The notes beneath the pieces are model-generated. The model was not told the DNA's origin, ran no database searches, and saw only the letters and a program-made list of their open reading frames with translations. 64,000 nt of DNA. Source: an uncultured Planctomycetota bacterium. Lineage in GTDB: Bacteria; Planctomycetota; B143-G9. Of the stretch, positions 1 through 64,000 are shown piece by piece. Location of the stretch: assembly GCA_964571525.1 (NCBI GenBank), contig CAZNBY010000001.1, positions 90,329-154,328 on the forward strand. Direction: 5' to 3'. Positions within the stretch are counted from its first letter, which is position 1, and every line of letters starts with the position of its first letter. The translations under genes and the position numbers were made by a program.

Positions 1-724
1 ACGCGACGCCGTCAATCACGCTTGCGGGCGGATAGTAGCCGTTTGTGCCCGACCAAGAGTGGAAATAGTACATTGAGGGCGCTGCGGCGACATCCTGCAA
101 CAGCTCTTTTGGAACAGGATTATTAAACTGGTCGCGTATGCGCAGTGTGACGAGGTAGTCGAGATACACGCGGATATAAACTGGTCCGCTCGTGTTGCTC
201 CAGACGAACTCGTTCGTCGCTTTCTGCGCGGCGAGATAGTTGAATATGTAAGGAGTGGCAGCCGAACCGTTTCCGCCAGCTTCGGCATTGGCGATTCCGG
301 TCCACGCTGAGCCAGCCGATGTCACATACCCGGGGGCGTACGCAATAACGCCGCACACCTGGCCGTTAACAACGGTCGTCGTTCCACCACTATTGAAACC
401 AGAACGACCGTTAAGAAACTCGACATCGTTGTCAGCGCCACCGGCAGGCGGCACGGCCGTTCTATCATCATCAGGATTAGATGGCGATGTTGAGCCGTCG
501 TAGCCGTATAGCACGACATTGGGTGTGACGGTAATCGAGCCGTCAGCGTCAGGAAGATGGATTTCCACGGTAGCCGTGTTAATCGGCTTACCATCTCTGC
601 CTATGACTTCGACAATAATGTCGCCGTTACCCGTGAGCTGATACGCGGCGTACGCGTTGCTCGCGGATAGCAGAAGTGTGAGTGCCGCAAGAACGGCAAG
701 GGTCAAACCAAGAAATCGTCTCAT
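1..724 (-). CDS. Secreted hypothetical protein, 5'-complete, runs off left window edge (partial)
   Basis: Hand translation of the third minus frame from ATG at 724 (MRRFLGLTLAVLAALTLLLSASNAYA|AYQLTGNG...), no stop to position 1; AGGAG Shine-Dalgarno 6 nt upstream; signal-peptide-like N-terminus. Not in ORF track, which appears to omit edge-truncated ORFs. Confidence 0.55.
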   Translation of the reverse strand, partial: MRRFLGLTLAVLAALTLLLSASNAYAAYQLTGNGDIIVEVIGRDGKPINTATVEIHLPDADGSITVTPNVVLYGYDGSTSPSNPDDDRTAVPPAGGADNDVEFLNGRSGFNSGGTTTVVNGQVCGVIAYAPGYVTSAGSAWTGIANAEAGGNGSAATPYIFNYLAAQKATNEFVWSNTSGPVYIRVYLDYLVTLRIRDQFNNPVPKELLQDVAAAPSMYYFHSWSGTNGYYPPASVIDGVA

Positions 725-1015
725 AACCAGCTCCTTATTTGGATAAGTACTGTTGTGTGCCATTTTTAAGGATACCTCGAAAGGCATCCGGCGTCGAACG
801 CCACTTAAGAGCCTATCTGAACTATCGCAGTTGCCCGCGATTTTCGCAAAATTCAAAGAACAAATCGGCCATTTATGCATGCCGATAATGATGCACCGAC
901 GGTGCTCCTAACACACACCGCCTGACATCAGATATATGTAATTCAACTCGTTTTCACAAGCGAAGGTTGCTTCCTCCACTTGCCCTCCGCGTAGGAACCT
1001 CCGTCAATTGCCGAT

Positions 1016-1044
1016 ACTATACACCAGCAATTCCCCGTTGTCAA
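1016..1044 (-). promoter_or_regulatory. Sigma-70-type promoter P1 (TTGACA-N17-TATAGT on minus strand)
   Basis: Minus-strand reading: cgcTTGACAacggggaattgctggtgTATAGT; -35 at 1039-1044, -10 at 1016-1021; points toward the CDS starting at 724. Confidence 0.45.
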
Positions 1045-1096
1045 GCGCTACCGGTTTTTATCGAAAAAAGACGGTACCGCTAAATAAGGGTCGAGT

Positions 1097-1124
1097 ATTA
1101 TAACCATCCAAATCCCCTTGTCAA
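1097..1124 (-). promoter_or_regulatory. Sigma-70-type promoter P2 (TTGACA-N16-TATAAT on minus strand)
   Basis: Minus-strand reading: cgcTTGACAaggggatttggatggtTATAAT; shares extended motif CGCTTGACAA(C/G)GGGGA with P1, about 80 bp upstream of it. Confidence 0.45.
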
Positions 1125-1307
1125 GCGAATTTTTCCGCATCTGATTCGCGGCAAACTTGAATCTGACGCGGGTTCCCGCATAATTTGCTTCACAAACACA
1201 ATATATAGGCATATCTTCACGCAAGCCACTACATATTGCGTAACATTTTTTCGCGAAAAATTCTTGTTTGAGCACCTTGCAGGCCGAAATATTTGGATAT
1301 ACTTGTT

Positions 1308-2795
1308 ATGATGATTCGATTTCTTGCCATTCTTGCCATACTCGTGTTGTTCTGCCAGAATTCGTGGGCAGAGTCTATTTCATTCCTTAACTCGGGTAAG
1401 GGTAGACTCCGCATGGCAAAGTTTGTCGCAGACGACTTTACCTTTACCGAGGTCGCTGGCGAGCTTTCGATAAAGGACGGCATCATCTCAGTCTCTCAGC
1501 TTACCGCAAAGGCTATGGGTGGGAGCGTGGTCGGTCGCGCTTCTTTCGACCTTAATATCTTTCCGCCCAGCTATGAGGTCGAAATTGACCTGCTTGACTG
1601 CGAGGCTGAGGAGCTTAAACGCCAGATTGACATTGACACATATTTTCTTAACGGCAAACTTAACGGCAGAATCAAAATCACCGGCAAGTTCGACGATGCT
1701 AACCCCACAATGCTAATTACAGGCCATCTTAAAATGACCGCGCGCGAGAACGACATTCTTACCTATGCCGAAGCCGACATCACCTATCGCTTGCACCATC
1801 TCACCCTGTCCAATATATACGGCAGAGAGCCAGCTAACGGAACCGTGAACGCAAATCTTGAAATTCTGTTCGAAAAAGGCTCAACGCGCATCATCGGCAC
1901 AGTCGGTTTGCAGGATGTCGGCATTCATACGCTTGCGCGCATCGGCAAAGATGATCCAGAATGGCTTGATGGGCATGTTACCGGCAATTCTGAATTGAGG
2001 CTTTGTTTTGGCAAAGGAATGGTTATCGAGGACTGTCTGACCAACGGCATAATCACCTCTTCGTCATTTACTGTCTTTGGCGTTCCCATCACAGGAGCAG
2101 CGAACTTTACATTCGACGGCGACAGGCTAACCGTGCGCGATTTCGTTGGACAATCGTGTGGAGGCTCTGTTAAGGGGATGTTCTACACCGAAAATGCGGG
2201 TTCTCGCGTAGAGGTTGCAGGAGAAAAGGTTCGGCTTGCAGAGGTATTGAAGGCATTAAAGCTTGGCAACGAGCTTAGCGGTGATACCACTTTTACGACT
2301 GCTTTCGAAACCAAGACAAATGTGCCCGGTTTGACGGGTGACTGGTTTGTTGAGGTAAAGAATGGGCTTTTAACCAAGGCTCCGGGAATAATGAGCGTCG
2401 TAACACTGCTTGGGCTTCCAACCTTTGGGCAGCACGAGTTCACCGAAGGCAAAGCGAAGATGCGCTTCAACGGCAGACGCATAGTGGTTGACGACGCGCA
2501 GCTTGTATCCAAACGCCTTACGCTTCAATACGGCACGGGATATGTTGATTTCGACGGCCCGATGCACATGCAGTTCGACATATACTCCGAGGGAACGCTT
2601 TTAAGCCTTTTGTTGGGAAAGTTTGGGTCGGCGATTGCAAATCTGTTAGATCCGGTATCCAAGGTCTTTAAAGTTGAGATAAAGGGCACTATTGGCGAAC
2701 CTATCGCCTCGATGCGCGCTTTTTCAAAGCGAATTGACAAGGAGGGCGCGCCACCGGAACAACCCACAGAGAACCAGAAAGAAGGGGATAAGTGA
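1308..2795 (+). CDS. Secreted AsmA-like / outer-membrane-assembly-type protein (function uncertain)
   Basis: ORF 1293-2795 (track start is TTG; ATG at 1308 gives MMIRFLAILAILVLFCQNSWA signal peptide). C-terminal region (FDGPMHMQFDI...GTIGEP) resembles AsmA-family C-termini; assignment from memory of family features only. Confidence 0.45.
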   Translation: MMIRFLAILAILVLFCQNSWAESISFLNSGKGRLRMAKFVADDFTFTEVAGELSIKDGIISVSQLTAKAMGGSVVGRASFDLNIFPPSYEVEIDLLDCEAEELKRQIDIDTYFLNGKLNGRIKITGKFDDANPTMLITGHLKMTARENDILTYAEADITYRLHHLTLSNIYGREPANGTVNANLEILFEKGSTRIIGTVGLQDVGIHTLARIGKDDPEWLDGHVTGNSELRLCFGKGMVIEDCLTNGIITSSSFTVFGVPITGAANFTFDGDRLTVRDFVGQSCGGSVKGMFYTENAGSRVEVAGEKVRLAEVLKALKLGNELSGDTTFTTAFETKTNVPGLTGDWFVEVKNGLLTKAPGIMSVVTLLGLPTFGQHEFTEGKAKMRFNGRRIVVDDAQLVSKRLTLQYGTGYVDFDGPMHMQFDIYSEGTLLSLLLGKFGSAIANLLDPVSKVFKVEIKGTIGEPIASMRAFSKRIDKEGAPPEQPTENQKEGDK

Positions 2796-3853
2796 ACAAA
2801 CAGAAAGTTAAAGACATTTCGTCTGGCGATAATTTCTCCGGCGTGTTATTGATTAAGTCAGCGAACTTGATGACCACGAAATCGGGCAATCTGTACATGG
2901 ATCTTGAGCTTGTTGATTCAACCGGACGCATCAAGGCTAAGTACTGGGATGCCACGCGAGAGACCGCAGAGGACTTGAAAGATGGTAGTTTCGCGCTCTT
3001 TCGCGGCTTCGTTGATAAATTCCGTGACGAGCTTCAACTCAAAATAGACAACTATAGCCTTGTCAACGAGAAGGAAATAGACATCACCGCATTCATGCCG
3101 GTTTCGCGTTTTCCTATCGAGGACATGGTGGCGTACCTTCACCGAATTGGCGATTCGCTCGGTAATTCATATCTGCGCAAGTTCTGGGCGCTGATGCTTG
3201 ACGACAAGATAATTATGCAGAGCTTTGTGCGATGCCCTGCCGCGGTAAGTTATCACCATGTGTTTCTTGGCGGACTGCTTGAGCACACCTGCGAAGTGAT
3301 AAGGCTCGGAGATGCAATCGCGGCTATTCGCCCCGAGCTTGACCGCGATCTGCTTCTTTCTGGTGCGCTGTTGCACGATCTTGGCAAAATCGCCGAATAT
3401 TCAAGCGGTCCAGCGTTCACCAATCTCGATGAGGGTCTGCTGCTCAGTCATCTGTACATCGGTGCAGAGATGATAGACCGCCTTGTATCTGAAATCGAGG
3501 ATTTTCCACCCGACATATCGGCAATGCTTAAGCACCTTGTGCTTTCGCACCATGGCACAAGGGAATTCGGCTCGCCGGTTGAGCCTTGTTTCGCAGAGGC
3601 AGTTGTTTTGCACTACATAGACAATATTGACGCAAAGATCAATAACATACGCACGACAATTAACGAGGATGCTGGCAGCGAGGGCGAGATGTTCACTTCG
3701 CAGCAGAGCCGCATGTTAAAGCGGCGCATATTGCGCACAACGTTCCGCCCAGAGCCAGACGGCTACAACCCGTTTGCGCAAACTGCTGAAAAGGAAACAC
3801 CCAAAGAAGAATCAGGGGTAAAGGGTAAGGGGGAAGAACCTAAACTTTGGTAA
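2792..3853 (+). CDS. OB-fold + HD-domain phosphohydrolase (YhaM-like 3'-5' exoribonuclease family)
   Basis: GTG start overlapping upstream stop (operon); HD motifs HHVFLGGLLEHT, LLHDLGK, LSHHGTREFGSP; N-terminal OB-fold-like region. Confidence 0.6.
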   Translation: MNKQKVKDISSGDNFSGVLLIKSANLMTTKSGNLYMDLELVDSTGRIKAKYWDATRETAEDLKDGSFALFRGFVDKFRDELQLKIDNYSLVNEKEIDITAFMPVSRFPIEDMVAYLHRIGDSLGNSYLRKFWALMLDDKIIMQSFVRCPAAVSYHHVFLGGLLEHTCEVIRLGDAIAAIRPELDRDLLLSGALLHDLGKIAEYSSGPAFTNLDEGLLLSHLYIGAEMIDRLVSEIEDFPPDISAMLKHLVLSHHGTREFGSPVEPCFAEAVVLHYIDNIDAKINNIRTTINEDAGSEGEMFTSQQSRMLKRRILRTTFRPEPDGYNPFAQTAEKETPKEESGVKGKGEEPKLW

Positions 3854-3857
3854 AGGC

Positions 3858-4859
3858 CTAATCTTTACCACCACCCACGACATCATGAAGCCTGATCAGG
3901 CCGACGCAGACGCCTTCATCGCTTACAACCGGCAGCACATTGATCTGAGATGAGCGATACTCCATTTTCTTGTACGCTTCGTCGGCAAGCGATTCAGGTG
4001 ATACCGTTATCGGGTTTGCCGTCATAATCGCTGAAGCGTTAAGTTCGAAAAACCGCGCACCCAACTTCAGCATACGCCGCACATCGCCGTCGGTTATAAC
4101 TCCAAGCAACTTGCCGTCAGCATCAACGACATTCAATCCACCGAGCCGGAAGTCAGACAACTTCTCCACAACAGACAGAGCGGGTGCATCTGGCGTCGTT
4201 ACGGGATTTCTATCACCCGAATGCATAAGGTCACTGACACGCAGGTTGAGCCTTGAACCGAGCGAGCCGCCCGGGTGAATGGAAGCGAAGTCTTGAGGAG
4301 TGAAATTTCTAAGCCTTACAAGAGCGACAGCAAGCGCATCGCCCATTGCCAGTGCTGCGGTTGTCGAGCAGGTGGGGGCTGGAACGAGATTGCGAGGGCA
4401 AGCCTCACGCGTAACACCGCAATCGAGCACAACATCTGATTTTCGCGCAAGAGTGGAGTTTGTGCTGCCAACCATGGCTATAAGACTCGCGCCCCTGTTG
4501 CGCAAGAAAGGGATTAAGTTGACAAGCTCTGTCGTCTCACCGCTTTTGGATAGCGCTATTACAATATCGTTCTTAGCGACAATACCCAAATCTCCATGAG
4601 CCCCTTCAGTAGGATGCAGAAACACAGATGGGACACCAGTAGAGCTGAATGTGGCAGAAATCTTCTCGCCAATAATTCCGCTTTTGCCGACACCGGTAAG
4701 AATGACCTTGCCCTTGCAGTCTGCGATCATGCGCACGGCACGGACAAAATCCGCCCCTATTGTCGCTGTAAGGCGACCGACTGCCTCTGCTTCAATTTGT
4801 AGTGCTGAAATGCCTTCTGAAATTATCTCGTCGTCGGTCAAGTTGAGGTGGTCGCTCAT
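3858..4859 (-). CDS. kdsD: Arabinose-5-phosphate isomerase, KpsF/GutQ/KdsD family (SIS + tandem CBS)
   Basis: SIS motifs (VILTGVGKSG, ALSKSGET), C-terminal CBS pair; 333 aa typical length. Confidence 0.85.
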   Translation of the reverse strand: MSDHLNLTDDEIISEGISALQIEAEAVGRLTATIGADFVRAVRMIADCKGKVILTGVGKSGIIGEKISATFSSTGVPSVFLHPTEGAHGDLGIVAKNDIVIALSKSGETTELVNLIPFLRNRGASLIAMVGSTNSTLARKSDVVLDCGVTREACPRNLVPAPTCSTTAALAMGDALAVALVRLRNFTPQDFASIHPGGSLGSRLNLRVSDLMHSGDRNPVTTPDAPALSVVEKLSDFRLGGLNVVDADGKLLGVITDGDVRRMLKLGARFFELNASAIMTANPITVSPESLADEAYKKMEYRSSQINVLPVVSDEGVCVGLIRLHDVVGGGKD

Positions 4860-5356
4860 CTCTCAGATTCCATGCTTCTCTTTTTAGAGCTTATGTTCAA
4901 TTCAAGTTGCACGCGCGAGATCTCGCGTTCGAGATGGCGAATTTCGCGGCGCCAGCGAAGGCGACTTTCAAAGCCGATAACTGAATCGTAGAATTCTTTA
5001 GCCTTGTGTAGCTGAATATTCAATGTCTCAAGCTCTTTTGGAATTCGCACCGAGGCTTTATCATCCTTGTTGCGCCTTGTGCGGCGGCGGGGACGAAGCT
5101 CGGGCGATATCTTTCCACTTCGCCAAAGCTGCCCATAATGTGTGTTGCAGTAACCGCGCGCATGTGCTGCGTTCGAACAACCCGGCACCTTGCATAGCTT
5201 TTTGTCCTTGCGGCCGATGTCTGAGATTATTTGCGAATAAAGCTCCATTTCAGTCGCATGCTTTTCACAGAAACCGTTCTTCGAGGCGGGGCGGTTGCAG
5301 CTACGCACCTTACAAGGTTTGAAGCTCCGTTGATCGGGTGTTGTGTTCTTGTTCAT
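4856..5356 (-). CDS. Hypothetical protein with two tandem Cys/His zinc-binding motifs and basic coiled-coil C-terminus
   Basis: Motifs CKVRSCNRPASKNGFCEKH and CKVPGCSNAAHARGYCNTHY; 4-bp overlaps with both flanking genes (translational coupling in regulator-ZnR-kdsD operon). Confidence 0.5.
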   Translation of the reverse strand: MNKNTTPDQRSFKPCKVRSCNRPASKNGFCEKHATEMELYSQIISDIGRKDKKLCKVPGCSNAAHARGYCNTHYGQLWRSGKISPELRPRRRTRRNKDDKASVRIPKELETLNIQLHKAKEFYDSVIGFESRLRWRREIRHLEREISRVQLELNISSKKRSMESER

Positions 5357-7584
5357 TGCCTTCCAGCCTTTTCTCTATGCCGCCCGACACGCGGGGGGCG
5401 AATGCCGAATTTCTTCATCTTGTTATAAAGCGTTGTGCGGCTGACTCCAAGTTCGTCCGCCGTCAAAGAGCAATTCCACTTGTTGGCCTTTAACTTTGAG
5501 ACCAACAGATCCTTCTCAGGCGCGGCTAAAGCGGTCTTCAGAGTCTGAAGATCAATCTGATGCTCATCTTCTGCCGGTGCAACGGCAATCTTCAGGTCCT
5601 TCGGTTCGATATGCGTTCCGCGCGCCAATATCACAGCCTGCTCAATCACATTTCTCAGTTCGCGAACATTTCCCGGCCAAGAGTAGTTCGTAAGAGCACG
5701 AACCGCGGTATCCGAAAGCTTGACAGACAATCGCTTATGAACTGTAGCGAACTGCTCAACAAAGCTGTTTGCAAGCAGTGGTATGTCTTGCCGTCTTTCG
5801 CGAAGTGGTGGTATCGGTATTGATACCACATTTAGGCGATAGAACAGGTCAGAACGGAACTCACCTCGAGCCACAGCCCTGTTCAGATCGCTGTTTGTCG
5901 CCGCAATGACCCGCGCGTTAGATCTCAGCACCCGGGTAGAACCTACAGGCTCGTATTGACCATCTTGCAGAACACGCAACAACTTTGTTTGCACTTCAAT
6001 AGGTAAATTGCCTATCTCGTCGAGAAATATTGTGCCGCCCTTCGCAAGTTCAAACCGCCCTGCTCTATCCTTGATCGCGCTTGTGAACGATCCCTTAACA
6101 TGGCCGAACAGCTCGCTTTCAAGCAAATTTACAGAAAGAGCGCCGCAGTCAACCTTAACAAAAGGCGCATCCTTAACAGGCGAACTGTAATGAATAGCCC
6201 TGGCGACAAGCTCTTTGCCTGTGCCGGTTTCTCCAGTTATCAAAACGGTCGCGGTCGTATTTGAAATGCGGTCAATCATTGAGAAGACAGACTGCATTGC
6301 TTCTGAACGACCGATTATGGTCACATTTCCGAATCTGTCAGAAAGCTCTGCACTAAGCAGAGATACCCTTTCAGCCAATAACTCGCGCTCACGATTAAGC
6401 TCCTTGGCCTGCGTTATCGCCTCGGTAACATCAAGGGCTGAACACAGAAACTCGGGCTTGCTTGCGCGTATTTCTACGGGCGCGGCAGAGATCGAAAGCA
6501 CCTTTCCGTCGAGCAGCGCAATCTCGGCTCTTGCGGTGCCATCGCTCGCGTTCAATCTGCCCATCAGGTCGCGGAACTCTGCTTTTGAAGTCGCTTCCTC
6601 CATGTTAGTAATCAGCTTGCCATCCAAGGTCTTTAGCAACTCGGCGCATCTGCCGTTCAAAGGATCAATGTCACCCTTGTGCGACATAAAGAAGAAGGCT
6701 TCTGCCGCGTTCTCTACTACCTGTCTGAAGCGCTTTTCGGCAGTTGAAAGAGTCTGACGAGCCTTGCAGCGCTCTAAGACCGCGCCAATTAGCAAGGCAA
6801 GCTCTGATGCTGCCGAGCGTCGTTCTTGCCCAAAAAGACCTGATTCACGGCGCAGAAACAAGGCTCCCTCAACTCCTGCGCCCCGCATAACTGGTATAAG
6901 AATTTCATCTGAGGCTGGCTGCGATTCGCCAATCATCTGCGCGACAGAGCGAATACGCTCAAAATCCACAAAGCCGCCTTCAGCCGATGTTGCAAACCCG
7001 CGATTAAGTATTGGCTCGATTGCTCCGTTTTCGACAAGAAGAAAATCGGCAAAATCGGCCTCAAAAGCCGTCTTAACATCGCTTGTGATAACCTCTGCAA
7101 CAGCTCGTATGTCCTCTGCTGCGTTAAGAGCCTTCGCGATGCGATAAAGAGCCGCGACTTTCTCCTTCTCCTTAAAAAGCCGTTCGTGAAGCCGCTTAAG
7201 GCGCATGCCCACCTTAACGCGTGCCAAAAGATCATCGAGCCGAAATGGCTTAGTAAGAAAGTCATCCGCGCCAAGCTCGATTCCGAAATCGCGGTGAGAA
7301 CTTGAAAGCGCGGTTAAAAGTATAACGGGAATATATGGCCGTCCCTCCATCGCCCTTATGCGCCGCAGCGTTTCAAAGCCGTCCATGCCCTCCATTCGCA
7401 CATCTAAAAGAACGATGTCGAAATCTTCGCGGCTTAGCTGATCCATTGCCTCGAAACCTGATTTGACAGCAACAGCCTCATAGCCCTGAGATAAAACAGC
7501 CTCGGCGGTCAAGCGGCAGGCATCGCTCTCGTCATCAACGACGAGAACACGACCCAAAGCGCTCTGGCGAGGCTTTATCAACAT
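5353..7584 (-). CDS. Sigma-54-dependent response regulator (REC + sensory domains + AAA+ sigma-54 activator + Fis-type HTH)
   Basis: Canonical receiver (VLVVDDESD, LLDVRMEGMDG, LLTA, TKP); Walker A TGETGTGKE; GAFTGA-like GHVKGSFTSA; C-terminal HTH LTADELGVSRTTLYNKMKKFGI. Confidence 0.9.
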   Translation of the reverse strand: MLIKPRQSALGRVLVVDDESDACRLTAEAVLSQGYEAVAVKSGFEAMDQLSREDFDIVLLDVRMEGMDGFETLRRIRAMEGRPYIPVILLTALSSSHRDFGIELGADDFLTKPFRLDDLLARVKVGMRLKRLHERLFKEKEKVAALYRIAKALNAAEDIRAVAEVITSDVKTAFEADFADFLLVENGAIEPILNRGFATSAEGGFVDFERIRSVAQMIGESQPASDEILIPVMRGAGVEGALFLRRESGLFGQERRSAASELALLIGAVLERCKARQTLSTAEKRFRQVVENAAEAFFFMSHKGDIDPLNGRCAELLKTLDGKLITNMEEATSKAEFRDLMGRLNASDGTARAEIALLDGKVLSISAAPVEIRASKPEFLCSALDVTEAITQAKELNRERELLAERVSLLSAELSDRFGNVTIIGRSEAMQSVFSMIDRISNTTATVLITGETGTGKELVARAIHYSSPVKDAPFVKVDCGALSVNLLESELFGHVKGSFTSAIKDRAGRFELAKGGTIFLDEIGNLPIEVQTKLLRVLQDGQYEPVGSTRVLRSNARVIAATNSDLNRAVARGEFRSDLFYRLNVVSIPIPPLRERRQDIPLLANSFVEQFATVHKRLSVKLSDTAVRALTNYSWPGNVRELRNVIEQAVILARGTHIEPKDLKIAVAPAEDEHQIDLQTLKTALAAPEKDLLVSKLKANKWNCSLTADELGVSRTTLYNKMKKFGIRPPRVGRHREKAGRQ

Positions 7585-7669
7585 GCCCTATGCTCCTATT
7601 GTGCAAAAAAGGTTTTGCATTATACGGCACAGAGGGCGTCTGTCAAGTAGGTCATTTTGCTCGGTTTTG

Positions 7670-8149
7670 CTAAATCGGCTTGGAAAGCAGCTTGAAAATG
7701 GTCTCTAAATCGTGCGGAAGCACCTTTGTTTCTGCAAGTACTGTCATGAAATTCGTGTCGCCCTGCCACCTTGGCACAATATGAAAATGCAGATGCCCCT
7801 CTACACCCGCACCCGCGGCACGACCGATGTTGACCCCCATATTAAAGCCATGCGGCCGCATTGCGTGGCGCAATTTCTGTGTCATGCGATCAAGAAGGCG
7901 CATCATGTCAATTATCTCGTCATTTGACAGAAGATTGAACTCAGCAACATGCCTGTTCGGAACAACCAATATGTGACCGGTGTTGTATGGGTACCGATTG
8001 AGCAGAGCAAGACTCATACATGTTCGCTCGACCACATAATTTTCGGCATCACGACCGATTTCGGAAACAACGCGGCATATAAAGCAAGCATCGCCGTCAT
8101 TTATGTTCGATACAAATTCACCACGCCAAGGTGCCCAAAGTTTGTCCAT
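7670..8149 (-). CDS. HIT-family (histidine triad) nucleotide hydrolase
   Basis: Histidine triad HLHFHIVPR; start placed at MDKLWAPWRG (ATG 8149) rather than the upstream extension of the ORF. Confidence 0.8.
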   Translation of the reverse strand: MDKLWAPWRGEFVSNINDGDACFICRVVSEIGRDAENYVVERTCMSLALLNRYPYNTGHILVVPNRHVAEFNLLSNDEIIDMMRLLDRMTQKLRHAMRPHGFNMGVNIGRAAGAGVEGHLHFHIVPRWQGDTNFMTVLAETKVLPHDLETIFKLLSKPI

Positions 8150-8269
8150 CTGATACCTCCAATGGCATTTTACGGCTTTCGCATCCTGCGGCAAAGAACT
8201 CTGTTTTCTACAGGATATTTCCTGTGGCCGCTTATGTTTACGGTGCTCCAAAAGCGTCAAATGTCTGGT

Positions 8270-8307
8270 AGGATTACATTAGACAATCATTTGACTTCTT
8301 GTATAAT
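8270..8307 (+). promoter_or_regulatory. Promoter with extended -10 (TGTATAAT) for the giant secreted protein gene
   Basis: ttagac-N17-TGtataat, -10 at 8302-8307; ATG at 8351 preceded by AGAGG. Confidence 0.4.
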
Positions 8308-8350
8308 GCTCTTAGAAGCTGTCCAAAGCCCCTTTAGAAGAGGCATAACT

Positions 8351-11300
8351 ATGACACGCACCGCCAGACGCGTTTTTCTACTTCTTCTTTGTACTTGCGC
8401 CTGTTTTCTGACATATATCCCTAATCTGCGTGCAGAGGATTTACAAACGCCTCCAAGCCTTATCCCCTATCCCCCAGGTGCCGAGATATTCTTTCGAGAC
8501 TCCTTTATGCGCGAAAAGCCCGAGGAGGGTGAATGGACGCAAATTTGTGGTAAGTGGGAATTCGACCAGATGGCAAAGCCGGGTGTCAGCGCGAATCCCT
8601 TCTCTGTTGTCGGCAGCTCTAAAGACGAAGCGATGCTTGTTACTGGCTATGACTGGTGGCGAAACTATTACTTCAATGCGGCTCTGCGTACTCCTCCGAT
8701 TTACAACTCGTTTGGCGTAGTTTACTGCTTTAGAGGCAGGCAGAACTTCGTGTTCTTCGGTTTCTCACAGAAAGATGGTTTGGTTCTTCAACTGACTTTG
8801 AACGGAAGCGATAAGCAGTTTGCCGTTGAAAAGAAATTCGCCGTGCCGTACCAGTGGTACGATGTCGGCATTGCGATATCTGGCAAAACCGTTGTTGCAA
8901 TGCTCGATAGAAGGCCAGTCTTCACAGTGGAACTGCCATTTGAACTTAGCGGAAAAGCGGGCGTTCGGGTTACCGGTGCGCCAGATTACGGAATGACGGT
9001 TGACGATTGCTCTGCGACGGGTTTTAAGTACGATCGCGATGCGATGCTTGCCGACTCAAAGAATGGTTTTTCGCTGCTGCTTGCCTCTGATAGGCTTTCA
9101 AAACCGAAGTTCCCAGTGTTCTTTGAGCGAGATAGGCTTATGCGGAAATGGGCGTCTGCGGATGCAGATTGGTATCCGTTTGAAGTCCCCACCGTCGCAG
9201 AGGGCGAGCAACCTCAACCTCCGACAAGTTACAGCTTTCCGCTACCCATGTTCAACGACATCGCCATGCAGGTGAAACTGCCCGGGCTTGTGTGGGAACC
9301 TTATATCGAGCTTCGCAAGCAAAAAGCTGATGGCGTAATTGGCGACTCCATACTGCGTGTGCAGTTCATACCAAAAGGCAAGTTATACACGGTGATTTGC
9401 GCCTTACCGAACGGCAAAGAGCTAATAAATGTCCCCGATGTGACAGGACAAGACGGCATTGTCGAGGTGTTTTGCACGGGTGACAAGATTACATTCGGGG
9501 CGGTTAATGGTGCGAAGTACTCCGAGACCGTGTCGCAATTGGCTCGTGAGTTGAACAATGGCGTTCGTGTGATAATCTCGCGTGAGATGTTCGAAGTAGT
9601 TAAATTTGGCAACTTCAACCTCGATTCATCAAGCTTTTTCGAAGACACCTTCTACAACTCCCCATCAAACTGGATGACAGTTTTTGGAAACTGGGAAATT
9701 GCGTCACGGTGGGCATGCAATCCGATATACACCTATCTCTCATCTTGGGACCGCATGTCGTCGCAGTTGTACTGCAAGCACCTCTTTGGTGGCGATGTGT
9801 ATTGCGAGGTTTGGTTTTCGCCTAAAATGGCATCTCTTTCAAGACCAAGCTATTATCCAATTCAATGGTTTTCTGTATCAAATCCCTCTGTCGCGGGCGA
9901 TCTTTCGACCGGTTATACCTGCGCTATCGCAACACCTGATTCAGATTCAATGTCGTTGTTCTATAACGGCAAGAGCATCAGCACTACAAAGCTGCGTGGC
10001 GCAATGTCAGGTGGAAATTTGCATCACACTTGGTTTCATCTTTTGCAAACTCGTCTGTCGAATAGATTGTCGTACGATTTAAACTTCATTGACGAGCGCG
10101 ATGACCCGCGTATTTTCACTGTGGAAGACAAGCGCAAGCAGGACTTGAAACCCCAACCGTTCGCAATATGGAACTCGCTAACCGGTCTTACAGTCACTCG
10201 CGTTCGCCTGACTGCCCGCGAAATAGTGTGGGGCGGAATGAACAAGTCGCTGTACAACCGCATGCCAACCCCGTGCGGTGTGAAGACTTCTGTACAAAAC
10301 CCTTCTGATCCATTTGAATTCATCGCCCCTTCTTACGATTTTTCAAAAGGCAGTGCAGGTTGGTATGTATCTTCATCTCAGCCCGCAATAATCACATCAC
10401 CCTATCCTAACGACAACAACAGAACCGGCATCGCAGTTACATCGCCCTTCTGCGGATCTCGCATGGAATTTGTGTCGCCCGATATGAGCGTTGATTCGCG
10501 AGTCTATCAGAATCTGACGGTGAAATACCGAACTGATGTATCCCTTGACCTTTACATACACTCTGGAAGCCGTAAATTCCGCGTTCCACTCGACAGCGAT
10601 AAAAAGGCAGAGACTCTCGACTGGGCTATTCCTGTCGGCAAACGATATTACACAAAGTCGAAGGCAGGCGGTTACGACTCTGTAAAGATTGACCTTGTGC
10701 AGATGTTCGAGGAGTATCAGACCCTTGATATCCCACCCATAATTGACAAACTGACATTCGAGCGGATTGATGATTCTGACGAATCTCTGGGCGTTACAAG
10801 CCGTGATAAGATGTTCTTCGCTGTCTCGGAAGTTGCATTTTCAAGCCCTTTTAAGCCTGAAGTCAACGATCAGACTGCTCCTTTGTTCTCAGGTGACCCT
10901 CAGCAAAATGATTCGGTGCGCGAGTTTGTAAGTGGTTATCGCCAAAATAAGGTAGTTCTTACCCCCGAATTTGCCGCTACATCCTTGCCAAAGCAGGGCG
11001 AAAAGAAGATATATGAGCGCGCCGGTGCCATCATCCTTGAGTTCACTGATGGAATGCAGAAGCTCTCTCCCATTGGTGCTGTTGACGAAACTCTTTTGTG
11101 GCGCAAGCGTGAAAACAAGGAGAACTTGCTTATCGCCCATAAATCGGGCAGATTTGGGTTCTTTGGCGTAAAGGTACTACCTGAACCTGTTACATCCGAC
11201 CAGTATCCTGCTATGGCAATAAAGCTCAAAGGCAATACCGACCTGTTGTGTCTTGGAGTTAAGGCTGGGGATTGGCAATGGATTCCCCTCAAAACAGGAT

Positions 11301-12697
11301 CGAAGATTCGTCGTAATTCATCTGATTCAAAGTTCACCACCATCTGCCCTGTTGTTATCACCGATAACGATTATTCGTGGATAGTCTGCTATTTCCCCGA
11401 TCATCCAAAGCTCGCTGAAGCACCGATTTTCGAGGAAGTGATTCTTTGCTCTGTTTACGGCGCGCCTCCACCCACCGGCGAATCAATTGCTATTAGCTCG
11501 GTGATTTTCTTCGATCCGTCGAAATTAAGCCGATTCGCTTCCCTAAGCAAGAGCGAGATCACTGTGACAAGGGATGGCGTGGCCATTGCTGGAATAAGCG
11601 AGGCAAAGGTGCGCAATGTTGAGACATTCCTTATCAGCCTGAAAACGCCTAAAAGCCCGCCGCCACCATCAAATGTTACCGCAACCCTGCGCGATTCGCT
11701 TATCGAGTTCGCTTTCGACCGACCCTTGACGCCATCTGAGCTTGCTGTAAAGATCGGTGAACAAGAGTTTTCGTGGAGACTTTTTCGCTTCAAGGATGGC
11801 GCAAAGACGGCGATGCTTGAGCGTGATGAGGTCTTCAACTCAACTGCAAACGGTGTGAAATGGACTGCAAAGGTCGGTTCTAAGACTGTTGGCGATGGTG
11901 TTCTTGATTTTCAAGCCGCCCGCCCACCCGCAATTCGGCGTGCAATGGTGATTCCTGAAGACTCGCTTGTATTCGAGGACTACGAATACGGTATGGGCAC
12001 TGCAGGTTCTCGCGGAACTCCTATCTTCCTCGCCAGCGCGTTTCCCTTTATGGGTTCATCCTATATTGAAAATCTCGACCCGGCAGCCGGAAGCGTGATG
12101 GGGTACCTTGTTCGCGCTAACATTGATGCTGTCAGGTATCCCAACATGAGCTTTGCCTGCCGCTTGAATAAGGCTCTGGTTAATCTTCACTTCAAATGCG
12201 AGGGGCACTTTAAGGATGTCGCCATATCGCCAAGCGATGTAAAGCAAGGCAAATCCTATTGGACTCAGGGTGTGTTCGGCGAGTTAGCTGGCATACGCGA
12301 TAATGATCGTTGGCAGACAGTGAAGTTCAAGATTCTTGATAAGCTGCAAGGCACGCCTTTCAACGGCAAGTACTTTATCACCGAGATTGCGATAGACACC
12401 TTCAAGAAGTCAGAGCCCGGCGGTTCGATTTGCATTGACAACCTTTGCATCTATGGAGACCGCTCGACATATTACACTGTGGTTGTCGAACCTCCTGCAG
12501 GATTGGATGCCAAGACCAAATTCGCTTATGAGTGGTGGTTTGTGGACGCGACAAACAGACCATTGTCGCTATCTCAGCTATCTAAGCTTGAGCGTTTTCG
12601 TGCCGATATACCCGATACAAAACCTGCCAAGATTAGGGTTAGGCTTCATATAAACGGTGAGATGTCGCAGGCGATAACAGATCTTGAACTTCCGTAG
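8351..12697 (+). CDS. Giant secreted protein (1448 aa) with repeated concanavalin-A-like / DUF1080-like beta-sandwich modules
   Basis: Start moved to ATG 8351 (MTRTARRVFLLLLCTCACFLTYIPNLRA signal peptide) because the track ORF 7949 start overlaps the HIT gene antisense; repeated G-x-W-E/F modules (GEWTQICGKWEFDQ, FGNWEIASRW). Confidence 0.6.
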   Translation: MTRTARRVFLLLLCTCACFLTYIPNLRAEDLQTPPSLIPYPPGAEIFFRDSFMREKPEEGEWTQICGKWEFDQMAKPGVSANPFSVVGSSKDEAMLVTGYDWWRNYYFNAALRTPPIYNSFGVVYCFRGRQNFVFFGFSQKDGLVLQLTLNGSDKQFAVEKKFAVPYQWYDVGIAISGKTVVAMLDRRPVFTVELPFELSGKAGVRVTGAPDYGMTVDDCSATGFKYDRDAMLADSKNGFSLLLASDRLSKPKFPVFFERDRLMRKWASADADWYPFEVPTVAEGEQPQPPTSYSFPLPMFNDIAMQVKLPGLVWEPYIELRKQKADGVIGDSILRVQFIPKGKLYTVICALPNGKELINVPDVTGQDGIVEVFCTGDKITFGAVNGAKYSETVSQLARELNNGVRVIISREMFEVVKFGNFNLDSSSFFEDTFYNSPSNWMTVFGNWEIASRWACNPIYTYLSSWDRMSSQLYCKHLFGGDVYCEVWFSPKMASLSRPSYYPIQWFSVSNPSVAGDLSTGYTCAIATPDSDSMSLFYNGKSISTTKLRGAMSGGNLHHTWFHLLQTRLSNRLSYDLNFIDERDDPRIFTVEDKRKQDLKPQPFAIWNSLTGLTVTRVRLTAREIVWGGMNKSLYNRMPTPCGVKTSVQNPSDPFEFIAPSYDFSKGSAGWYVSSSQPAIITSPYPNDNNRTGIAVTSPFCGSRMEFVSPDMSVDSRVYQNLTVKYRTDVSLDLYIHSGSRKFRVPLDSDKKAETLDWAIPVGKRYYTKSKAGGYDSVKIDLVQMFEEYQTLDIPPIIDKLTFERIDDSDESLGVTSRDKMFFAVSEVAFSSPFKPEVNDQTAPLFSGDPQQNDSVREFVSGYRQNKVVLTPEFAATSLPKQGEKKIYERAGAIILEFTDGMQKLSPIGAVDETLLWRKRENKENLLIAHKSGRFGFFGVKVLPEPVTSDQYPAMAIKLKGNTDLLCLGVKAGDWQWIPLKTGSKIRRNSSDSKFTTICPVVITDNDYSWIVCYFPDHPKLAEAPIFEEVILCSVYGAPPPTGESIAISSVIFFDPSKLSRFASLSKSEITVTRDGVAIAGISEAKVRNVETFLISLKTPKSPPPPSNVTATLRDSLIEFAFDRPLTPSELAVKIGEQEFSWRLFRFKDGAKTAMLERDEVFNSTANGVKWTAKVGSKTVGDGVLDFQAARPPAIRRAMVIPEDSLVFEDYEYGMGTAGSRGTPIFLASAFPFMGSSYIENLDPAAGSVMGYLVRANIDAVRYPNMSFACRLNKALVNLHFKCEGHFKDVAISPSDVKQGKSYWTQGVFGELAGIRDNDRWQTVKFKILDKLQGTPFNGKYFITEIAIDTFKKSEPGGSICIDNLCIYGDRSTYYTVVVEPPAGLDAKTKFAYEWWFVDATNRPLSLSQLSKLERFRADIPDTKPAKIRVRLHINGEMSQAITDLELP

Positions 12698-12750
12698 ATT
12701 AGATTTTTGCGGATAACTCTAATGGGAAACCCGCCGCAAATTGCGGCAGG

Positions 12751-13437
12751 TTACTTGCAGCATCTGAATCCAATATGTACCTGATAGTATTGCTTCTGAT
12801 AACCCGAACCAGCCTTGTAGCAAGACGCGCCTCGCCCGTGTCCCCAAGAACCACCTAAAGTGAATATGGTGCCGTTGGGGCCTGGGTCAACCCATTCGAA
12901 CACATTTCCAATCATATCCTGCGCGCCCCACGCGCTTTTGCAGTTTGCGAAGGTACCTGACGGCACGGCTTTGGTGTTCTGTATATTGCAGTTTTCGAGC
13001 ACAAAGACATCACCGTAAGAAAATCTTCGGAGTTCCCCGCCATCTGGCGAACCGTCGCAAGCTCTTATCCACTCCTCTTCAGAACACAGCCTTTTTCCAA
13101 GCTTTGCACACTCAGCTTGCGCATCAAACCAGTTGATATAAGTTTTTGGCATGGCTCCTGCGCGATTGGGAAACTCGAACCTATCAATGCAGAAATTGTC
13201 AACCTTCACCATGTCATCTGGGCATACAAGACCTGGATTTACAGTCGGTCGAGGCATGATGGGCGGCAATTCGCTTACAAATGGATATGGAGATAGCGGA
13301 CGGAATGACGGCATGACAAGTGCAGTGTCGCCTTGGGAATCGGGCGGAGAAGCCGGAGAATACCGCCAACGGATCGAAACGACCCAAAACGAAAAAATGG
13401 CTGCAGCTAAAAGAAGCACCTTGAAAAACTGCCTCAT
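12751..13437 (-). CDS. Membrane-anchored FGE-sulfatase (formylglycine-generating enzyme) family domain protein
   Basis: N-terminal TM helix; C-terminal hallmark motifs GNVFEWV, GGSWGHGRG, HIGFRCC. Confidence 0.7.
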   Translation of the reverse strand: MRQFFKVLLLAAAIFSFWVVSIRWRYSPASPPDSQGDTALVMPSFRPLSPYPFVSELPPIMPRPTVNPGLVCPDDMVKVDNFCIDRFEFPNRAGAMPKTYINWFDAQAECAKLGKRLCSEEEWIRACDGSPDGGELRRFSYGDVFVLENCNIQNTKAVPSGTFANCKSAWGAQDMIGNVFEWVDPGPNGTIFTLGGSWGHGRGASCYKAGSGYQKQYYQVHIGFRCCK

Positions 13438-14369
13438 TCGAACTCCAAAAGCAGGTCGAGCGGAGGATTATCTTTGAACAGCGGCAGTATGCCATCCCAA
13501 CGGACGCGAAGAGCCGCAGCAGCCTTCACTCGAGCATCTTCTTCATCGTACCAGTTATACTCGATTTCGCCCATGTATCTGCGCAAAAAAGACTCGGCAT
13601 CATACCGCAGCAACGGGTCGGTGCTCGTCAATCCTTTGTACAGCGCGTCATTGGCCGCAATTTTCAGCCACTCATACTGCGTTTTTTTGCCGTTGATTCG
13701 AATCCAGTCGTCAATGCTGGCCATCACAGCGACCTTGTCGCTGTCAAAGCCCGAATGTTCGTAGTTGAAATTCGTGTATGTGAAGGCAGAAAAAGCCCGT
13801 GCAACAGAATCCCTTACGAAGGCCGATGCATCGTCATAACCCGACCGAAGAATCTCCAAAGCTCCTTCTTGTATAACGAAGATTGCTGCTTCGTATGCGC
13901 GCGCCCGTAACAATTCGTCATCAGACTTCAAAGCTTTTCTTACGCTTGCACTGAACCGCATATCCCTGCATTTTGCCCCGATAGTCAGTGCGACATAGGC
14001 GATTCCGACCGGCTCGCGTGATGAAAGCTCAACAGCAATATCCGAGGCGGCTTGCTTATCTATCCTGTACAGTGCGACAAGCGCATCCCTTCGCTGCAAA
14101 ATCGTGCCATTTCGAATCAACACTTTTAAAGGTTCTATCATCGAAACACCCAGCGCGGTAACCTCCTCAATCGCTAATTGAGCGGCGATTCTATCTTGCG
14201 CGCCAAGGCCATTATGAATGACCGATGGAGTGGGGGACATGAGAGAAGGGCCAAGGGATGGCGGTTGTTGTGTGGGAGAAGGGGCTGGGAAAAAGTATGT
14301 GCGGGCGATCATAAAGCTTACGACCACCAGAATTGTTGCAAGAAAACCTATGCTGAAGTGCTTCTTCAA
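13434..14369 (-). CDS. Membrane-anchored HEAT/ARM-like repeat protein
   Basis: N-terminal TM, helical repeat composition; 4-bp overlaps with both neighbours (operon). Confidence 0.55.
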   Translation of the reverse strand: MKKHFSIGFLATILVVVSFMIARTYFFPAPSPTQQPPSLGPSLMSPTPSVIHNGLGAQDRIAAQLAIEEVTALGVSMIEPLKVLIRNGTILQRRDALVALYRIDKQAASDIAVELSSREPVGIAYVALTIGAKCRDMRFSASVRKALKSDDELLRARAYEAAIFVIQEGALEILRSGYDDASAFVRDSVARAFSAFTYTNFNYEHSGFDSDKVAVMASIDDWIRINGKKTQYEWLKIAANDALYKGLTSTDPLLRYDAESFLRRYMGEIEYNWYDEEDARVKAAAALRVRWDGILPLFKDNPPLDLLLEFE

Positions 14370-14818
14370 CTTAAGCCCTCGTTATCTGACTCTGACTTGC
14401 CCATGTGAAAATACGAATTCGAATCTTGCCTTTGATGGTTGACTTTGTTCTTTAAAGTGTAGATTCGAAAGACCTCATCCGCATCCATACCCGCAACAAG
14501 CGCAAGGGACAGCCAGAAATGCAAAGCATCAACAATCTCGATTCGAGCGTTCTGCAAATCAACAGCCTTGTCCTTGCTCCACCACTTCCATGGTGTCGAG
14601 TCGAGAAGCTCGGCAGTCTCTTGCGAAAGCGCACGGCTGTAATTCTGAAGCCATTGCGCAACGATGCCTCCCTTGCCAAGCTCCCCGTTTCTGCACGCCG
14701 CGACAAAATCAGCCATCGTGAGCGTCTCGCCGGTAGCAGGATTTGCTATACCGTTCTTCGCGAAGGTCTTGTCGTTAAGCTCTGATTGCAGCTCGAAGAG
14801 CCTTTCTAACTTGTCCAT
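14366..14818 (-). CDS. All-alpha NTP pyrophosphohydrolase, dimeric dUTPase-like (tentative)
   Basis: Motifs LFELQSELN, TPWKWWSKD, EIVDALHFWLSLA, YTLKNKVNHQR resemble the dimeric dUTPase/MazG-like family; ATG 14818 has GAGGTG RBS. Confidence 0.45.
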   Translation of the reverse strand: MDKLERLFELQSELNDKTFAKNGIANPATGETLTMADFVAACRNGELGKGGIVAQWLQNYSRALSQETAELLDSTPWKWWSKDKAVDLQNARIEIVDALHFWLSLALVAGMDADEVFRIYTLKNKVNHQRQDSNSYFHMGKSESDNEGLS

Positions 14819-14899
14819 TTGCACCTCGACAATATTGTGTCATCTTTTACACTTTGCGCCACACTGAGGTCGCATTATGTAACCTATCACAGCCTTTAG

Positions 14900-14933
14900 C
14901 AAAAAAAAGAGGGGCACGCGACGCGTGCCCCCA
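14900..14933 (-). terminator. Rho-independent terminator downstream of the porin gene
   Basis: GGGGCACGCG-A-CGCGTGCCCC hairpin (14911-14932) followed on minus strand by a U8 run (A-run 14901-14908 on plus). Confidence 0.7.
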
Positions 14934-14953
14934 CCAAACTGTCTAAGCAGAAA

Positions 14954-16339
14954 TTAGAACTTCATCTGAATAGTGAAGTACAGCATGCTCGCGTTGTCAT
15001 CCAAGCCAAGGTCATCAAGCATGTTGCAGCCGAACATCGTGGCGTAACCGAATGTCAGCACAGTCCACTTTTCAAGCTGGTAAGAAATTGCAAGGTCAAT
15101 TTCACTGCCGAGAGTGCGGGCTTCGAAAACGCCTGTTGCGTACTGATTGCCGCGCTGATCGTACCAAGCATCATTGCGCTCGTTGCGTGAATAGTGGAAG
15201 AAGTCGAGTTTCACGGTGAGGTTTTCGATAGGCTCGATGCTACCACCAAACCCGAAAATTTGCGAGTTCGACATGCCAACGCTCTGAATCCTGCCAAAGC
15301 GGTCTGCACGATCGCCGATAAGCGGATCGAATGAGTGATATTCGCCGTCGAGACCGTTGTCATCACCGCTTGCGAATGTATACGAGCCCCAAATCTTAGG
15401 ATTCATCGCGTATTCAAAAGCGTACTTTGCGCGGATATCATATCCATAAGCTTCGATATCATCGGTGCCATGATTGCCACCCTGAAGCGCAATCGTGACA
15501 CTGTAATCAAACCCGTAAAGGTTGCCGTAACCACGAACGCCGTAAGTATAGCTGCGCCAGTCTTCGAACAGGCCGTCTTCGCCCTGCGTCTGGGCGTTTG
15601 AATCCTGCTTCATAATGACAAAGGCGCCCATTGAAAGCTCTTCCATAAACTTATAATCGCCCCAAATTGCGATATAGGCAAAGTCGTCATTGAAGGTCGG
15701 GTCTTCATGATAGGTAGCCTGATCGAAATTGTTGTTGTCAGGCCAAACCGGAAGCCCAACGAAAATGTTTGCCGACCACACATCCTCGCCCTTGAAGGTG
15801 AACTTAACGCCGTCAAAGACCTGTGGAGTCTGGTCCCAATCGCTGTGGCCAATAAGAAGGCCGTCGCCAATTTGCAAATACTGGCGGCCAACGCGAAGCG
15901 CAAGAGGCCAGTTGACGGGATGGAGCTCAAGCCAGAACTGATGAATATCAAGCGAATTTTCAAGATAAGAAGGCTCGTCGTCTGGATAAGATCCAACGCG
16001 CGCGTCAACTATCTCCAAGAATGCCTGCACAGAATCACCAGCTGCAAAGTCGAGACTGACTAAATTTCTGAATGTTACATAGGTGTCAGCATTTTCTACC
16101 GGCCCAAACATTTGATTGTCGCCGTGCGTGTAGGAAATCAGGCGGAAACGAGTGTCGAGGCCGAATTTCAGCGAAACTTTGCCACTTTCATAAAGAGTGG
16201 GGTCTTCACGGAATTTGTCGGCTCTGTCCTTAAGTGTAACGAGTGGCGAGTCCGACGATGGCGCGGTTTCAGCGTATGCTGGAACACTTAGGCAGACCAC
16301 CGCCAAGGCAAACGCCGCAAACAACAATAGTCTCTTCAT
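14954..16339 (-). CDS. Outer-membrane beta-barrel protein, alginate-export (AlgE-like) family
   Basis: Signal peptide MKRLLLFAAFALAVVCLSVPAYA; alternating aromatic/hydrophilic beta-strand pattern; C-terminal Phe (QMKF). Confidence 0.6.
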   Translation of the reverse strand: MKRLLLFAAFALAVVCLSVPAYAETAPSSDSPLVTLKDRADKFREDPTLYESGKVSLKFGLDTRFRLISYTHGDNQMFGPVENADTYVTFRNLVSLDFAAGDSVQAFLEIVDARVGSYPDDEPSYLENSLDIHQFWLELHPVNWPLALRVGRQYLQIGDGLLIGHSDWDQTPQVFDGVKFTFKGEDVWSANIFVGLPVWPDNNNFDQATYHEDPTFNDDFAYIAIWGDYKFMEELSMGAFVIMKQDSNAQTQGEDGLFEDWRSYTYGVRGYGNLYGFDYSVTIALQGGNHGTDDIEAYGYDIRAKYAFEYAMNPKIWGSYTFASGDDNGLDGEYHSFDPLIGDRADRFGRIQSVGMSNSQIFGFGGSIEPIENLTVKLDFFHYSRNERNDAWYDQRGNQYATGVFEARTLGSEIDLAISYQLEKWTVLTFGYATMFGCNMLDDLGLDDNASMLYFTIQMKF

Positions 16340-16380
16340 AAACTACTCTCCTGAGTGCGGTTTTTAGACAATATGGTACG

Positions 16381-16408
16381 AATATAGCACCGAAAACATA
16401 ATTGTCAA
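16381..16408 (-). promoter_or_regulatory. Sigma-70-type promoter for porin gene (TTGACA-N16-TATATT)
   Basis: Minus-strand TTGACA at 16403-16408, TATATT at 16381-16386; CAGGAGAG RBS before ATG 16339. Confidence 0.4.
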
Positions 16409-16527
16409 CACAAAAATCTTGCGCGTTTGCATAGCGAGCGTGAAAATACATCTTCCGCTTGTCTCAAACTAAGTCGTCTTTGACTTCTTGACAACACAAA
16501 CAAGGCATTCTGGAAAGGGAGGTTTTT

Positions 16528-17526
16528 ATGGCAAACATTCTGATCTGCGGTGGTGCTGGTTACATCGGCTCACACATGGTTCGCCTTCTTGTCGAACAGA
16601 CGGCACACAATGTAATAGTACTCGACAACCTAAGTATGGGACATCGTGAGGCTGTTCCGAATGGCGTTTCAATTGAGGTTGGTGACATTGGTGATCCGGC
16701 ATTGATTCGCACAATTTTAAAGAAGCACTCAATTGACGCGGTAATGCACTTCGCCGCCTTGTTAGCTGTCGGTGATTCAGTAAAAGACCCCCTTGGATAT
16801 TACCGAAACAATGTCATTGCAACGCACAATGTTATCTCCGCAATGGTCGAGCGGGGAGTTAAGCACTTCGTCTTCTCTTCAAGCGCTGCTGTTTATGGAA
16901 TGCCTGAACGCTCACCGATTTCAGAAAACACGCAGAAGCATCCCATAAACCCATACGGTTGGACAAAGTACATAGTGGAGAATCTGCTTTCGGATTGTGA
17001 TACTGCGCATGGTCTAAAGTTTGCGGCATTGCGTTATTTCAATGCTGCCGGTGCTCATCCATCAGGCGAGATTGGAGAAGATCATACACCAGAGACGCAC
17101 CTTATTCCCCTTGTGCTTGATGTCGCTCTTGGCAAGCGCGAGTCAATAAGCATATTTGGTGATGTTTACCCCACGCGTGACGGTTCGTGCATCCGCGATT
17201 ACATCCATGTCTGCGACCTTGCATCCGCGCACCTTATAGCTCTTGAAAGGTTGCTTTCAGGTGGTGAAAGCTGCCGATATAACCTCGGAAACGGAAACGG
17301 CGTATCGGTGTTCGAGCTTGTTGAATCTTGCCGCCGTGTATCGGGAAGACCCATAAAGGCAGTTGTGAAGCCGCGCCGCCCAGGAGATCCCCCTTCTCTT
17401 GTCGCGGATTCATCAAAGGCTCAGCGTGAATTGGGCTGGGTGCCAAAATTCACTAAACTCGACGACATAATCTCGACTGCTTGGAACTGGCATTTCAAGC
17501 ATCCGAACGGTTATTCGAGCCAATAA
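16528..17526 (+). CDS. galE: UDP-glucose 4-epimerase
   Basis: Rossmann GGAGYIGSH, catalytic YGWTK, length 332 aa; GGGAGG RBS. Confidence 0.9.
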   Translation: MANILICGGAGYIGSHMVRLLVEQTAHNVIVLDNLSMGHREAVPNGVSIEVGDIGDPALIRTILKKHSIDAVMHFAALLAVGDSVKDPLGYYRNNVIATHNVISAMVERGVKHFVFSSSAAVYGMPERSPISENTQKHPINPYGWTKYIVENLLSDCDTAHGLKFAALRYFNAAGAHPSGEIGEDHTPETHLIPLVLDVALGKRESISIFGDVYPTRDGSCIRDYIHVCDLASAHLIALERLLSGGESCRYNLGNGNGVSVFELVESCRRVSGRPIKAVVKPRRPGDPPSLVADSSKAQRELGWVPKFTKLDDIISTAWNWHFKHPNGYSSQ

Positions 17527-17587
17527 AGCGAAACTGATGTTTTCCGGCACTCGACTTCAAGACTGAAGTCAAATAACTGATATAATT

Positions 17588-17625
17588 CCCGACTGCGTTC
17601 AGTTCTGTCGGGTTTATGCGTTTTT
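17588..17625 (+). terminator. Possible terminator/attenuator after galE
   Basis: CCCGAC-N13-GTCGGG hairpin followed by TTTATGCGTTTTT; sits immediately before the RBS of the next small gene. Confidence 0.3.
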
Positions 17626-17632
17626 CGGAGGT

Positions 17633-17860
17633 ATGATGCCAAGCGGTAATGTGCACAACAACAAAGTCCACTGCCCGTCATGCGGAGAATCGGACTACAA
17701 GATATACCGGCGCGAATCGTCGTTGGATGATGCGGTTCTTTGCCTTGCAAGCTGCCTTAAATGCGACGCGACTTTCAATTTTTCATTGGATAGATTCGGC
17801 AACCCCATCCCTGTTTGCGAAGATAATTCGCCCCAATTGCCGTTCGAGGAACACGATTGA
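17633..17860 (+). CDS. Small zinc-ribbon protein (75 aa), translationally coupled to downstream gene
   Basis: CPSC...C-x5-C-x2-C motif; GGAGG RBS; stop overlaps start of next CDS. Confidence 0.45.
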   Translation: MMPSGNVHNNKVHCPSCGESDYKIYRRESSLDDAVLCLASCLKCDATFNFSLDRFGNPIPVCEDNSPQLPFEEHD

Positions 17861-20091
17861 AATCGCTTCTCCGCGCCTCGCTCGCGGTTCTACTCATCCT
17901 TCATTTCGCGCTGCTCTCTACTCCCACATCGCAGGCTGAGCAGGGAGATTCGCGGCGTACGCCCTCTGTTACATGGACAGAGGTTTACACACAAATCAAT
18001 ATTTACAAAAACCTGCTGCTTGCGTCAATTGAGGCAAATGGGCGCGTAAGCTATCCGATGGATTTCTACTCGCTGGGAATAACGGCCCTGACTGGCTATG
18101 CACTGCTCGAAGCTGGAGTTCCCGCTGGAAGCGCAGAAATGTCTCGGCTTGTCAATTACTGCCTTGACCAACCGCATGATAGATATTCTGTCTACACTGT
18201 CTCGTGTTTGGCTCTGCTTTTTACCAAGATTGACCCTGACAAATACCGCACAAGACTTGGAATTCTGCATAACTTTCTTGTTGTTAACCAGCTTGAAAAT
18301 GGCATGTGGGGGTATGCAGCAAAAGGTGGCGATGTTCGCGGGATAAGCGAGATAGGTGATAATTCAAATACACAGTTCGCCATACTTGCGCTAAAAGCCC
18401 TGCACGATTGCGGCTTTCAGTCTCCTGAAAAGGTTTGGACTCGCTCTCGTGCGCATTTTGTCAACTCGCAGAACAAAGACGGCGGATGGGGTTACGCATC
18501 GTGGATTCGCTCTGCATCCTATCCCGCTATGACCGCAGCCGGCGTGGCGAGCCTTTGGATTATTCGCGAAGTTATGGAAGGCAAGCACAAGCATTGCGAA
18601 GAGGTTGTTAAGGATGTAGTTTTCGAACGGGCAATGACCTATCTCGACAACAATTTCGACCCCAGTTCAAGCACTATTGCATCGTGGAAGGGTTACATGC
18701 TATACGCAGTTGAACGGGTCGGCATATTCACCTCGCGCCGTTATATTGCCGATATGGATTGGTACCGCGCTGGAGCAGCGGAACTTGTGCAGAGGGGCGT
18801 GACTGCAGATCGCGCCGAGATAGCGTTCGGGTTGTTGTTTCTCGCAAAGGGCAAAGACCCGCTACTTGTTCAGAAGCTCGAGCTTACTGGGCGCGACTGG
18901 GATAATGACCACTACGACCTGCAGAACCTAACGCGTTTCTATATACAAAAAATGGGTGTACCAGTTGCTTGGCAGGTGGCAAAGGTAAGGGGTGATGCCC
19001 GTGATTTGCTCGAGGCTCCCGTATTGATTATCTCAACTCGAAAGGATTTCGATCTGATGATGGTCGAACGAAACGCTATTCTTGAATATCTGCAAAATGG
19101 CGGCACCATCCTTGCTCTTCCTGCAAGCGACTCAGAGAGCTTTGACCGGTCTTTTCGCAAAATAATGCAGGAAATGTTCCCCGATTCACCACTTATACCG
19201 CTTCCAAAGGACTGTGAAATATACACATATATCTATGATATTCCGATGGCTGACCGGCCAACTATCTATGCTCAATCGCAGGGCTGTGTTTTTAACCTGC
19301 TTTACATACCTCGCGGTAGATACACATGCAAATGGACGACAGAAGACAGGTCAAACCATTCATTCGAGCTGGGCGTGAATGTGCTTTCGTTTCTTTCGGG
19401 CGATAGGCAGTTAAAAAATCGCATAGACCCCGTAAGGTTCACGAAGTTGAGCGATCCGGATGAAAAGCGCGAACGACCATCGCGTGGTGCGGTAGTAGTT
19501 GGTCAGCTAAAACATGCTGGCCAGTGGCGCCCGCTCCGCCGCGATATCGTTCATTTAATGGAGCATTTGCGCGACAAAGCAGGCGTTACAGTGGGCATAT
19601 ATCCTGAGGTCGTTGACCTTGAGTTCGACGACCCATATCTATATCCAGTCCTTTACATGACCGGCCTGCACAGCTTTTCTGCAACTGAGGCTTCGTGCAA
19701 GAAACTGCGCGAGTTTATACTGCGAGGCGGTTTCCTTTTCGCAGATCCTGCTTGCGGACGCAAGGAATTCGACATAGCATTTCGCGAGTTTATGAAAAAG
19801 GTCTTCCCCGAAAAAGAGCTTACTGCAATTCCAATGTCGCACCAGATCCACACGATTGGCTATGATGTTCGCAGCATTAAATATCGGCCTTCCGTCCTTA
19901 AGCTTCACCCCGATTTGAACACGCCAAAGCTCGAAGGCGTGTTGATAGACGACCGCTACGGCGTAGTCTATTCGTCGTTTAATTTCAGCAGTGGCGTTGA
20001 CGGTATGCCTGCACCGATTTGCTGGGGTTATTCGCCAGAGGACTCCGTTAAAATTGCAGTGAACATAATGCTGTACGCACTTAACAATTAA
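17857..20091 (+). CDS. Secreted prenyltransferase/terpene-cyclase-like alpha-alpha toroid repeats fused to tandem DUF4159-like domains
   Basis: TTG start with GAGGAA RBS and signal peptide; repeats NGMWGY, DGGWGY; C-terminal halves LEYLQNGGTILA and LREFILRGGFLFADPACG resemble DUF4159. Confidence 0.5.
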   Translation: MKSLLRASLAVLLILHFALLSTPTSQAEQGDSRRTPSVTWTEVYTQINIYKNLLLASIEANGRVSYPMDFYSLGITALTGYALLEAGVPAGSAEMSRLVNYCLDQPHDRYSVYTVSCLALLFTKIDPDKYRTRLGILHNFLVVNQLENGMWGYAAKGGDVRGISEIGDNSNTQFAILALKALHDCGFQSPEKVWTRSRAHFVNSQNKDGGWGYASWIRSASYPAMTAAGVASLWIIREVMEGKHKHCEEVVKDVVFERAMTYLDNNFDPSSSTIASWKGYMLYAVERVGIFTSRRYIADMDWYRAGAAELVQRGVTADRAEIAFGLLFLAKGKDPLLVQKLELTGRDWDNDHYDLQNLTRFYIQKMGVPVAWQVAKVRGDARDLLEAPVLIISTRKDFDLMMVERNAILEYLQNGGTILALPASDSESFDRSFRKIMQEMFPDSPLIPLPKDCEIYTYIYDIPMADRPTIYAQSQGCVFNLLYIPRGRYTCKWTTEDRSNHSFELGVNVLSFLSGDRQLKNRIDPVRFTKLSDPDEKRERPSRGAVVVGQLKHAGQWRPLRRDIVHLMEHLRDKAGVTVGIYPEVVDLEFDDPYLYPVLYMTGLHSFSATEASCKKLREFILRGGFLFADPACGRKEFDIAFREFMKKVFPEKELTAIPMSHQIHTIGYDVRSIKYRPSVLKLHPDLNTPKLEGVLIDDRYGVVYSSFNFSSGVDGMPAPICWGYSPEDSVKIAVNIMLYALNN

Positions 20092-20102
20092 AGGAGAAGC
20101 CT

Positions 20103-21056
20103 GTGGGCAATGTCTCGACTTCGCTTGATGACATAAAACTGATGTACCTTATAAGGCGTTTTGAGGAAAAGGTCGAAGACCTGTTTGCAACAGGCGACAT
20201 ATTCGGCACAACTCACTTGTGCATTGGACAAGAGGCCGTTCCCGTCGGTGTTTCATCTTTGCTTACACCAAAAGATCTTACAGTTTCAAATCATCGCGGG
20301 CACGGCCATTTTTTGGCTCGCGGTGCCGATCCAGCAAGGCTTTTCGCTGAACTTATGGGCAGAATTGACGGCTACTGCAAGGGAAAAGGCGGTACACAGC
20401 ATCTTTCATGCCTCGAACTTGGTCATCTCGGCTCAAACGGTATTACAGGAGGAGGTCTGGCTGTCGGTACAGGCGCAGCGCTTGCACAAAAGCAACTCGG
20501 TACAGGTGCGGTTGTCGTCATCTATTTCGGCGACGGCGCGATAGGCGAAGGCATCTGGCATGAGAGCCTCAACATCGCCTCCTTGTGGAAACTGCCCGTT
20601 CTCTTTGTTTGCGAAAATAACCTTTATGCTATGTCAACCCCAGTATCTGCGGGAATCGCTGGTCGTGCGCTTGCACCTAAAGCCGCAAGTTACGATATAT
20701 CATGGACCATCGTTGACGGAAACGATCCCTATGCGGTGCGCGAGGCGGCAACTCAGTTTTTACCTCATGTTCGCGCATGCGAAGGGCCTGCGTTTATAGA
20801 GGCGCAGACCTATCGCTATCGTGGCCATTCAAAATCAGACGCGCGCGAATATCGCACACGCGAGGAAGAAAACACTTGGGCACAAAAAGACCCAATACTG
20901 CGCGAACGGCAAAGGCTCGAAGCCCTTGGTGTTCCCTCAGAGGCCATAGCAGGCGCTCTGAGCGAAATTGATTCGGATATTGCAGATGCGGTCGAATTTG
21001 CAAAGGAATCGCCCTTCCCGCCATTTGGTGAGGCTTTGAGCGACATCTTTGCGTAA
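20103..21056 (+). CDS. TPP-dependent dehydrogenase E1 component, alpha subunit
   Basis: TPP-binding motif YFGDGAIGEG...CENNLYAMSTP; 317 aa; no beta subunit gene adjacent. Confidence 0.8.
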   Translation: MGNVSTSLDDIKLMYLIRRFEEKVEDLFATGDIFGTTHLCIGQEAVPVGVSSLLTPKDLTVSNHRGHGHFLARGADPARLFAELMGRIDGYCKGKGGTQHLSCLELGHLGSNGITGGGLAVGTGAALAQKQLGTGAVVVIYFGDGAIGEGIWHESLNIASLWKLPVLFVCENNLYAMSTPVSAGIAGRALAPKAASYDISWTIVDGNDPYAVREAATQFLPHVRACEGPAFIEAQTYRYRGHSKSDAREYRTREEENTWAQKDPILRERQRLEALGVPSEAIAGALSEIDSDIADAVEFAKESPFPPFGEALSDIFA

Positions 21057-21210
21057 AAGGTGGCTATGACAGGTACTAATGCTGTATCAAGCGAAAAGTC
21101 GTCTCTTAGCTGCATTGAGAGAAAAGGTAAATGATGTATTATTTGTTGTATTTGCATAATTTGTATATGCGATATTGCTGCATTCTCCACAATCAGGAGG
21201 CGATACACCT

Positions 21211-21816
21211 GTGAACAATGAACAAAATACGCGCGAGATTCGCGAGCTTATCTTCAATCACTTTTCAGAGCACATTATTGACTTCAAGGTGCTTCAGCAA
21301 GATCGGACATTCAGCGATTCACTTCAAAGTACCGCTTCCTTGTGCATAACGGCAATCTTAAGTGGCGCTAAGATACTCGTTTGTGGAAACGGTGGCAGCG
21401 CTGCTGATGCCCAGCATTTGGCCGCTGAGCTTGTTGTGCGACTTGAAAAAAATCGCAGACCTGCTGCATGTCTTGCACTTACAACCGACACATCTGTCAT
21501 CACTGCATGCGGTAATGATTTTGGGTTTGAACAGATATTTAGCAGACAGGTCGAGGCTCTTGGTCGGCCGGGTGATGTACTTGTGGCTATTTCTACAAGC
21601 GGTAATTCACCTAATATACTGCTTGCAGCTTCCGCTGCGAAGAATATGGGCGTAAATGTAATTGGGCTTACCGGTAAGGATGGTGGCAAGCTTGCGTCCC
21701 TCTGTGACGCGTTACTCTGCGCACCAACTTCCCGAACAATGCGTGTGCAAGAGGTTCACTCTTTTGCCATTCACTTACTTTGCGATTTAATCGAACGAGC
21801 AATTGCTCGCGGATAA
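21211..21816 (+). CDS. gmhA: Phosphoheptose isomerase (sedoheptulose-7-phosphate isomerase)
   Basis: SIS-domain motifs ILVCGNGGSAADAQH and VAISTSGNSPN; start moved to GTG 21211 with AGGAGG RBS. Confidence 0.8.
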   Translation: MNNEQNTREIRELIFNHFSEHIIDFKVLQQDRTFSDSLQSTASLCITAILSGAKILVCGNGGSAADAQHLAAELVVRLEKNRRPAACLALTTDTSVITACGNDFGFEQIFSRQVEALGRPGDVLVAISTSGNSPNILLAASAAKNMGVNVIGLTGKDGGKLASLCDALLCAPTSRTMRVQEVHSFAIHLLCDLIERAIARG

Positions 21817-21821
21817 CCATA

Positions 21822-22712
21822 ATGCAGGGTGTAGAACGATATCTAAGACCTGAAGTTATCAAGTCTATTGCGAGCCTTGATCTAAAGGCGAGGTTCATTG
21901 TCGAGGGCTTTCTTTCTGGCTTGCACGGTAGCATTCGACATGGATTCAGCGTCGAGTTTTCTGAGTATCGGCGATATATAGCAGGCGACGATCCACGCTT
22001 TATTGACTGGGGAGCGTATGCCCGCACCGATAAGTACTTCATAAAGCTGTTTCAGGCCGAGACAACGCTTCAGGGCTTTTTGGCTGTAGATATCTCAGCA
22101 AGCATGCAGTATGGAACCACTCCTCTTAACAAGCTTGAGTATGCGATATGCCTTGCCGCCGCTCTTGGATTTCTAATGGTCAACCAAAAGGATTCTGTTG
22201 GGCTATTCACATTCGATGAAAAACCACGAACAATGTTTCCAGCCCGCAGTAAAAAACTGCATCTTACACGAATTCTTGCAGAGCTTGCTCGCGTTAAACC
22301 AGCTGGCAAAACTCAGTTCAGCGAATGCATGATGCGACTTGCCACATTTGCTCGCCACAGGTCACTTATAATGGTGTTCTCTGATTTGCTTGTGGCTCCT
22401 CAAGAAGCTATCAACGGCCTTGCACTTCTAAAACACGCTGGTCACGACATCATTCTGTTTCACATTCTCGATGAATCAGAACACACTTTTCCTTTCTCCG
22501 AACCCGTCGAGATGGTTGATCCGGAGTCTGGCGCAAAGATATCCGTTTCGCCAGAGATTGTGCGCGAATCATATCTTTCAGAAATCGGCAAGTTCACTGA
22601 GGAGATTAAGCGTGACTGCAACAGGCTGAAGATTGACTATGTTCCAATCAATACAGCAACGCCGTTCGATCGGGCATTGACATCATATTTGATTAGCAGA
22701 AGTGGCAGATAG
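21822..22712 (+). CDS. DUF58 domain protein (vWA-like, MoxR-associated family)
   Basis: Start ATG 21822 just after gmhA stop; motifs GDDPRFIDW, vWA-like core LAVDISASM. Confidence 0.65.
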   Translation: MQGVERYLRPEVIKSIASLDLKARFIVEGFLSGLHGSIRHGFSVEFSEYRRYIAGDDPRFIDWGAYARTDKYFIKLFQAETTLQGFLAVDISASMQYGTTPLNKLEYAICLAAALGFLMVNQKDSVGLFTFDEKPRTMFPARSKKLHLTRILAELARVKPAGKTQFSECMMRLATFARHRSLIMVFSDLLVAPQEAINGLALLKHAGHDIILFHILDESEHTFPFSEPVEMVDPESGAKISVSPEIVRESYLSEIGKFTEEIKRDCNRLKIDYVPINTATPFDRALTSYLISRSGR

Positions 22713-22721
22713 CGCTGCGCG

Positions 22722-23357
22722 TTATGGTTTCACCGCGATCCACTGACCCAACACGAGCACCTGCTTTGACAGAAAGAAATCGAGACTTTCGGAATACTCT
22801 CCAATTCGTGAGTCAAGTACATTCACCATTTGACCGTCGCTATAAGATACTATAACAAAGTGATTTGGGCCAAATCCGTCGCGAAACGCATATATCAGGG
22901 GAATGATAAGCGCACCATCGGATAACTCGCCCAGAAATACTTCGCGCCTTCGTTCGTATTCGTACAGCTTTACCTTCGAGTATCCCTTGTCATTGAACCA
23001 TTTGACTATCGCCGCAATGGATGTACCGCTTGTATGTGTGCCGTGAACTGCCTTCTTTATCTCGTCATACTTCCATTCGGTATTAAAGAACTTTCCTATC
23101 GAGTTTATTACGCAAACACCGCATTCGCTCGATAACAGCGATTGGCGCGTTACTTCAATCTTTGGTGCTCCCGAAAGTGGTAGGGACAATGTGCGCCGAT
23201 ATTGCAGGTAAGACAGGTAGCGTCCAGGGGTGATTGGAATCTCTTCGTAAACCTCGGGCTCTGCGGTAACTTTTTGTTCGACCTTGGCCTGAGTTGGGGC
23301 ACAACCAGACGCAAAGGCCAAGACGAGTGCGACAAGAAGTAGCTTGAGCAGTTTCAT
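22722..23357 (-). CDS. Lipoprotein, possible papain-like (C39-like) cysteine peptidase fold
   Basis: Lipobox LAFASGC; candidate Cys (ECGVCVINSI) and His (NHFVIVSYSDG) motifs; tentative. Confidence 0.4.
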   Translation of the reverse strand: MKLLKLLLVALVLAFASGCAPTQAKVEQKVTAEPEVYEEIPITPGRYLSYLQYRRTLSLPLSGAPKIEVTRQSLLSSECGVCVINSIGKFFNTEWKYDEIKKAVHGTHTSGTSIAAIVKWFNDKGYSKVKLYEYERRREVFLGELSDGALIIPLIYAFRDGFGPNHFVIVSYSDGQMVNVLDSRIGEYSESLDFFLSKQVLVLGQWIAVKP

Positions 23358-25720
23358 TCAAGTCTGAGTGTGAATATCCGCAAGCCTATATCGCCAGCGA
23401 AGTCTGGTATTTTAAGTTCTACGCGCCCAGCATCAATGTACTGAGAAAACTGGTTCACTGTTACTCCCTTGTGCGTATCCCACCATTCAATGCGGTAATA
23501 ACCGCGCGCAAAGCCGTCTAAACTCAGTATCAATCCGCGGTGGAAATATGGTTCTTTCGACGACGCAACTGTGCTAACCCATGTGTTATCGTCTGCCGTA
23601 AGCCAAGCAAGCCTCATATCTCGGCCTGTCAGCATTCTTACTGATACGCTGCCGACACGCTTTACATCGGTTGTAAAACGCTGATCGGCAAAGGAAATAC
23701 CCTCGCAGAATTTTGATAGGGCTGAATAGTGGTAAAGAAGGTCGTTTTCGAGTATGTGCGATTCCCACCACCAGTTCATCGAGCTGCCAGCGAATCCAGC
23801 GCTCATTGATGCCCACATCGCATTATGAAGATGCAAACCTTGCGTGTCAATGGCGTTGAAGCCGGGATTATCGTCTGTTACCGCGTATCCGAACTCTGCC
23901 ACAAGGGAGGGCAGGCCGTGTCTAAGCAGCTTATAAGCGGCACTGTCAACCATCTTTGTCGCGCTCTTTTCCTCTTCTGAAGTAGCAAAGGCGATATCCC
24001 TGGTGTAGCCGTGAAACTGCGTGAAATCTACATTCACCGTGTTCCAGAACTTCTCGTCATACGCGTTAAAGCCAAGGCTTGTCGTTACAAGATGCCTGTT
24101 CGAGTCCCAGCTTCGTATCTCGTAGTTGATATCCTGATGCCAATTAATCAACGATTCCGCTGGTTGACAGTAATCAAGCTCGTTGCCAGCTTCAAAAGCC
24201 ATGATAGACGAAAACGCGCTGTATCTGTTGACAATGTAACGCAGATAGTACTTGTAAACTCCACGGGGTTCTGCCAATGCGAAAAAATCCTCCATAGAGA
24301 CGCTTTCCGAGCCTTTCTTAAGATAGGGCAGCAAGTTCGCATTTTTGAGCAAGTCCTCGTGATTTAAAAGCACAAAAATGAACTTAATGCCGTATTTCAA
24401 CGCGCTCTTTGCGATCTCATCCATCGCCGCCATGCCTGCCTGATTAAAGCCGAAAGGCTCTGCGCTGTCCTCCATGCGTATTCCCCATGTGGATATCCAA
24501 ATTCGTGTCGCATTTATGCCCTTTGCAGCCATCTTTTTGAATAGGTTGTCATAAGACGATGGTGAACTGTCCTTTAGCCATGCGGTATTGAAGCCAATCG
24601 GAAAATATGACTCGCCCGAGCTAAGGATGAAGTATCGCGGATCCTGCGGAGCGCGAATAACAAATCCACCCGCCGCTTCCTTCACATCGAAAGACATAGT
24701 CTTGGATGCATAGAGATTTTCAGCAGACCCCAGAAAAACGCGATACTTGTGATTGACAGCGTTTCTTGGGCAATATCTGATAAGAAAATACGGCCTTCCC
24801 ACGGGAACGGTCTTTTTCGCTTCGCTGTCTATTTGCGGATAATAAGGCACGGCATATATCGGGCGGAGCGAGGTTTTACGCCCAAATTCATCCTCGAACA
24901 CTGCATTGATGGGATGTGTAGAAATGTCGTATGGATTTGTTATCTTCAATCCAAGGAATTGAAATGCTGCTTCAAATACACCGTATCTTTCGACCGTTTC
25001 AGAGGTTAATGGCTGAACTATCGAGCAATATGGCTGCGGTGGCAGGTCGCGGGATGATAGCCTTCCCGTTAGGAACAACGGGCAACCCGCGTTTGTCTTT
25101 GTTCCACCGGTAATCTCGACGAAAACGCTTACAAAGTCCCTGCCAGCTTCGTTGTTCTTCACAATTGTTAGAGGTAGTGCAGAAGCTAACTGAATTGCAA
25201 CTTGGCCGGGAAAGCCTTCTGCCAACACGATTGATGTTGCACGAACAGACACAGGTTTTTCGAGATTAAGGTCTCCGCGATGCTTACCGTCAACACTAAA
25301 TGTCTTTCCTGCAATCTCTGCGTACGGAAGGCGTATGCGCGAATAAAGGCTGTTGATGACAGTTTTAGGTGCTATTGCGACTGAAAAATACACGCCGTCT
25401 GACTCGAAAACTCGGCTTTCGCCGTTCATTGACATCCTCGACCGTCCGAGTTTGTAGCTTGATGAAAAACCAATGCCCTTGTCAAATGGAACAAGCTTGA
25501 AGTCCCTTTCTACGCTCCATGGGCGATCGAAAGAGGCTGATTCGTAAAAAAGCGTGTCAAATAACACCACATTTTGCGCGTCAGGGCGCGATACTGAGAA
25601 TAAGTGCGTGTTATAGCTTCCACCGGTCAACTTCCAGTCACCGGGCAGCCACTGCGCATGCACAGCAGCGAAGCTTGATGAAACAAGAAGGATGAGAATC
25701 AGCGCGGTTTTTCTGTACAC
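23354..25720 (-). CDS. Secreted putative glycoside hydrolase (GH5-like TIM barrel with N-terminal beta-sandwich domains)
   Basis: Signal peptide; candidate catalytic motifs EAGNELD and VAEFGY; family assignment tentative. Confidence 0.45.
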   Translation of the reverse strand: MYRKTALILILLVSSSFAAVHAQWLPGDWKLTGGSYNTHLFSVSRPDAQNVVLFDTLFYESASFDRPWSVERDFKLVPFDKGIGFSSSYKLGRSRMSMNGESRVFESDGVYFSVAIAPKTVINSLYSRIRLPYAEIAGKTFSVDGKHRGDLNLEKPVSVRATSIVLAEGFPGQVAIQLASALPLTIVKNNEAGRDFVSVFVEITGGTKTNAGCPLFLTGRLSSRDLPPQPYCSIVQPLTSETVERYGVFEAAFQFLGLKITNPYDISTHPINAVFEDEFGRKTSLRPIYAVPYYPQIDSEAKKTVPVGRPYFLIRYCPRNAVNHKYRVFLGSAENLYASKTMSFDVKEAAGGFVIRAPQDPRYFILSSGESYFPIGFNTAWLKDSSPSSYDNLFKKMAAKGINATRIWISTWGIRMEDSAEPFGFNQAGMAAMDEIAKSALKYGIKFIFVLLNHEDLLKNANLLPYLKKGSESVSMEDFFALAEPRGVYKYYLRYIVNRYSAFSSIMAFEAGNELDYCQPAESLINWHQDINYEIRSWDSNRHLVTTSLGFNAYDEKFWNTVNVDFTQFHGYTRDIAFATSEEEKSATKMVDSAAYKLLRHGLPSLVAEFGYAVTDDNPGFNAIDTQGLHLHNAMWASMSAGFAGSSMNWWWESHILENDLLYHYSALSKFCEGISFADQRFTTDVKRVGSVSVRMLTGRDMRLAWLTADDNTWVSTVASSKEPYFHRGLILSLDGFARGYYRIEWWDTHKGVTVNQFSQYIDAGRVELKIPDFAGDIGLRIFTLRLE

Positions 25721-25723
25721 CGG

Positions 25724-26446
25724 TTATCTCCCTTGAAACAGCCTATACGCAAGAATTTCTGGAAGCCCCGCATCAAGAATCTTCTGCGCGGCAGCTCGGA
25801 CATCGTATTTTACCCGATAGATCGTTACGACCCTTTGTTCGTCATCGTAATAAGCAAAAGAGGCCATAGGAATTTCGTCTCGCGGCTGACCAACCGACCC
25901 GACATTGAGAAGCATCTTCTGGTCTGGTTCAAGCACAAATTGGGTATCCATGCTGTAGCTTATGGGAGAAGTAGAAAAAAACGCGACAGGCATGTGCGAA
26001 TGACCCATGAAGCAAATCGGCTTGTCAAGAGCCTCGAACGATAACTTGGCCTCCAATAAAGTGAGTATGTAATTGAACTGCTCGGGTGAATGCAGCGTGC
26101 TGTGAGTTACGACAAACGAGTCGTAATGCTCCACAAACGGGGCATTCCTCAGCCATTCGACATTTTCGGGCGCAAGTTGTTCCCGAGTCCACAACGCTGC
26201 ATTGCGAGCGTACTCGTTGAAGAACTCAAGATTCAGCAAGCCTATTGCGGCGTGGTCATGGTTTCCAGCAAGAGTGCGCACTCCCTTAGCGCGAAGAAAT
26301 TCGCAGCACTCATTAGGCTCTGCGCCATATCCAACAACATCGCCAAGGCAGATCATTAAATCGCACCCAAGGCTTTCTATTGCCTCAATTGTCGTGCATA
26401 GCGCGTCGTAATTCCCGTGTATGTCACTAAATACGGCGAATTTCAT
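25724..26446 (-). CDS. Metallophosphoesterase (calcineurin-like)
   Basis: Motifs DIHGN, GDVVGYG, GNHD, GHSH. Confidence 0.8.
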   Translation of the reverse strand: MKFAVFSDIHGNYDALCTTIEAIESLGCDLMICLGDVVGYGAEPNECCEFLRAKGVRTLAGNHDHAAIGLLNLEFFNEYARNAALWTREQLAPENVEWLRNAPFVEHYDSFVVTHSTLHSPEQFNYILTLLEAKLSFEALDKPICFMGHSHMPVAFFSTSPISYSMDTQFVLEPDQKMLLNVGSVGQPRDEIPMASFAYYDDEQRVVTIYRVKYDVRAAAQKILDAGLPEILAYRLFQGR

Positions 26447-27177
26447 CAGATCAACTCCCTTCGCTCGAAGACCTGAACGCCTATTACGAACAAAACTGTC
26501 AGATATACAAGGGTGTAGAATGATGCAAGCGTGATATACCCTCCCGGGATGCTTAGACCTGTTATAAGTGCGCTCGACACATTAAAATGCTCTAAGTTAG
26601 GTATCGCAACATAGAAAACTGCCGCGATTGGATGCATCGTGTGGGTTATTGGGTCGCGAAAGACAGAAAAGACATAGTCAGAGATGTGCCCTGCCATAAA
26701 TATCAGGCCACACACAGCCATGTTAGGAAGCAGGCCGAGCCTAATCGAGAGCACAGTTGAAAATGCGCCCAATATCATCACTTGAAGATAGCAAAGGTAA
26801 ACGGCCTTAAACACCTCAGGATGCAAGAAAGGCTGGTTTTTATCCGAAAGATTGTACTCGTATTGCAGCAACCACCACAGCGCTATAAGAAAGAGAATCA
26901 GCATCACAGCGAACGCAAGCAGTACAGCGAACATGAGCCCGAGAAACTTGCCAAGCAACACCTCGCTGCGCGTTACAGGCCTTGATAGCACATTAAGAAT
27001 CGTCTTGTTCTCAATTTCGTCGTATATCGTTGAGGTTGCAGAGAAGACGACAAGGAGAAGACCGATAAGCAGAATCGTTGTTACACCGATGTCTTTGAAC
27101 ATGCGGACTTCGTCGCCAAGCGCGAATAAGGTCAGGTAACGCCCAAGCAACAAGGCGACACCGCCCAGCGCGAGCAA
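26446..27177 (-). CDS. ABC-2-type transporter permease-like membrane protein
   Basis: Six predicted hydrophobic segments; no ATPase gene adjacent. Confidence 0.5.
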   Translation of the reverse strand: MLALGGVALLLGRYLTLFALGDEVRMFKDIGVTTILLIGLLLVVFSATSTIYDEIENKTILNVLSRPVTRSEVLLGKFLGLMFAVLLAFAVMLILFLIALWWLLQYEYNLSDKNQPFLHPEVFKAVYLCYLQVMILGAFSTVLSIRLGLLPNMAVCGLIFMAGHISDYVFSVFRDPITHTMHPIAAVFYVAIPNLEHFNVSSALITGLSIPGGYITLASFYTLVYLTVLFVIGVQVFERRELI

Positions 27178-27239
27178 AACGAGAAAGGACGGCTGGCGGG
27201 TTATCTCTTTAAATGTGTTTCGGGCAATTACGATCGAGT

Positions 27240-27518
27240 TCAGCTTTCGCCCCTATGTCGTATGTCGAATGATGTGCATCCCTGTTCGGGCACACTATCA
27301 TTATAGACTATGTGCGAAATATATCCAGACATGCTTTTCTTCAAATCCTCAATAAAGGCCGAAATTTCGTCCTTTTCACCCTCGACAGCAAGAAAAACCG
27401 AGCCGTCCCGCATGTTCGCAACATAACCATACACCTTGTAACGCGTAGCAATTCGGTGTGCGGTGTACCGAAAGCCGACGCCCTGCACCGTTCCAAAAAA
27501 GGAAACTTCTAAACGCAT
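27240..27518 (-). CDS. acyP: Acylphosphatase
   Basis: VQGVGFR signature, 92 aa. Confidence 0.85.
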   Translation of the reverse strand: MRLEVSFFGTVQGVGFRYTAHRIATRYKVYGYVANMRDGSVFLAVEGEKDEISAFIEDLKKSMSGYISHIVYNDSVPEQGCTSFDIRHRGES

Positions 27519-27555
27519 AATAAAAAACCTTGCGCTTTATTCCCCGTCGCTATAA

Positions 27556-27571
27556 TGTTCCACGTGGAACA
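27556..27571. promoter_or_regulatory. parS-like centromere site overlapping the parA promoter
   Basis: TGTTCCACGTGGAACA, perfect 16-bp palindrome, 15/16 to TGTTNCACGTGAAACA; abuts TATAAT at 27551-27556, 12 bp before parA ATG. Confidence 0.6.
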
Positions 27572-27582
27572 TCGGAGATCGA

Positions 27583-28356
27583 ATGGCACAGAAGATCACG
27601 ATCGCCAATCAAAAGGGTGGAGTCGGCAAAACGACCACCGCGATTAACCTCGCTGCAGGTTTTGCTCTTGCTGGTCAAAAGGTCTTACTTATTGACCTCG
27701 ACCCGCAGGGAAACGCCTCTTCAGGGCTTGGGTCGTCGAAATCGCAAGCTGAATACAGCTCTGCGACAATCTTCACATTGCCCGAAGCCGCTGCTAACTT
27801 GCCGATGCAGACCGAAACGCCTAATCTCTTCATTATTGAAGGTTCGCTTGCCCTGCTTGAACTTGAATCCCGACTCGCTAACGAGCCTGACAAGTACATG
27901 CGCATGCGACTCGCGTGCGAGATCATTGATGAGCAATTTTCCGTAATTGTTATTGATTGTCCACCATCTCTTGGCCTTCTGACTCTTAACGCACTTAATG
28001 CGAGCGACAGGCTTATAATCCCCATCCAGTGCGAATATTTCTCGATGGAGGGTCTAACCCAGATTCTAAAGGTTACAAAAGAGATTCGGGCAGAATCCAA
28101 CCCTTACCTTGAGCTTGGCGGCATATTGTTCACAATGTACTCGCCCGGCATCCGCCTTGCTGAAGAAGTTCGCGACGAGGTGTTAAAGCACTTTCAACGC
28201 GATGTGTATTCAGCCGTCATCGCCCGGGATATCGCTCTCAGCGAGGCGCAAAGCTTCGCAAAGTCAATTTACGAATACGCGCCGCGCTCGATTGGCGCAA
28301 GAAACTATGTCGAACTCTCGCGGGAGGTTATGAAGCAATGGCAAATCGGAGTTTAG
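27583..28356 (+). CDS. parA: Chromosome partitioning ATPase ParA/Soj
   Basis: Deviant Walker A KGGVGKTT; GGAGA RBS. Confidence 0.9.
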   Translation: MAQKITIANQKGGVGKTTTAINLAAGFALAGQKVLLIDLDPQGNASSGLGSSKSQAEYSSATIFTLPEAAANLPMQTETPNLFIIEGSLALLELESRLANEPDKYMRMRLACEIIDEQFSVIVIDCPPSLGLLTLNALNASDRLIIPIQCEYFSMEGLTQILKVTKEIRAESNPYLELGGILFTMYSPGIRLAEEVRDEVLKHFQRDVYSAVIARDIALSEAQSFAKSIYEYAPRSIGARNYVELSREVMKQWQIGV

Positions 28357-29219
28357 GCCGCGGTTTCAGCTCGCTGCTGAACAACACGACAAATCAGCCA
28401 ATGACTACCAAGCGGCTCGCACTGTCGGTGGAGATTCCGCTTGACAGGATATCGCCAAATCCATACCAGCCACGCCGAGAATTCGACGAAGATTCATTGC
28501 TCGACCTTGCAAAGAGCATTGAGCAAGATGGCGTCCTTTCACCGGTAATTGTCAAGAGGCATAACGACTCTTACATACTCGTCGCGGGTGAGCGCCGCTT
28601 CCGTGCCGCCCAATTGGCCGGTCTTACGCGAATACCCGCAATTGTGCGCGATGTTACAGAACGCGAGATGCTCGAGCTTTCCATAATTGAAAACATACAG
28701 CGTGAAGACCTGAATCCTCTTGATAAGGCCATTGCTTACAACGATCTGCTAACAAAATTCAGCATGACACAGGAACAGGTCGCCGAGCGGGTCGGGCAGA
28801 AGCGCTCGACCGTCGCAAACTTCATCCGCCTTCTCAACCTGCCGGAATATGTGCAACAAGCGCTGCGCGAGGAAAAGATCTCGATGGGGCACGCCCGTGC
28901 TATCCTCTCATGCCAAGATGCTGACCGTCAAGCCCAACTATGCAAAATGGCAATTGAAGAAGACATGTCGGTGAGGCAGGTCGAAAAGCTCTCTGGCATC
29001 GCTCAGGCATCGCCCGCGCAATTGGTCGAGAAGACTGAACCTGCGCCAAAACCTCCAGCAGAGCAGGGCATCGCTGAGGTTGAGGACTTTTTGCGCCGCT
29101 TCTTTGGCACAAAGGTAACTCTGAAGCATAACAAGGGGCGCGGCAAGATTGTTATTGACTACTTCAGCGTTGACGATCTGAACCGCATACTCGCGATCCT
29201 CGAATCTACCAACAAATAA
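28338..29219 (+). CDS. parB: Chromosome partitioning protein ParB/Spo0J
   Basis: ParB motifs (GLGRG-like N-terminus, GERRFRAA, ENIQREDLNPLD), HTH; overlaps parA by 19 bp. Confidence 0.9.
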   Translation: MANRSLGRGFSSLLNNTTNQPMTTKRLALSVEIPLDRISPNPYQPRREFDEDSLLDLAKSIEQDGVLSPVIVKRHNDSYILVAGERRFRAAQLAGLTRIPAIVRDVTEREMLELSIIENIQREDLNPLDKAIAYNDLLTKFSMTQEQVAERVGQKRSTVANFIRLLNLPEYVQQALREEKISMGHARAILSCQDADRQAQLCKMAIEEDMSVRQVEKLSGIAQASPAQLVEKTEPAPKPPAEQGIAEVEDFLRRFFGTKVTLKHNKGRGKIVIDYFSVDDLNRILAILESTNK

Positions 29220-29250
29220 AAAACGCGCACTCGCCAAAACGGGTGCGCGA
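29214..29250 (-). terminator. Terminator downstream of the TPR gene (hairpin + U-run on minus strand)
   Basis: CGCGCAC-N12-GTGCGCG stem, followed on minus strand by TTTTTTATTTG. Confidence 0.45.
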
Positions 29251-29266
29251 TACAAACTGACCTTAT

Positions 29267-30097
29267 TTAGAGACGGTGCTTCGCCTCGTCAAGCTCCTTT
29301 AACCATACCGACACATATTCTTCGTGCAGATAATCCCTTGTATAATGTATATATCTATTATAATTTATCTCTGCGTTAATAATCAAAAACTGCAACTGCT
29401 CGCGATCAGCCGATGCATCTGCTCGTGATTCAATCCACTCCTCCCTAAACCGATTTCCCAATAAGTAATAGATGTGCGCATCGTCTGGCGCTATATCGAG
29501 AGCTTCGCGAAGATAACGTTCCGCTTCAGGGTACTTTCGAAGCCTGATAAGCGAACTGCCAAGGTTCGAAAGAACCTCCACATCCTGTGGTGCGAGCTTA
29601 TACGCCTTTTGAAAGACTTTAAGAGACTGTACAAATCTGCCCGTCTTGCGAAGTGTTGCGCCGAAGTTGTTCAATAGCCTGACATCGTCAGGTGCAATCG
29701 AGACCGCATGTTCAAAGGTCTTAAGGGCCGCAATGTAGTTCCCGTCTATCGTCTCAACAAGCGCAAGATGGCAAAGCGCGTCAATATGATCTGGTTTTGT
29801 CTCAATTACCTTGCTTAGAACCTGCCGAGCGCCTGAAAGATCTCCCGTGTGCATAAGGGCGTAACCGTAGTTGCACGCTATGTCGGTATTCTCTGGCTCT
29901 TGCCCGTATGCTTCGCGAAGAAGGTCAAGCGCACGATCAGGCTCGTCGTCTTCAAGGTAAAGACATGCGAGGTTGTTCAATATCTTTGGGTCGTTAGGAA
30001 ACTCAGATAGACCGTCGGCAAGCAGCTCAAGCGCTGCATTGCGGTCGCCGTTTGTAAGAAGTTGCGCGGCTTGTTCGAGTATCTTTTCGGGGATCAT
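29267..30097 (-). CDS. TPR repeat protein
   Basis: Repeated TPR-like 34-residue helical motifs (ALDLLREAYGQEP, ALKTFEHAVSIAP, etc.). Confidence 0.8.
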   Translation of the reverse strand: MIPEKILEQAAQLLTNGDRNAALELLADGLSEFPNDPKILNNLACLYLEDDEPDRALDLLREAYGQEPENTDIACNYGYALMHTGDLSGARQVLSKVIETKPDHIDALCHLALVETIDGNYIAALKTFEHAVSIAPDDVRLLNNFGATLRKTGRFVQSLKVFQKAYKLAPQDVEVLSNLGSSLIRLRKYPEAERYLREALDIAPDDAHIYYLLGNRFREEWIESRADASADREQLQFLIINAEINYNRYIHYTRDYLHEEYVSVWLKELDEAKHRL

Positions 30098-30120
30098 CTT
30101 CCCGCCTTTCAGACCGCTGA

Positions 30121-30148
30121 ATTATATCCCTTAAAAACTTATGTCAAC
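30121..30148 (-). promoter_or_regulatory. Sigma-70-type promoter for TPR gene (TTGACA-N15-TATAAT)
   Basis: Minus-strand TTGACA 30143-30148 and TATAAT 30121-30126; spacer is short (15). Confidence 0.4.
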
Positions 30149-30185
30149 AAGTCTCTTCAAAACGGAGTGTTTTCAACTCTGTATG

Positions 30186-30587
30186 TCAGGTACTTCGCTT
30201 GTCTCGCCGCTTGGTCGTCAACTTTTTGAAGAACGACGATGAGTTCAGCCTTCGCGTGTCGGCTTCATTGTTGATACTCTGAACATACGCCTCGATCTCA
30301 CCTAAATCGCCAGACTCTAAACGAAGTTGAATGCTTCGGCAGTGGTCGTAAAAGCCCTCGTGCAGAATCACCTCAACACGGGTGTCAGTGTCAAGCTCAA
30401 GCAGCACCCAGCCATCCGTGGTCGGAAGACACTGCCCCTGCACGACAAATCCCCGCTTGTCGAGCGTAACTTTCTTTGTGATCACGCGAACCTTTGCCAA
30501 GCATCCTCCGTCTAACCGTCGAGGAAATAGGCTACAATCGTTTCGATAAGGCGAAAATCGGGTAAACTTGCCGATTATCGCGCACAT
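30186..30587 (-). CDS. Hypothetical small protein
   Basis: ORF only; no convincing family motif (PilZ considered, motifs do not fit). Confidence 0.3.
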   Translation of the reverse strand: MCAIIGKFTRFSPYRNDCSLFPRRLDGGCLAKVRVITKKVTLDKRGFVVQGQCLPTTDGWVLLELDTDTRVEVILHEGFYDHCRSIQLRLESGDLGEIEAYVQSINNEADTRRLNSSSFFKKLTTKRRDKRST

Positions 30588-30681
30588 GTCGCGAAAAGCA
30601 CCGACTTCTCTTAATTATACGCGACCTTCAGACTTCCGCAAAGCGTATTGCCCTATTTGGCGACTTTGCGCGGGAGATTCG

Positions 30682-31566
30682 ATGAGATACCTAATTTTGC
30701 GGCTTAACTATCTTCCCATATTCGACACCGAGCGATGGCCTTTACGCGAGTTTTTAAGCCGTTTTTTCGGCGTCGCCGCGGTCTTGGCGGTGTGTATTCG
30801 CACCGTGCTCGCCAACAAAGATTACATAAATAATGTGCTGCTGAAGCAATCTACTTTTTTCGTCCCGCTCTGGCAAAAAGTCACCGGCTCTGCAAGCGCA
30901 CCTGCCGAATCGAGCCTCCCCATTACGCATGAGGGTGGCCTTAGCATGAACTACTACGATTTCAGGCTCCTTGCGTTTGCACTTACTCTTGCGATATTCC
31001 TCGGCTACATAATCGCGTTTCTCACAAGATCCGATACGAAATCTGCGCCGCGCGGTTTCATGGAAGTTGTGTTTCCTTTCATTATCGCTGGTATTCCGTT
31101 TTCTTTCGGCATGTTTCGGCCCACATTCGACATCTGGTGCCCTGCAACCGTATCACTTGGGTTTATGACCTTATCTAAAACACATATATTGCTTATTTTG
31201 ATGTCAATATCCGCTCTTGGAGCCTTGCTCAACTTGATAGGCCTGTTGACTCTTCGCCGCGGGTTCACGATAATGACTGATGCTCGTGCTTTAATCACGG
31301 CAGGTCCTTTCAGGTTCGTGCGCCATCCGCTCTATGCAGGCCATTTCTTAGAATTCTTCGGCATCATGATGCTTGTGTTCAACTACTACACCGCGGCTCT
31401 ATATGTCATCTTCATTGCAGGGCAGTATGTGCGCGCCCGAAATGAAGAAAAGAAGCTCGCATTGGTCTTTCCAGAATACGAGGATTACAAGTCGCGTACC
31501 GGTATGTTCTTTCCCAAATTATTCCGCGGCAAGAAGGCAGATAAGCCAACCGCCGAAATATCTTGA
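30682..31566 (+). CDS. Membrane methyltransferase, isoprenylcysteine carboxyl methyltransferase (ICMT)/PEMT-like family
   Basis: Start ATG 30682 (GGGAG RBS); C-terminal signature RFVRHPLYAG...EE..L...FPEYEDYKSRT; multiple TM helices. Confidence 0.65.
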   Translation: MRYLILRLNYLPIFDTERWPLREFLSRFFGVAAVLAVCIRTVLANKDYINNVLLKQSTFFVPLWQKVTGSASAPAESSLPITHEGGLSMNYYDFRLLAFALTLAIFLGYIIAFLTRSDTKSAPRGFMEVVFPFIIAGIPFSFGMFRPTFDIWCPATVSLGFMTLSKTHILLILMSISALGALLNLIGLLTLRRGFTIMTDARALITAGPFRFVRHPLYAGHFLEFFGIMMLVFNYYTAALYVIFIAGQYVRARNEEKKLALVFPEYEDYKSRTGMFFPKLFRGKKADKPTAEIS

Positions 31567-31580
31567 TTGGAGGCTGTTTC

Positions 31581-33389
31581 ATGTTCAAACGGGCATCCCT
31601 TTTGTGTGTTATCTTTCTTACTCTATCTCTCTTCGTCTCAGCCGCCGAACTAAAGCAGACATGGTCGGATGGCGACAGCGCGTTCTCCAACGGCGCAGCG
31701 CTTATTGGGCTTGATATCAGCCCAGACCGTTCGAAGATATATACCCTTGACGAAAGCCATCTGCGCGAATGGGAAGCCGCAACAGGTCGCTGCACAAGGT
31801 CACTTAAGATCGAATACGCTCTTATCGGTCCAAGGCTTTCAACCGACGGTTCGCGAATTCTTATCGGCACCGTTCCCAAACTGTATGTGTTAGAGACAAA
31901 GACCTTTCGTCAGGAATACGCACATGAGTTTCCGCAGGATATTCCCGGCGCGTTCGTTTGTGACGGTAATAAAATCGTGGTTGGCACAAAAGGCGGAAAG
32001 CTCTGGAAGGGTATTGTGAATAACCTTGGTTCTTGGGAAATGGCCGAGCCAGATCGTGAATGGGAGCAACCCATCACATGGATCGCTCGTTCGAACGACG
32101 GCAAACTCGCTGTGAGCTGTGCCGACGCAATTCGGATTTACGATTCATCGCTTGCGCTCAAATGGGAGAAACTCGCCCCCACAACGGGCATCTTCGCATC
32201 GCACTTTTTACAGGGCAAAAACAAACAGTGGTTAGCTGTAACCTCGGTAAAACAGACATTTTTCTTCGATCCCGATACAGGTGAGTCGCGTTCTGAAATC
32301 ACCAACGAGGCGCAGATTATGAGCTCTGCCGCATTTAACTCGAAGCTCGCTTTGGGCGGTCGAGGCCAGAAGATGGTCATATACGATGTCTCTGAACCGA
32401 TACTCGACAGCACAGAATTCTCAACCGAATCCATCATATATGCGGTTTGCTGGTTAGGCGCGTCGGAGTTGGCGGGCTTCTCGTTAACTGGCGACTGGTA
32501 CAAATGGGAGAGCAGGGGGCGCAAGATAGGCGGCCCGACCGATAACGGTGGCGCGGTCTCTTGCGTATCATTTGGCTCTCTGACTGGCGCGAGTGGATGG
32601 GTGGCAATATCTCGCGAGCGCGGAATAAAGGTCTTTAGTTGGCCAAGCGGAGATGCGTTGAAGTCGCCCGAAGGTTATAAGCGTTGCGCCTTGCGTCTGC
32701 GTGATGGCGGAAGCGGTAAGATGATCGCTTTATATGCTGACCGTTCTCTGGCGATTTTTGATGTGGAAAGGGGCGTTGAGCTTGGCCTTTACAAGCTTGC
32801 CTCCATCCCAATTGACGCATATCTCGACTCAGACGGCAAGCCTGTCTATCTATCGCGAAAGGGCGAGCTTATCAAGGTGACATCTGGCGAAAACAAGGAT
32901 GAGGTGGTGGAAGAAATCATTAAGATGCCGTCGTACCGTTATTGGGCTATTGCTCGCGCCGATCGTTTATTGCTTGCATCAAAACCATCTCATGACATCG
33001 TGCTTGTCAATATGGACGATGCATCAACAATACTACTCGGTGCTCATTTTTCACTTGAGGGCGCTCCCTTCGCACTATCGGCAATTGACGCAAAGGGCGA
33101 TACGGTTGCTTCTGTCGCTCGCAACTCGCTTATGTTTTGGTCGAAGAAATCCCGATCTGCGATATCGAGCATGATAACCTTTGAAAAGGATCTGCGCGAT
33201 GTTCAGGTTCTTGATGAAAAAAGGGCTGCAGTAGGGTTTAACGACGGAGGCATTGCAGTTGTAAACCGCAGTGGCGCGGTGGAGGCAGAGTACACAGGCA
33301 GTTCTCCAATAATGTCGCTTGCCTGCACCGGTAACGGCGTTTTAGCCGGACTTCGGGACGGCGCAGCGCTGTTTTTCGAAATCAAATAA
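31581..33389 (+). CDS. Secreted beta-propeller (WD40/PQQ-like) repeat protein
   Basis: ATG 31581 with GGAGG RBS, signal peptide; repetitive beta-strand-rich sequence. Confidence 0.45.
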   Translation: MFKRASLLCVIFLTLSLFVSAAELKQTWSDGDSAFSNGAALIGLDISPDRSKIYTLDESHLREWEAATGRCTRSLKIEYALIGPRLSTDGSRILIGTVPKLYVLETKTFRQEYAHEFPQDIPGAFVCDGNKIVVGTKGGKLWKGIVNNLGSWEMAEPDREWEQPITWIARSNDGKLAVSCADAIRIYDSSLALKWEKLAPTTGIFASHFLQGKNKQWLAVTSVKQTFFFDPDTGESRSEITNEAQIMSSAAFNSKLALGGRGQKMVIYDVSEPILDSTEFSTESIIYAVCWLGASELAGFSLTGDWYKWESRGRKIGGPTDNGGAVSCVSFGSLTGASGWVAISRERGIKVFSWPSGDALKSPEGYKRCALRLRDGGSGKMIALYADRSLAIFDVERGVELGLYKLASIPIDAYLDSDGKPVYLSRKGELIKVTSGENKDEVVEEIIKMPSYRYWAIARADRLLLASKPSHDIVLVNMDDASTILLGAHFSLEGAPFALSAIDAKGDTVASVARNSLMFWSKKSRSAISSMITFEKDLRDVQVLDEKRAAVGFNDGGIAVVNRSGAVEAEYTGSSPIMSLACTGNGVLAGLRDGAALFFEIK

Positions 33390-34099
33390 TGGTTGAAGTC
33401 GAAATACTTGAAAGTGGTAACTGGCGCATTCTGCTCCTAAACGAGCCAAAGCGGAGAAATCCGATCTCTTCGCATGTCGAGGAGGTTCTTCGTAGCGAGT
33501 TTGAGTATTGCAGACTAAGCAACTTGGATTTCGCCCTTGCGGGCAACGGCCCTGCCTTTTCGAGCGGAGCCGATTTGCGTGAATTAGCTGTTTTAGACGA
33601 GGTTTCTGCATACAACCGTTCTATAAAGGCTCAAAAACTTCTGTTAGAAATTGCCAATTCGAGCGTTCGTTCGCTTGCGGTAGTCTGCGGAGCCTGCCTT
33701 GGCAAGGGATTTGAGTTAATTCTCTCGTTCAAGGTCGTTGCTGCAAGCCCAGAAGCATGGTTTCAGTTCCCCGAGCACCAGTTAGGTTTCGAACCAGGCT
33801 CTGGTGGTTTGAAGCTGTTAGAAAGGCGATGTGGTAAAGAAGCTGCGTTTCGAATGTTCGCTGATTCATCTCGGCTATCCGCAGCCAACGCGGCCAACTT
33901 GGGCATTGTTGATGTTCTAATTGAAAGCTGTCCGACTTCGATTGACGCTGTTTTGTTGGATAAGATCTACGCAAAAGCAAATCCATGCAACCTAATGCCA
34001 GCACCCGACTTTCCCGACGAAACTCTTGCCCGCAAATATGCAACTGACATTTGTTCTCAAGCAGCAAAACAGGCGATAACAAACAGGCTTACGCAATAA
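33389..34099 (+). CDS. Enoyl-CoA hydratase/isomerase (crotonase) superfamily protein
   Basis: Oxyanion-hole motifs AFSSGADLRE and GACLGKGFEL; TAATG overlap with upstream gene. Confidence 0.65.
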   Translation: MVEVEILESGNWRILLLNEPKRRNPISSHVEEVLRSEFEYCRLSNLDFALAGNGPAFSSGADLRELAVLDEVSAYNRSIKAQKLLLEIANSSVRSLAVVCGACLGKGFELILSFKVVAASPEAWFQFPEHQLGFEPGSGGLKLLERRCGKEAAFRMFADSSRLSAANAANLGIVDVLIESCPTSIDAVLLDKIYAKANPCNLMPAPDFPDETLARKYATDICSQAAKQAITNRLTQ

Positions 34100-34112
34100 G
34101 CAGACCGCGCCG

Positions 34113-34143
34113 ATAATAAAATGGGGAGGTTTGCACCTCCCCA
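34113..34143 (-). terminator. Terminator (bidirectional-capable) after the HtrA-like gene cluster
   Basis: TGGGGAGGT-TTGC-ACCTCCCCA 9-bp stem, followed on minus strand by TTTTATTATC. Confidence 0.6.
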
Positions 34144-34165
34144 TTGAAGCTTTAAAGAAACAACC

Positions 34166-36295
34166 TTAATCGTAGTTAACAACCATCTTCACAAAGTCGT
34201 TGGCCATTGTGCCAAGCCCGGCAATAGACCTGCGCTTTCCTTCGATTAAGAAGCTCTTTTTGCGCGTTGCGTCAAGGTTCTTATAAGTCGAGTTAAAGGA
34301 GTTCACATTCTGAATTCCTTTCGAATCAACTGATACAATCACAAATCCGGGTGTGATATAGGCCCTTTCGGCGGCAGAATTCTCCATCACCGCGATGACC
34401 TTGACACCAAGCCCTTCAGGCAGACCATACTGTAATGACTCTGTCTTTGAAAGCGGAGATACAACCAATCCCCAACGCTCTGCGACGACAATTTCGTCAA
34501 CGCTCTTCGGTTGGGGCGCGGTCTTAATCTTCACTTTGCGCTTCCCCTCGCCGGTGTTTTCCTTCACATATAAGGTCAGCTCCGTATTGATAGGTAAAGA
34601 GGCAAAGATGTGATAGATGATGCCGAGGTCTGGTGAATTACGGCAGTTTATTGGCTTCTGAACGGTATTTTCTCCATCTGTGTATTCAATCTGATAAATC
34701 AACTGACCAGGCTTGATGTCTGTGCTGGAAGCAGGTGAGTCTGCGTCTATTCCTGCAATTGCAACGCCTTTTTCTGTGGCTGGAAGCTCAAGGCTCTTAA
34801 GTGAATCAAAGATGATTCCAGTGTATGAGCGGTTGACTTTGCCGTATTTGCGGATCGAATTAGCTATCTCGCGAACATAGTTCGAATGAATCGCAAAGAA
34901 CAAGCCTTCATAGTCTGTTAATCCAAACGCTCTGTGCAATCCCGCAACACAAACGCCAACAACCTTGCCGTCAAGATCAACCAGCGGCCCACCGGTGCTG
35001 CCCCAGTTTATGGGTGCATCGGTCTGGAAAAACTGGTGATAGAAACCGCTGGATTCACCTGTGCGAACCTGATACACCGTGTAACGATCAGGGCATGAAA
35101 GAATGCCAAGCGCAACCGAATTTGCCCTGCCGTTCGGTGACCCAACGCTTAACACCGTTTGTGCGACATTCTCTTTCGCTGCGTCTGAATCAGCCCACTC
35201 TACATCGTAAAGCACCTGATTATGAGCCTTCAACAGAGCCTGATCGAGCAAGAGCACCGCAATATTCGATGGTACATCAGGCTTGCCGATTACCTTTGCG
35301 GGGTACACGCTTTTATCGTGTAACATGACGCGGATCGAACGAGCGCCTGCGATGTTCTCATAGCATGTTACGACATAACCTTCAATGCCGAGTGAACCTT
35401 CCGGCTTGAAGATGAATCCAGATCCATAATACTCGATGCGTTTTGGGCGGCCACGCTCGAATACATCAATGTCGGCAATAACCGTCACAGTGCCCTTAAC
35501 AGCGCGCTCCGACGCGGTAGAGTACTTCTTCTGAACGCCTCGATATATTGTCTCTTGATCAACCTTGCCAAGCATTCCAGCAGCGATCAGTTTATCCTTC
35601 AATATTTTCGACACTTCCTCTGCTGTCTTCTGATAGGTACGAACATTGGATTCTACTGCATCGCTTTTAACTGTGCCGCCCATCATGTTCAACACAAAAT
35701 AGCCGCCTACGATAAGCGCGATAAAGACGATAAAGTTGAGAATCAATGCGACCCCAAAGAACGAAGGAGCCTTTGCCAGTGCCTCACGCTTGCGCTGTGC
35801 ATAGTCAACTTTGCCAACAAGCACGCCTTCGGGAATGTCTTCAACGACATCTTCAGGTTCTTCCTCGACAACAGGCTCTTCGATAGGAGCTGGAGTTCTT
35901 CTGCGCGACTGCTCAGGTGCTTCTTCTCTTCGCGCTCTTGCTGGAGGAGGTTCCTCCGGTTCCGGTTCTGGTCTGCCACGCCTCGACCTGATTGGGGGCC
36001 CTTCCTCAACCATGGGTTCGGGGGTATAGTCATCCTCAACCGGCGCAGGAATCGGCACTGCTGGTTCCGGTATGCGCGAACGGGCAGGGCGTTCTTCAGC
36101 AATTGGGCGCGGCGTTTCTGCGCGCGGAGTTTCACGCCGTTGGGGAATCGGGGTAGGTATCGGAGGTGGTGCGACAACAGGTTCATCTGCAACAGTCAGT
36201 ATCCCACCGCATTTCTTACAGCGAATCTTCGATCCGACTGGAAATTTCTCGACATTAAACTTTGCGCCACAAGAGCATTCTTGAATTCTTGCCAT
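34166..36295 (-). CDS. HtrA/DegP-like pseudo-protease with N-terminal MJ0042-type zinc ribbon, Pro/Glu-rich linker, TM helix and PDZ domain
   Basis: Zn ribbon MARIQECSCGAKFNVEKFPVGSKIRCKKCGGILTV; TM; trypsin-fold core aligns to gene 38038-39759 but His->Glu (VVTCYENI), Asp->Asn (SNIAVLLL), Ser->Thr (WGSTGGPLV). Confidence 0.7.
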   Translation of the reverse strand: MARIQECSCGAKFNVEKFPVGSKIRCKKCGGILTVADEPVVAPPPIPTPIPQRRETPRAETPRPIAEERPARSRIPEPAVPIPAPVEDDYTPEPMVEEGPPIRSRRGRPEPEPEEPPPARARREEAPEQSRRRTPAPIEEPVVEEEPEDVVEDIPEGVLVGKVDYAQRKREALAKAPSFFGVALILNFIVFIALIVGGYFVLNMMGGTVKSDAVESNVRTYQKTAEEVSKILKDKLIAAGMLGKVDQETIYRGVQKKYSTASERAVKGTVTVIADIDVFERGRPKRIEYYGSGFIFKPEGSLGIEGYVVTCYENIAGARSIRVMLHDKSVYPAKVIGKPDVPSNIAVLLLDQALLKAHNQVLYDVEWADSDAAKENVAQTVLSVGSPNGRANSVALGILSCPDRYTVYQVRTGESSGFYHQFFQTDAPINWGSTGGPLVDLDGKVVGVCVAGLHRAFGLTDYEGLFFAIHSNYVREIANSIRKYGKVNRSYTGIIFDSLKSLELPATEKGVAIAGIDADSPASSTDIKPGQLIYQIEYTDGENTVQKPINCRNSPDLGIIYHIFASLPINTELTLYVKENTGEGKRKVKIKTAPQPKSVDEIVVAERWGLVVSPLSKTESLQYGLPEGLGVKVIAVMENSAAERAYITPGFVIVSVDSKGIQNVNSFNSTYKNLDATRKKSFLIEGKRRSIAGLGTMANDFVKMVVNYD

Positions 36296-36316
36296 GTGTA
36301 ATCCCCTTAATTCGGG

Positions 36317-38026
36317 CTATTCGTCACCTTCGTCTTCTTCGTCTTCTTCGTCGTCTTCTCCACCGCCATCATCTCCCTCTGAGCTAATTCTGAGAGAATT
36401 GCTAACAAGAAAACAGCGCGTAAAGCCAGAACGAAGCACTTTGAAGAAAACCCATTTGAGTGACTTATCGCCAGCCAATTTTTGATATAGCTGCTCGATA
36501 CCCGCCTTAGTGGTTGGGGTTTCGTTTTCAATCGCCAAGATAACATCACCTATCCTTATTCCTGCATCGTAGGCACTTCCTGTTCTGTCAACAAACGATA
36601 CAAAAAAGCCCTTGCCTTGCTTAAAACCGCGGCGTGCCGCCTCGCGAGGCGTTAGGGGCTTTAAGGAAATCTCCCACATGGTACAAAGGAATTCGAAATC
36701 TCCCTCCTCTGACCATTCTTGAGGTGTTACTTTTACAGTAACCGATGAACCGTTGCGGTCGAGTTTTAGCTCGACATTAGAACCAGTCTTAAGTTCAGAA
36801 AGACGGCGACGCACAACGGCAAGGTCATCGTTGTCACGGGCTTCCACCGGAGAAGGGCCGACTGTGAGCAACACATCCCCCGGCTTCACTCCTGCCTTGT
36901 CTGCGGGCGAATCTGGAGCAACATAGGATACAAGAACCTTGCCGCTCTTGCCCTCAACATCAAATGTCTGAAGATCGAATCCAAGGTAAGCACGCGATAC
37001 ATGTCCCTGTGCAACAATATCGTCCGCAACCTTCATTGCGTAACCGATTGGAAGGCTGAAGTTAAGGTTTTTCACATACTCATAATTGAACGAGAAATTG
37101 CGGTATAGGTCTTCAGTGCTGAGCCAGTGCATGTTTACAGCTACAACTTCGCCCTTTGAGTTTGCGGTCGGGCCACCTTCAATTCCTCTGCTTATCGGAG
37201 AGCTGACTTGATAGAAAACTGAGTTTGTACCGGCAATCTGTCCATTACGAAGTGTGAATTCAAGAGATCTGTTAAGGTTTGATACTGCGCCGCGGAAAAA
37301 AGCTGATTTCCAGCGATGTGATGCTCCGGCGGTGATCACAGGTTCACCAAGCCCCACTTCAGTGCAGATTTCGACAACTGATATAGCACTGGGGTTGTCA
37401 ATCAGCGACATATCAATTTTCAAAACGCCTATGTTTGAGTCAGCATCGCCACCAATGACCTTTGCGCGGGTGATTTGCTCGTCCGGCAGAGTTACAATTG
37501 CGTAATCTGCACCGTCAACCGCATTGTAAGTCGTCAGAATATAGCCTTCGTTTTCGCGCTTGCCGGTCGGCATGAAGAAGAAACCCGAATATGGGCGGGA
37601 ATATGTATTGGCGACGCGCTTTGAATCTACGATCTCGTAGTAAACAGGCTCTACATAAGCCAGCGACTTTGCCACTTTCTTGCATGCATTTGGCACTTCA
37701 TTGAGGATGATCTCGTCAATGACCTTTTTTACATTCACATCCGTTTTCTTCGATTCGTCAATGCGCTTATCAATCTGAGATTTAAGCGTCGTCCAATCGT
37801 TCTGGTGCCGCTTTATATCGAAATTGTGCTCTGCCAAGCCGAATCTGACGGATTCGGAAATTGCGATTAACGCAATTATGGCAATAACCGCCAACACGAC
37901 ATTCAGCCAGAAAACTGGGGCAAGCCCGAGAAACTGCGCCGGTTTGACGACAGCCGGGCGAAACGGAATCGGCCTTATCCGCTTCTTTGCGCTTGCCGTA
38001 TCCTGCTTTGGTCTTCTTGCAGACAT
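36317..38026 (-). CDS. HtrA/DegP-like pseudo-protease, TM-anchored, two PDZ-like regions, poly-acidic C-terminal tail
   Basis: Trypsin-fold core with His->Asn (ILTTYNAV), Asp->Asn (SNIGVLKI), Ser->Glu (SRGIEGGPT); C-terminal EGDDGGGEDDEEDEEDEGDE. Confidence 0.7.
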   Translation of the reverse strand: MSARRPKQDTASAKKRIRPIPFRPAVVKPAQFLGLAPVFWLNVVLAVIAIIALIAISESVRFGLAEHNFDIKRHQNDWTTLKSQIDKRIDESKKTDVNVKKVIDEIILNEVPNACKKVAKSLAYVEPVYYEIVDSKRVANTYSRPYSGFFFMPTGKRENEGYILTTYNAVDGADYAIVTLPDEQITRAKVIGGDADSNIGVLKIDMSLIDNPSAISVVEICTEVGLGEPVITAGASHRWKSAFFRGAVSNLNRSLEFTLRNGQIAGTNSVFYQVSSPISRGIEGGPTANSKGEVVAVNMHWLSTEDLYRNFSFNYEYVKNLNFSLPIGYAMKVADDIVAQGHVSRAYLGFDLQTFDVEGKSGKVLVSYVAPDSPADKAGVKPGDVLLTVGPSPVEARDNDDLAVVRRRLSELKTGSNVELKLDRNGSSVTVKVTPQEWSEEGDFEFLCTMWEISLKPLTPREAARRGFKQGKGFFVSFVDRTGSAYDAGIRIGDVILAIENETPTTKAGIEQLYQKLAGDKSLKWVFFKVLRSGFTRCFLVSNSLRISSEGDDGGGEDDEEDEEDEGDE

Positions 38027-38037
38027 TGCTTCACCCT

Positions 38038-39759
38038 CTATTGTATATCAACGAAAATGAATATCTTCGCATTGCCGCGAAGAACCTCGAACACCGTTGG
38101 TGGAACCGCACCGCGTCCGATGTATCGGTTTATGTGTTGGATAATTATGTTGCGCATGTGATCGTGGGTTTCAGGTTTAACTCCGCACACTCGGAGAATT
38201 AGATCTCCCCTTTGAAATCCATACGGCTTGAGGTTGATCACATAGCGCGCATAGTTTTCAAGGCGCGAAGTGCCATCATTCCAGGCGCGTATGGCGATGC
38301 CGCCGTCGTCTTCATCAGGAAAGCCAGCCATCTCAAGGTCAGCCTCTGAGACCTTCTCGAAATACGCACCCCAAAGAATTTCTGCAAATTGCTTAAATGG
38401 TTGTTCTCTTCCGGGGAAGCCAATGCTGCGCATGGTCGCAGTCTTCTCTTCTCCAGTAATGTAGTTGCGCCAAGTAAGCTCGAACTCGGTCAGCACTTCA
38501 TTCATTTCGAACAGATAGTTTATGCGAGCAAGGTCGGCAAGGGTCTTTATGGTTGTATATTCCTCTGCCCCTGTCTTTATGTTGCGCACCTTTGTTACGA
38601 CATCGCCAGGGCGAAGCCCCGCTTCGTATGCCGGGCTTGATGATTCAACAGCGATAACCGGCGCACCGTTTCGGTTCTCCATACCGAAGAACGAAAGCGG
38701 AGCAAACGATACGCCTATTTTTGAACGATTGATAAAAGTGGTCGAGCCTGACTCATGTGCACGAACGATACGGTTCACAATGTCGCGCTCGTAGTTTGAC
38801 GCGATCGCGTAACCCACTCTCTGGAATTCGAACCATCCCAGAGTGTTCATACCAATAACCTTGCCTTCGATGCTCACCAGGGGGCCGCCGGAATTTCCGT
38901 GGTTGATTGGCGAGTCCATTTGGAAAAACACATGCTGCTGGTGTGCATAATGATTGCCAAGCATCATGGGAATAAAGCGATTTAGCCCGACTATTATTCC
39001 GAAAGATACCGACCTGCCAAGACCTTGCGGAGCACCCATTGCCATGCAGAATTCACCTACACGGATCTTGTCGCTATCGCCGAACTCGGCAGGACGAATG
39101 TTTGCTGCCTTTGATGTGTCGCGAAGTTTGATAACAGCAATGTCGCAAAAATCGTCTGCGAAAATTATGTCGGAAGGCACGATTTCCTGATTTGAGAGAA
39201 TTGACTCGACAATAGTTGCGCCTTGTACCACATGGAAATTTGTGACGATGTAGCCCTCGCGACGGTCGGTGTGGTGGTCGGGTCTAAATATAACTCCTGA
39301 ACCTGTACCATTGTTGCAGCTTACCATTACAACAGCGGGATAGACAATCTTGCGGGCGTCGGTTATCTTTTCGAACACCTTGTTCATAAAGTTCGTTGCG
39401 CGCTGCTCAGACTCGTCAACGATCTCTATCTTGCCTGCGTCAGCCTCCCAACGCTTTAGCTCGGGAGCAATGTCCTGAACTTCTTTTTCAAGCTTGTCTT
39501 TCGCCGTCTCGGCCTTTGCTTTGACCTTAAACGCGCCAATCGCGACACCAAGCAGCGATAACGCGATGATTAGAATGACAGAAATCATCGCGCCGGTCTT
39601 TGGGACCGATTCCTCCTGCTCTGCTGCGATCGCATCGGGGTCAACCGAGTATTCGACCGACAATACAGCTCCGCACTCAACGCACTTGTAGAGCTTTGCG
39701 GGATCCAGTTTGTCTGAATCGTAAACCGAACCGCATTTGCAAAATAATGACCTTGCCAT
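38038..39759 (-). CDS. HtrA/DegP-family serine protease with N-terminal MJ0042-type zinc ribbon and TM anchor (catalytic triad intact)
   Basis: Start ATG 39759 (GGAGGT RBS); Zn ribbon MARSLFCKCGSVYDSDKLDPAKLYKCVECGAVLSV; His (IVTNFHVV), Asp (DIAVIKL), Ser (NHGNSGGPLV) all present; PDZ domain. Confidence 0.8.
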   Translation of the reverse strand: MARSLFCKCGSVYDSDKLDPAKLYKCVECGAVLSVEYSVDPDAIAAEQEESVPKTGAMISVILIIALSLLGVAIGAFKVKAKAETAKDKLEKEVQDIAPELKRWEADAGKIEIVDESEQRATNFMNKVFEKITDARKIVYPAVVMVSCNNGTGSGVIFRPDHHTDRREGYIVTNFHVVQGATIVESILSNQEIVPSDIIFADDFCDIAVIKLRDTSKAANIRPAEFGDSDKIRVGEFCMAMGAPQGLGRSVSFGIIVGLNRFIPMMLGNHYAHQQHVFFQMDSPINHGNSGGPLVSIEGKVIGMNTLGWFEFQRVGYAIASNYERDIVNRIVRAHESGSTTFINRSKIGVSFAPLSFFGMENRNGAPVIAVESSSPAYEAGLRPGDVVTKVRNIKTGAEEYTTIKTLADLARINYLFEMNEVLTEFELTWRNYITGEEKTATMRSIGFPGREQPFKQFAEILWGAYFEKVSEADLEMAGFPDEDDGGIAIRAWNDGTSRLENYARYVINLKPYGFQRGDLILRVCGVKPETHDHMRNIIIQHINRYIGRGAVPPTVFEVLRGNAKIFIFVDIQ

Positions 39760-40024
39760 CGTACCTCCGAGGCAGGCGATAAAACAATGATTCTGCGTGA
39801 CTAATACCGAATTATAGGCTCTTTTGACAGCCGACAAACAATTATGTAGTGTTGAACTCAATAAGAGGCTATTCTATCTGTTCGTCGTGCAATCTTAGGT
39901 CACCTACAATTCAGTAAGACGAACAAACCGCTTAGTATGTTTCACCAACTTGCTCGCTAACAATTATCCTCGATCCAATGCGTACCCATTCGGCAATCCG
40001 CGCCCGATGCAAGCTCATTTTTAG

Positions 40025-40052
40025 TTGACACGACCGTAGCTACATATACACT
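40025..40052 (+). promoter_or_regulatory. Possible sigma-70-type promoter for cyclophilin gene
   Basis: TTGACA at 40025-40030, TACACT at 40047-40052 (spacer 16); AGGAG RBS before ATG 40095. Confidence 0.35.
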
Positions 40053-40094
40053 TGCCCATTCGCAACATCCGTCTTTGACAGGAGTTCAGTCAAT

Positions 40095-41123
40095 ATGAGG
40101 TATTCGTTATTTGCACTTGCCTTGTTGTTTGTTTTTGTGGCTTCTTTCGTTGTAGCCGAAAACGACGAACCGACACCTACAACTTCACCAACCGCTGCTG
40201 CGGAACAGACCCCCGCGCCCACGCCAAAGCCGGAACTTGAGCTTGGCCACGATGCGGATGGCCTTTCTCTGCACCTTAACGGACCTTTTCATTTCAAGGT
40301 GGTTGATGGCGATATTATTGACCCAGTCAATATCGAGTTCAAGCTCGACCTTGTCGGCGACACAAAGGATGTCAAGCTCAACACAAACCCTTATGCCTCG
40401 TTTAAAATCGAGGCGATTGATGATGACAAACGCGAACCATTAAAAACGCTCAGCGAACAGCCTAAGGATGGAGTCGAGTTCACTCTTAAACTCACCGAAG
40501 GTTCATATTTCGGCGGTAAATTTAAGAGCCTTGAAAAGTACTTCGACTTCAGCGCTGGTGGCCGCTTCCATGTGCGCGCAAGCTACACGGTTGGTGAAAA
40601 GACCGCCGTCAGCGATTGGGCGGCAGTTGACATTTACACCCGCACCGTCGTTCGCATCAATACGCGTGAGGGCGAATTTGTTGTTCTTATGCGCGAAGAC
40701 AAGGCGCCACAGACCTGCGCAAACTTTGTCACGCTTGCAAAGCGCGGCTTCTATGATCACCTTATCTTCCACCGCGTCGAAAGCAAGCCCAACTTTAAGC
40801 TCATACAGGGCGGATGCCCACACGGCGATGGTTCTGGCGACGCTGGTTACAAAATTGACTTTGAAACTAATGATCTGAAGCATGAGGCCGGAGCAGTTGC
40901 TATGGGTCTTTCTCCCGGCGATAAAAACTCCGCAGGCAGCCAGTTTTACATCTGCGTCGAGCCCACTCCAAGCCTTGACGGTCAGTACTGCGTATTCGGC
41001 TTGGTAATCGAAGGCATGGAGACCATCAAGCGCATCGGCGCTGTGCAGGTCGGCAAGGTTGAGCCCACTCGTCCAAATATCCCAGTTGAAATGTCAAAGG
41101 TTGCCGTCGAATACTGGAAGTAA
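40095..41123 (+). CDS. Secreted peptidyl-prolyl cis-trans isomerase, cyclophilin type, with N-terminal domain of unknown function
   Basis: Signal peptide; cyclophilin motifs FHRVESKPNFKLIQGG, SAGSQFYIC. Confidence 0.85.
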   Translation: MRYSLFALALLFVFVASFVVAENDEPTPTTSPTAAAEQTPAPTPKPELELGHDADGLSLHLNGPFHFKVVDGDIIDPVNIEFKLDLVGDTKDVKLNTNPYASFKIEAIDDDKREPLKTLSEQPKDGVEFTLKLTEGSYFGGKFKSLEKYFDFSAGGRFHVRASYTVGEKTAVSDWAAVDIYTRTVVRINTREGEFVVLMREDKAPQTCANFVTLAKRGFYDHLIFHRVESKPNFKLIQGGCPHGDGSGDAGYKIDFETNDLKHEAGAVAMGLSPGDKNSAGSQFYICVEPTPSLDGQYCVFGLVIEGMETIKRIGAVQVGKVEPTRPNIPVEMSKVAVEYWK

Positions 41124-41144
41124 TTCCACTCAATTCATCACATG

Positions 41145-41177
41145 AAAAGGCGGGCAAAATCCCGCCTTTTTTGTTTT
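41145..41177 (+). terminator. Rho-independent terminator after cyclophilin gene
   Basis: AAAGGCGGG-CAAAAT-CCCGCCTTT hairpin followed by TTTTTTGTTTT. Confidence 0.8.
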
Positions 41178-41234
41178 ACCTCTGCGCAACTGCTCAGTCA
41201 TTGTATTCGCAACGGTGGTAAAGCCTGATAGAAT

Positions 41235-43388
41235 GTGCAAATGGAATTTGGAGCCTCGCACCTTGCCGCGATTCTGTTCTTCGCCCTTATACCTGTTCTG
41301 ATATATCTGCTCTTCAAGCGCAGATACAGAAGGCAGGAACTGGGTACAATGACCATTCTTCTTCGCGCCTATCGCAAGATTGGCAAACTGCTTCGAATAA
41401 AAGAGATGATCTTACTTGTGCTTCGTACTGCGGCAATGCTCGCATTTCTTGCCGCGCTCCTGCAACCGCTTTTGTCTAAGGGGGCGGGTGACCGCAAAAC
41501 CCACCTTGTTTTCGCTTTCGATTCATCTCTTTCAATGCGCATGAAAGTCGGCGAGACAAATCGCTTTAAGCAAGCCGTCGAGCACGCGAAGAGCACAATT
41601 GAGAGTTCGGGTCGCAATACAACCGTCTCGGTTTTTGTTTTCGACGACAAATGCCGTCCACAAGGCAGCAGCTTCATGCCAGTTACCGACGCGCTTCGGC
41701 TGCTTGACTCCCTATCCCCCGGATTCGGCGGAACAAATCCTTTTTCAATTGCTCGCCCGTTGCTTGATGAGGCAAAGCGGGCAGGCGAAATCAATGCGCG
41801 GTGCGAAGTTTTTGTGCTTTCGGATTTCGCGGTAAATTCGTGGACATCTGGTGACGGCCTTCGAGAGGCCAGCGCGAAGGAGCGTTTCACTGAGCTTTCT
41901 GATATATCTACACTTACATTTGTGGATTGTGCGCTTGGACATAAAAGCAACCGCGCAATTAATTCCATACGCCCGACACGCGGCACATTTTGTGTCGGCC
42001 TCGACACAATGCTTCACGCCGCTGTTTCATACTCATCACCTACAGGCGGCGAGACTGCTGTTGTATCGCTTGAGCGCGATAATGAGGCTTTTGGGCAAAG
42101 ATCTGCAGATGTAGCCGCTGGTGAACAGGTTACATGCGCTTTTCCTGATCGCCCACTTGACGAAGGCCCCCATTACTATCGGGTCTTTGTTGAGCCAGAC
42201 GAGCTTGCGGAGGATGATCAGCGTTTTCTTGCGGCAGATGTGCGAAGGAAGATTGATGTGCTGATTGTGGACGGTCGCCCTGATGCAGAGAAGTATCGTT
42301 CTGCTTCTGGATTTGCTGAAACCGCGCTTGCGCCTTCAGAGCTTCGCGATCTTTCACCACTTGCGCCGCGGGTAATCTCTTTGGCTGATCTTGAATCCGA
42401 TAACATCTCTCTCCCTTCAGTCGTTATACTTTGTGACCCGCCAGCACTTTCCAAACGAGCAGGGGAGTTGCTCGCAAAATTCGTCGCTTCAGGCGGTGGA
42501 CTTCTTGTAGCACTTGGGCAATCTGCGCGGCTCGATTTGATTAACGAATCGCTTGGAGGCAAAACGGGTTTTCTGCCAGCAACCCTCGTTTCAGCTCATT
42601 CAGGTGGCGACAACGACTGGCTCGGTATTGACAGACTGAACCTCCCTGAACCCTTAGAGGGTATGGGAGCGCTGTGGAAATCTGGTATGAAGCGGTTGAA
42701 GATATTCTCTTTTGTAGAGGCAACACCGCATGAGGATTCCATGGTGCTGCTGGCTCTTTCTGGCGGCAAGCCATTGCTAATATCCCGCAGTTTGGGAAAG
42801 GGCAAGTGCATGTTGTGGACTTCATCCTTCGACGGCGAGTGGACAAACCTGCCTGCATTGCCAATGTTCCCGCCCCTTTTGCACGAGCTTGTCTTCTTTC
42901 TGACCGAAAACGAGCGCGAGCGCTTAAACTTGACCGTTGGTGAGAGCATCAACCTCGCATTGCCTCTATCGGATATTGGCGGGGCTGCGACCTTATACCC
43001 ACCTGAAGGCGATGAACTTGAACTTCGTCCAACGCTCGACGGTGAACCGAGGATCGAATACGGCCCCCTTACCACCCCCGGCATCTACCGTTTACAGCTT
43101 GCATCAGGAAGACTGGTGCTGCTTGCAGCAAACCCCCCGCACGAGGAAAGCGACACAGAGCCACTTACAGAGCGGGCTTTGCGTAAGCTGCTCGATGGGG
43201 TCTCTTTCAAGCTCGCCTCTATAAAATCCGCCGATTCTGTCGCTGATGAAAGACCAAAAGACCTTGTCCGTCTGCTGATTCTTATTGCGCTCGGCCTGCT
43301 AATTCTTGAAACAGTGCTTGCTTCTATCTTCAGCGCACCGCCAAAGACCGTCAATCTCGACTTTTCATCTGGGGCATTCGGCAAATGA
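41235..43388 (+). CDS. BatA-like protein: N-terminal double-TM domain + von Willebrand factor A domain + C-terminal TM
   Basis: N-terminal hydrophobic pair with RRYRRQ; vWA MIDAS motif LVFAFDSSLSMR. Confidence 0.6.
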   Translation: MQMEFGASHLAAILFFALIPVLIYLLFKRRYRRQELGTMTILLRAYRKIGKLLRIKEMILLVLRTAAMLAFLAALLQPLLSKGAGDRKTHLVFAFDSSLSMRMKVGETNRFKQAVEHAKSTIESSGRNTTVSVFVFDDKCRPQGSSFMPVTDALRLLDSLSPGFGGTNPFSIARPLLDEAKRAGEINARCEVFVLSDFAVNSWTSGDGLREASAKERFTELSDISTLTFVDCALGHKSNRAINSIRPTRGTFCVGLDTMLHAAVSYSSPTGGETAVVSLERDNEAFGQRSADVAAGEQVTCAFPDRPLDEGPHYYRVFVEPDELAEDDQRFLAADVRRKIDVLIVDGRPDAEKYRSASGFAETALAPSELRDLSPLAPRVISLADLESDNISLPSVVILCDPPALSKRAGELLAKFVASGGGLLVALGQSARLDLINESLGGKTGFLPATLVSAHSGGDNDWLGIDRLNLPEPLEGMGALWKSGMKRLKIFSFVEATPHEDSMVLLALSGGKPLLISRSLGKGKCMLWTSSFDGEWTNLPALPMFPPLLHELVFFLTENERERLNLTVGESINLALPLSDIGGAATLYPPEGDELELRPTLDGEPRIEYGPLTTPGIYRLQLASGRLVLLAANPPHEESDTEPLTERALRKLLDGVSFKLASIKSADSVADERPKDLVRLLILIALGLLILETVLASIFSAPPKTVNLDFSSGAFGK

Positions 43389-44209
43389 GAAAGCGGCTGC
43401 AACTTATATCAGCAGCGGCGATACTTGCGATTATATGTTTTGTCATCGCAACTCGGCCTGACCGCCCATCCATCGTTGCCGTTGCCTATGACCCATCAGA
43501 TACAGTATCAACCGACCGCTCTCGCCGCTTCCTCAAGCAGCTCGATACGCTTTCGCGAGAAGCACAAGCCGCGCAGTTCGTGCTTGAGATACTTATAGGC
43601 GAGCAGATGACATTGCGCACAGCAAGTGGCGATTTTCCTGTGGATGACAAGGGTAAAAAGCTGCTTGACAGGGTAGAGGTCTTCTATCCCTCCACCCCGC
43701 AGGTCGCTGAAAGAATGCTTAAGGAATCGGCCTGCCTGAAAGCAGTTTGGGTTGTAAGCACAGATGACTATGAAAAGCCAAAATGGGCTGAGGTTCTTTC
43801 AGGCGACAAGGTCAAAAGCAGAATTGATGGCGAACCTCTATCGTTTGAACAGATAGAAGCTGAGATCAAAAAAGTAAAGCAAAGTATCTCTAAGTTCGCT
43901 TTAGTTCGAGTTGGAAAACCCATCAACCTTCCAGATAACTGGACCTTTGCAGAGACAGAGTCCGCAGTCTTGGATAAAGACTTCGCCGTTGTTTTCGAGT
44001 CACCTCACGCCCCGCCACAAGAACGCGTGTTCGCATTCTATGCGCTTATCGGAGAGCAGAAGCCCGATGGTTTCGATCTGCTGATTCACAAGGATACTGC
44101 TACGATCGCGGCCTATATGGCGCGCCAGAACCTCGACAAAAAGAAGACGCTCACCTATGATAAACCCCCGTTTAAGATTCGCACTATATCAAATGCTGTT
44201 GCAGACTGA
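43385..44209 (+). CDS. Membrane-anchored hypothetical protein (coupled to BatA-like gene)
   Basis: ATGA start/stop overlap; N-terminal TM helix; no recognised motif. Confidence 0.4.
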   Translation: MRKRLQLISAAAILAIICFVIATRPDRPSIVAVAYDPSDTVSTDRSRRFLKQLDTLSREAQAAQFVLEILIGEQMTLRTASGDFPVDDKGKKLLDRVEVFYPSTPQVAERMLKESACLKAVWVVSTDDYEKPKWAEVLSGDKVKSRIDGEPLSFEQIEAEIKKVKQSISKFALVRVGKPINLPDNWTFAETESAVLDKDFAVVFESPHAPPQERVFAFYALIGEQKPDGFDLLIHKDTATIAAYMARQNLDKKKTLTYDKPPFKIRTISNAVAD

Positions 44210-44281
44210 CGATTTATAATGTATTGCGAAACAAGATGCGTGTGAGTTAGTCGAAAGCCGCGTAGCACAATCGGAGAGAAA

Positions 44282-45220
44282 ATGAAGAAAGCACTAATCA
44301 CAGGCGGCGCAGGTTTTCTTGGCTCTCATCTATGTGACCTGTTGACCTCACGCGGGATCGAAGTCGTGGTGCTCGACAACTTCAGCACCGGCCTCATGCA
44401 GAATCTCTCCACCAGCAACTCCACCGGCTTTCTTTCCGTGATAAATGGTGACTGTAGAGACCCGCTGATTGTCGAAAAGGCTATACAAAATTGCGACACC
44501 GTGTTTCACCTTGCCGCGCAGGTAGGTGTTGACCGTGTTATAGCTTCACCCCTTGACACTATTGAAATCAACACTGCATCCACAAAAATCGTTGCTGAAG
44601 CATGCCTGAGGAAAAACTGCCTGCTTATATTCTCCTCAACCTCAGAGGTGTACGGAAGAAACGAGCGGGTACCGTTTCGCGAGGATGACGATCTTGCCGT
44701 GGGTTCTCCCTTAATCAACCGCTGGTCTTACGCGGTAAGCAAGATTCTTGACGAACACTATATATGCGCAATGGTGCGCGAAAAAGGTCTTAGGGCCGTG
44801 GTGTTGAGGCTTTTCAATGCTGTGGGGCCACGGCAACGGCCAGATTTCGGCATGGTTTTACCCAAGTTCATCACCGCTGCGCGCGAAGACAGGGATTTGA
44901 TCGTGTACGGCGACGGTTCGCAAAAACGCTGCTTCACCTGGTGCGGTGATACCGTTGAGGCTCTTTGTGCAGTTGTGCGATATCCGTCAGCAATTGGCAA
45001 TGTGTACAATGTGGGTTCATCTGAAGAGATCTCTATCGCCGAGTTAGCCGAGAAGATTATCTCGCGCTTCAAGGGTGGTCACATAAGATTCGTGCCAGAG
45101 GAAAAGCGAGGCCCGGGATTCGCGGATATGCAACGGCGTGTACCGGATACTTCACGAATTCAATCTCTTTGTGGATGGCACTTAACACTGAATATGAATC
45201 AGATCCTCGATAGGATGTAG
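44282..45220 (+). CDS. NAD-dependent epimerase/dehydratase family protein (SDR, UDP-sugar-modifying type)
   Basis: Rossmann motif ITGGAGFLGSH, catalytic Y-x3-K (YAVSK). Confidence 0.8.
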   Translation: MKKALITGGAGFLGSHLCDLLTSRGIEVVVLDNFSTGLMQNLSTSNSTGFLSVINGDCRDPLIVEKAIQNCDTVFHLAAQVGVDRVIASPLDTIEINTASTKIVAEACLRKNCLLIFSSTSEVYGRNERVPFREDDDLAVGSPLINRWSYAVSKILDEHYICAMVREKGLRAVVLRLFNAVGPRQRPDFGMVLPKFITAAREDRDLIVYGDGSQKRCFTWCGDTVEALCAVVRYPSAIGNVYNVGSSEEISIAELAEKIISRFKGGHIRFVPEEKRGPGFADMQRRVPDTSRIQSLCGWHLTLNMNQILDRM

Positions 45221-45229
45221 ATAATACCG

Positions 45230-46342
45230 CTATTCCTCTGACTTTTCTGCATCGTTCTTCTTGGTGCGATTCTGTGGCTTATCACCTGTTTTAGTCTTAA
45301 TCGGCTTTTTGTTACGAAGTTCTTCAAGCATCTTTGCTGATTGGCGAAGATCCTCTACATAATGGGCTTCGGCGGCGTTTTCAGCCGCAATTCTGCGCTT
45401 TTCAGCATAGTTCTCATATTGACCCTCCGCCCAATCAAAGGCATCCTCATGGCTGATTGTGCCCGTTCCATCAAGCACCGGCAGTTCTGTATCAATCAGA
45501 AACTTATCAAGATATACTTCCCAATCGTGCATTCTTATGTTCTGCCGCCTCATCGCACGAAATTCGGCTTGATCAAGAAACATGACTGTTATGCGGTTAA
45601 GTGTATCTATCTCCTTTTCATCAAGGTAATTCTTCGCGGTCACTATATCGCGCTTCAGCACTTTTTCGCCCTTCCATGAGGTCAAGCCCATATTCGGCTT
45701 ACTTGAATCAGCGCGCTGTCTGACTATCTCCGCAGCGGTCATTCCTGTTGCAGCATAATGCATCTTGTTCTGCATCGTGGCAAAAAACATCTGGGTCTCG
45801 CGTTCACCCTCCATATAGTCGCATGCAAGTGCAAAAATCTCACGAATGCGCTGATATACGCGCGCTTCGCTCGCCCGAATGTCCCTTATGCGCGCAAGCA
45901 GTTCGTCGAAATAGTCAACTATACCAACTCTGCCCTTCAACCTCTCATCGTCAATAACAAATCCCTTGACAATATATTCACGCAACCGCGCAGTCGCCCA
46001 CTGGCGGAACTTTGTCGCGACCGGCGATTTCACTCGATATCCTACCGCAAGGATCATTTCAAGACTGTAATGCTGTATCTTGCGTGTTATCTTCCGTTTA
46101 CCCTCTAATCGAACTATTAAGTAATCCTTAACAGTTGCCTCTACCTTCAACTCACCCTCAGTATAGATGTTCCTCAGATGGATGTTGATGTTTGGAATCG
46201 TTGTTTGGTACAATTCTGCAATCTGGTTCTGCGTCAGCCATACAGTGTCGCCATCGAGCATCACTTGTATGTGACTTCTTCCGTCTTCAGTCTGATAGAC
46301 GACTATCTCGCCACCAGGACGCGGAGCATCCATTTGATTCAT
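45230..46342 (-). CDS. RhuM-family protein (virulence/genomic-island-associated family)
   Basis: Characteristic N-terminal block VVYQTEDGRSHIQVMLDGDTVWLTQNQIAELYQTT...HYSLEMILAVGYRVKSPVATKFRQWATARL. Confidence 0.7.
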   Translation of the reverse strand: MNQMDAPRPGGEIVVYQTEDGRSHIQVMLDGDTVWLTQNQIAELYQTTIPNINIHLRNIYTEGELKVEATVKDYLIVRLEGKRKITRKIQHYSLEMILAVGYRVKSPVATKFRQWATARLREYIVKGFVIDDERLKGRVGIVDYFDELLARIRDIRASEARVYQRIREIFALACDYMEGERETQMFFATMQNKMHYAATGMTAAEIVRQRADSSKPNMGLTSWKGEKVLKRDIVTAKNYLDEKEIDTLNRITVMFLDQAEFRAMRRQNIRMHDWEVYLDKFLIDTELPVLDGTGTISHEDAFDWAEGQYENYAEKRRIAAENAAEAHYVEDLRQSAKMLEELRNKKPIKTKTGDKPQNRTKKNDAEKSEE

Positions 46343-46623
46343 GATTCACCTCAATGAGTCTATATTACGCCATCATTCAACAACGGCAAGCGACTTAGAT
46401 GTCTACCGCTGCTTTTGGTTCGACACTTCGCGGCTCATGTCTGGGCATAAACACGGCTATTCGCGACGGTTTCTTATCTTGTGATATCTATTGGGTTACA
46501 TCAATAACGCGCAGGTATGTATAGAGGGCGAATCACTTCGATTGGATGTCATTCTGTCAGGGAAAATTCGAGGAATAAAGGCAAAAATTAGTTCGAAATT
46601 GAAGTTGTTGTGACCCGTTGCGT

Positions 46624-48072
46624 CTATTTCTTCGGCTTGTCCGCCTTGCCATCTTCGTCGCTAATCATATCGAATATTGTAAAGTTGCCCATATCCGGTT
46701 CGTCTTTCCGTTCTGGTTTTGTCTGGGCAACAGGATTGCGGAGTTTGCGGTTTGTTCCGTTTGTCTTAGGGTCGGCATCTGGCATCTTGTCGGCTCCCCC
46801 TCTGAAAAACCCTGTCGTGCCTGCCGCTGCACTGCTCTCATCACCATTGCGGTGTACATAGTCGAAGTCAACAAATTCCTCAAGCTTCTCACGCTTTTTC
46901 AAAGGTTCGCCGGTTGCTGCGGTGGGCATGAACTCAAACACATCCGGTTCTATGTCCTCCACAAAAGTGTCCTCCTCCTTTGCGTGCTGCTGGGGTTTTG
47001 GTTGAGGGTTACTTTCGGGCGCTTGTCTTTCCTCAACTATTGTGGAGGCGGCAACAGCTTGTTTGCGCTCAGGGCCAAGCACAAGAAGGTATGAATAACT
47101 GCCTCCTGCACAGAATAAGGCGATCGCAAGCGTAACGGGAAACGCAAACGACAGCATAAGCGCCGCAATGAACAAATAACCTGCCGATGGTATGCGTTTT
47201 ATTCCGTATCTATCTATCGGCGATGTGTTTGTGTTGGCGTTCAGCCTCGTGGCAAGGTTGTTCGCAAACGAAGAGGGGAGAATGCTGTCATCAGATATCA
47301 CAGCCACACAATCGGCAAGAAGGTTGTCTTTGCCGATAACCTCCAACTCGAGCCTTGTTCCCATCACAAGCGACGACGAATCCAAGGCGCGCTTCACGGC
47401 AATCTTCCATACCGGAAAAAAGATAAACCAGAACACCAAAATCGTTAGAACTAACCATAGAGCAGCTTGGCTGAATGCCTTAAAAGCCCTTTCGCTTATC
47501 ATCGTGTAAAACTGCATTGCCAGTTTGCGTGGCGATCCACCCATGCGCTCGGTGTGTGGCACCCAAAGAAAGAAGTAGAAAAGCACAGCTAAAACTACCA
47601 GAATGTTGAACACAAAGGTGAAAAACAGCACGATGTACAACGCAGGAAATACCCAGATAGGCAGTTTTGAGAGCGTAAATAGATAGACTATTCCGGTTTG
47701 AAGCATGTAGATTACAAAGAACCCGCCGATGAAGATAAACGGGGCAGCAAGGTATGTGAAAGGCGCTGATAAGACAGCAGAAAAGAAGGTCTTTTCGCTG
47801 TTAGGCGTTATAAGCGCGTTGTTAACATCAAAGGCAATCGAGGTAACTCCCCATGTCAATAACAGGAAAAGAAACGACTGACCGAAAAGGCCGATGGGGA
47901 ATTCACCAGTGGGAGAGCCCGACTTGAGCGAGCGAAGCAGAAGCAAAACGGCAATTTCGAGTATTATCACCGAGACAGCAAACGCAGTAAAAAGGGCGGA
48001 GGGCTTAAACAGCACCTTCGACGCCTCGAGCGTCTTGAAGAAGTCTATCTCTGTCCGCGGTCGTAATGTCAA
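46624..48072 (-). CDS. Polytopic membrane protein with charged disordered C-terminal tail (hypothetical)
   Basis: Multiple hydrophobic segments; C-terminal Glu/Lys/Pro-rich region; no recognised family. Confidence 0.45.
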   Translation of the reverse strand: MTLRPRTEIDFFKTLEASKVLFKPSALFTAFAVSVIILEIAVLLLLRSLKSGSPTGEFPIGLFGQSFLFLLLTWGVTSIAFDVNNALITPNSEKTFFSAVLSAPFTYLAAPFIFIGGFFVIYMLQTGIVYLFTLSKLPIWVFPALYIVLFFTFVFNILVVLAVLFYFFLWVPHTERMGGSPRKLAMQFYTMISERAFKAFSQAALWLVLTILVFWFIFFPVWKIAVKRALDSSSLVMGTRLELEVIGKDNLLADCVAVISDDSILPSSFANNLATRLNANTNTSPIDRYGIKRIPSAGYLFIAALMLSFAFPVTLAIALFCAGGSYSYLLVLGPERKQAVAASTIVEERQAPESNPQPKPQQHAKEEDTFVEDIEPDVFEFMPTAATGEPLKKREKLEEFVDFDYVHRNGDESSAAAGTTGFFRGGADKMPDADPKTNGTNRKLRNPVAQTKPERKDEPDMGNFTIFDMISDEDGKADKPKK

Positions 48073-48085
48073 AATGCCTGTCTTT

Positions 48086-48844
48086 CTAACTCAAGTCCTT
48101 CTTTTGTGCGAGTTTGTTGTAGATAATCAAATCGTCAACACCGTTATACAGGCCCGAGGAGAGCACCAGCAAAACCTCGTCACCAAACGAGTGAAGGCGC
48201 AGATTTCCCTTTGCCATGCTTAGTTCTAATGTGCCGTTACCACCGATACTGAACGAGTCGCCGAAATACTTCGCAACTTTGTGAAGATAATAGAACGAAT
48301 TAGAGATCATCTCTGCATCGAATTCCGTTGGGCATTGGGCTGCAAGAAGCATTGCATCGCGGGAGAAGATGAATGCGGCGATAATCTTTCTTTGGCGGAA
48401 CACATCCTCAAGCGCTGGCACATACTCCGAGTCAGCAAATCTTCGCGACGATGGAGCAGGGGCGGGGGCCACTTTCTGTGCGCGTATTTTAGAGCCGTGT
48501 TCTACCACTTCCTCAACCGTCTCTGATGTTGTCGTCTCCTCGTTCGTCTCGCGCACTTCCTCAAGCATTTCGGTGCGCTTGTCGGGCTGAGACCCTCTAA
48601 CAGGGCGCGGCATGCCGGTGTTATCAACATCCATTATCGAGCCGCACTTAGAGCAACGGAATCGAATACCGGGCTTCATGCTTCGCGCATCGAACATCGC
48701 TCCACATGCAACACATGCGATAGAGCGACCGCCCGGCACCGTCAGATACATAGAACAACCGCGGCACTTAATTCTTGTGCCCGGCTTCAGCTTTTCAACG
48801 CTGTAATCCCTGTTGCATTCTGTACAGGTTATGATCTTTGCCAT
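48086..48844 (-). CDS. Tandem MJ0042-type zinc-ribbon protein with C-terminal roadblock/LC7 (MglB-like) domain (tentative)
   Basis: Two ribbons (MAKIITCTECNRDYSVEKLKPGTRIKCRGCSMYLTV; IACVACGAMFDARSMKPGIRFRCSKCGSIMDV); C-terminal alpha/beta segment assigned to roadblock fold from pattern only. Confidence 0.4.
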   Translation of the reverse strand: MAKIITCTECNRDYSVEKLKPGTRIKCRGCSMYLTVPGGRSIACVACGAMFDARSMKPGIRFRCSKCGSIMDVDNTGMPRPVRGSQPDKRTEMLEEVRETNEETTTSETVEEVVEHGSKIRAQKVAPAPAPSSRRFADSEYVPALEDVFRQRKIIAAFIFSRDAMLLAAQCPTEFDAEMISNSFYYLHKVAKYFGDSFSIGGNGTLELSMAKGNLRLHSFGDEVLLVLSSGLYNGVDDLIIYNKLAQKKDLS

Positions 48845-49005
48845 TTCGTCTTTTGTCCGTTATTTACGCACGAGGGGAATCGCGCGCGGGGGAAGGCTGG
48901 GTGTAAAAAAGTCAACCGTATAAGCAAGTGATTCGAACGAATCAAGTCTGCACAATATATATGATTGCGCTTATTCTGTCAAGTTTCACGCTTTGCGTGC
49001 ATTCT

Positions 49006-51231
49006 TTACGAAAGAAACGAGTCGAGCACACCTATCAGCGCGCCGCTTACTCCCTGCTTTGTAAAGTCGAAGTCGGTGCGCTTCTTTGTCTCGTCAATTC
49101 CATACTTACCAAGCGCAGTGCCGACTTTCCAGCTAAGCGTCCCTTCCCGATACAGCACTGCAACACGATGGCGGCGAAACTTGACAAGTGCAAGAGATAA
49201 AGCATCAATTTCAAGGTCCTCAAGCGACGGATCAGGCAATCCAATTATCACGGCACCCATCGCGCGGTCGAGTATGTTTTCTGCCTCAAAAGAGTCCATT
49301 TCGTCGTAGGTCATGCCAATCACATAAAGCGTGTTCTCAATATCGCCAGCGAGTCGCGTTAACAGGCAGTTGTCGTTGTTTGTTAAAGACACCGTTGCGC
49401 CAGTAAGATTTGAAAAATAGTCTGAAAGGTCATGCACATTGCCCAATACGATTATACACAGAACATTTGCGCGCGAGTAGAACGCCTCAGAAAGAATCCT
49501 GCCTGCCTTAGAAAGCGCCATCTCTCGCGCAACAGGCGAGTTTTGAAGTCGGCTTGCGAACTCCTCCCTGGCTTCTGGCGTTAAAATCATCCCGCTTATC
49601 TTTGCAAGTTCGACCTGCATCATCTCAACCACATCGGGCGGGAATCGTTGTATCAAGCGCGGTGCTTTGGGCTCCTCTGCTTTCTCGACAACAGCAGATT
49701 CGGGCTTCTTTTCCTCTACCTTATCATCCTCTTCAACCTCTTCTTGGATGACAAACTTCGGTACATCATTCACAGGATCATCGTCAAACAGCTCTTCTTC
49801 GTCAATCTCTGGCTCATTTGCTTTCTGTTCGATTTCGATTTCAGGTTCCGGCTGTGACTTTGGCTGTTCGTTGTATTGAAACTGCCTTACATCAACTTCA
49901 TGTCCTTGTGCAAGCGTTTCAGATACAGGTTCTTCAATTTTGCTGACGGGAATCGTTACCGTCTCGTCGGCATCAGCATACGAAGGAGTTTCGATTTCTT
50001 GCTTGCCTTGCGGTTCTTGCGCAGGTTGAGCAACTTCTGGCACAACTGACGGAGTTTGAGAAGGCTCTGGCTGCCATGCGGGAGCCTGCGGTTCAACGGC
50101 AGATTGAGATTGCGTTTCTGTTGATGGTGTCTGTGCTGCATCAGGCGCGGTTGCCGGTGGTTGAGAAGCCGAGGCAGCAGGTTTGTTGGCCGCCTGCCGG
50201 GCCGAGCGACGGTTCTGAGCAGGTGTCGGCATACCTTCAATGACCGACTTCACTCGTTCAAGCTCGTTGCCGATCCACTTTATGCTGTCTTCGACCTTGC
50301 GGACTATAAGCGATGCCTCTTCAATGTTCTCGTCTTCAAGCATCTTTTCGCCGTTTGCGATCATTGTCTCGCACTTGCCTACCGCATAGGGTATATACTT
50401 CTGCGCACCCTTTTCGATAAGCGCAGAAAACGCGGATTTGTGTCCGTCAAGCTCGCTCTTTATGGTCTGTTTGCGCGACACAGTGTAGGTGTCGAGCTTG
50501 CGCGAGAATTCGAGCAGCATGAACATCTGCGAACGCTGAATGTTCTCAGCACGAAGTTGCTCACCCTCTATGAATTCGAACCTCGCGCCAGTCGCTTTTA
50601 CAAGGTTGTATATTGACTGAACTCCCTCGTCCATCTCGTCGCGTGCGAAGGACATCACGCCTTTGCGAAACCATATCTGTGTTACAGAGGGGCCGGATAT
50701 AATGCGCAGAAGTCCAGTTCGGTTTGTCGTATTGAGAAGCTGCACAATGTCAGAGAACTGGCGTGGGTTAAACCGCCCGATAAGGCTCGCCTCAGAAAGC
50801 ACATCCATTCGGGTCGAACGGTTCAATACTATCTGTACCTTCAGCCTTAAAAGCTCATTATTGACAGGCAGTTCGAGGTAGTCATCGGCACCAGCGTTGA
50901 CAGCCTTTTCGAGTGCCGCTGCGCCCTCATCATACCCAACTAACAGCACGGGCAGGTTGCGCAGAAAGTGAGATCTTCTCACTTCGCTTGCAAGTTTGTA
51001 GCCATCGAGTTTTGGCATTGCAGTAGCAGCGATGAGAAATTCGAAACGCTCTGAGAAAAGACAATCGAGCGCGGTTTGACCATTGAGCGCTGTGCGCACA
51101 AGAAAGCCGTACGCTGATAGCGAGTGCGATGCAGACCCTAACCAAGCCGCATCGTCTGTCGCTAATAGAAGACGAGAGGATGAGTTACCGTTGACTATCA
51201 TGTTGTGCATATTATAGCGATAACCTTGCAA
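49006..51231 (-). CDS. Atypical receiver-domain protein with DUF4388-like domain, long Pro/Gln/Glu-rich disordered linker and C-terminal alpha/beta domain
   Basis: Receiver-like N-terminus has acidic pocket (LLLATDD) but phosphoacceptor position reads FLIAATAMP; DUF4388-like block TGLLRIISGPSVTQIWFRKG; about 250-aa low-complexity linker. Confidence 0.5.
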   Translation of the reverse strand: MQGYRYNMHNMIVNGNSSSRLLLATDDAAWLGSASHSLSAYGFLVRTALNGQTALDCLFSERFEFLIAATAMPKLDGYKLASEVRRSHFLRNLPVLLVGYDEGAAALEKAVNAGADDYLELPVNNELLRLKVQIVLNRSTRMDVLSEASLIGRFNPRQFSDIVQLLNTTNRTGLLRIISGPSVTQIWFRKGVMSFARDEMDEGVQSIYNLVKATGARFEFIEGEQLRAENIQRSQMFMLLEFSRKLDTYTVSRKQTIKSELDGHKSAFSALIEKGAQKYIPYAVGKCETMIANGEKMLEDENIEEASLIVRKVEDSIKWIGNELERVKSVIEGMPTPAQNRRSARQAANKPAASASQPPATAPDAAQTPSTETQSQSAVEPQAPAWQPEPSQTPSVVPEVAQPAQEPQGKQEIETPSYADADETVTIPVSKIEEPVSETLAQGHEVDVRQFQYNEQPKSQPEPEIEIEQKANEPEIDEEELFDDDPVNDVPKFVIQEEVEEDDKVEEKKPESAVVEKAEEPKAPRLIQRFPPDVVEMMQVELAKISGMILTPEAREEFASRLQNSPVAREMALSKAGRILSEAFYSRANVLCIIVLGNVHDLSDYFSNLTGATVSLTNNDNCLLTRLAGDIENTLYVIGMTYDEMDSFEAENILDRAMGAVIIGLPDPSLEDLEIDALSLALVKFRRHRVAVLYREGTLSWKVGTALGKYGIDETKKRTDFDFTKQGVSGALIGVLDSFLS

Positions 51232-51333
51232 TTTGCAAACACCTTGACAACATGCGCTTGCAACAGCGCATGCGCCGAAAATTAGACAAAATCTGTGTAT
51301 CGAATTGTGTCAACAGGCGTATAATACTAATGT

Positions 51334-52929
51334 ATGGGGCCTAAATCGCCTATTACTATCGCGTTGGTAACGCTTTTGTGCGTTATCGCGGTGCAGTGTT
51401 CGTTTTACCGCTTCGCAAGCGCTTTCGAGTTCGATTGGCGTGTCTTTGTGCGGGGCAATGAACGGGCGTTGCTGCCTTCCGCGCCCTCCTCATTCGACAT
51501 TCCCTCACAAGGTCTTAGTCTGACACCACAGTGTTATTGCCGAATTCTTTCGTTTAACGGAACAGCAAACGACATTGTGCGCGACTCGGTTCTGACTATT
51601 GCCACAAAAGACAAAACCGCCCCCACATCGGATCAGTGGCTTGCATACGCACTGATGCAGAATGACTTTCGCCGCCCCCCGATTGCCGGTCTTGACAGAA
51701 GCGGAGCAAATGGCCTCGCACTGCTCTTCGCTCTCAACTCAGCACCTGATCGCGATATGCTGCTTGATTCGCTCGATATGGCAAGGCTCGTAAAGTGCGA
51801 CCTTATCCCTGCCTATCTATATTCATTGGGCGCGTACGGAGACCGCATCAAAGAGGCAAAGTTCAACGCTCTCGCCTCTGCGGTATCGCGTGATGACAGG
51901 GTATTTCTATACGCAATTGCGGCAAAGTACCCCGACCTTTTTGGCGAGTTTCTGCGCAAGGCGGTGAAGGAATCCCCACCGTCCGAGTCTGCCATCGCCC
52001 TTCTCGCAATCTCAAAGGCTGCCCTTCCCATTGGGCAGGAAGAGCTTGCCGAGATAATCCGCAAGATACTTCTCACAAACGACTACTGGGCAATCATGCA
52101 CGCTGCGCTGGCGATGACAGCAATATATGATCCCTTCAGCACGCGCTTGTTCGAGAACTTTGTAACCAGCGACGACCTTGCCCTCGCCTCTTGTTGCGCC
52201 TTGGCAATTGGCGCAAACCTGCCTGCAGTTGATGTCGCCCGCTGGTATGGCAATGAGGGGCTTCAAGGTGTGGTGCGCGGTCATCTTGTGCTCGGTTGCG
52301 CAAAAAGGGAGGGCGCTGAGTTCGATGCTCTAATTGACGCCGCACTATCATCCTCAGAGGCAGTTTTGCGTGAACTTGGGGCAATCTCAGTGGGTCTGCG
52401 TGGCGAAAGGCTTTTTAGATTGAACGCCCTGTTTCAGGATGCGTCTTATGAAGTGAGGGCGTGCAGCGCAATTGGCGCGGGATTCCGACGCGAACGCTCG
52501 ACCTTTGGAGTATTGAAGAGCTTTGTGCAGGATAAGCATCATGAAGAGCTTACCGCCATCGCCTCGTTGTTGCTCGGTGCTCGTCCGTCCGATGCAGCCG
52601 CGCGATTGCTAACAGGTGTTGATGAGTACTTGTACGAACGCGAGCGCGGCTCTGCTTTCGTCGCGCTTGGCGCAGTTTCAAAGCAGTTATTCAATGAGGC
52701 TGCACCACGCCATCTTAAATCGGCGAAAACACCATATCTACGGCGTATGATTGCAATCGGCGGGCTTCTTACCGGCGATTCGCGCTGGCTTGTTGAACTT
52801 GACAAAGCTCTGTCTGAATATGCTGAATACCGCCCATTCGGGCATCCGGTCGCGCTTCGTTTCGAGGCGCTTTCTTCGCTTGTAAACGACCCGTTCGACT
52901 ATCTGCTTGAATATTGTTGGGAAAGATAG
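51334..52929 (+). CDS. Secreted helical-repeat hypothetical protein
   Basis: Signal-peptide-like N-terminus MGPKSPITIALVTLLCVIAVQC; alpha-helical repeat composition. Confidence 0.4.
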   Translation: MGPKSPITIALVTLLCVIAVQCSFYRFASAFEFDWRVFVRGNERALLPSAPSSFDIPSQGLSLTPQCYCRILSFNGTANDIVRDSVLTIATKDKTAPTSDQWLAYALMQNDFRRPPIAGLDRSGANGLALLFALNSAPDRDMLLDSLDMARLVKCDLIPAYLYSLGAYGDRIKEAKFNALASAVSRDDRVFLYAIAAKYPDLFGEFLRKAVKESPPSESAIALLAISKAALPIGQEELAEIIRKILLTNDYWAIMHAALAMTAIYDPFSTRLFENFVTSDDLALASCCALAIGANLPAVDVARWYGNEGLQGVVRGHLVLGCAKREGAEFDALIDAALSSSEAVLRELGAISVGLRGERLFRLNALFQDASYEVRACSAIGAGFRRERSTFGVLKSFVQDKHHEELTAIASLLLGARPSDAAARLLTGVDEYLYERERGSAFVALGAVSKQLFNEAAPRHLKSAKTPYLRRMIAIGGLLTGDSRWLVELDKALSEYAEYRPFGHPVALRFEALSSLVNDPFDYLLEYCWER

Positions 52930-52982
52930 ACCCTTTCTGGCGTCTAATAGACATCTCGGGGTATTTTGTGATGGAGATTCGT

Positions 52983-55520
52983 ATGAAAAAGCTATTGTTC
53001 GCTATTGCCGTTGCGGTTTGCCTTGCCATCTCGTTTTCGACCAACGAGGTCGGTGGCGAGATGCCCAATGTAAGCCAGCTTCTTTCAGACCGCGCAGCCA
53101 ATTTCAGCCCCACGCCGACGCCCCCGCTCGACTTAAACGAGCGCAGTTGGGAACGCTGGTGGCGTGGTAACCGCGCACCGTTGCTCGTTGACCTTACACC
53201 CGCATTCAAGGCACCGGTGATTGTTGACGGCCAGCCCACGCGCACACCCACAAGCTACGAAGTCTTCCCGTCAAAAAAGCCTAAGTCAATTGTCTCAGAA
53301 GACAAGGTCAATACGCTGCAGATTCTTGTGTTGCTCGGTTACGGCGGCGACTTCAAAGAGATAACACGCGAGATGGCTTTGACAGAGCTTGAAGCCCGCG
53401 GAGATAAGGCTCTTGACGAGCTTATTGAAATTGCGTCGGGCAGACAAGTGCTTGCGCCCATCGCCGGTATGTCGAGCCGCCAGCTTCGCAACTACGCCGT
53501 GCTCGCCTTAGGCGAAATCAAGTCCCCTAAAAGCTTCGATGCGCTCGTCGAGGCATTCAATAAGGGAGAGCAAGAGACTCAGTTCTTCGCCGCTATTGGT
53601 TTGGGAAGGCTTGGAGACAAACGCGCGGTCAAGGTGCTTACAGAAAATGCCGGTGCGCGCAACCAGTTCCACAGCCCCGCCGTCTGCCTCGCGCTCGGTA
53701 TGCTTGGTGCGTTCGAGGGTTTCGACTTTATGAAGCAGACCTTTCAGCACGGAGGCGCAAACGAGGAGCGTCTGTTCGCGGCGCTATCTCTTGGCATGCT
53801 CGGTGCAAAAGACCCGCGCAAGACACTTATCGAAATTGTTAAAAATGGCAGCGACCCACTTGAAAAGGCCCTTGCCGGTTTTATTTATCTGTCTTTCTGC
53901 GAACCAAAGTCAAACGAACCCGCCGCTGTCGCCTCGCTGCTTGAGATTAACGACGACTTCACCCGCGTGATTACGCTAATGGGCATGGGTATATTGATGT
54001 ACCGCGATAATCTCGATAGAGTTTTCGATATAGCGAAGAATATGGAGACCACGCCCGAAGTCGCAAAAGCTGCGATGCTGATGCTCGCGATGAGCAACTC
54101 AAAGGACGGCAACACGCTTCTTGTTAAACTGCGCGATTCACTGCAAGACGAGCTTAAGGCCGCCGCCGAGTTTGCGCTCGACCTGATGGAGAATAAAAAG
54201 CGCGCTAACATACTTGAAAACTGGTCGCTCGTAAAGGACAAACAGATCCGCCTGCTCATGCCATTTGTCTTGGTGCGATATTTGGGCGAGCCCGCTGTTG
54301 TGAACATGGACCGCGCGGTCAAGTTGGTACACGATTACAACCCGGGCTATCTCGCTCTTGCCTATGGATGGGCGTTTGAGGTCGGCAAACCCGCACCGAT
54401 TTCCAAGGTGCTTACAGCAGAGAAAGTCGAGCATCGAGCCTGCGCAATTGCCGCACTCGCCGTTTCACGCACAAATGTCACCGTTGACATGCTTACTAAA
54501 TTAGGCGTTCCCGACGGCCCCGAGCAGATGGCACTCAACCTATCGCTAAAGGCAATCGCGCCCAATATCATTCTCAAGTTCTTCCGCGACAACCCCCAGC
54601 GCGGCAATCCCCGTGTATGTGTTGGCATAGCCACAGCACTTGGCGGGCTGCAATGCGAGGGCGTGGAAGACGAGCTTGACCAATACATATCCTTCTATCA
54701 CCCTGATGTGCGATGCTACGCCTACCTTGCGATGGGAAGGCTTGGCACAAAGGCCGCTGCAGATCGCCTTATCGGCAGATATGGTGCTGAAAAGCATCCG
54801 TTCGCACTCGGCAACCTTATCCTCGCTGCGGGTTTTCTGTTAAGGCAACTGCCGCAGGATAAGGATATGTTAGAGATCGTTCGGGGCGGAATGTACAACA
54901 CAGCGCATGGCGAGGCACGCGCTTACGCTTCGTTGGCATGGGGCGTGTCGCACGATATCAATCGCTTCGATATGATTGGCAGCATATTCGGCACCGACCG
55001 CGACCCGCGCGTAATGTCGGCAGCGGCTCTCGCCTTTGGCCTGTCTGAGCACGAAAGCTCTGTCTTCTCACTGCGCCGTGCGCTTGAGGTTAAATCATAC
55101 AAACAGGTGCGTGAGTTCGGTTGTTTCGGCCTCGGTGTGCTTAAGAACCGCGACACGCTCAATTCGCTGCTCGATATGGTGAAGGATAAGGATAATGATG
55201 TGCGCATAGCCGCCACGGTCTCAATTGGCGCAATGCGCGACAACGCCTGCAAGGGCGTGGTAAAACCGCTTGCCGAAAGCGATGGCAGCATGAGCGTGCG
55301 CCGCCTTGCCTCGGTCGGCCTTATGCTGCTTGAGGACGGATACGGTTTCGAATGCTTTATAAATTCATTCAAGGGACGCGGCGACGAGGCCATACGCGAG
55401 ATGGGCTGGGTAGAGCTTACCGAGGTTTCGAACCTTTATATGCCGGTAGGTTTTAAGATTGATGACTACCTGCAAGACCTTGCCATTCCCGAGGAAGCCG
55501 AAGAAGGCACAAAGAAATAG
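52983..55520 (+). CDS. Secreted HEAT (PBS-lyase-type) repeat protein
   Basis: Start ATG 52983 (GGAGA RBS, signal peptide MKKLLFAIAVAVCLAISFS); many repeats of A-x-x-ALG-x-IG/LG pattern. Confidence 0.6.
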   Translation: MKKLLFAIAVAVCLAISFSTNEVGGEMPNVSQLLSDRAANFSPTPTPPLDLNERSWERWWRGNRAPLLVDLTPAFKAPVIVDGQPTRTPTSYEVFPSKKPKSIVSEDKVNTLQILVLLGYGGDFKEITREMALTELEARGDKALDELIEIASGRQVLAPIAGMSSRQLRNYAVLALGEIKSPKSFDALVEAFNKGEQETQFFAAIGLGRLGDKRAVKVLTENAGARNQFHSPAVCLALGMLGAFEGFDFMKQTFQHGGANEERLFAALSLGMLGAKDPRKTLIEIVKNGSDPLEKALAGFIYLSFCEPKSNEPAAVASLLEINDDFTRVITLMGMGILMYRDNLDRVFDIAKNMETTPEVAKAAMLMLAMSNSKDGNTLLVKLRDSLQDELKAAAEFALDLMENKKRANILENWSLVKDKQIRLLMPFVLVRYLGEPAVVNMDRAVKLVHDYNPGYLALAYGWAFEVGKPAPISKVLTAEKVEHRACAIAALAVSRTNVTVDMLTKLGVPDGPEQMALNLSLKAIAPNIILKFFRDNPQRGNPRVCVGIATALGGLQCEGVEDELDQYISFYHPDVRCYAYLAMGRLGTKAAADRLIGRYGAEKHPFALGNLILAAGFLLRQLPQDKDMLEIVRGGMYNTAHGEARAYASLAWGVSHDINRFDMIGSIFGTDRDPRVMSAAALAFGLSEHESSVFSLRRALEVKSYKQVREFGCFGLGVLKNRDTLNSLLDMVKDKDNDVRIAATVSIGAMRDNACKGVVKPLAESDGSMSVRRLASVGLMLLEDGYGFECFINSFKGRGDEAIREMGWVELTEVSNLYMPVGFKIDDYLQDLAIPEEAEEGTKK

Positions 55521-55536
55521 CACTTTGCATAATTGT

Positions 55537-55566
55537 AAAAAACCCCGCTTTCGGCGGGGTTTTTTG
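55537..55566. terminator. Bidirectional rho-independent terminator between convergent genes
   Basis: AAAAAA-CCCCGC-TTTCG-GCGGGG-TTTTTT. Confidence 0.8.
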
Positions 55567-55589
55567 TCGCTATATCGAGTTTTAACGGA

Positions 55590-56996
55590 TCAGAACTTGA
55601 TGTTGGCAAGGAAGTTATCAACCTCGGGTATGCCGCCCTGGAAGACAAGGTAACCATTTGAAGGCTCGCCCTCGGTGATATCGTGGCAGATGGGGTTCAA
55701 CATGATCTTCTTAACTTCCTCGCGGTCCTCTGTCTGGCCAAGTGCCCAGCCGAGCTTCATATAGGCCGTCTCGGGCAGCATGTTCGCGCACTGCACAACG
55801 CCCAGCTCAAGAAGGTCGCGCCCCGTATCGTACACAAACATCTGCACAAAGCCCCACAGCGTCTGCACGGTCATATAAATATGCATGCCAGAGTCAACGG
55901 CGCGCTTAAGCGCGGGATTGAGCTTACGGTTCACATGCCCAAGACCCGTGCCAGCTATGATAAGTCCCTTGTAACCGTTGTCGCGCAACGAGTCAACAAG
56001 GTCGGGGTCCATGTTCGGGTAATAATATAGTATCGAGACGCGGTCGTTAAAGGTCGGCATGAGCTTCATCTTGCGGCTCTTGTCGCGCCTCTTGTAGTCG
56101 TTCTGTATTGGCTTTATCCAGTTAGGCGACACCATGCCCAGCGGCGTATCACCAATCGTGCGGAATGTAGAACGGTATGACGAGTGCATCTTGCGCACCC
56201 TTGTGCCCCTGTGCAAAAGGTCGTACTGGTCGCTTGTCGGGCCGAACATGCAAACCATCACCTCGGCAAAATCGCTCAATGCGGCGGTGCGAACAGCGTT
56301 GACCAGATTTATCGCCGCGTCGGAAGAGGGTCTGTCGCTCGACCTCTGCGAGCCCACCAACACCACCGGTACGGGCAGGTCTTGGCACATATATGTCAGA
56401 ATCGAGGCCGAATAGTGCATTGTGTCAGTCCCGTGGCCGATCACAATACCATCAACATCGTTCTGTTCTATTTCGTTGTAGATCTCTTGCGCGATGACCT
56501 TCCACTGCACCGAAGACATATCTTCAGAGAATATGCCGAAGATTTTACGCGTTCTCAAATTGCATATATCGGCAAGCTCTGGCACAGCGCTGTAAAGCTC
56601 ACCGGGTGAGAATGCCGGTATAACGGCACCGGTGCGATAGTCAAGGCGCGATGCGATAGTTCCGCCTGTGCCGAGCATGACAACATTGGGGCGGTTTGGC
56701 GAGTATGGGAACTCTTTTTCTGGTATCTTGTACTTGCCCTCTTTGAAGCCAGTTTCGCGAATATCAATTATGCTATTGACGGCGACACCGGTGTTGTAGC
56801 CCGTCGGCAGCTTCAACACAAGGTAACCATCTGGCGATTGCTCGGCGCGGGGCAAAATGATACCGACAAAGGTGCCTTGCATAGCGCGCACAACAACATC
56901 GCTCCAGACCTTAACGCCGAAGCGCTTCATGCACTCTATCGAGTCGCCTTTGTAACCTTTGTACAGCTCTTTTTCAGCTTGAGTTATCGTTGTCAC
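55590..56996 (-). CDS. L-asparaginase-fold protein with GatD-like N-terminal domain (Glu-tRNA(Gln) amidotransferase subunit D-like)
   Basis: Asparaginase motifs TGGTIAS and HGTDTM; about 100-aa N-terminal extension (GYLVLKLPTGYNTGV) resembling archaeal GatD; start set at GTG 56996 with GGAGA RBS. Confidence 0.6.
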   Translation of the reverse strand: MTTITQAEKELYKGYKGDSIECMKRFGVKVWSDVVVRAMQGTFVGIILPRAEQSPDGYLVLKLPTGYNTGVAVNSIIDIRETGFKEGKYKIPEKEFPYSPNRPNVVMLGTGGTIASRLDYRTGAVIPAFSPGELYSAVPELADICNLRTRKIFGIFSEDMSSVQWKVIAQEIYNEIEQNDVDGIVIGHGTDTMHYSASILTYMCQDLPVPVVLVGSQRSSDRPSSDAAINLVNAVRTAALSDFAEVMVCMFGPTSDQYDLLHRGTRVRKMHSSYRSTFRTIGDTPLGMVSPNWIKPIQNDYKRRDKSRKMKLMPTFNDRVSILYYYPNMDPDLVDSLRDNGYKGLIIAGTGLGHVNRKLNPALKRAVDSGMHIYMTVQTLWGFVQMFVYDTGRDLLELGVVQCANMLPETAYMKLGWALGQTEDREEVKKIMLNPICHDITEGEPSNGYLVFQGGIPEVDNFLANIKF

Positions 56997-57191
56997 GACA
57001 TCTCCACTGTTGGGTGATGAACGGGGGCAAACCGCCATTCTACCGGCCGTTAGGGCGCGCGCAACTAAAAGCGGGGGCGGGGAAAGGGGGGAAGTGCAGC
57101 TTCCTTTGTTGACAATATAAAATCAACGCTAAAATACATTCATCAGCATGATTTCGCGTCGAAGGCTTTCTCGCACTACAGTTACGCTATA

Positions 57192-57222
57192 CCTAAGACT
57201 GTATTTTTACACTAGTCTTAGG
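57192..57222. repeat. Perfect 9-bp inverted repeat (CCTAAGACT-N13-AGTCTTAGG) 30 bp upstream of the DUF262 gene
   Basis: Read directly; lies in the 5' leader/promoter region of the 57254 CDS. Confidence 0.6.
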
Positions 57223-57253
57223 AATAATCTCTTACCCAAAACCGGAGATTCCA

Positions 57254-59212
57254 ATGCAGGCCAAAGAGACTAAGCTACAAGACATGATCGAAGGTACTAA
57301 GCAATATGTGGTTCCTCTTTTCCAAAGAACATACAGTTGGTCAGAAACACATTGGGAAACCCTTTGGAAAGACATCTGCGATATCTATGAGTCTGATTCG
57401 AGAAAGAGCCACTTCATTGGTTCTATCGTAAGTATGCAGACTACATCTGTACCGCAAGGTGTATCAAAGTTCCTTCTAATCGACGGGCAGCAGCGGCTAA
57501 CCACAATTTTTATCATCCTTACTCTCCTGCGGGACAAAGCGAATTCAAACAATAATACTGTATTTGCTGAAGAAATAGCAAACACATTGCTTGTTAACCC
57601 ATACAAAAAAGACTACGACTATTTCAAGCTCTTGCCTACACAACACGACCGAGACAATTATAAAGATCTTATTAATGGAACACTGTCAACCTCTAACAAC
57701 CGCATTTCTCGTGCATACCGCTATTTTGATAATAAATTAAAACAAACTGATTTTGACATTGAAAAGCTAAAATCAATTATTTCAAGTGACCTTTCTGTTG
57801 TCAGTATAACTCTCGACGCTGATGATAACCCATATCTTGTTTTTGAAAGCCTAAACGCAAAGGGAAGTCCTCTTACGCAGGCAGACCTGATCAGAAACTA
57901 CTTGTTCATGCGGATTCATGTTAATGACCAAAACGCAATTTTTGATAAATATTGGCATCCCATGCAAACAGCATTAGACGATAAACTCACAGAGTTCATT
58001 CGCCACTATTTAATGGATAAGGGAAGCGTTATTCGTCAATCTGATGTATATTTTACCATTAAGGAGGCGGTATCTGCTGACAATGTTATTGATTACATGA
58101 AGCAAATGCATATATATTCACAATATTATAGTCGCCTGCTTAATCCTGACGAGGAACCTGAATCGTCCATAAGAAAATATCTTAAGCGTTTGAATATAAT
58201 CGAGGTGACAACAGCATATCCATTTCTGCTTAGGATGTATAATTATTATGGATGCGGAACAATCAGTAGAAGTGATTTCGTCCAAATATTATCTACCACG
58301 GAGAACTATTTAATCAGGCGTCTAATTTGCCATGTCCCAACAAATCAGCTTAGTCGTATTTTCGCTTCTTTATACCCACAGATTAAAGGCATCGCTGGCC
58401 CTAATATACCAAAAGAATATGAGAGTCTTCTTGTAATGAAGCAATATCCACGAGACTCTGAGTTTCGCGCAAAATTTAAGGAATATAGATTTTACGCTGC
58501 TGGTGAGCGGGCGGCAAGGGCGAAATTGGTACTTGAATCAATAGAGAACAGCTTTGGGCATAAGGAACACATTGATTACAATAATGTTTCTATTGAGCAT
58601 ATCATGCCTCAGGTATTGACATCTGAATGGCGGAAGGACCTTGGTGATGAAGCACAAGATATACACAGCCTTTTGCTTCATACTATCGGCAACTTGACGC
58701 TCACAGCATATAATTCGAATCTATCAAATAGCGAGTATCCATCCAAGAAGAAGGTATATCTGCAGAGTCATCTTGAAATTAATAAGTACTTCGATGGTGT
58801 TGATGTTTGGAATAAGGAGAGCATCGAAAAGCGAGCTGATGTGCTGGCCGGAATCGCAATGAGAATCTGGCCATATTTTGGAGTTGAATTTTCTGAACAG
58901 AGTGTTACAAACACAAAACCGAAATCTGTTCGAATATTAGGTCAAATATTTGATGTCGACTCATGGCGAGATGTGCTTGAATGCACGATGAACACCGTTG
59001 CGGAGCTTGAGCCTGCGAAATTTAACCGGATAATCAGTAGCTACCCCCGATATTTTAGCAAGCATCAGGACAAGTTGAGATGCGTGCGGAAGTTAAGAAA
59101 TAACCTGTTCTTAGAGGTTAACCTGTCCGCGAACGACATTCAAAGATTATGCCATCAGGCGATTCAGAGCATCGAACTCACTAGCGACGAGTGGTCCGTC
59201 GATTATGAATGA
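57254..59212 (+). CDS. DUF262 (ParB-like NTPase) + DUF1524 (HNH/His-Me finger) protein, GmrSD-like type IV restriction candidate
   Basis: N-terminal DGQQRLTT motif; C-terminal IEHIMPQ ... GNLTLTAYNSN nuclease-like motifs; gene is conspicuously AT-rich compared with flanks. Confidence 0.7.
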   Translation: MQAKETKLQDMIEGTKQYVVPLFQRTYSWSETHWETLWKDICDIYESDSRKSHFIGSIVSMQTTSVPQGVSKFLLIDGQQRLTTIFIILTLLRDKANSNNNTVFAEEIANTLLVNPYKKDYDYFKLLPTQHDRDNYKDLINGTLSTSNNRISRAYRYFDNKLKQTDFDIEKLKSIISSDLSVVSITLDADDNPYLVFESLNAKGSPLTQADLIRNYLFMRIHVNDQNAIFDKYWHPMQTALDDKLTEFIRHYLMDKGSVIRQSDVYFTIKEAVSADNVIDYMKQMHIYSQYYSRLLNPDEEPESSIRKYLKRLNIIEVTTAYPFLLRMYNYYGCGTISRSDFVQILSTTENYLIRRLICHVPTNQLSRIFASLYPQIKGIAGPNIPKEYESLLVMKQYPRDSEFRAKFKEYRFYAAGERAARAKLVLESIENSFGHKEHIDYNNVSIEHIMPQVLTSEWRKDLGDEAQDIHSLLLHTIGNLTLTAYNSNLSNSEYPSKKKVYLQSHLEINKYFDGVDVWNKESIEKRADVLAGIAMRIWPYFGVEFSEQSVTNTKPKSVRILGQIFDVDSWRDVLECTMNTVAELEPAKFNRIISSYPRYFSKHQDKLRCVRKLRNNLFLEVNLSANDIQRLCHQAIQSIELTSDEWSVDYE

Positions 59213-59378
59213 GCAACATGTTCTACGGCACAATGAGGCGGGAGGACTACAACCGGATCATCGAAGGCCAGTCTTAGTACTCTGTCAGAGTCTTTTGTCT
59301 ATGAGGCTCTGCGAGGCATTTACTCGCATCAGCATCAATGCGAGGTCCAATCGCCTGAATATGCGAAATGTACTGCCA

Positions 59379-60119
59379 CTACAACAGAGCACAGCATACT
59401 CCTGTCGGCATTTCATCCCAAGTTTGCCCTTCCAATAAACGCCCAGCCTTCTTTTTGTGAACCCCTCCCCATTGTTTGAAGAAGAACGGGACATTTGCAG
59501 CGACACACTGATCGCGTATATCCAATACCCACTTCTCTGACATTGGCCTTGCGCCTGGGCCAGATTCACCGCCAACTATCACCCAATCAATGCCTTCAAG
59601 GTTCAGGTTCGGTATCGGCCCGAGAAGGGGCTCTAAGGACAGGAATTTTAAAAACGCCCCTGTATTGCGAAGGTCGTCAATACGGTGTATGTAGTCTGCT
59701 GTTTCAACGCTCGTTCCCATCCAGATGTTGCTGGCCCAAGTCAGGGATTGGCTTAATTCGAGCGTTCTTTCCGGCCGCTTTGTCAGGATCTGAAATTGAT
59801 GCCAGTGTGCCCGGTTCATTACATCGAAGGCTCGTTCGATAAACCATACCGGCACATCTGCGTGAAACAGGTCGCTCATAGAATTGACAAAGATAACCTG
59901 AGGGGTTTTCCAATGCAAAGGTAATTCGAGTGTGCGTTCGTGTATTGTAAGACGAAAGCCATTTACATAATTAGCCTGCCCCATGGCTTGCAGTCGCTTG
60001 GCCATGCGCTCGGCGTAGCAGTGTTTGCAACCTGGGCTGACTTTTGTGCAGCCGGTTACAGGATTCCAAGTGGATTCAGTCCACTCGATTGAGGACTTAG
60101 TGCCCATGGTTCTCCCCAT
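59379..60119 (-). CDS. Phage Gp37/Gp68 family (DUF5131) three-Cys-motif protein
   Basis: N-terminal [27 protein letters not shown] signature. Confidence 0.55.
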
Positions 60120-60336
60120 GCCTTGCTCTGAGCGACCTCAAAAAGTGACAACCAAATACATTTTACACATTGGCTTTTGTGTTATCAACAAGCCCGATGA
60201 AAATGCCAACCTATCTTCCGAACGGCCTATATTGGGCGTTCGTGCAGGTGGAATGATTCTCATTCTGCTACTGTGTGGGCATATTACTCCGAGGGAACAA
60301 ACCCCTTTGGCACAGTAAATTACCAAGTTCTGACAT

Positions 60337-62319
60337 TCACTCTTTGTCGGCATTAACTAATGCACCAATCTCTTCCATGCATCGCTCAGCAGTCTTTAGA
60401 GCACTGGCAACTATGCGTTGATGCTCAGCGATATCGGCTTTCAGTTCCGGCGAGTCTTCCTCTTCTTTCTTTATTCGGTTAACCCATTGAGCGTACTTAC
60501 TGTATGACTCTGGATACTCATCGGCAATCTGATCTATGCGTGCTTCGGAAATCGCTTTAAGTGCTTTATATTCTGCGCTTTGCGAGTACTCGTATAGGTT
60601 CCAAGGGTAGTTACCATTCATGACAAGGACTTTTTTGTACCAAGCAGATATACTGTTGTGCAGTATCATCGGTTCAACTTCAATTACTTTCGCGTCCTCT
60701 GCTGGTTCGATGCACAGAATCCCAACTGGGAACCGAGCCCCTTTATCCCTAACTCCTGAATATATTAGAACCGAGTAGAGTTTCGCCACACACTTATCGA
60801 ATCTATAGAATATCGCGGGAGAGAAATACCGTTGAACGGCCTCAGCATGAGTAGCGAAAAGCGTTACCCCGTTCGTTCCCCGCAGAAACCTGTGAACTTT
60901 ATCACCCGAATACTTTTGAAAGCCGTCGGTTGTGAAGTCGTATGATGTTTCATGCCCGATTTTTACTTGTTCACGCTTCCAATCAAACTGGAGCATACCG
61001 TACTTTCGGTTTATCCATTTGAAGGCGTCAAGATCTCCAAGTAGCGAAGGATGGCAACTCACATCCTTCTGCAGGCAGTCGTAGTTTCCCCTCGATAGGG
61101 AGTTTGTCGCTCCAATTATCGAAAATGCCATGGGATATACATGGTCAGACTCAATGCGAGTGTCTTGCTTACCAATAGGTGTGAAGTCTCCAAGAAAAAG
61201 ACCCTCAGGAGCCTCATACTCCTCAAGCAGCTTCAGCCCAAAATCCATATTGCTGTATTTCTGCAGACATCTCTGCGTGTACATTTGCTTAATGAACAAG
61301 TCAGAGAACATGGCCTCGATCTTTGCGGGCGCAATTCCACACAGTTTCCCACCTATATTATAGAAGCACGAGAAGTATTTGCTCAGCGCTTTAAACGCTA
61401 CCGGCGTCGTGGAGTATCTGTTGTATAGGAGCACGCCGATTACCTGCATCTTGATCTCAGCGGTAAGGTTATCGAAGTCCACTGTGAAAACATGCCTTTC
61501 CTCTTCAATTTCAGCAATAAAATCCCTGCTGATAAAGTCGTTTAGAAACTTTGCCAGAAGAAAGTTATCCCCTGCAAAAGCCTCGACCGGTGGCTCAACA
61601 GGAAACACCTCTTTGAAGGCAACATGCTCGCATAGCCAAAGTGAGTGCGCGATTATTGCAGGGATTCCGACCGCCTGACCGAGTGATGCTTCCCAAGCCG
61701 AAAGCCTTTTTGAAAGTGAAGTCTCGGTCTCAGGCAAGTGAGAGGTTATCTTTCGCAGTTCATCATCGAAATCGAGTTTTGCATACGGATTATCTGTGAG
61801 TAGATAATACTCACACGCCAGAGGCAACCAATAGTCTTGGTCTAAATGCCCATCATTGCATATTTCATAACTGAGTAAGTTTCTCACAAACGAGCCGCGG
61901 CTCTTCAGATGAAACAGCAGAGTTTGTCTTCTTTCACCCTCCACTGCATCAATAGCGCTAAGCAGACATAAGTCGTAGCAGAATCGAAGCCAATGCATTT
62001 TTACAGGTGGGAAGACGATCCTGCCGGGAACATTCAAGACCCCGCCATCCATATCTCGTATTGGATAGTGGCCACTGCTTATCAATTGTTCGCCAATAGA
62101 AGCGAATCGTACATGCAGGACATGGGGAGACATCTCCCTCATTTCATCAAGCGTCGCAATAGACATCTCGGCTTTCATTGCCTTGATTAGTTTCGCGACC
62201 TGTTCAATTGAAGGTCTGTCGGTAAGCGACTCGAATACAGCCAATGCACTATCCTCGGCATGCGTGTTTGACAATGCCAGTACGACACAAATGAAGGATG
62301 CAAGTACGACCCGCTTCAT
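60337..62319 (-). CDS. Secreted hypothetical protein (660 aa), paralog of the next gene
   Basis: Signal peptide MKRVVLASFICVVLALSNTHA; shares block FSPAIFYRFDK with the 62710-64000 CDS (FRPAVYYKYER). Confidence 0.45.
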   Translation of the reverse strand: MKRVVLASFICVVLALSNTHAEDSALAVFESLTDRPSIEQVAKLIKAMKAEMSIATLDEMREMSPHVLHVRFASIGEQLISSGHYPIRDMDGGVLNVPGRIVFPPVKMHWLRFCYDLCLLSAIDAVEGERRQTLLFHLKSRGSFVRNLLSYEICNDGHLDQDYWLPLACEYYLLTDNPYAKLDFDDELRKITSHLPETETSLSKRLSAWEASLGQAVGIPAIIAHSLWLCEHVAFKEVFPVEPPVEAFAGDNFLLAKFLNDFISRDFIAEIEEERHVFTVDFDNLTAEIKMQVIGVLLYNRYSTTPVAFKALSKYFSCFYNIGGKLCGIAPAKIEAMFSDLFIKQMYTQRCLQKYSNMDFGLKLLEEYEAPEGLFLGDFTPIGKQDTRIESDHVYPMAFSIIGATNSLSRGNYDCLQKDVSCHPSLLGDLDAFKWINRKYGMLQFDWKREQVKIGHETSYDFTTDGFQKYSGDKVHRFLRGTNGVTLFATHAEAVQRYFSPAIFYRFDKCVAKLYSVLIYSGVRDKGARFPVGILCIEPAEDAKVIEVEPMILHNSISAWYKKVLVMNGNYPWNLYEYSQSAEYKALKAISEARIDQIADEYPESYSKYAQWVNRIKKEEEDSPELKADIAEHQRIVASALKTAERCMEEIGALVNADKE

Positions 62320-62709
62320 GCTTGAACTCCAGAAAAGGCTATGGATTTTGATAAGTCACACTCGAAGTATCCCTTGAATACCCATATGAGTCAGAGACAG
62401 TACCGGCACAATTGACCGTAAACTGATCCCACCAATTTTACACCACGATTTCACGGTTATCAACAGGTTCTAATAAGCAAATCCATCTCACAACTTACTC
62501 AAACTGGCGCAGTTTCACGGCTTGGTTACATGTTAGCGTAAGAATAGATAAAGCCGCACCCCCCAGAATGCTCATATAGATTGATATGTTACCACGCCCT
62601 TACTTGCTGCGGTTTACAAGAAACCTGTTTGCAGCAGGCATAAGTTTATATGCCTTTCTTAGAATACACCTCCCTCGCAGGTTTCCGCCAATCGTGGCTT
62701 CAATCCTCC

Positions 62710-64000
62710 CTACCGCAACTCCTCAAGGTGGTACTTGTCGTAAAGCTTCTGCCATGCTTCGCGAAGCTTGCCGCCGGTTGTGTCGGTGTTTTCAAGGTTT
62801 ATTGCTTCTGCTCTATCGAAAATAGGCTTGTTGGCCTCGGCCTCTCTAAACTCCTTCGCGCTCCAAAGCATGTCTCTTCCGTTGGGGATGCCAGCACGGC
62901 AATACCACGCATTTAACCTGTAATATATCAGCCCGGCCTTAACCTCGCTTGCAGGTTCGTCACCCAACGGTGTAATCTCCACAACACAAGCGGCGTTGTC
63001 ATGCCAGCACAGGCTGGTGACCGAATAGTAGTCTGAAAGCACATAGATGCGCCACTTAGTACGCTCGTATTTATAATATACCGCTGGCCTAAAATACTGC
63101 TTGAATAACAGGTTGCCACCCATCTTATCGAGGTTGGATATGCCATTTAGAAACCGTTCGGCCCATCCGTCTGCTATCATCTCGCCAAGCGCTTCGGGAA
63201 AGACGGGCATCGCTTTGAACGCACTGCCCACAGTGCGTGTTCCTATGCATCTTGGCGGTTCATTCTCCTCGAAGTATTTTTGCGACCATTCGTAATGATC
63301 GAGGTCAAACAGCAGGGTCTCCAATGAAATGGTCTTTGTCTCAAGTCGGCTGCCCTTAAAATCGCCGCGAATATAGAAATATTGTGGGTGCACGAAGTCC
63401 CTTTCGATCTTGGGCACCATGTTTGGATCGTACTCGACTCCGCCACAAAACCACGCCGGACCCGATTCGCCTTCCTCCACAAGCCTAAGCTTATGTGATA
63501 CAGGCAGTTGTTTCGGCTTATAAAGGTAATCTAAAACCTTGTTCATAACAACCCTTGACGCTTGCATAGCTTCTGGCAACAACAGGTGTTCACGAACTGG
63601 CGAATAAAGGCCATTGCACAACATATTAGTCAGATCAGTGTTCATGCTTGACATGTTTTCCCAAATCTCATTGTCATCCATACGGGTGTAGAGCAGGTAG
63701 GATACGAGGAAGTACGCGCTTCGATTGTAACTTGACAGAACGCCTGTATTGGAGAATTGCTCAAGGATTTCATAGAAGACTTCTTTCTTTCCGTAATTGT
63801 CAACAAATGCCTTCAATGGTTGATTGAACGATGGTGGAAGCGCTTTTTCATCCAGATCTGTCACATCCTCAGGCGTGATGTTCACGAAGAACCATGACAT
63901 CAACGCGATATTCATGAAAATGTTGTTTGTGTTGTCGAAGTATAGCTTCTGCCATACTTCAAGTTGATTAGCCTTGTCACCTGTAATGTTCAGTGCATCG
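62710..64000 (-). CDS. Hypothetical protein, paralog of 60337-62319; 5' end runs off right window edge (partial)
   Basis: Track ORF starts at Met 63915, but hand translation shows the frame stays open upstream to position 64000. Confidence 0.45.
   Translation of the reverse strand, partial: DALNITGDKANQLEVWQKLYFDNTNNIFMNIALMSWFFVNITPEDVTDLDEKALPPSFNQPLKAFVDNYGKKEVFYEILEQFSNTGVLSSYNRSAYFLVSYLLYTRMDDNEIWENMSSMNTDLTNMLCNGLYSPVREHLLLPEAMQASRVVMNKVLDYLYKPKQLPVSHKLRLVEEGESGPAWFCGGVEYDPNMVPKIERDFVHPQYFYIRGDFKGSRLETKTISLETLLFDLDHYEWSQKYFEENEPPRCIGTRTVGSAFKAMPVFPEALGEMIADGWAERFLNGISNLDKMGGNLLFKQYFRPAVYYKYERTKWRIYVLSDYYSVTSLCWHDNAACVVEITPLGDEPASEVKAGLIYYRLNAWYCRAGIPNGRDMLWSAKEFREAEANKPIFDRAEAINLENTDTTGGKLREAWQKLYDKYHLEELR

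Follow-up and report, generated by a model that had tools for sequence, protein, structure and literature searches.

Pairs of a G domain and a roadblock/longin protein are among the oldest regulatory modules, with MglA/MglB, Rag/Ragulator, Rab/Mon1-Ccz1, and the SRP receptor as examples. The locus described here raised the question of whether a gene for a receiver-containing protein and the neighboring gene for a roadblock-like protein encode such a pair, and which of the surrounding genes belong with them. The analyzed window, i.e., the whole stretch of DNA under study, was 64 kb long and belonged to a contig of at least 382 kb.

Organization and conservation of the locus

The ORF list confirmed the four co-oriented minus-strand genes, A, B, C, and RhuM, that had been reported in the preliminary description, at the same coordinates. 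Gene A (49006–51210), read from its ATG at 51210, encodes a protein of 734 aa that comprises a pseudo-receiver, a PATAN domain, a putatively helical segment, a linker, and a predicted MglA-like pseudoGTPase domain. An alternative TTG start at 51231 would give a gene of 49006–51231 and the product of 741 aa considered earlier; the public protein collection contains an identical 734-aa product that starts at the ATG. Gene B (48086–48844, minus strand) encodes a protein of 252 aa in which a linker separates two zinc ribbons from a Roadblock/LC7 domain. Gene C (46624–48072, minus strand) encodes a polytopic membrane protein of 482 aa with a C-terminal tail, and RhuM (45230–46342, minus strand) encodes a protein of 370 aa. 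In addition, a low-GC GmrSD gene is located 11 kb from RhuM.

Only six relatives of gene A emerged from an exhaustive HMMER search that covered 1.84e9 representatives, and an exhaustive search of 5.8e9 clusters showed that the gene B family consists of only six proteins. The loci represented five lineages (the window, L007/L003, L008, L009, and L012), four of which were Planctomycetota MAGs or contigs. All the relatives came from MAGs or metagenome contigs, with likely assembly errors in L008 and L012. Comparison of the gene neighborhoods, which had been proposed as a check, demonstrated that the order A-B-C was retained in the four lineages with contigs extending as far as gene C; the fifth retained the order A-B, and its contig ended after B. 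The three genes were adjacent and co-oriented at 30–45% protein identity, while the flanking genes changed, and six other flanking genes of the window had no counterpart in any related locus. As the family is so rare, the synteny rests on these five lineages.

Two genes divergent from gene A also proved to be conserved. The first (51334–52929, plus strand) encodes a protein of 531 aa, whose N-terminus is hydrophobic and signal-like and whose match to Pfam HEAT_2 is sub-threshold; the second (52983–55520, plus strand), read from the ATG at 52983, encodes a protein of 845 aa, whose N-terminus resembles a signal peptide and whose HEAT_2 match reaches 7.4e-35. According to tblastn, both genes (HEAT531 and HEAT868) are present in the same divergent position in L008, L009, and L012, that is, in all but one of the four other lineages. 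The 531-aa and 845-aa proteins shared 30% identity over 515 aa and 45% identity over 846 aa, respectively, with their neighbors in L009. Thus, the limits initially drawn around the unit were too narrow, since the conserved region extends to the HEAT-repeat genes at 51334–55520.

Domains of the A, B, and C proteins

The Pfam analysis of gene A gave the order REC (22–132) and then DUF4388 (158–247), followed by approximately 490 further residues. The receiver domain (50836–51168, minus strand; residues ~15–125 of the 734-aa form), delimited by Pfam Response_reg and an alignment with CheY, is degenerate. It matched PF00072 with 46.5 bits (cut-off 30.2, E 4.8e-12), far more weakly than other REC-PATAN proteins, which scored 93–113 bits. 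On the CheY alignment, D57, T87, and K109 were replaced by Ala, Gly, and Leu, while the N-terminal acidic pair (TDD) was retained, which agrees with the preliminary description of a receiver devoid of the phosphoacceptor Asp, the conserved Thr, and the Lys. These substitutions make the domain a pseudo-receiver in the window genome. The corresponding residues in orthologues were S/G/I, D/G/K, and C/C/K; the canonical Asp, absent from the window protein, does occur in one orthologue, that of Brocadiia, which retains both Asp57 and Lys109.

The DUF4388-like block noted earlier was identified as a PATAN (PatA_N, PF14332) domain (50491–50760, minus strand) above the curated cut-off (42.9 bits, cut-off 25, E 6e-11). 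It shared ~45% identity with the orthologues, which likewise carry a precomputed PatA_N annotation. The next segment (50221–50490, minus strand), which we call helical from its sequence, was alignable in all full-length orthologues. It is followed by a linker (49669–50220, minus strand) whose enrichment in Glu, Pro, Ala, and Gln bore out the Pro/Gln/Glu-rich composition already noted, and which is presumed to be disordered. Neither its length nor its sequence was conserved among orthologues: it is nearly missing from the 626-aa Brocadiia protein, and in L008 an in-frame TGA cuts gene A within the linker, the gene being apparently split exactly there.

The C-terminal part of gene A begins with an extension (49468–49668, minus strand) bearing the near-invariant motif PRLIQRFPPDVVEMMQVEL and the motif LSEA[FY]YS; the AF2 model placed helices at 11–22, 31–41, and 52–63 in it. 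The domain proper (49012–49467, minus strand) was modeled as beta1-alpha1-beta2-beta3-alpha2-beta4-alpha3-beta5-alpha4-alpha5, with a pLDDT of 88.6 and a pTM of 0.89, although the AF2 models of the A and B C-terminal domains were each built from six sequences only. The antiparallel beta2-beta3 hairpin and the order of elements correspond to the Ras-superfamily/MglA fold, a six-stranded sheet with five helices. The best PDB matches found by Foldseek were MglA (E 7.6e-5, probability 1.00), and the match spanned the whole 190-residue target. Structure prediction thus yielded the GTPase-like fold for which it had been proposed as a check.

The motifs of nucleotide binding were missing from this fold. 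Beta1 and alpha1 are joined by a one-residue loop, and the G1 P-loop GxxxxGK[ST] was absent in all six members of the family. At the mapped positions, neither G3 DxxG (TxxGQ in MglA) nor G4 [NT]KxD was found in any of the six; the sequence after beta3 reads YDEMDSFE and that after beta5 reads YREG. A Pfam search with the domain of the six members gave nothing at E<=1, P-loop NTPase profiles included, and a PDB profile search with the gene A domain gave no match. The hhalign comparison with MglA (probability 0.07) revealed no sequence-level tie. The stretch DSFEAENILDR, where conservation within the domain is highest, lies at the face equivalent to switch II/alpha2. The idea of a small-GTPase fold without a P-loop in this protein was therefore well founded. 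Since the P-loop, DxxG, and NKxD are all lacking, we infer from the sequence that the domain is a pseudoGTPase without nucleotide binding. Its fold may have arisen by convergence or by extreme divergence from another P-loop NTPase.

Gene B carries two CxxC...CxxC zinc ribbons (48623–48835, minus strand; residues ~4–37 and 41–74) with eight invariant cysteines (C7, C10, C27, C30, C44, C47, C64, and C67). In the window protein, the matches to Zn_ribbon_4 and Zn_ribbon_5 (PF13717 and PF13719) were sub-threshold (E 0.0025 and 0.0048); Zn_ribbon_4 was matched by all six family members (best E 4.8e-5). The first ribbon also showed a weak profile match, below significance, to 7zok, the zinc-finger domain of GltJ (E 0.028). 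The C-terminal domain (48104–48412, minus strand; residues ~145–247) had the element order alpha-beta-beta-alpha-beta-beta-beta-alpha in the AF2 model, and its structural matches were Roadblock/MglB proteins and included LAMTOR, Mon1, and AP sigma. The pLDDT for the whole of gene B was 70. The Robl_LC7 profile (PF03259) was matched by the window protein over positions 6–89 of 91 with 11.8 bits (cut-off 23, E 0.21); sub-threshold matches were obtained for five of the six family members, the best with an E of 6.5e-4. The invariant cysteines and the predicted fold uphold the proposed combination of two zinc ribbons with a roadblock/LC7-like domain. Of the three conditions named initially as refuting the proposal, those on fold and on gene order left it standing.

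The membrane protein recognized earlier among the four genes contains at least five hydrophobic segments by hydropathy (gene C). Its membrane part (residues ~1–335) precedes a long charged C-terminal tail, presumably disordered from its sequence, in which orthologue alignments revealed two conserved short motifs, VDFDY and [YF]TIFD. No match to gene C was found in Pfam, NCBIfam, or the PDB.

Comparison with known systems

The preliminary description had likened the locus to the RomR/MglB pair of Myxococcus. The receiver, the Pro-rich linker, and the roadblock neighbor are indeed shared; however, a PATAN domain is inserted in gene A, and the analogy is a loose one. RomR has no PATAN domain and ends in an unstructured acidic Glu-rich tail, whereas gene A ends in a folded G-like domain. 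RomR works together with RomX, and none of the conserved neighbors was recognized as RomX-like. Unlike in the MglA/MglB systems of Myxococcus xanthus and Thermus thermophilus (with RomR/RomX), the G-like domain lacks the P-loop, DxxG, and NKxD. MglA is a free 22-kDa protein, while the G-like domain is fused to REC-PATAN, and gene B differs from MglB by its two N-terminal zinc ribbons. The earlier statement that the window contains no MglA-like GTPase needs correction: no P-loop small GTPase ORF is present, but the fold comparison suggests that A itself, through its C-terminal domain, supplies the MglA-like partner.

The ribbons of gene B have the same CxxC...CxxC pattern as the MJ0042-type ribbons of GltJ (AgmX) and ZitP, a type with ~15–20 residues between its two CxxC pairs, but are duplicated, fused directly to the roadblock domain, and not accompanied by a GYF domain. 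The zinc-finger domain of GltJ recruits MglB and that of ZitP binds PopZ; both thus act as modules for protein-protein contacts related to polarity (PMC11135422).

The receiver and PATAN/DUF4388 domains also occur in one protein in PatA, PixG, PixE, and LsiR. PatA-type proteins consist of these two domains only, PATAN preceding REC; in gene A the order is reversed, the receiver is degenerate, and ~500 residues more are present. The PATAN domain is regarded as the protein-binding output and binds PilB1/PilC (bioRxiv 10.1101/2021.06.11.447907). The actinobacterial conservon CvnA-D shares only the roadblock component (CvnB) with the cassette and differs in gene order and phylum. CvnA is a histidine-kinase-like sensor, while gene C has no kinase domain according to Pfam and NCBIfam; CvnC (DUF742) has no equivalent in A-B-C, and CvnD is a genuine P-loop GTPase, unlike the domain of gene A.

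In eukaryotes, a class-i pseudoGTPase, the psGD of AAGAB, binds a longin/roadblock-fold protein, AP1/AP2 sigma (PMC12490416). Like the gene A domain, it has a G-domain fold without nucleotide motifs; there it is a roadblock/longin-binding module, a role that can be proposed here by analogy. This pair and, more loosely, Rag-Ragulator and Mon1-Ccz1-Rab7 are eukaryotic and unrelated to A-B in sequence and context.

A putative nucleotide-independent pair and its alternatives

The gene A model showed a Ras/MglA-shaped domain without any nucleotide-binding motif, tethered by a variable linker to the receiver-PATAN part. We propose, with a probability of about 0.55, that A-B-C is a cassette conserved within a small clade of Planctomycetota, which encodes a nucleotide-independent G-domain-roadblock pair of the MglA/MglB type and probably works with the exported HEAT-repeat proteins. 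The roadblock domain of B, probably dimeric, would dock onto the G-like, "frozen" domain of A. Contact on A is likely to involve the switch II/alpha2-equivalent face, which holds the most conserved stretch; in MglA, the switch face is that bound by MglB (PMC3199381). The gene C protein would use its tail motifs to hold the complex at the cytoplasmic membrane, possibly connecting it with the exported HEAT proteins, while PATAN would act as the output and recruitment domain, as in the cyanobacterial PatA-type regulators binding PilB/PilC. The remaining control, if any, would come from the receiver instead of GTP. Since Asp57 and Lys109 are lost on the CheY alignment, the complex in the window organism is probably a constitutive scaffold or landmark, not a switch. 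It may organize the placement of envelope machinery, pili or secretion, or a site of division or budding.

A bolder scenario, which we offer tentatively and with the odds against it, is that an ancient G-domain-roadblock pair has been turned into a nucleotide-free, permanently engaged scaffold, a new bacterial cell-organization system. An MglA-like domain would have been fused to a PATAN regulator and control passed from GTP to receiver phosphorylation, an option still open to the Brocadiia orthologue; in the window lineage, such control would later have disappeared altogether. Through its tail motifs, C would couple PATAN recruitment to the two exported HEAT proteins, forming a trans-envelope landmark in Planctomycetota. 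If true, this would be the first prokaryotic class-i pseudoGTPase paired with a roadblock protein, comparable to the eukaryotic AAGAB-AP sigma and Rag-Ragulator. A bacterial G domain fused to a signaling protein, devoid of nucleotide binding but still locked to its roadblock partner, would demonstrate that the re-use of such pairs for scaffolding alone extends to prokaryotes. Such a case would also provide a handle on what PATAN domains recruit and how pseudoGTPases arise, and a candidate for spatial organization in Planctomycetota, where the polarity and division machinery is poorly understood. The orthologues offer ready-made experiments, with an intact phosphoacceptor in one, dead ones in others, and one gene apparently split at the linker.

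The alternative that survives best, although we consider it unlikely, is that another part of the genome encodes a true MglA-like GTPase and that B is simply its MglB-type regulator. A would then inhibit or buffer a conventional GTPase cycle, with its G-like domain serving as a decoy or competitor that sequesters or titrates B. Pseudoenzymes often act as decoys, B is similar to MglB in its roadblock fold, and a bona fide MglA may exist, as the inspection covered only the window out of the longer contig. PATAN genes are, moreover, known neighbors of mglA and mglB homologues (PMC4316618). However, no P-loop small GTPase ORF was found in the window or in the fetched loci, and B lies next to A in all the lineages without exception, as would be expected if the partner of B is A's own G-like domain.

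Somewhat less probable still is that A, B, and C are conserved neighbors that form no G-domain-roadblock complex, A being a PatA-like regulator (e.g., of type IV pili or secretion ATPases) whose C-terminal domain has another role, such as oligomerization, and B and C acting independently. PATAN alone suffices for output in Synechocystis PixE (bioRxiv 10.1101/2021.06.11.447907), REC-PATAN proteins without a G-like domain are common, and the A-B complex is itself a prediction. Nevertheless, a small G domain and a roadblock/longin protein, partners throughout biology, are encoded side by side here and kept at 35–45% identity while the flanks change, and no pilus or secretion genes were found near the cassette in the window and related loci; both observations speak against this alternative.

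We give very little credence to the idea that the C-terminal domain of A still switches with nucleotides, bound at a non-canonical site. The G-domain fold is preserved at high model confidence and some GTPases tolerate odd motifs, MglA having Thr for the G3 Asp (PMC3000849); however, the P-loop is deleted, not merely substituted, given the one-residue beta1-alpha1 connection, no equivalent of G1, G3, or G4 is conserved across the six members, and P-loop NTPase profiles are not matched even at the permissive threshold.

RhuM matched Pfam Virulence_RhuM (PF13310; 6e-106), which supports the family assignment made initially, and its co-orientation with the other genes is real; its inclusion in the A-B-C set was nevertheless rejected, as it is missing from all related loci and separated from gene C by a 281-bp gap. 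The least credible alternative, a mobile or defense island module comprising all four genes, could draw on the match of RhuM to the stand-alone candidate defense family PDC-S05 (PADLOC), its GC of 0.466, slightly below that of its neighbors, and the nearby GmrSD gene, but this absence and gap, the lack of PADLOC matches to A, B, and C, and the failure to find a tRNA, integrase, or flanking repeat speak against it. In the related loci, gene C is followed by acetate kinase/PTA/POR or other genes.

Gene layout and conservation of the cassette

Four ORFs were found on the minus strand, exactly at the coordinates that a preliminary description had given for a polarity/GTPase-regulator-like module: gene A (49006-51231), gene B (48086-48844; 252 aa), gene C (46624-48072; 482 aa), and a RhuM gene (45230-46342; 370 aa; Pfam Virulence_RhuM, 6e-106). 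The A product has 741 aa when read from TTG, and the ATG at 51210 gives the 734-aa form of the public protein collection. The intergenic gaps measured 161 bp (A/B), 13 bp (B/C), and 281 bp (C/RhuM). Two HEAT-repeat genes (51334-52929 and 52983-55520) adjoin A upstream and are divergent from it; judging from their sequences, both encode signal-peptide-like hydrophobic N-termini. The A/B gap contains a strong sigma-70-like promoter match on the minus strand (48954-48982; TTGACA-17-TATATT, 11/12), which is a near-consensus match only; because of it, B and C might be transcribed on their own, besides with A. The promoter and terminator scan, treated here as uninformative for this phylum, gave no convincing terminator candidate in the C/RhuM gap.

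The cassette proved to be rare. When 1.84 billion representatives were scanned exhaustively with HMMER, only six true relatives of A (P0010-P0015) were detected, the remaining matches being receiver-only or generic REC-PATAN proteins, and the B family comprised six proteins in 5.8 billion clusters. A word-indexed search with full-length A returned only A itself, as low-complexity and receiver words swamped the candidates. All relatives of A and B came from uncultured organisms, namely a Guaymas Planctomycetota MAG (loci L007/L010) with a close relative (L003/L004), a Salar de Ascotan Planctomycetota MAG (L008), a Candidatus Brocadiia MAG (L009/L011), an ENA contig (L012), and a short JGI fragment (L013). 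The metagenome scan recovered only two contigs, both already known. These relatives also suggest Planctomycetota as the phylum of the window's organism.

The order A-B-C on one strand was kept in every locus of sufficient length, so that the conservation of gene order raised in the preliminary description holds among the related loci. Identity to the window proteins was 43-46% for the N-terminal and 36-46% for the C-terminal part of A, 35-41% (tblastn) or 36-44% (protein alignments) for B, and 30-32% for C. L008, L009, and L012 have kept the HEAT pair as well; its larger member showed 45% identity over 846 residues. Six flanking genes of the window (RhuM, epimerase, a 274-aa ORF, BatA-like, GatD-like, and GmrSD) had no counterpart in any locus; downstream of C, the relatives carried either genes for acetate kinase, phosphotransacetylase, and pyruvate:ferredoxin oxidoreductase, or ABC-transporter genes. 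Thus, the conserved unit is the five-gene neighbourhood formed by C-B-A and the divergent HEAT pair (46624-55520), with RhuM excluded.

RhuM had been counted as a member of the module. Its absence from all cassette-related loci gives it the look of an insertion that arose independently, between C and the convergent epimerase gene. RhuM corresponds to the PADLOC candidate single-gene defence family PDC-S05 (E 1.4e-143), and its GC content of 0.466 makes it slightly AT-richer than its neighbours. The interpretation of A-C as a defence system was rejected, as PADLOC detected nothing for these genes and only a stand-alone candidate family for RhuM.

Two of the related loci contained interrupted genes. 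In L008 (9749-9766), a single in-frame TGA (9749-9751), with an ATG 12 nt on, splits the gene-A orthologue within the presumably disordered linker; the halves, called separately as P0013 and P0015, correspond to REC-PATAN (335 aa) and to the linker with the G-like domain (302 aa). The split is either genuine, at a module boundary, or an error of a polished long-read assembly. In L012, a frame change was observed within the receiver of the gene-A orthologue (7865-8762), and both HEAT-repeat genes were broken into many small called genes (2900-6700). These are likely assembly frameshifts, which makes the locus unfit for fine inference.

Domains of protein A

Protein A consists of a receiver, a PATAN domain (DUF4388/PatA_N), a linker, and a C-terminal G-like domain. 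The Pfam matches to Response_reg (E 4.8e-12) and DUF4388/PatA_N (E 6e-11) both exceeded the curated cut-offs; NCBIfam added nothing specific for the four minus-strand genes, and no solved relative of the PATAN region was found in the PDB. The receiver of A scored 46.5 bits against the receiver model, compared with 93-113 bits for other REC-PATAN proteins. Alignment with E. coli CheY demonstrated that the acidic pair at the N-terminus was kept, and that Asp57, Thr87, and Lys109 were replaced by Ala, Gly, and Leu, respectively. The same positions were occupied by Ser/Gly/Ile in the Guaymas MAG, Cys/Cys/Lys in the Salar de Ascotan MAG, and Asp/Gly/Lys in the Brocadiia MAG. This variation among the orthologues suggests that the phospho-acceptor was probably ancestral and was then lost in several lineages, including that of the window.

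The last 220 residues of A were modelled on a six-sequence alignment (mean pLDDT 88.6, pTM 0.89). In the model, an N-terminal helical extension is followed by the order beta1-alpha1-beta2-beta3-alpha2-beta4-alpha3-beta5-alpha4-alpha5, with a tight beta2-beta3 hairpin. Foldseek placed MglA first (best match 6h5b_A, E 7.6e-5, probability 1.00), with the full 190-residue chain aligned, and nine of the top thirteen matches were MglA. Fold comparison alone allowed this identification, whereas all sequence routes were empty: no Pfam match was found at E<=1 among the six members, phmmer and profile searches against the PDB gave no match, and hhalign against M. xanthus MglA, using a sequence checked against the PDB, gave a probability of 0.07. 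The small-GTPase-like fold proposed for this domain is therefore borne out by comparison with MglA. The preliminary description had also noted that an MglA-like GTPase was lacking in the window; the "missing" GTPase is a domain within A. A motif scan of ORFs of at least 100 aa detected no P-loop small GTPase in the window or the fetched loci, the only P-loops being ABC-type or unrelated.

Mapping of the model on the family alignment showed that the beta1-alpha1 connection is one residue long; hence, according to the model, the P-loop has been deleted and not mutated. Neither a DxxG-like motif after beta3 nor an [NT]KxD-like motif after beta5 was present in any family member. As read from the alignments, the degenerate receiver of A and its G-like domain have each lost the catalytic and binding motifs. 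The best-conserved segments were PRLIQRFPPDVVEMMQVEL and LSEA[FY]YS in the N-terminal extension, DSFEAENILDR at the position of switch II/alpha2, and IDALSLALVK[YF].RHRV in alpha3-beta5. The model and the alignment suggest a class-i-type pseudoGTPase that has preserved its fold, has lost nucleotide binding, and would have retained its switch-II face for binding.

Proteins B and C and the putative complex

Residues 4-74 of B form two zinc ribbons, in which all eight cysteines are invariant. Its model, likewise built on a six-sequence alignment, had a pLDDT of 70 overall; in ten-residue blocks the values were 61-78 for the ribbons, about 40-55 for the linker (85-140), and 62-92 for the C-terminal domain. 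Residues 145-247 show the roadblock order alpha-beta-beta-alpha-beta-beta-beta-alpha in the model, in agreement with the fold suggested earlier. Pfam gave only sub-threshold zinc-ribbon matches for B, and Robl_LC7 matched below threshold in five of six family members (best E 6.5e-4), covering positions 6-89 of the 91-position profile in the window protein. A weak profile match (E 0.028) between the first ribbon and the GltJ/AgmX zinc-finger domain is a lead and not evidence of membership; in Myxococcus, the latter domain serves to recruit MglB, and it is similar to the ZitP ribbon that binds PopZ (PMC11135422). The linker of B also contains an invariant RRF preceded by PxP, a candidate docking peptide.

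At least five hydrophobic segments lie in residues 1-335 of protein C; the tail beyond them (336-482) is charged and poorly conserved. Protein C had no relatives in Pfam, NCBIfam, or the PDB. The motifs VDFDY and [YF]TIFD, located near the C-terminus, were invariant in three lineages; they represent candidate docking peptides in the tail of C (46627-47067, minus strand) and in the L007 and L008 orthologues.

By analogy with MglB, which binds the switch face of MglA (PMC3199381), the roadblock domain of B may dock on the G-like domain of A. A eukaryotic class-i pseudoGTPase is likewise known to bind a longin/roadblock-fold subunit (PMC12490416). Such a complex would be tethered to the membrane by C, and regulation, where surviving, would act through receiver phosphorylation rather than GTP. 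The PATAN domain could be the recruiting output, as PatA-type regulators bind PilB1/PilC (bioRxiv 10.1101/2021.06.11.447907). No pilus or secretion genes were found near the cassette in the window or the loci. The polarity/GTPase-regulator-like module first proposed is partly supported: the folds and the synteny stand, whereas the membership of RhuM and the absence of a GTPase do not.

The association of PATAN with mglA and mglB is itself not new, because PATAN genes had been described before as neighbours of mglA and mglB homologues (PMC4316618, citing Makarova et al. 2006). What is new is that REC-PATAN is covalently fused to a G-domain, that all nucleotide motifs have been lost, and that the roadblock partner bears zinc ribbons and is accompanied by a dedicated membrane protein. 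Our literature search found nothing linking pseudoGTPases with bacterial MglA-type systems.

Other genes of the window

The window, part of a contig of at least 382 kb, is chromosomal and carries parA/parB at 27583-29219. Scattered BatA/DUF58/DUF4159/VWA genes of the "aerotolerance operon" type were found at 17857-22712 and 41235-43388; together with parA/parB, they fit a location on the chromosome of a PVC-group bacterium. A 1582-aa ORF (7949-12697, plus strand) had no Pfam match at E<=1e-4. The GmrSD-type (DUF262/DUF1524) type IV restriction gene at 57254-59212 (plus strand) had a GC content of 0.398 versus 0.49 for the window and strong PADLOC matches to Orf5 and HEC-06; it is probably a defence gene gained by horizontal transfer. 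The gene at 55590-57038 (minus strand) encodes a protein of the asparaginase family whose N-terminal domain is that of GatD (Pfam GatD_N, Asparaginase, Asparaginase_C). Amidotransferase subunits of the GatD type are typical of archaea, which makes this gene unusual in a bacterial genome. In L008, genes for a receiver-sigma-54-activator and a SIS+CBS (KpsF-like) protein (132-3815, minus strand) adjoin the HEAT genes of the cassette, and a matching pair is located at 3858-7584 (minus strand) of the window, about 45 kb from the cassette. The arrangement is a hint that the neighbourhood was once larger and that a link to sigma-54 is possible.

Follow-up and report, generated by a model that had tools for sequence, protein, structure and literature searches.

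A stand-alone gatD gene in a Planctomycetota genome is an intact member of a bacterial GatD clade that is usually linked to gatE

Background

GatCAB is the usual bacterial tRNA-dependent amidotransferase. GatDE, by the account of reviews published up to 2022, is an archaeal signature enzyme that is "now only found in archaea" (PMC2330236, PMC9499178). In the archaeal enzyme, two GatE subunits are bound by a GatD dimer, and ammonia moves about 40 Å to GatE through a tunnel (PMC2330236, PMC9499178). The catalytic Thr of archaeal GatD is carried on a mobile hairpin that keeps it off the active site (PMC2330236, PMC9499178), and it is for this reason that archaeal GatDE displays no glutaminase activity unless Glu-tRNA(Gln) is present (PMC2330236). 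With respect to its tRNA, the archaeal enzyme recognises the A1-U72 pair of tRNA-Gln (PMC2330236). Our literature search, which extended to reviews of 2022, retrieved neither a description of a bacterial GatDE nor biochemical data for any such enzyme.

Here, we report on a gatD gene found in a 64-kb stretch of DNA from an uncultured Planctomycetota bacterium (referred to below as the window), which is part of a 382,543-bp contig. The initial annotation of this gene, made from the sequence of the window, regarded it as an orphan that lacks its GatE partner and that may act as a free glutaminase/asparaginase.

Results

The gene lies on the minus strand of the window. Its longest form in the ORF map (55590..57038) opens with an ATG and specifies 482 amino acids (aa), while a GTG at 56996, read from the sequence as lying five bases 3' of a GGAG ribosome-binding site (57002..57005, same strand), defines a coding sequence of 468 aa (55590..56996, with the stop codon at 55590-55592). 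The 468-aa product is the public protein P0001 (100% identity and coverage), and its length is that of a GatD, as had been pointed out before, rather than the approximately 330 aa of type I asparaginases. Three Pfam domains follow one another on the minus strand: the GatD-specific N-terminal domain (PF18195, GatD_N; aa 34-79; 56760..56897), which scored 36.8 bits (cut-off 25.7), the asparaginase N-terminal catalytic domain (PF00710; aa 104-295; 56112..56687; 193 bits), and the asparaginase C-terminal domain (PF17763, Asparaginase_C; aa 319-432; 55701..56042; 114 bits). Both asparaginase motifs listed in the initial annotation, TGGTIAS and HGTDTM, are present in the translation, and the N-terminal extension that it had likened to the GatD N-domain is borne out by the PF18195 match. 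The residues T110-G-G-T113, H188-G-T190-D191, and R268-K269 of the catalytic domain do not vary among bacterial and archaeal GatD. Inspection of the translation by eye showed no signal-peptide-like N-terminus.

Downstream of these domains, the protein ends in a stretch of about 26 aa (EGEPSNGYLVFQGGIPEVDNFLANIKF; 55593..55670, minus strand), a C-terminal extension specific to the bacterial GatD clade described below. Its motif, EPxNGYLxFQGGxPE, occurs in all bacterial relatives and is lacking in the three archaeal GatD of our set as well as in the solved chains 1ZQ1 and 2D6F. The extension was modeled with low confidence in the monomer.

The transcriptional setting of the gene was examined on both sides. 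About 25 nt past the stop codon, between gatD and a convergent HEAT-repeat gene, we identified a palindromic hairpin made up of an A6 tract, a GC stem, and a U6 tract (55537..55565), with a folding energy of -20.1 kcal/mol (z -4.1), which is likely to be a two-way intrinsic terminator; a consensus terminator scan of the window did not flag it. On the 5' side, the intergenic region (57039..57253 according to the ORF map) is shared with a divergent GmrSD gene, and a consensus promoter scan found no sigma-70-like site in it. Since the upstream neighbour is divergent and the downstream one convergent, with the hairpin in between, gatD is a single-gene unit.

The question of whether this gene could be an ordinary bacterial type I asparaginase (AnsA) bearing a chance N-terminal extension was settled by profile, sequence and fold comparisons. 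The protein does pass the type I asparaginase subfamily model TIGR00519 (373 bits; cut-off 260.5), but the GatD equivalogs NF003217 (491.4 bits; cut-off 310) and TIGR02153 (478.6 bits; cut-off 324), whose matches span aa 46-456 of the 482-aa form, score higher, and it falls under the cut-offs of the AnsA equivalog NF006998 (134.6 bits against 376) and of the AnsB models TIGR00520 (161.6 against 314.3) and NF008304 (143 against 506). Among PDB sequences, the best matches were the GatD chains of Pyrococcus abyssi (1ZQ1; 382 bits) and Methanothermobacter thermautotrophicus (2D6F; 374 bits, with an alignment running over query residues 15-442 that includes the N-terminal extension), as compared to 134 bits for the best asparaginase among all of them. 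The AlphaFold2 monomer model (pLDDT 76.8) gave a concordant picture, as Foldseek matched it to GatD chains over approximately 440 columns (E 1e-46 to 6e-44) and to asparaginases over approximately 349 columns (E 1e-23 or weaker). Its lowest-confidence loops (aa 111-130, 218-224, and 271-282) are also the most conserved ones, which is weak evidence that they may become ordered only within an assembly. Overall, the GatD_N domain, the equivalog scores, and the PDB and fold matches rule out an AnsA with a chance extension, a reading to which we accord a negligible probability. The placement test offered with the initial annotation, namely affiliation with ordinary type I asparaginases and lack of a GatD N-domain, thus came out clearly in favour of GatD in Pfam, NCBIfam, PDB, and Foldseek comparisons alike.

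The DNA that surrounds the gene is bacterial, as indicated by ParA/ParB-like starts, sigma-54 regulators, PatA_N response regulators, and HtrA-like proteases; a Brocadiia metagenome-assembled genome (MAG) supplies the closest relative. The gene is therefore not in the archaeal host to which reviews tie GatD, a point that concerns the distribution of the protein and not its structure. By scanning species-representative genomes, we obtained 61 GatD loci, nearly all from bacterial MAGs, distributed over Krumholzibacteriota, Fermentibacteria, Latescibacterota, Bacteroidales, Bdellovibrionota, Zixibacteria, Acidobacteriota, Planctomycetota, and Calditrichota. A protein search agreed with the genome scan, and many of its matches are already named GatD by their sources. 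The window GatD is 60-81% identical to its bacterial relatives and 37-46% identical to the three archaeal GatD. Neighbour-joining separated the bacterial sequences, as a single group, from the three archaeal ones; within that group, the window protein and P0002-P0005 make up a nested subclade with ordinary branch lengths. P0004, a GatD relative of 77% identity, has its GatD N-terminal domain interrupted by 15 additional residues. The L038 contig (7874-11410), which bears the label Thermoplasmata archaeon, encodes a bacterial-type GatD, 66% identical to that of the window, with a divergent gatE, which could reflect either misbinning or gene transfer.

We then considered the genes that flank gatD in these genomes. 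Clustering of open reading frames uncovered a gatE gene of about 648 aa in the flanks of 50 of the 61 related loci. In about 40 of them it immediately precedes gatD, often with an overlap; it is 2-5 kb from gatD in four (L001, L004, L026, and L030), divergent in one (L038), and downstream of gatD in both Zixibacteria loci as well as in those from archaea. The assignment to GatE is supported by the equivalog NF003107 (cut-off 456) for L020 (520 bits) and L012 (477 bits), while the L024 protein scored 438 bits with this model and passed TIGR00134 (381 against 319.55). The motifs of the catalytic core (GLEIHxQ, EE[DE], RQDVN, KGV, and RMYP[DE]TD) are common to bacterial and archaeal GatE. The insertion and tail domains of bacterial GatE are much more diverged, and the Pfam models GAD and GatB_Yqey remain below threshold in most members; with a purpose-built HMM, all of the bacterial GatE proteins tested yielded a YqeY-like tail (E 1e-36 to 2e-5). 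Between phyla (L012, L015, L020, L024, and others), GatE proteins are 40-48% identical as opposed to 62-76% for GatD. The GatE tail domain shows 21-35% identity even among bacteria.

Three Bdellovibrionota loci have a tRNA-Gln(UUG) gene on the same strand as gatE-gatD and at most about 35 nt upstream of it (L012 7904-7978, L014 7903-7977, and L018 7897-7971), the gap to gatE being 33-34 nt in L012 and L014. These tRNAs are of the bacterial type, with U1-A72 and an encoded CCA. The representative library also held a protein of 943 aa (P0282) in which the catalytic part of GatE, devoid of its tail domain, is fused to a full GatD; this fusion could be real, or an assembly or frameshift artefact. 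Together, the tRNA-Gln adjacency and the P0282 fusion tie the bacterial clade to Gln-tRNA(Gln) synthesis.

The situation is different in the window. As the initial annotation had stated, a GatE-like gene is absent from it: a tblastn search of the 64 kb with 44 GatE proteins detected no GatE/GatB-like sequence (best E 0.07). Likewise, no Gat subunit or aminoacyl-tRNA synthetase was recognised by Pfam among the 30 neighbouring proteins, and the window contains neither tRNA genes nor Rfam matches. The same arrangement extends to the subclade of the window gene, which comprises, in addition to the window itself, the P0002 group, found in six assemblies, P0003, P0005, and the Brocadiia MAG JBAZOJ01 (loci L047 and L061). 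Related MAGs are GCA_053995315.1, GCA_053939605.1, GCA_053989655.1, GCA_053988915.1, GCA_054010475.1, and GCA_053940725.1. None of the members examined has gatE in its available flanks (10 kb per side in contigs that were long enough, less in the short L067, L068, L070, and L071), and in all of these relatives (76-81% identical) gatD is a single-gene unit with variable neighbours. Given that all of them share a lone gatD in differing surroundings, the split between gatD and gatE must be old in this subclade. A lone gatD was seen in L016, L017, L062, and L064-L070, and a second bacterial clade of this kind is formed by L016 (chromosome OY769902.1 for this clade), L017, and L044. The G+C content of the window subclade varies widely, from 49 to 67% (66.6% in L062 and L064, 49.3% in the window), at a GatD identity that is still 76-81%.

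Compared to related genomes, the block that bears gatD is inverted over about 49 kb (window positions 1293-8260 and 46624-56996 were compared with L064). One of the breakpoints is the intergenic region upstream of gatD, and genes of mobile or defence type stand at both ends, namely GmrSD (57254-59212), DUF5131 (59379-60119), and RhuM (45230-46342). Elsewhere in the window, positions 7949-12697 hold a 1582-aa open reading frame with no Pfam match at E 1e-4 or better, and positions 34166-39861 hold three tandem genes for trypsin-like/PDZ proteases, at least two of which have Cys-rich N-termini that look like zinc ribbons.

Loci of the reverse kind, with gatE and no adjoining gatD, were also found. 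They are L072 (473-2416; GCA_964554005.1) and L073 and L074 (811-2742 and 816-2747, respectively; both GCA_028279585.1). The gatE of L072 and a downstream radical-SAM/SPASM gene share 14 nt, and the GatE proteins of all three loci still match the Pfam GatB_Yqey tail model. The existence of separate loci for both genes, a lone gatD in some cases and a lone gatE in others, is what would be expected if the pair is merely unlinked in some genomes. A search with a GatE query returned Krumholzibacteriota-like proteins exclusively among its best 120 matches, while the representative library contained about 40 deep bacterial GatE lineages. The contexts of five GatE candidates were inspected, three of them being operonic (P0398, P0400, and P0247) and two stand-alone (P0259 and P0269); none of these five is the GatE of the window lineage. 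Two ways of pairing the window GatD with a GatE candidate were tried and abandoned. Mirror-tree matching failed its leave-one-out control for isolated lineages (ranks 14-22 of 25), and filtering by amino-acid composition was dropped on account of the G+C range of the subclade.

The extent to which the window gatD has been conserved was assessed at several depths. With its L062 orthologue the protein shares 79.7% identity, as compared to 37-64% for six syntenic neighbours, and the dN/dS ratio of the pair is 0.078, with dS near saturation. It retains 74 of the 77 columns that are invariant across bacteria and archaea, and 101 of the 108 that are invariant in bacterial GatDs having gatE in their locus, which makes 175 of 185 clade-invariant positions in all, with every change being conservative; its branch length in the GatD tree is ordinary. 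The window gatD is thus under strong purifying selection and is the most conserved gene of its neighbourhood. One position stands out. Residue 195 (codon at about 56412-56414), which follows the HGTDTMH motif, is a Tyr in the window subclade, in the L016/L017/L044 clade, and in archaea, whereas a His occupies it in each of the 44 bacterial GatDs whose locus also contains gatE. From the sequence comparison, this exchange could mark a functional difference.

Discussion

The window gene is an intact and strongly conserved GatD. We consider it probable, at about three chances in four, that its product is the glutaminase subunit of a split-gene GatDE of the bacterial clade, a tRNA-dependent amidotransferase. 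The corresponding gatE most likely lies elsewhere in this genome rather than being missing, and we infer that the substrate is the Glu-tRNA(Gln) of this organism. If the archaeal model applies, GatE would phosphorylate the side chain of the Glu carried by Glu-tRNA(Gln), GatD would hydrolyse Gln or Asn by means of its Thr nucleophile and Thr-Asp-Lys triad, and the ammonia so released would pass through a tunnel to GatE, which would then make Gln-tRNA(Gln). In the window lineage, gatD would be transcribed alone and gatE would be expressed from a separate locus.

The main alternative to be weighed is that the gene is a true orphan, gatE having been lost or never present, so that GatD would serve as a lone cytoplasmic glutaminase/asparaginase or as an ammonia source for a different partner. 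This agrees with the single-gene status of gatD, the changing neighbours, and the lack of gatE in the available flanks of all examined members of the window subclade, as well as with the Tyr at position 195, which distinguishes the stand-alone clades from those whose loci include gatE, and with the intact asparaginase catalytic residues. It fits poorly, however, with the retention of both the GatD N-domain and the C-terminal extension, which are conserved in the operonic clade, and with a dN/dS of 0.078 and a normal branch length, which give no sign of acceleration or relaxed constraint. Moreover, a stand-alone amidase role is made less likely by the lack of glutaminase activity in archaeal GatDE when its tRNA substrate is missing (PMC2330236). 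Stand-alone gatE loci do occur in bacteria, as a simple split predicts, and the window displays only 64 kb of a contig about six times that length. We therefore hold a true orphan to be unlikely. Extending this loss to the whole window subclade, and perhaps to the L016/L017/L044 clade as well, with GatD acting as a partner-independent amidase or feeding ammonia to a different enzyme, is a slightly less probable proposition. Of the initial annotation, the GatD identity and the absence of gatE from the window stand, while the inference of an orphan, free enzyme is unsupported, as the clade usually has gatE and the gene is strongly constrained; the orphan claim rested mainly on the limited window.

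It may also be asked whether the bacterial GatDE clade, including the window gene, amidates another substrate, be it Asp-tRNA(Asn) or a molecule other than tRNA. The much faster evolution of bacterial GatE relative to GatD (40-48% versus 62-76% identity between phyla) would be compatible with such a change, as would the insertion and tail domains that stay under the Pfam thresholds in most members, and the U1-A72 pair of bacterial tRNA-Gln differs from the A1-U72 pair that archaeal GatDE recognises (PMC2330236). Against this, a tRNA-Gln gene sits directly 5' of gatE-gatD in three loci, the kinase and amidotransferase core motifs of GatE are conserved, and the YqeY-like tail was detected by the tail HMM in every bacterial GatE tested. 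On balance, a different substrate appears quite improbable. The reading as an AnsA with a chance extension has the TIGR00519 match to its credit, and it is outweighed by the higher GatD equivalog scores (491 and 479 bits), the GatD_N domain above its Pfam cut-off, the AnsA and AnsB equivalog models under theirs (135 against 376 and 143 against 506), and PDB asparaginases at no more than 134 bits as against 382 for GatD.

For the window gene alone, little changes, as it is a well-conserved member of a known family that annotation pipelines already name correctly. What is little known is the bacterial clade itself. A large and strongly conserved GatD/GatE clade that spans many bacterial phyla contrasts with the archaea-only view of the reviews, and it is characterised by the gatE-gatD order in most members, the C-terminal extension of GatD, fast-evolving insertion and tail domains in GatE, and, in three loci, linkage to tRNA-Gln. 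Should bacterial GatDE make Gln-tRNA(Gln), this would bear on the division of work between two amidotransferases and on how GatE recognises a tRNA-Gln with U1-A72 rather than A1-U72. Should the window subclade truly be without GatE, it would represent a new bacterial use of the GatD scaffold.

With regard to known systems, GatA of GatCAB has a fold unrelated to that of GatD, GatA being an amidase with a Ser-cisSer-Lys triad and GatD an asparaginase-type protein with a Thr nucleophile. Its role is nevertheless the same, that of a glutaminase subunit which feeds ammonia to a kinase of the GatB/GatE type (PMC2330236). The type I L-asparaginases (AnsA; archaeal 5OT0 and 1WLS) share with the window GatD the two-domain core and the catalytic residues, but they act as free enzymes, lack the GatD N-domain, measure about 330 aa, and are only 23-31% identical to it, at 134 bits or less. 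The bacterial MAG proteins automatically annotated as GatD, alongside GatE, have the C-terminal extension and the invariant positions in common with the window GatD; in most of them gatE is directly upstream, which is not the case in the window subclade or in the L016/L017/L044 clade. Finally, archaeal GatD (1ZQ1 and 2D6F) displays the same three-domain architecture, with a full-length alignment (aa 15-442), 42-44% identity to the solved chains, and TM scores of 0.74-0.82, and the Thr nucleophile and Thr-Asp-Lys residues (T110, T113, T190, D191, and K269) are invariant between the two. The window GatD differs from its archaeal counterparts by its bacterial host and its conserved C-terminal extension, and by a gene that stands alone, where the order is gatE-gatD in most bacterial relatives and gatD-gatE in the archaeal loci seen.

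What the first reader, a model, noticed from the sequence alone, without database searches (positions are those of the whole stretch)
57192..59212. AT-rich single-gene GmrSD-like (DUF262/DUF1524) restriction candidate preceded by a perfect inverted repeat
The 652-aa CDS has the DGQQRLTT motif of DUF262 and a C-terminal DUF1524-type His-Me finger region (IEHIMPQ, GNLTLTAYNSN), the architecture of GmrSD/BrxU/SspE-type modification-dependent nucleases, plus about 100 extra C-terminal residues. Its base composition is visibly more AT-rich than the flanks (runs such as aattcaaacaataatactgtatttgctgaagaaatagc), pointing to horizontal acquisition. A perfect 9-bp inverted repeat with 13-bp spacer sits 30 bp upstream and could be an operator or RNA hairpin controlling a potentially toxic nuclease.
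Basis: partly seen in the sequence, partly recalled or inferred. Interest (0 to 1): 0.6.

Follow-up and report, generated by a model that had tools for sequence, protein, structure and literature searches.

The report
GmrSD restriction nuclease with SeqA-like tail
This is an intact, horizontally acquired, stand-alone GmrSD-type anti-phage nuclease gene, ordinary in kind, except that its unexplained last ~100 residues are predicted to fold like the DNA-binding domain of SeqA, the protein that reads methylated GATC sites, which points to a possible unrecognised DNA-sensor module.

Summary
ORF 57254..59212 (+, 652 aa) carries GmrSD_N/DUF262 (aa 9-218, E 5e-37) and GmrSD_C/DUF1524 (aa 398-532, E 1e-28), with every catalytic motif intact. 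Its GC is 0.398 against 0.497±0.019 for 42 other ORFs (z = -5.3). Its nearest relatives are only 57-60% identical and sit alone in unrelated neighbourhoods in several bacterial phyla. It matches PADLOC's validated single-gene defence HEC-06 over its full length (3e-92).

The 9-bp inverted repeat exists but is not beyond chance (about 7.5 such matches expected per window). It is not conserved upstream of homologues, and the leader does not fold unusually well. The host is a diderm bacterium, not an archaeon as its GatD-like neighbour first suggested. No close relative was found for an empty-site test.

The parts
57109..57135 (+). Possible sigma-70-like promoter, TTGACA-N15-TAAAAT (seen by eye only)
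   Evidence: Read from the sequence. The promoter scan lists nothing in the intergenic region because the spacer is 15 nt, outside its 16-18 nt rule. Unverified.
57192..57222 (.). Perfect 9-bp inverted repeat (CCTAAGACT / AGTCTTAGG) with a 13-nt AT-rich spacer; 13 nt with one mismatch if extended to 57188-57226
   Evidence: Not beyond chance; it forms the local hairpin in the predicted RNA fold, but the leader z-score is only -1.3; not conserved in homologue loci.
57244..57247 (+). Shine-Dalgarno-like GGAG, 6 nt before the ATG
   Evidence: Sequence. The start codon is confirmed by the conserved N-terminus MQAKETKLQD in 24 homologues.
57254..59212 (+). CDS, 652 aa: GmrSD-family NTPase-nuclease with a C-terminal SeqA-like domain
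57278..57907 (+). GmrSD_N / DUF262 (ParB-like NTPase) domain, aa 9-218; includes FQRxYSW (aa 23-29), DGQQR (aa 77-81, nt 57482-57496) and FESLNAKG (aa 197-204)
   Evidence: Pfam E 5.1e-37; the motifs are invariant in 25 sequences. In HEC-06 the alanine mutants Q79A and R80A in this motif abolish defence.
57908..58444 (+). Helical linker region, aa 219-397
   Evidence: No Pfam family. All-helical and the best-modelled part of the full-length prediction (pLDDT 80-96). Covered by the PADLOC full-length profiles.
58445..58849 (+). GmrSD_C / DUF1524 His-Me finger nuclease domain, aa 398-532; E448-H449 (nt 58595-58600), G479-N480, N487, N492, H506, N510 invariant
   Evidence: Pfam E 1.1e-28; invariance. 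The equivalent E471A/H472A mutants kill HEC-06 and N541A cripples DndI.
58901..59209 (+). C-terminal tail domain, aa ~550-652, SeqA-C-like fold; conserved W571, V574, T578, L614, E621, N623-x-S625-A626, C633, W647
59270..59277 (+). Third copy of AGTCTTAG, 58 nt after the stop codon; with 57193-57200 it forms an 8-bp inverted pair bracketing the low-GC segment
   Evidence: 4 copies in the window, 1.16 expected. Post hoc and unexplained.
59279..59297 (+). Weak hairpin ACTCT-gtc-AGAGT followed by CTTTTG; possible terminator between the convergent genes
   Evidence: Read from the sequence. Not reported by the terminator scan.

Best explanation
A stand-alone, horizontally acquired GmrSD-family (type IV-like) defence nuclease, closest in kind to the validated single-gene system HEC-06. 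Shown: the protein has an intact ParB-like DUF262 NTPase domain (DGQQR), a helical linker, an intact DUF1524 His-Me finger nuclease (EH...GN...N...H), and a conserved C-terminal domain predicted to have the fold of the SeqA DNA-binding domain. Inferred from the characterised relatives GmrSD, BrxU, HEC-06, SspE and DndI: nucleotide binding and hydrolysis by the N-terminal domain gates DNA binding and cutting by the His-Me finger, so that foreign, probably modified, phage DNA is cut while host DNA is spared. Inferred from the fold and from the company the domain keeps: the SeqA-like tail binds duplex DNA and helps select the target, possibly by reading a base modification as SeqA reads N6-methyladenine in GATC. 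The specificity is unknown. The gene needs no partner gene. Its low GC reflects a gene family that moves between phyla. The upstream inverted repeat is most likely incidental.
For: Domains and motifs. PADLOC full-length hits: 'Orf5' PDLC02693 at 1.7e-206 (aa 10-539), HEC-06 at 3.2e-92 (aa 1-540), mREase_IV at 3e-30. HEC-06 is an experimentally validated GmrSD-like defence that depends on the same motifs. The nearest solved relative is DndI, 9jfl, E 3e-14 over aa 11-540. Solitary in seven independent homologue contexts with no recurrent partner; neighbours include integrase and transposase fragments, toxin-antitoxin pairs and a type III RM system. Horizontal origin: GC z = -5.3; nearest relatives 57-60% identical, with the named ones in other phyla; the family is low-GC in every host examined. 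Tail: invariant positions across the family; as diverged as the nuclease domain, so an integral part of the protein; confident model; SeqA is the only strong structural match. The tail is also found with DUF4268, HSDR_N and Mrr_N, and as arrays of 3-6 copies. Its best-conserved loop, E-x-N-L-S-A, aligns tentatively with SeqA's N150-T-N152 DNA-reading loop, which SeqA needs for DNA binding.
Against: There is no experimental data for this protein or for any tail-bearing member. The SeqA link is structural only. Pfam's SeqA model hits 0 of 40 diverse tails. Profile comparison with E. coli SeqA is weak (probability 0.3; P = 0.003 and 10.7 bits). The residue mapping therefore rests on a low-confidence alignment, and SeqA N152 corresponds to Ser here. 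The fold match rests on a predicted structure, not a solved one. Characterised GmrSD enzymes work without such a tail, so it is not required for the basic mechanism. Whether modified or unmodified DNA is the target cannot be told from sequence. The N-terminal domain was poorly modelled, so the domain arrangement is unknown.
Confidence: 0.6

Rival explanations
1. A DndI/SspE-like enzyme. The nuclease attacks DNA that lacks a host-made mark such as phosphorothioate or a methyl group. The mark on host DNA stimulates the NTPase and releases the enzyme, so the system depends on a modification module elsewhere in the genome.
For: The closest solved structure by sequence is DndI (9jfl, E 3e-14), which works this way. 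SspE profiles hit the N-terminal domain. A SeqA-like reader could equally well sense a self mark.
Against: No dnd/ssp genes or DNA methyltransferases appear among the families listed for the 43 large ORFs of the window (for 35 of these ORFs only the top 25 families per library were displayed). Homologues sit alone in seven unrelated contexts; only one has an RM system beside it. The match to DndI is remote (48 bits). The phosphorothioate-sensing Tyr25 of DndI aligns with an invariant Phe23 here.
Confidence: 0.12
2. The C-terminal domain is not a DNA reader. It is an oligomerisation, autoinhibition or partner-docking module that happens to share a small alpha/beta fold with SeqA-C.
For: Sequence similarity to SeqA is at or below detection. 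BrxU, SspE and DndI all act as dimers whose assembly is regulated. The most conserved residues include buried-looking hydrophobics (W571, V574, L614, W647).
Confidence: 0.2
3. The upstream inverted repeat is a functional control element, either an operator for a repressor or a leader RNA hairpin, that limits expression of a toxic nuclease.
For: It lies between a possible promoter and the ribosome-binding site. It is the dominant local hairpin in the predicted leader fold. One homologue (L082) has an unrelated 11-bp inverted repeat at a similar distance. Its 8-mer recurs once more just after the gene.
Against: About 7.5 perfect 9-bp inverted-repeat matches are expected by chance in the window. 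The fold z-score is -1.3, and 20 of 200 shuffles fold as well. Seven homologue leaders share no sequence or positional equivalent. No regulator gene lies next to it.
Confidence: 0.15
4. The gene is a decaying or domesticated remnant with no defence role.
For: It is an outlier (57-60% identity) relative to a tight cluster of homologues.
Against: The reading frame is full length. All 200-plus positions that are invariant across the family are retained, including every catalytic motif. All domains are about equally diverged.
Confidence: 0.04

Closest known systems
HEC-06 (GmrSD-like single-gene phage defence; Payne et al. 2024 preprint, 10.1101/2024.01.29.577857)
   Same: A full-length match to four PADLOC HEC-06 profiles (best 3.2e-92, aa 1-540 against profile positions 7-565 of 569). 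Same DUF262-linker-DUF1524 layout. The same DGQQR and EH motifs, which mutagenesis shows HEC-06 needs.
   Different: The HEC-06 profiles end where the nuclease domain ends, so they do not cover the ~110-residue SeqA-like tail. HEC-06 was found embedded in Hma systems, whereas this gene is solitary between a GatD-like gene and a DUF5131 gene.
GmrSD / Eco94GmrSD and BrxU (type IV restriction enzymes for glucosyl-hmC, hmC and 5mC DNA)
   Same: Pfam GmrSD_N plus GmrSD_C, a DGQQR NTPase and a His-Me finger.
   Different: Only distant in sequence: BrxU (7P9K) is not recovered by phmmer against the PDB at E 0.01. There is no BREX context. The extra C-terminal domain is not among those catalogued for the family (DUF4268, DUF4357, DNA_binding_1) by Machnicka et al. 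2015.
DndI (PDB 9JFL) and SspE (6JIV): phosphorothioate-sensing GmrSD-like nucleases
   Same: The best solved sequence relatives (E 3e-14 and 2.5e-5). Same two catalytic domains.
   Different: No PT-modification genes nearby. SspE similarity is confined to about 90 N-terminal residues. The PT-sensing Tyr is Phe here. Neither has the SeqA-like tail: the match to DndI (596 aa) stops at query residue 540.
SeqA C-terminal DNA-binding domain (PDB 3FMT, 1LRR, 3SK7)
   Different: 11-14% identity, not detected by Pfam's SeqA model. No SeqA N-terminal oligomerisation domain. N152 corresponds to Ser. It is fused to a nuclease instead of acting in replication control.

Membership tests
GmrSD family (type IV restriction, Pfam PF03235 + PF07510) | N-terminal DUF262/GmrSD_N domain above the Pfam gathering score | tested here: met
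   128.4 bits against a cut-off of 33.2, aa 9-218
GmrSD family (type IV restriction, Pfam PF03235 + PF07510) | (I/V)DGQQR nucleotide-binding/hydrolysis motif | tested here: met
   I76-D77-G78-Q79-Q80-R81, invariant in 25 sequences
GmrSD family (type IV restriction, Pfam PF03235 + PF07510) | C-terminal DUF1524/GmrSD_C His-Me finger domain with a (D/E)H...N motif | tested here: met
   100.3 bits against a cut-off of 23, aa 398-532; E448-H449, N480, N487, N492 invariant
GmrSD family (type IV restriction, Pfam PF03235 + PF07510) | NTP-stimulated cleavage of modified DNA | not testable with these tools
   Needs purified protein and modified substrates
HEC-06 (PADLOC) | Full-length match to the HEC-06 profile HMMs | tested here: met
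   PDLC04154/04157/04155 at E 3e-92 to 5e-86, covering aa 1-541
HEC-06 (PADLOC) | Embedded within an Hma (or other multi-gene) defence system | tested here: not met
   The neighbours are a GatD-like gene, a DUF5131 gene and orphan ORFs; there are no Hma hits
BrxU | BREX-associated GmrSD homologue with close sequence similarity to BrxU | tested here: not met
   No BREX components among the neighbours; 7P9K is not among the PDB hits at E <= 0.01
SspE / DndI (PT-sensing) | Genetic linkage to sspABCD or dndBCDE modification genes | tested here: not met
   None among the window ORFs scanned or in seven homologue contexts. For 35 of the window ORFs only the top 25 families per library were displayed.
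SspE / DndI (PT-sensing) | Tyr in the N-terminal hydrophobic patch that senses phosphorothioate (DndI Y25, SspE Y30) | tested here: inconclusive
   It aligns with an invariant F23 in the PLFQR motif: aromatic, but without the hydroxyl
SeqA | C-terminal DNA-binding domain fold | tested here: met
SeqA | Match to Pfam PF03925 (SeqA C-terminal domain) by sequence | tested here: not met
   No hit for the window tail, and 0 of 40 diverse tails hit. Only the tandem-repeat proteins hit weakly.
SeqA | N-terminal oligomerisation domain and a role in origin sequestration | tested here: not met
   The tail is the C-terminal domain of a nuclease; no SeqA N-domain is present
SeqA | Asn150/Asn152 loop reading hemimethylated G-m6A-TC | tested here: inconclusive
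   Tentative register N623 to N150 and S625 to N152. N is kept in 78% and S in 74% (N in 13%) of 149 copies. Binding itself is not testable here.

The most novel reading that the evidence does not exclude
The SeqA-like tail is a previously unrecognised family of modified-DNA reader domain, possibly specific for N6-methyladenine or another adenine modification. Prokaryotic defence would have coupled it repeatedly to different nucleases: the GmrSD His-Me finger, HSDR_N-type PD-(D/E)xK domains, and Mrr_N- or DUF4268-containing proteins. This ~656-aa subfamily, which moves between phyla, would then be a GmrSD enzyme with a new kind of sensor, and perhaps a substrate class not yet known for GmrSD enzymes.
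Probability: 0.25. Interest if true: 0.7.

Novelty: new variant of a known kind. Interest (0 to 1): 0.45.

Why it matters
None of the GmrSD-family papers consulted here identifies a domain that reads the cytosine modifications cut by GmrSD, BrxU or HEC-06. The one sensing element they describe is the phosphorothioate-sensing Tyr patch of SspE and DndI. A large, widely transferred subfamily that carries a discrete domain with the fold of a known methyl-adenine reader offers a direct way to test this: delete or swap the tail and see whether specificity changes. If the tail does read a modification, it would add a new reader fold to those used by modification-dependent nucleases; SRA- and EVE/PUA-type sensors appear in the papers listed. 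It could also become a reagent for detecting that modification. For genome annotation, the result shows that a conserved ~100-residue module with no Pfam model, annotated 'hypothetical' where it is named at all, is present in at least 284 sequence clusters at the 50% identity level. If the tail is only a generic DNA clamp, the gene is an ordinary member of a well-known defence family.

Tried and rejected
1. Archaeal host. I assumed this at first from the GatD hit. I rejected it because GatD-like genes at 64-69% identity occur in many bacterial MAGs, and the window encodes a sigma-54 activator, ParAB and an alginate-export outer-membrane protein.

2. Empty-site (presence/absence) test. This failed three ways. 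The 80 gatD loci from the genome collection share no other neighbour with the window. The 660-aa neighbour has no relative in the metagenome collection. A wobble-tolerant gatD DNA pattern found two contigs, both distant (62-65% identity) and without synteny.

3. A multi-gene system with the neighbours. DUF5131 hits the PADLOC candidates PDC-M41B and PDC-M30B and also lies next to one homologue. But it is convergent here and absent from six other contexts. The 660-aa ORF has an apparent N-terminal signal sequence (read from the translation) and no hits in any library. Rejected as partners.

4. A conserved small downstream ORF. The 77-aa ORF at 59205..59438 and the small ORFs after homologues are unrelated to each other.

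5. Rfam, tRNA and terminator scans around the gene found nothing.

6. A conserved leader. Alignment of eight upstream regions shows 40% mean identity and nothing conserved beyond the start codon.

7. Sequence-level homology of the tail to SeqA. It is not significant by hhalign against a single sequence or by Pfam scanning of 40 tails.

8. Stand-alone tail proteins. These are mostly artefacts. P0131 is the third piece of a split GmrSD gene, and others come from contigs of 505-930 bp.

9. The afdb50 fold library was unavailable.

10. The origin of the PADLOC label 'Orf5' could not be traced.
Full report
**1. The observation**

The window has an ATG-initiated ORF at 57254..59212 on the + strand, 652 codons long. 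GGAG lies six bases before the start. The N-terminus MQAKETKLQD is shared by 24 homologues, which fixes the start codon. Pfam assigns GmrSD_N (DUF262) to aa 9-218 (E 5.1e-37) and GmrSD_C (DUF1524) to aa 398-532 (E 1.1e-28), both far above their gathering scores.

The gene's GC content is 0.398. The 42 other ORFs of at least 150 aa average 0.497 with sd 0.019, so z = -5.3. GC3 is 0.404 against 0.528 (z = -2.6). A synonymous-codon likelihood score is not unusual. In the sliding-window profile, GC falls to 0.36-0.41 between about 57250 and 58750, with flanks at 0.48-0.55.

The inverted repeat CCTAAGACT (57192-57200) / AGTCTTAGG (57214-57222) exists, with a 13-nt spacer, and ends 31 nt before the ATG. 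The description is correct in every point.

**2. The host**

The left neighbour (55590..56930, - strand) scores as GatD, a subunit of the archaeal Glu-tRNA(Gln) amidotransferase, and I first took the host for an archaeon. That was wrong. GatD-like genes at 64-69% identity are found in many bacterial MAGs labelled Aminicenantes, Ignavibacteria, Zixibacteria and others. The rest of the window encodes a sigma-54 activator, ParA/ParB, an alginate-export outer-membrane protein and HtrA-type proteases. The host is a diderm bacterium with no close relative in the collections searched. The protein itself is on record only from one 382-kb NCBI contig and one Logan contig.

**3. Family assignment and catalytic integrity**

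Against PADLOC, the protein matches full-length profiles labelled 'Orf5' (best 1.7e-206, aa 10-539) and HEC-06 (3.2e-92, aa 1-540). Matches to mREase_IV are weaker, and matches to SspE cover only the N-terminal ~90 residues. HEC-06 is a GmrSD-like single gene shown to protect against phages. Its Q79A, R80A, E471A and H472A mutants lose function.

In an alignment with 24 homologues, these positions are all invariant:
- FQRxYSW (aa 23-29)
- DGQQR (aa 77-81)
- FESLNAKG (aa 197-204)
- E448-H449
- G479-N480
- N487, N492, H506 and N510

The closest solved structure by sequence is DndI (9JFL; E 3e-14 over aa 11-540), followed by an unnamed DUF262 protein and SspE. The gene is therefore an intact member of the GmrSD superfamily and closest to HEC-06.

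**4. Genomic context and mobility**

The nearest relatives in a 5.8-billion-protein collection are only 57-60% identical, but they cover 100% of the length and are almost all 655-657 aa. The named ones come from Nitrospirae, Desulfamplus, Bacteroidota (Adhaeribacter, Ginsengibacter) and Patescibacteria. Among themselves these homologues are about 77% identical, so the window protein is a divergent outlier.

Seven homologue loci show no recurrent partner. Neighbours include housekeeping genes, integrase and transposase fragments, HigB/HTH and MazE/PIN pairs, Bro-N, AAA_14/DUF4143 and one type III RM system. The family is low-GC (0.30-0.42) in every host. It is 0.04-0.16 below its flanks in six of eight loci, and it matches the flanks in the two hosts that are themselves AT-rich.

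A direct empty-site test was not possible. The gatD loci share no other gene with the window. The lineage-specific 660-aa neighbour has no relatives in metagenomes. A wobble-tolerant gatD pattern found only two distant contigs.

**5. The neighbours are not partners**

The DUF5131 gene (59379..60119, - strand) hits the PADLOC candidates PDC-M41B and PDC-M30B. A DUF5131 gene also lies directly upstream of one homologue. Here, however, it is convergent, and it is absent from the other contexts. The 660-aa ORF begins with an apparent signal sequence (my reading of the translation) and has no hits in any library, and the 401-aa ORF likewise has no hits. No dnd, ssp, BREX or methyltransferase genes appear among the families listed for the window's ORFs.

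**6. The C-terminal tail, the main finding**

Residues ~541-652 lie beyond both Pfam domains and beyond the PADLOC profiles, and have no Pfam match of their own. They are conserved across the family, with invariant L562-G563-Q564, V568, W571-R572-D573-V574, T578, K589-F590, R612, L614, N616, E621, L624-S625, C633 and W647. They are as diverged from the homologues as the nuclease domain is (55% against 53% identity). That marks them as an old, integral part of the protein.

An exhaustive HMMER search with the tail alone against 1.84 billion cluster representatives found 284 clusters at E <= 0.001. Besides GmrSD-type proteins of 650-690 aa, the module occurs in these settings:
- between GmrSD_C and DUF4268
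- N-terminal to DUF4268
- with Mrr_N, a KAP NTPase and other domains
- after an HSDR_N-type nuclease domain, as four tandem copies (P0197, a solitary gene downstream of ilv genes)
- as three to six copies in proteins of 870-1150 aa (P0158, P0260, P0263)

The apparent stand-alone forms are mostly fragments or split genes. All named members are 'hypothetical protein'.

**7. How far the SeqA link goes**

At the sequence level the link is weak. Pfam's SeqA model hits only two of the tandem-repeat proteins; in P0158, the one I mapped, the hit (aa 822-876) lies inside a tail copy (aa 798-896). None of 40 diverse tails hits it. hhalign of the tail alignment against E. coli SeqA is not significant.

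A profile that includes the repeat copies aligns 87 columns at P = 0.003, and an HMM built from the repeat copies scores 10.7 bits. Both give the same register. In that register, 'ELEPAKF' matches SeqA 'SLDAQAF', R599 matches R116, and N623-L-S625 matches N150-T-N152. N150 and N152 form SeqA's DNA-binding loop, and the N150A/N152A mutant does not bind DNA. Over 149 tail copies, E621, N623 (N 78%, H 13%), S625 (S 74%, N 13%) and A626 make up one of the most conserved segments.

I therefore treat the fold as shown, on a predicted structure. Common ancestry is plausible. DNA binding is a reasonable inference. Modification reading is a hypothesis.

**8. Mechanism**

The following steps are shown by sequence: an intact ParB-like NTPase, an intact His-Me finger, a helical linker and a SeqA-like C-terminal domain.

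The following steps are inferred from characterised relatives. Nucleotide binding and hydrolysis in the N-terminal domain controls conformation or oligomeric state, and so controls DNA binding and cutting by the nuclease. Foreign DNA is distinguished by a chemical mark. Because the gene and its homologues are solitary, the simplest reading is a type IV, modification-dependent enzyme that needs no cognate modification system. The tail most likely supplies duplex-DNA binding and may read the mark.

The main rival is the DndI/SspE logic, in which a host mark switches the enzyme off on self DNA. It is disfavoured by the lack of linked modification genes, but it cannot be excluded by sequence. The PT-sensing tyrosine of DndI aligns with an invariant phenylalanine here.

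**9. The inverted repeat**

Perfect 9-bp inverted repeats with 3-30 nt spacers occur at eight distinct sites (15 registers) in the window, against 7.5 +/- 2.7 registers in Markov simulations. Several of the others lie in short gaps just after gene ends, where terminators would be expected. The leader RNA (57140-57270) folds at -26.6 kcal/mol with z = -1.3, and 20 of 200 shuffles do as well. Seven homologue leaders share no sequence and no equivalent repeat; one has an unrelated 11-bp repeat, and another carries only the terminator of the upstream gene. The consensus scan reports no promoter in the intergenic region, although TTGACA-N15-TAAAAT can be read by eye at 57109-57135. A regulatory role is possible but has no support beyond position.

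One oddity remains. The 8-mer AGTCTTAG occurs four times in the window (1.16 expected), and three of the copies surround this gene. The third is 58 nt after the stop codon, so the outer pair brackets the low-GC segment as an 8-bp inverted repeat. This is post hoc, it does not extend beyond 8 bp, and it could not be tested.

**10. Novelty and verdict**

As a GmrSD-family defence gene this is a known kind. The catalogue of extra domains in the family (DUF4268, DUF4357, DNA_binding_1, plus unassigned C-terminal regions) does not include a SeqA-like domain. No paper in the searchable library connects SeqA with DUF262, DUF1524 or GmrSD; the only co-occurrence is unrelated. The library is incomplete, so prior description elsewhere cannot be excluded.

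I rate the finding a new variant of a known kind, with moderate interest (0.45). The gene itself is ordinary. The tail gives a concrete, testable hypothesis about how one large GmrSD subfamily, and several other nuclease architectures, choose their targets.

Noticed in passing
window 55590-56930 (-): A GatD-like gene scores above NCBIfam's equivalog cut-off for the archaeal Glu-tRNA(Gln) amidotransferase subunit D (491 bits against 310), yet it lies in a bacterial genome with no GatE beside it. Relatives at 64-69% identity occur in many bacterial MAGs (Aminicenantes, Ignavibacteria, Zixibacteria and others).
   Followed up: partly
window 59379-60119 (-); L084 5302-5946; L085 3424-4068: A DUF5131 (phage Gp37/Gp68 family) gene hits the PADLOC defence candidates PDC-M41B and PDC-M30B at 1e-121 and 1e-116. 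A DUF5131 gene also sits directly upstream of one GmrSD homologue. This may be co-location in a defence island and not a functional pairing.
   Followed up: partly
window 60337-62319 (-) and 62710-63915 (-): Two orphan ORFs of 660 aa and 401 aa. The first has an apparent N-terminal signal sequence. Neither has a Pfam, NCBIfam or PADLOC hit, and the 660-aa protein has no relative in the JGI metagenome scan. Their GC (0.46-0.48) is slightly below the window mean.
   Followed up: partly
window 57193-57200, 57214-57221, 59270-59277 (and 11880-11887): The 8-mer AGTCTTAG occurs 4 times in the window (1.16 expected). Three copies bracket the GmrSD gene, and the outer pair forms an 8-bp inverted repeat around the low-GC segment. 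It may be an insertion border or a chance match.
   Followed up: partly
L082-L090 (homologue loci): The ~656-aa GmrSD-plus-tail gene is about 77% identical at the protein level across MAGs labelled Nitrospirae, Desulfamplus, Bacteroidota and Patescibacteria. It is low-GC (0.30-0.42) in every host, which implies frequent recent transfer between phyla.
   Followed up: partly
P0158 (L097 5001-8444), P0197 (L096 5001-7373), P0260, P0263: Proteins made of 3-6 tandem copies of the tail domain. P0158 (1147 aa, on a 3.2-Mb contig) has proline/alanine/lysine-rich linkers and is the member that weakly hits Pfam SeqA. P0197 has an HSDR_N-type nuclease domain followed by four copies and is a solitary gene after ilv genes.
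   Followed up: partly
L095 471-2449: A GmrSD-plus-tail gene called as three consecutive ORFs (GmrSD_N 438 aa, GmrSD_C 92 aa, tail 102 aa), either a pseudogene or assembly indels. This shows that the 'stand-alone' tail hits in the representative search are largely artefacts.
   Followed up: yes
window 1293-48844 (ORF not pinned): One ORF is a RhuM-family protein (Pfam 6e-106) and one ORF hits PADLOC candidate PDC-S05 at 1e-143; they are presumably the same ORF. Another ORF is a sigma-54 activator that hits the RtcR-like CARF_AAA_HTH profiles.
   Followed up: no
L082 about 5917-5956 (45-84 nt before the start codon at 6001): An unrelated 11-bp perfect inverted repeat (CTTTTTTCTGA / TCAGAAAAAAG, 15-nt spacer) lies upstream of homologue P0004, at a distance similar to that of the window's repeat.
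   Followed up: no
BFVD hit A0A2H4UTP0: A Bodo saltans virus methyltransferase (469 aa) contains a segment matching the tail fold (Foldseek probability 0.97, TM 0.55), a hint that SeqA-like modules may also accompany DNA methyltransferases in giant viruses.
   Followed up: no

Follow-up and report, generated by a model that had tools for sequence, protein, structure and literature searches.

The window analysed here, which is the whole stretch of 64,000 nucleotides, carries a DUF5131 gene directly beside a restriction gene. The question raised by this locus is whether these two neighbors work together, or whether the DUF5131 gene belongs to a different system and only shares its location with the nuclease. 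The genes that frame the question are the following:

55590..57038, minus strand: gatD, the core housekeeping gene bounding the variable slot (NCBIfam GatD equivalogs, E 1e-147)
57254..59212, plus strand: GmrSD (GmrSD_N + GmrSD_C; DUF262 + DUF1524), a type IV restriction enzyme of 652 aa (E 5e-37 and 1e-28)
59379..60119, minus strand: DUF5131 gene (COG4422, 'phage Gp37/Gp68'), 246 aa, ATG start, intact, solo copy
60337..62319, minus strand: gene directly upstream of DUF5131, encoding a lineage-specific protein of 660 aa whose N-terminus is signal-peptide-like
62710..64000, minus strand: distant paralogue of the 660-aa protein, whose frame runs off the window end (in contig L088 it spans at least 466 aa)

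Identity and conservation of the DUF5131 gene

The gene is an ordinary member of a known, very large and uncharacterised family. The first-pass annotation had assigned it to the Gp37/Gp68 (DUF5131) family on the basis of an N-terminal signature. That signature is present, and the PF07505 (DUF5131) profile matched from end to end, with residues 8-238 of the open reading frame aligned to profile positions 1-243 of 243 (E 4.4e-103) and a score of 344.5 bits, where the Pfam cut-off is 28.9. PHROG 2045 (E 7e-96) and the PADLOC models PDC-M41B (E 3.3e-121) and PDC-M30B (E 1.4e-116) matched as well. A second ATG at residue 5 would give a 242-aa form, which is the form called in a sister contig. Exact look-up of the 242-aa form returned no record, nor did exact look-up of the window GatD; the exact 246-aa form is encoded on a Logan contig of 4.4 kb that has the same sequence as the window.

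The family is large: 41,038 clusters (50% identity) matched the window protein at E 0.001 or better. The first-pass annotation had described it as usual in phages and mobile elements, and 181 of 50,697 phage records and 59 IMG/VR loci do contain DUF5131, but the proteins nearest to that of the window, at 70-79% identity, come from chromosomal copies in more than 10 bacterial phyla.

Alignment of 60 homologues contained 93 invariant columns, all of which are kept in the window protein. The invariant residues include C24, C31, C34, C205, G183-G184-E185-S186-G187 and a C-terminal FFKQWGG. The three-Cys motif that had been noted in this gene could be located exactly, and it is invariant in the 60 aligned homologues:

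60018..60050, minus strand: three-Cys motif C24-X6-C31-X2-C34 (codons 24-34), the presumed [4Fe-4S] ligands

The same C-X6-C-X2-C spacing was carried by all 120 close homologues, by 132 of 140 diverse cluster representatives, and by all viral homologues (53 of 53). The NCBIfam model TIGR04471 (radical SAM mobile pair protein A) also aligned to the protein, over residues 19-216 (E 9.5e-25). The score of 87.4 bits, below the equivalog cut-off of 355 bits, shows the DUF5131 protein to be a relative, not a member, of the TIGR04471 family.

Radical SAM character and predicted structure

In canonical radical SAM enzymes the three Cys are spaced CX3CX2C. Searching the DUF5131 open reading frame with PF04055 (Pfam Radical_SAM) returned nothing at E 0.01 or better, and a sequence search of the PDB with the protein or with a 60-sequence profile gave no meaningful match. 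The AlphaFold model of the protein (mean pLDDT 73, pTM 0.74, core 80-95) is a partial beta/alpha barrel, and the known structures closest to this barrel are radical SAM enzymes. In a Foldseek search of the PDB, spore photoproduct lyase (SPL) entries occupied ranks 2-7 (probability 0.96-0.99), with 8-10% sequence identity in the structural alignments. Matches in a library of viral structures (BFVD) were family members, GP88-domain proteins, and several radical SAM proteins.

The three invariant Cys of DUF5131 are in the radical SAM position in the model, but their spacing is CX6CX2C, and the invariant GGESG follows strand 6, as opposed to the canonical position after strand 2. Structure prediction had been proposed in the first-pass annotation as a way to find a metal site. 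The prediction did place the Cys loop after the first barrel strand, as a radical SAM site would require, but the loop itself was modelled only at pLDDT <50. In the classification of RadicalSAM.org, DUF5131 is Megacluster-5-2, beside spore photoproduct lyase at 5-3 (PMC9477430). DUF5131 would be a non-canonical branch of the radical SAM superfamily, in which the Cys motif most likely holds a [4Fe-4S] cluster.

TcmP is the recurrent partner in this DUF5131 clade

The conserved partner of this DUF5131 clade is TcmP, a predicted RlmJ-like methyltransferase. A TcmP HMM was built by iteration, starting from the gene that precedes DUF5131 in one related locus (L003) and matches TIGR04474 (E 1.5e-61). 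Among the 71 related loci in which the upstream sequence exceeds 1 kb, TcmP was present in 62, and in 61 of the 71 it was immediately upstream and on the same strand, with gaps of -81 to about 0 nt. The two nearest relatives outside the strain (79% and 78% identity) both have it, as a protein of 373 aa or 383 aa with a GMT-wHTH domain, and there the TcmP gene stops 1 nt short of the DUF5131 start or runs 11 nt into the DUF5131 gene. The PF22560 GMT-wHTH domain was found on 15 of the 62 TcmP proteins. TcmP matches PADLOC PDC-M30A/M41A, and its profile matched structures of RlmJ, a 23S rRNA m6A methyltransferase (E 7e-7), via motif I (YIDxFAGxG) and motif IV (FLDPxG). The two proteins of the module differ greatly in conservation. 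TcmP sequences can hardly be aligned (mean column identity 18%), whereas DUF5131 is 70-79% identical across distant phyla.

The pair also occurs in phages and as fusions. In the Gordonia phage Jablanski, gp42 is the DUF5131 gene and adjoins gp43, a 'methyltransferase' that is TcmP (E 2.5e-32); the two are located in the integrase-repressor region. On viral contigs, TcmP accompanied most DUF5131 genes that were at least 56% identical to the window protein, and none of the longer DUF5131 forms with less than 50% identity had it. One protein (P0306, 558 aa) is a natural DUF5131-TcmP fusion. In another (P0367), ParB_N and HTH_ParB are fused to DUF5131, and this fusion points to DNA as the probable target of DUF5131.

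In Sinorhizobium meliloti, a TcmP gene adjoins the defence gene hna and is co-regulated with it (PMC12445080). The hna neighborhood was the sole functional hint found for TcmP or DUF5131.

The window copy lacks TcmP and is probably maintained

The TcmP partner models, to which the first-pass annotation had pointed as a check, were decisive: TcmP is the recurrent partner of the clade, yet it is absent from the window. The TcmP HMM gave no signal against the open reading frames and six-frame fragments of the 64 kb (best E 3.6). As no TcmP is encoded in any frame of the window, the DUF5131 copy here is, to all appearances, a derived solo form. Solo copies make up about 13% of the related loci. 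The neighbors of the others were toxin-antitoxin genes, an HNH gene, an IS transposase (in the place of TcmP at one locus), and housekeeping genes, and no alternative partner was common to the solo loci compared. These natural solo copies indicate that the DUF5131 enzyme can be retained without an adjoining TcmP.

In the window, the position held by TcmP in the relatives is taken by the 660-aa gene, which is unrelated to TcmP (no signal with the TcmP HMM). This gene was absent from all other DUF5131 loci examined except that of the sister strain, and its product had a single match (99% identity) among 5.8 billion proteins. Neither the 660-aa protein nor its paralogue matched any model in Pfam, NCBIfam or PADLOC. 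The two proteins are 22.6% identical over 266 aa (BLASTP, E 1.7e-11). DUF5131 had been described as lying upstream of two paralogous secreted proteins. The paralogy is real, though distant, but DUF5131 lies downstream (3') of both genes, on the same strand. As for secretion, the N-terminus of the 660-aa protein is signal-peptide-like; the second paralogue, which had been listed as '401 aa', runs open at the window end, and has at least 466 aa in L088. Both upstream proteins were considered as alternative partners and were rejected as lineage-restricted and without a family match.

Comparison with the sister strain (Logan contig L001) revealed 9 synonymous and 4 non-synonymous differences in the DUF5131 gene, giving a dN/dS of 0.12 from 13 substitutions only. 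The 217-nt gap upstream of the gene is 98% identical between the two, and a consensus scan of this gap identified one promoter-like site:

60160..60188, minus strand: sigma-70-like promoter match, TTGATA-17-TAAAAT, 10 of 12

The number of promoter-like sites in the region is not above that in shuffles, and the site weakly suggests that DUF5131 may have a transcription start of its own. The dN/dS value and the conserved, promoter-bearing gap, taken together, argue for a gene that is maintained under purifying selection, over few substitutions, and that is predicted to be transcribed separately.

The neighboring GmrSD gene lies in a variable slot

The DUF262/DUF1524 gene that had been noted beside DUF5131 is a GmrSD gene. 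The PADLOC models Orf5, HEC-06 and mREase_IV match it strongly, and the DGQQR motif is present. The two genes are arranged tail to tail, with 166 nt between the stop codons. Gene by gene, GmrSD was the sole compositional outlier, with a GC of 0.40 and a GC3 of 0.40. The corresponding values are 0.50 and 0.54 for DUF5131 and 0.53 and 0.66 for gatD, and the GC of the window overall is about 0.49.

The DUF5131 protein of sister contig L001 is 98% identical to that of the window, and the contig aligns to window 60957..59217 at 95.2% nucleotide identity. The alignment (blastn) ends at window 59217, which is 5 nt past the GmrSD stop codon. Beyond this breakpoint, L001 encodes a 95-aa open reading frame, a NotI-like endonuclease and a D12-class methyltransferase in place of GmrSD. 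The 95-aa frame is intact in L001 (1681..1968, minus strand), where it ends ...MFYGTMRREDYNRIIEGQ, and its end is also found in the window:

59218..59277, plus strand: relic consisting of the last 19 codons (MFYGTMRREDYNRIIEGQS) and the stop codon of the 95-aa open reading frame, identified by translation; it marks the breakpoint

Since only these last 19 codons are left in the window, GmrSD appears to have arrived by replacing part of an earlier arrangement. Another contig (L090) is 100% identical to window 56712..61112, which indicates that the arrangement with GmrSD is real and not an assembly artefact. On the other side, a contig from a related species (L089, GatD 80% identical) has a different gatD flank on the side of the slot. 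That flank is syntenic with window 1.3-7.6 kb, and 57.04 kb is therefore a synteny break. No tRNA was found in the window, the only repeats around GmrSD were short and at chance level, and the predicted fold of the 3' intergenic RNA was no better than that of shuffled sequences (z -0.09).

The segment from 57 to 64 kb had been proposed to be an accessory island. The proposal holds for the GmrSD cassette, which is foreign and exchangeable as judged by its GC of 0.40 and by the NotI-like pair in L001, and the 57.04-kb synteny break agrees with it. It fits DUF5131 less well: the gene has a host-like GC, and in the sister strain both it and the 660-aa gene upstream are conserved. GmrSD is best regarded as an independent, presumably horizontally acquired cassette in a swap slot between gatD and DUF5131. 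The adjacency of GmrSD and DUF5131 reflects a common variable region, not a common mechanism.

The co-occurrence of DUF5131 with DUF262/DUF1524 genes, which the first-pass annotation had proposed to examine, was searched in a total of 144 related loci (1.8 Mb). GmrSD was found in none of the 85 related genomic and metagenomic loci (1.18 Mb; phmmer, E up to 10) and in none of the 59 viral loci (0.61 Mb). GmrSD is also missing from the Pfam families listed for the 141 immediate neighbors of the TcmP-DUF5131 module. The DGQQR motif occurred once in the 85 loci, in a 192-aa open reading frame of locus L067.

Defence genes near the TcmP-DUF5131 module

The Pfam families most common among these 141 immediate neighbors were TIR_2 (4), N6_Mtase (3) and ResIII (3), followed by Methylase_S, HepT, AAA_21 and phage integrase (2 each), with housekeeping families mixed in. 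No third partner of the module recurred among them. At a threshold of E 1e-10 or better, PADLOC models matched roughly 10% of the proteins both in the 141 neighbors and in 141 controls located 6.5-10 kb away. The association of DUF5131 with defence genes in general is at best modest. The module is often found in variable, defence-rich regions, and no enrichment is claimed at its immediate flank. Both variants of the slot, the one with GmrSD and the one with the NotI-like pair, carry restriction genes, which leaves room for a loose, non-specific tie to defence regions.

Proposed function

The reading that we consider probable is that the window gene encodes an intact, radical-SAM-like DUF5131 enzyme that is normally coupled to TcmP, that stands alone here, and for which GmrSD is independent cargo. 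In this clade, TcmP and DUF5131 would form, in this order, a tightly coupled module of two genes, TcmP being a putative RlmJ-like protein that has the class I methyltransferase fold and, in many cases, a winged-helix domain. This module is mobile and occurs in chromosomes, prophages and phages. We infer that the likeliest function of DUF5131 is [4Fe-4S]/SAM radical chemistry on DNA. Family membership, the class of fold, the conservation of the motif, the coupling of the genes and their fusions are observed, and the bound cluster, the cleavage of SAM, DNA as the substrate and any part in defence are predicted. The chemistry may consist of a SAM-derived radical modification or processing of a base, for which TcmP would supply the target recognition or a first, methyl-type step. 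The solo DUF5131 of the window, probably transcribed from its own promoter, would act alone or with a partner encoded elsewhere in the genome. GmrSD would be a separate type IV cassette in the gatD-DUF5131 slot, the place where the sister strain has its NotI-like restriction-modification pair.

A tempting alternative is that DUF5131 and GmrSD form a two-gene defence unit, in which, for example, DUF5131 detects infection or modifies the host DNA and GmrSD serves as the effector nuclease. In its favor, 166 nt separate the two genes, PADLOC counts DUF5131 among the components of candidate defence systems, and P0367 fuses to DUF5131 a ParB-like domain from the superfamily of the GmrSD N-terminal domain. 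Yet the convergent genes cannot be co-transcribed, their GC contents differ (0.40 for GmrSD and 0.50 for DUF5131), and the sister strain keeps DUF5131 with a NotI-like restriction-modification pair, the cassette having been swapped 5 nt after the GmrSD stop codon. The count of GmrSD genes in the 144 related loci, 1.8 Mb in all, was zero. Type IV restriction enzymes work by themselves, without needing a modification partner, and what they cut is modified DNA, so a partner that modified the DNA of its own cell would be harmful and not helpful. A unit of DUF5131 and GmrSD is largely refuted by these observations and has hardly any probability left, and the functional partnership with the nuclease that the first-pass annotation had raised is not supported. 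It is unlikely, too, that the DUF5131 gene is no more than a decaying relic of a TcmP-DUF5131 module, functionless by itself. In favor of decay, the window has no TcmP, which 87% of the related loci and the nearest relatives do have, and at one other solo locus an IS transposase is in its place. However, the reading frame is intact and has kept every column that is invariant across 60 homologues, dN/dS is 0.12 between strains that differ at 5% of nucleotides, and the non-coding region upstream is 98% conserved and includes the promoter-like site. Solo copies also persist elsewhere, since TcmP is missing from about 13% of the related loci and from all of the distant phage forms.

Other alternatives concern the chemistry. 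DUF5131 might make a small-molecule antiviral product, like the prokaryotic viperins, instead of acting on DNA. This is highly improbable, because the conserved partner has an RlmJ-like fold of nucleic-acid methyltransferases and often a winged-helix domain, a ParB-HTH fusion to DUF5131 exists, the best structural neighbor is a DNA-repair lyase, and phage DUF5131 genes are located among genes for DNA metabolism or methyltransferases. It is quite improbable that DUF5131 is not a radical SAM enzyme at all, its Cys binding zinc or having a structural role and its barrel catalyzing non-radical (for example, hydrolytic) chemistry. A bolder version of the reading that we consider probable is that DUF5131 is the catalytic half of a widespread DNA-directed module with TcmP, serving a new DNA modification or an antiphage function, and that the solo copy is autonomous, for example in an SPL-like repair or modification. 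We regard this version as speculative and would not expect it to hold in full. If it were true, the autonomous activity of the solo copy would matter for the restriction cassettes that are swapped beside DUF5131.

The DUF5131 family is a real knowledge gap. It comprises about 41,000 clusters, and in the literature searched (DUF5131, TcmP, Gp37/Gp68, COG4422, PF07505, PDC-M30 and PDC-M41) no functional study, whether biochemical or genetic, was found. The pairing of a radical SAM enzyme with a winged-helix protein of the methyltransferase fold would make the module a good place to look for a new mechanism of DNA modification or defence. The window itself removes a tempting but false pairing of DUF5131 with a restriction gene. 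Some interest attaches to the solo copy, to the mapped breakpoint of the cassette swap and, across the family, to the contrast of a hyper-conserved enzyme with a partner that is hyper-variable.

Comparison with known systems

The GmrSD neighbor has both domains and the DGQQR motif, and in this it is like the stand-alone modification-dependent nucleases of the GmrSD, BrxU and SspE type. As a partner of DUF5131, in contrast, it shows no recurrent link, and it is better described as exchangeable cargo of the slot. The candidate systems that do include DUF5131 are PADLOC PDC-M30 and PDC-M41, which are TcmP + DUF5131 pairs and untested defence candidates; no experimental evidence of defence by either was found in the literature searched. 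The window protein matches their B component, whereas the 64-kb window nowhere encodes the A component (TcmP, TIGR04474), so the candidate system is incomplete here.

Compared with the PF07505/COG4422 family as a whole, the window protein has the same length, the same CX6CX2C and GGESG motifs, and the same C-terminal FFFKQWGG. Compared with its own DUF5131 clade, the window copy is without a TcmP gene and adjoins a gene for a lineage-specific secreted protein instead. The likeness to spore photoproduct lyase (PDB 4fhc), a radical SAM enzyme of DNA repair, is in the fold only, as the DUF5131 protein has CX6CX2C and not CX3CX2C, is about 100 residues shorter, and shares 8-10% identity with it. 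With the TIGR04471 family, DUF5131 has in common that it is a mobile, paired, three-Cys enzyme, but the partner in that family, pair protein B, is a protein other than TcmP.

Defence-cassette swap and possible genome rearrangement beside the DUF5131 gene

Recombination has exchanged one defence cassette for another immediately beside the DUF5131 gene. The window carries GmrSD, a type IV restriction gene, where the sister contig (L001) carries a NotI-like restriction-modification pair. The evidence lies in the first of the following features; the other two are upstream of the DUF5131 gene:

59218-59277, + strand: relic of a 95-aa ORF, its final 19 codons, directly after the GmrSD stop codon
60337-62319, - strand: 660-aa protein, one of a distant paralogue pair, no family match
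62710-64000, - strand: the other member of the pair, no family match

Since the 95-aa ORF is truncated in the window and complete in the sister contig (1681-1968, -), the breakpoint of the swap is placed within a few bases. Past its GmrSD_C domain, the GmrSD protein itself (57254-59212, +) continues for about 110 further C-terminal residues (~541-652), for which no family match was found.

A putative large rearrangement has one end near 57.04 kb, which coincides exactly with the site of the GmrSD cassette. In L089, a contig of a related species, the block of gatD and HEAT-repeat genes is inverted relative to the window and adjoins the counterpart of the window's 1.3-7.6 kb block. This order and orientation suggest a large inversion or rearrangement of the window's ~7.6-57.0 kb relative to L089.

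The gatD gene of this block (55590-57038, -; its product 80% identical to that of L089) encodes an archaeal-type GatD, subunit D of Glu-tRNA(Gln) amidotransferase. The remainder of the window is bacterial in character, with ParA/ParB, a sigma-54 regulator and Sec-type signal peptides. Bacterial homologues of this GatD number in the thousands; at 66-68% identity, where several are labelled only 'bacterium', the named ones are mostly from Krumholzibacteriota, with one each from Zixibacteria and Clostridiales.

The 660-aa protein and its paralogue form a lineage-specific family, putatively secreted, since 5.8 billion proteins yielded just one relative of the former.

Architecture, neighbours and conservation of DUF5131

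DUF5131 occurs naturally fused to TcmP, its usual upstream partner in related loci (P0306, 558 aa), and to ParB_N and HTH_ParB domains (P0367, 519 aa). Two long forms, P0268 (736 aa) and P0271 (711 aa), have C-terminal extensions of ~480 residues, in which the sole match was one weak FGase-like hit. Additional DUF5131 fragments adjoin the full-length gene in L012 (1967-2131 and 4585-4926) and L036 (6880-7113), suggesting local gene duplication or decay.

In L153, the locus of one of the two nearest relatives, a DNA photolyase gene (2779-4140, +) lies directly 3' of TcmP-DUF5131 on the same strand. This single case is of note because spore photoproduct lyase, the best structural neighbour of the DUF5131 model, is also a UV-damage repair enzyme.

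Among loci L006-L085, TIR-domain proteins directly adjoin the TcmP-DUF5131 pair in four. Immediate neighbours of the pair matched the MADS defence-system models mad2 and mad5, and proteins 6.5-10 kb away matched mad3 and mad6 (sets A3/A4), the matches being spread over several loci.

Alignments A1 and A2 (loci L002-L085) showed 70-79% identity among DUF5131 proteins from more than 10 phyla; for the TcmP partners in the same operons, column identity averaged just 18%. Such a contrast is typically seen where a rapidly evolving specificity unit partners a conserved catalytic one.
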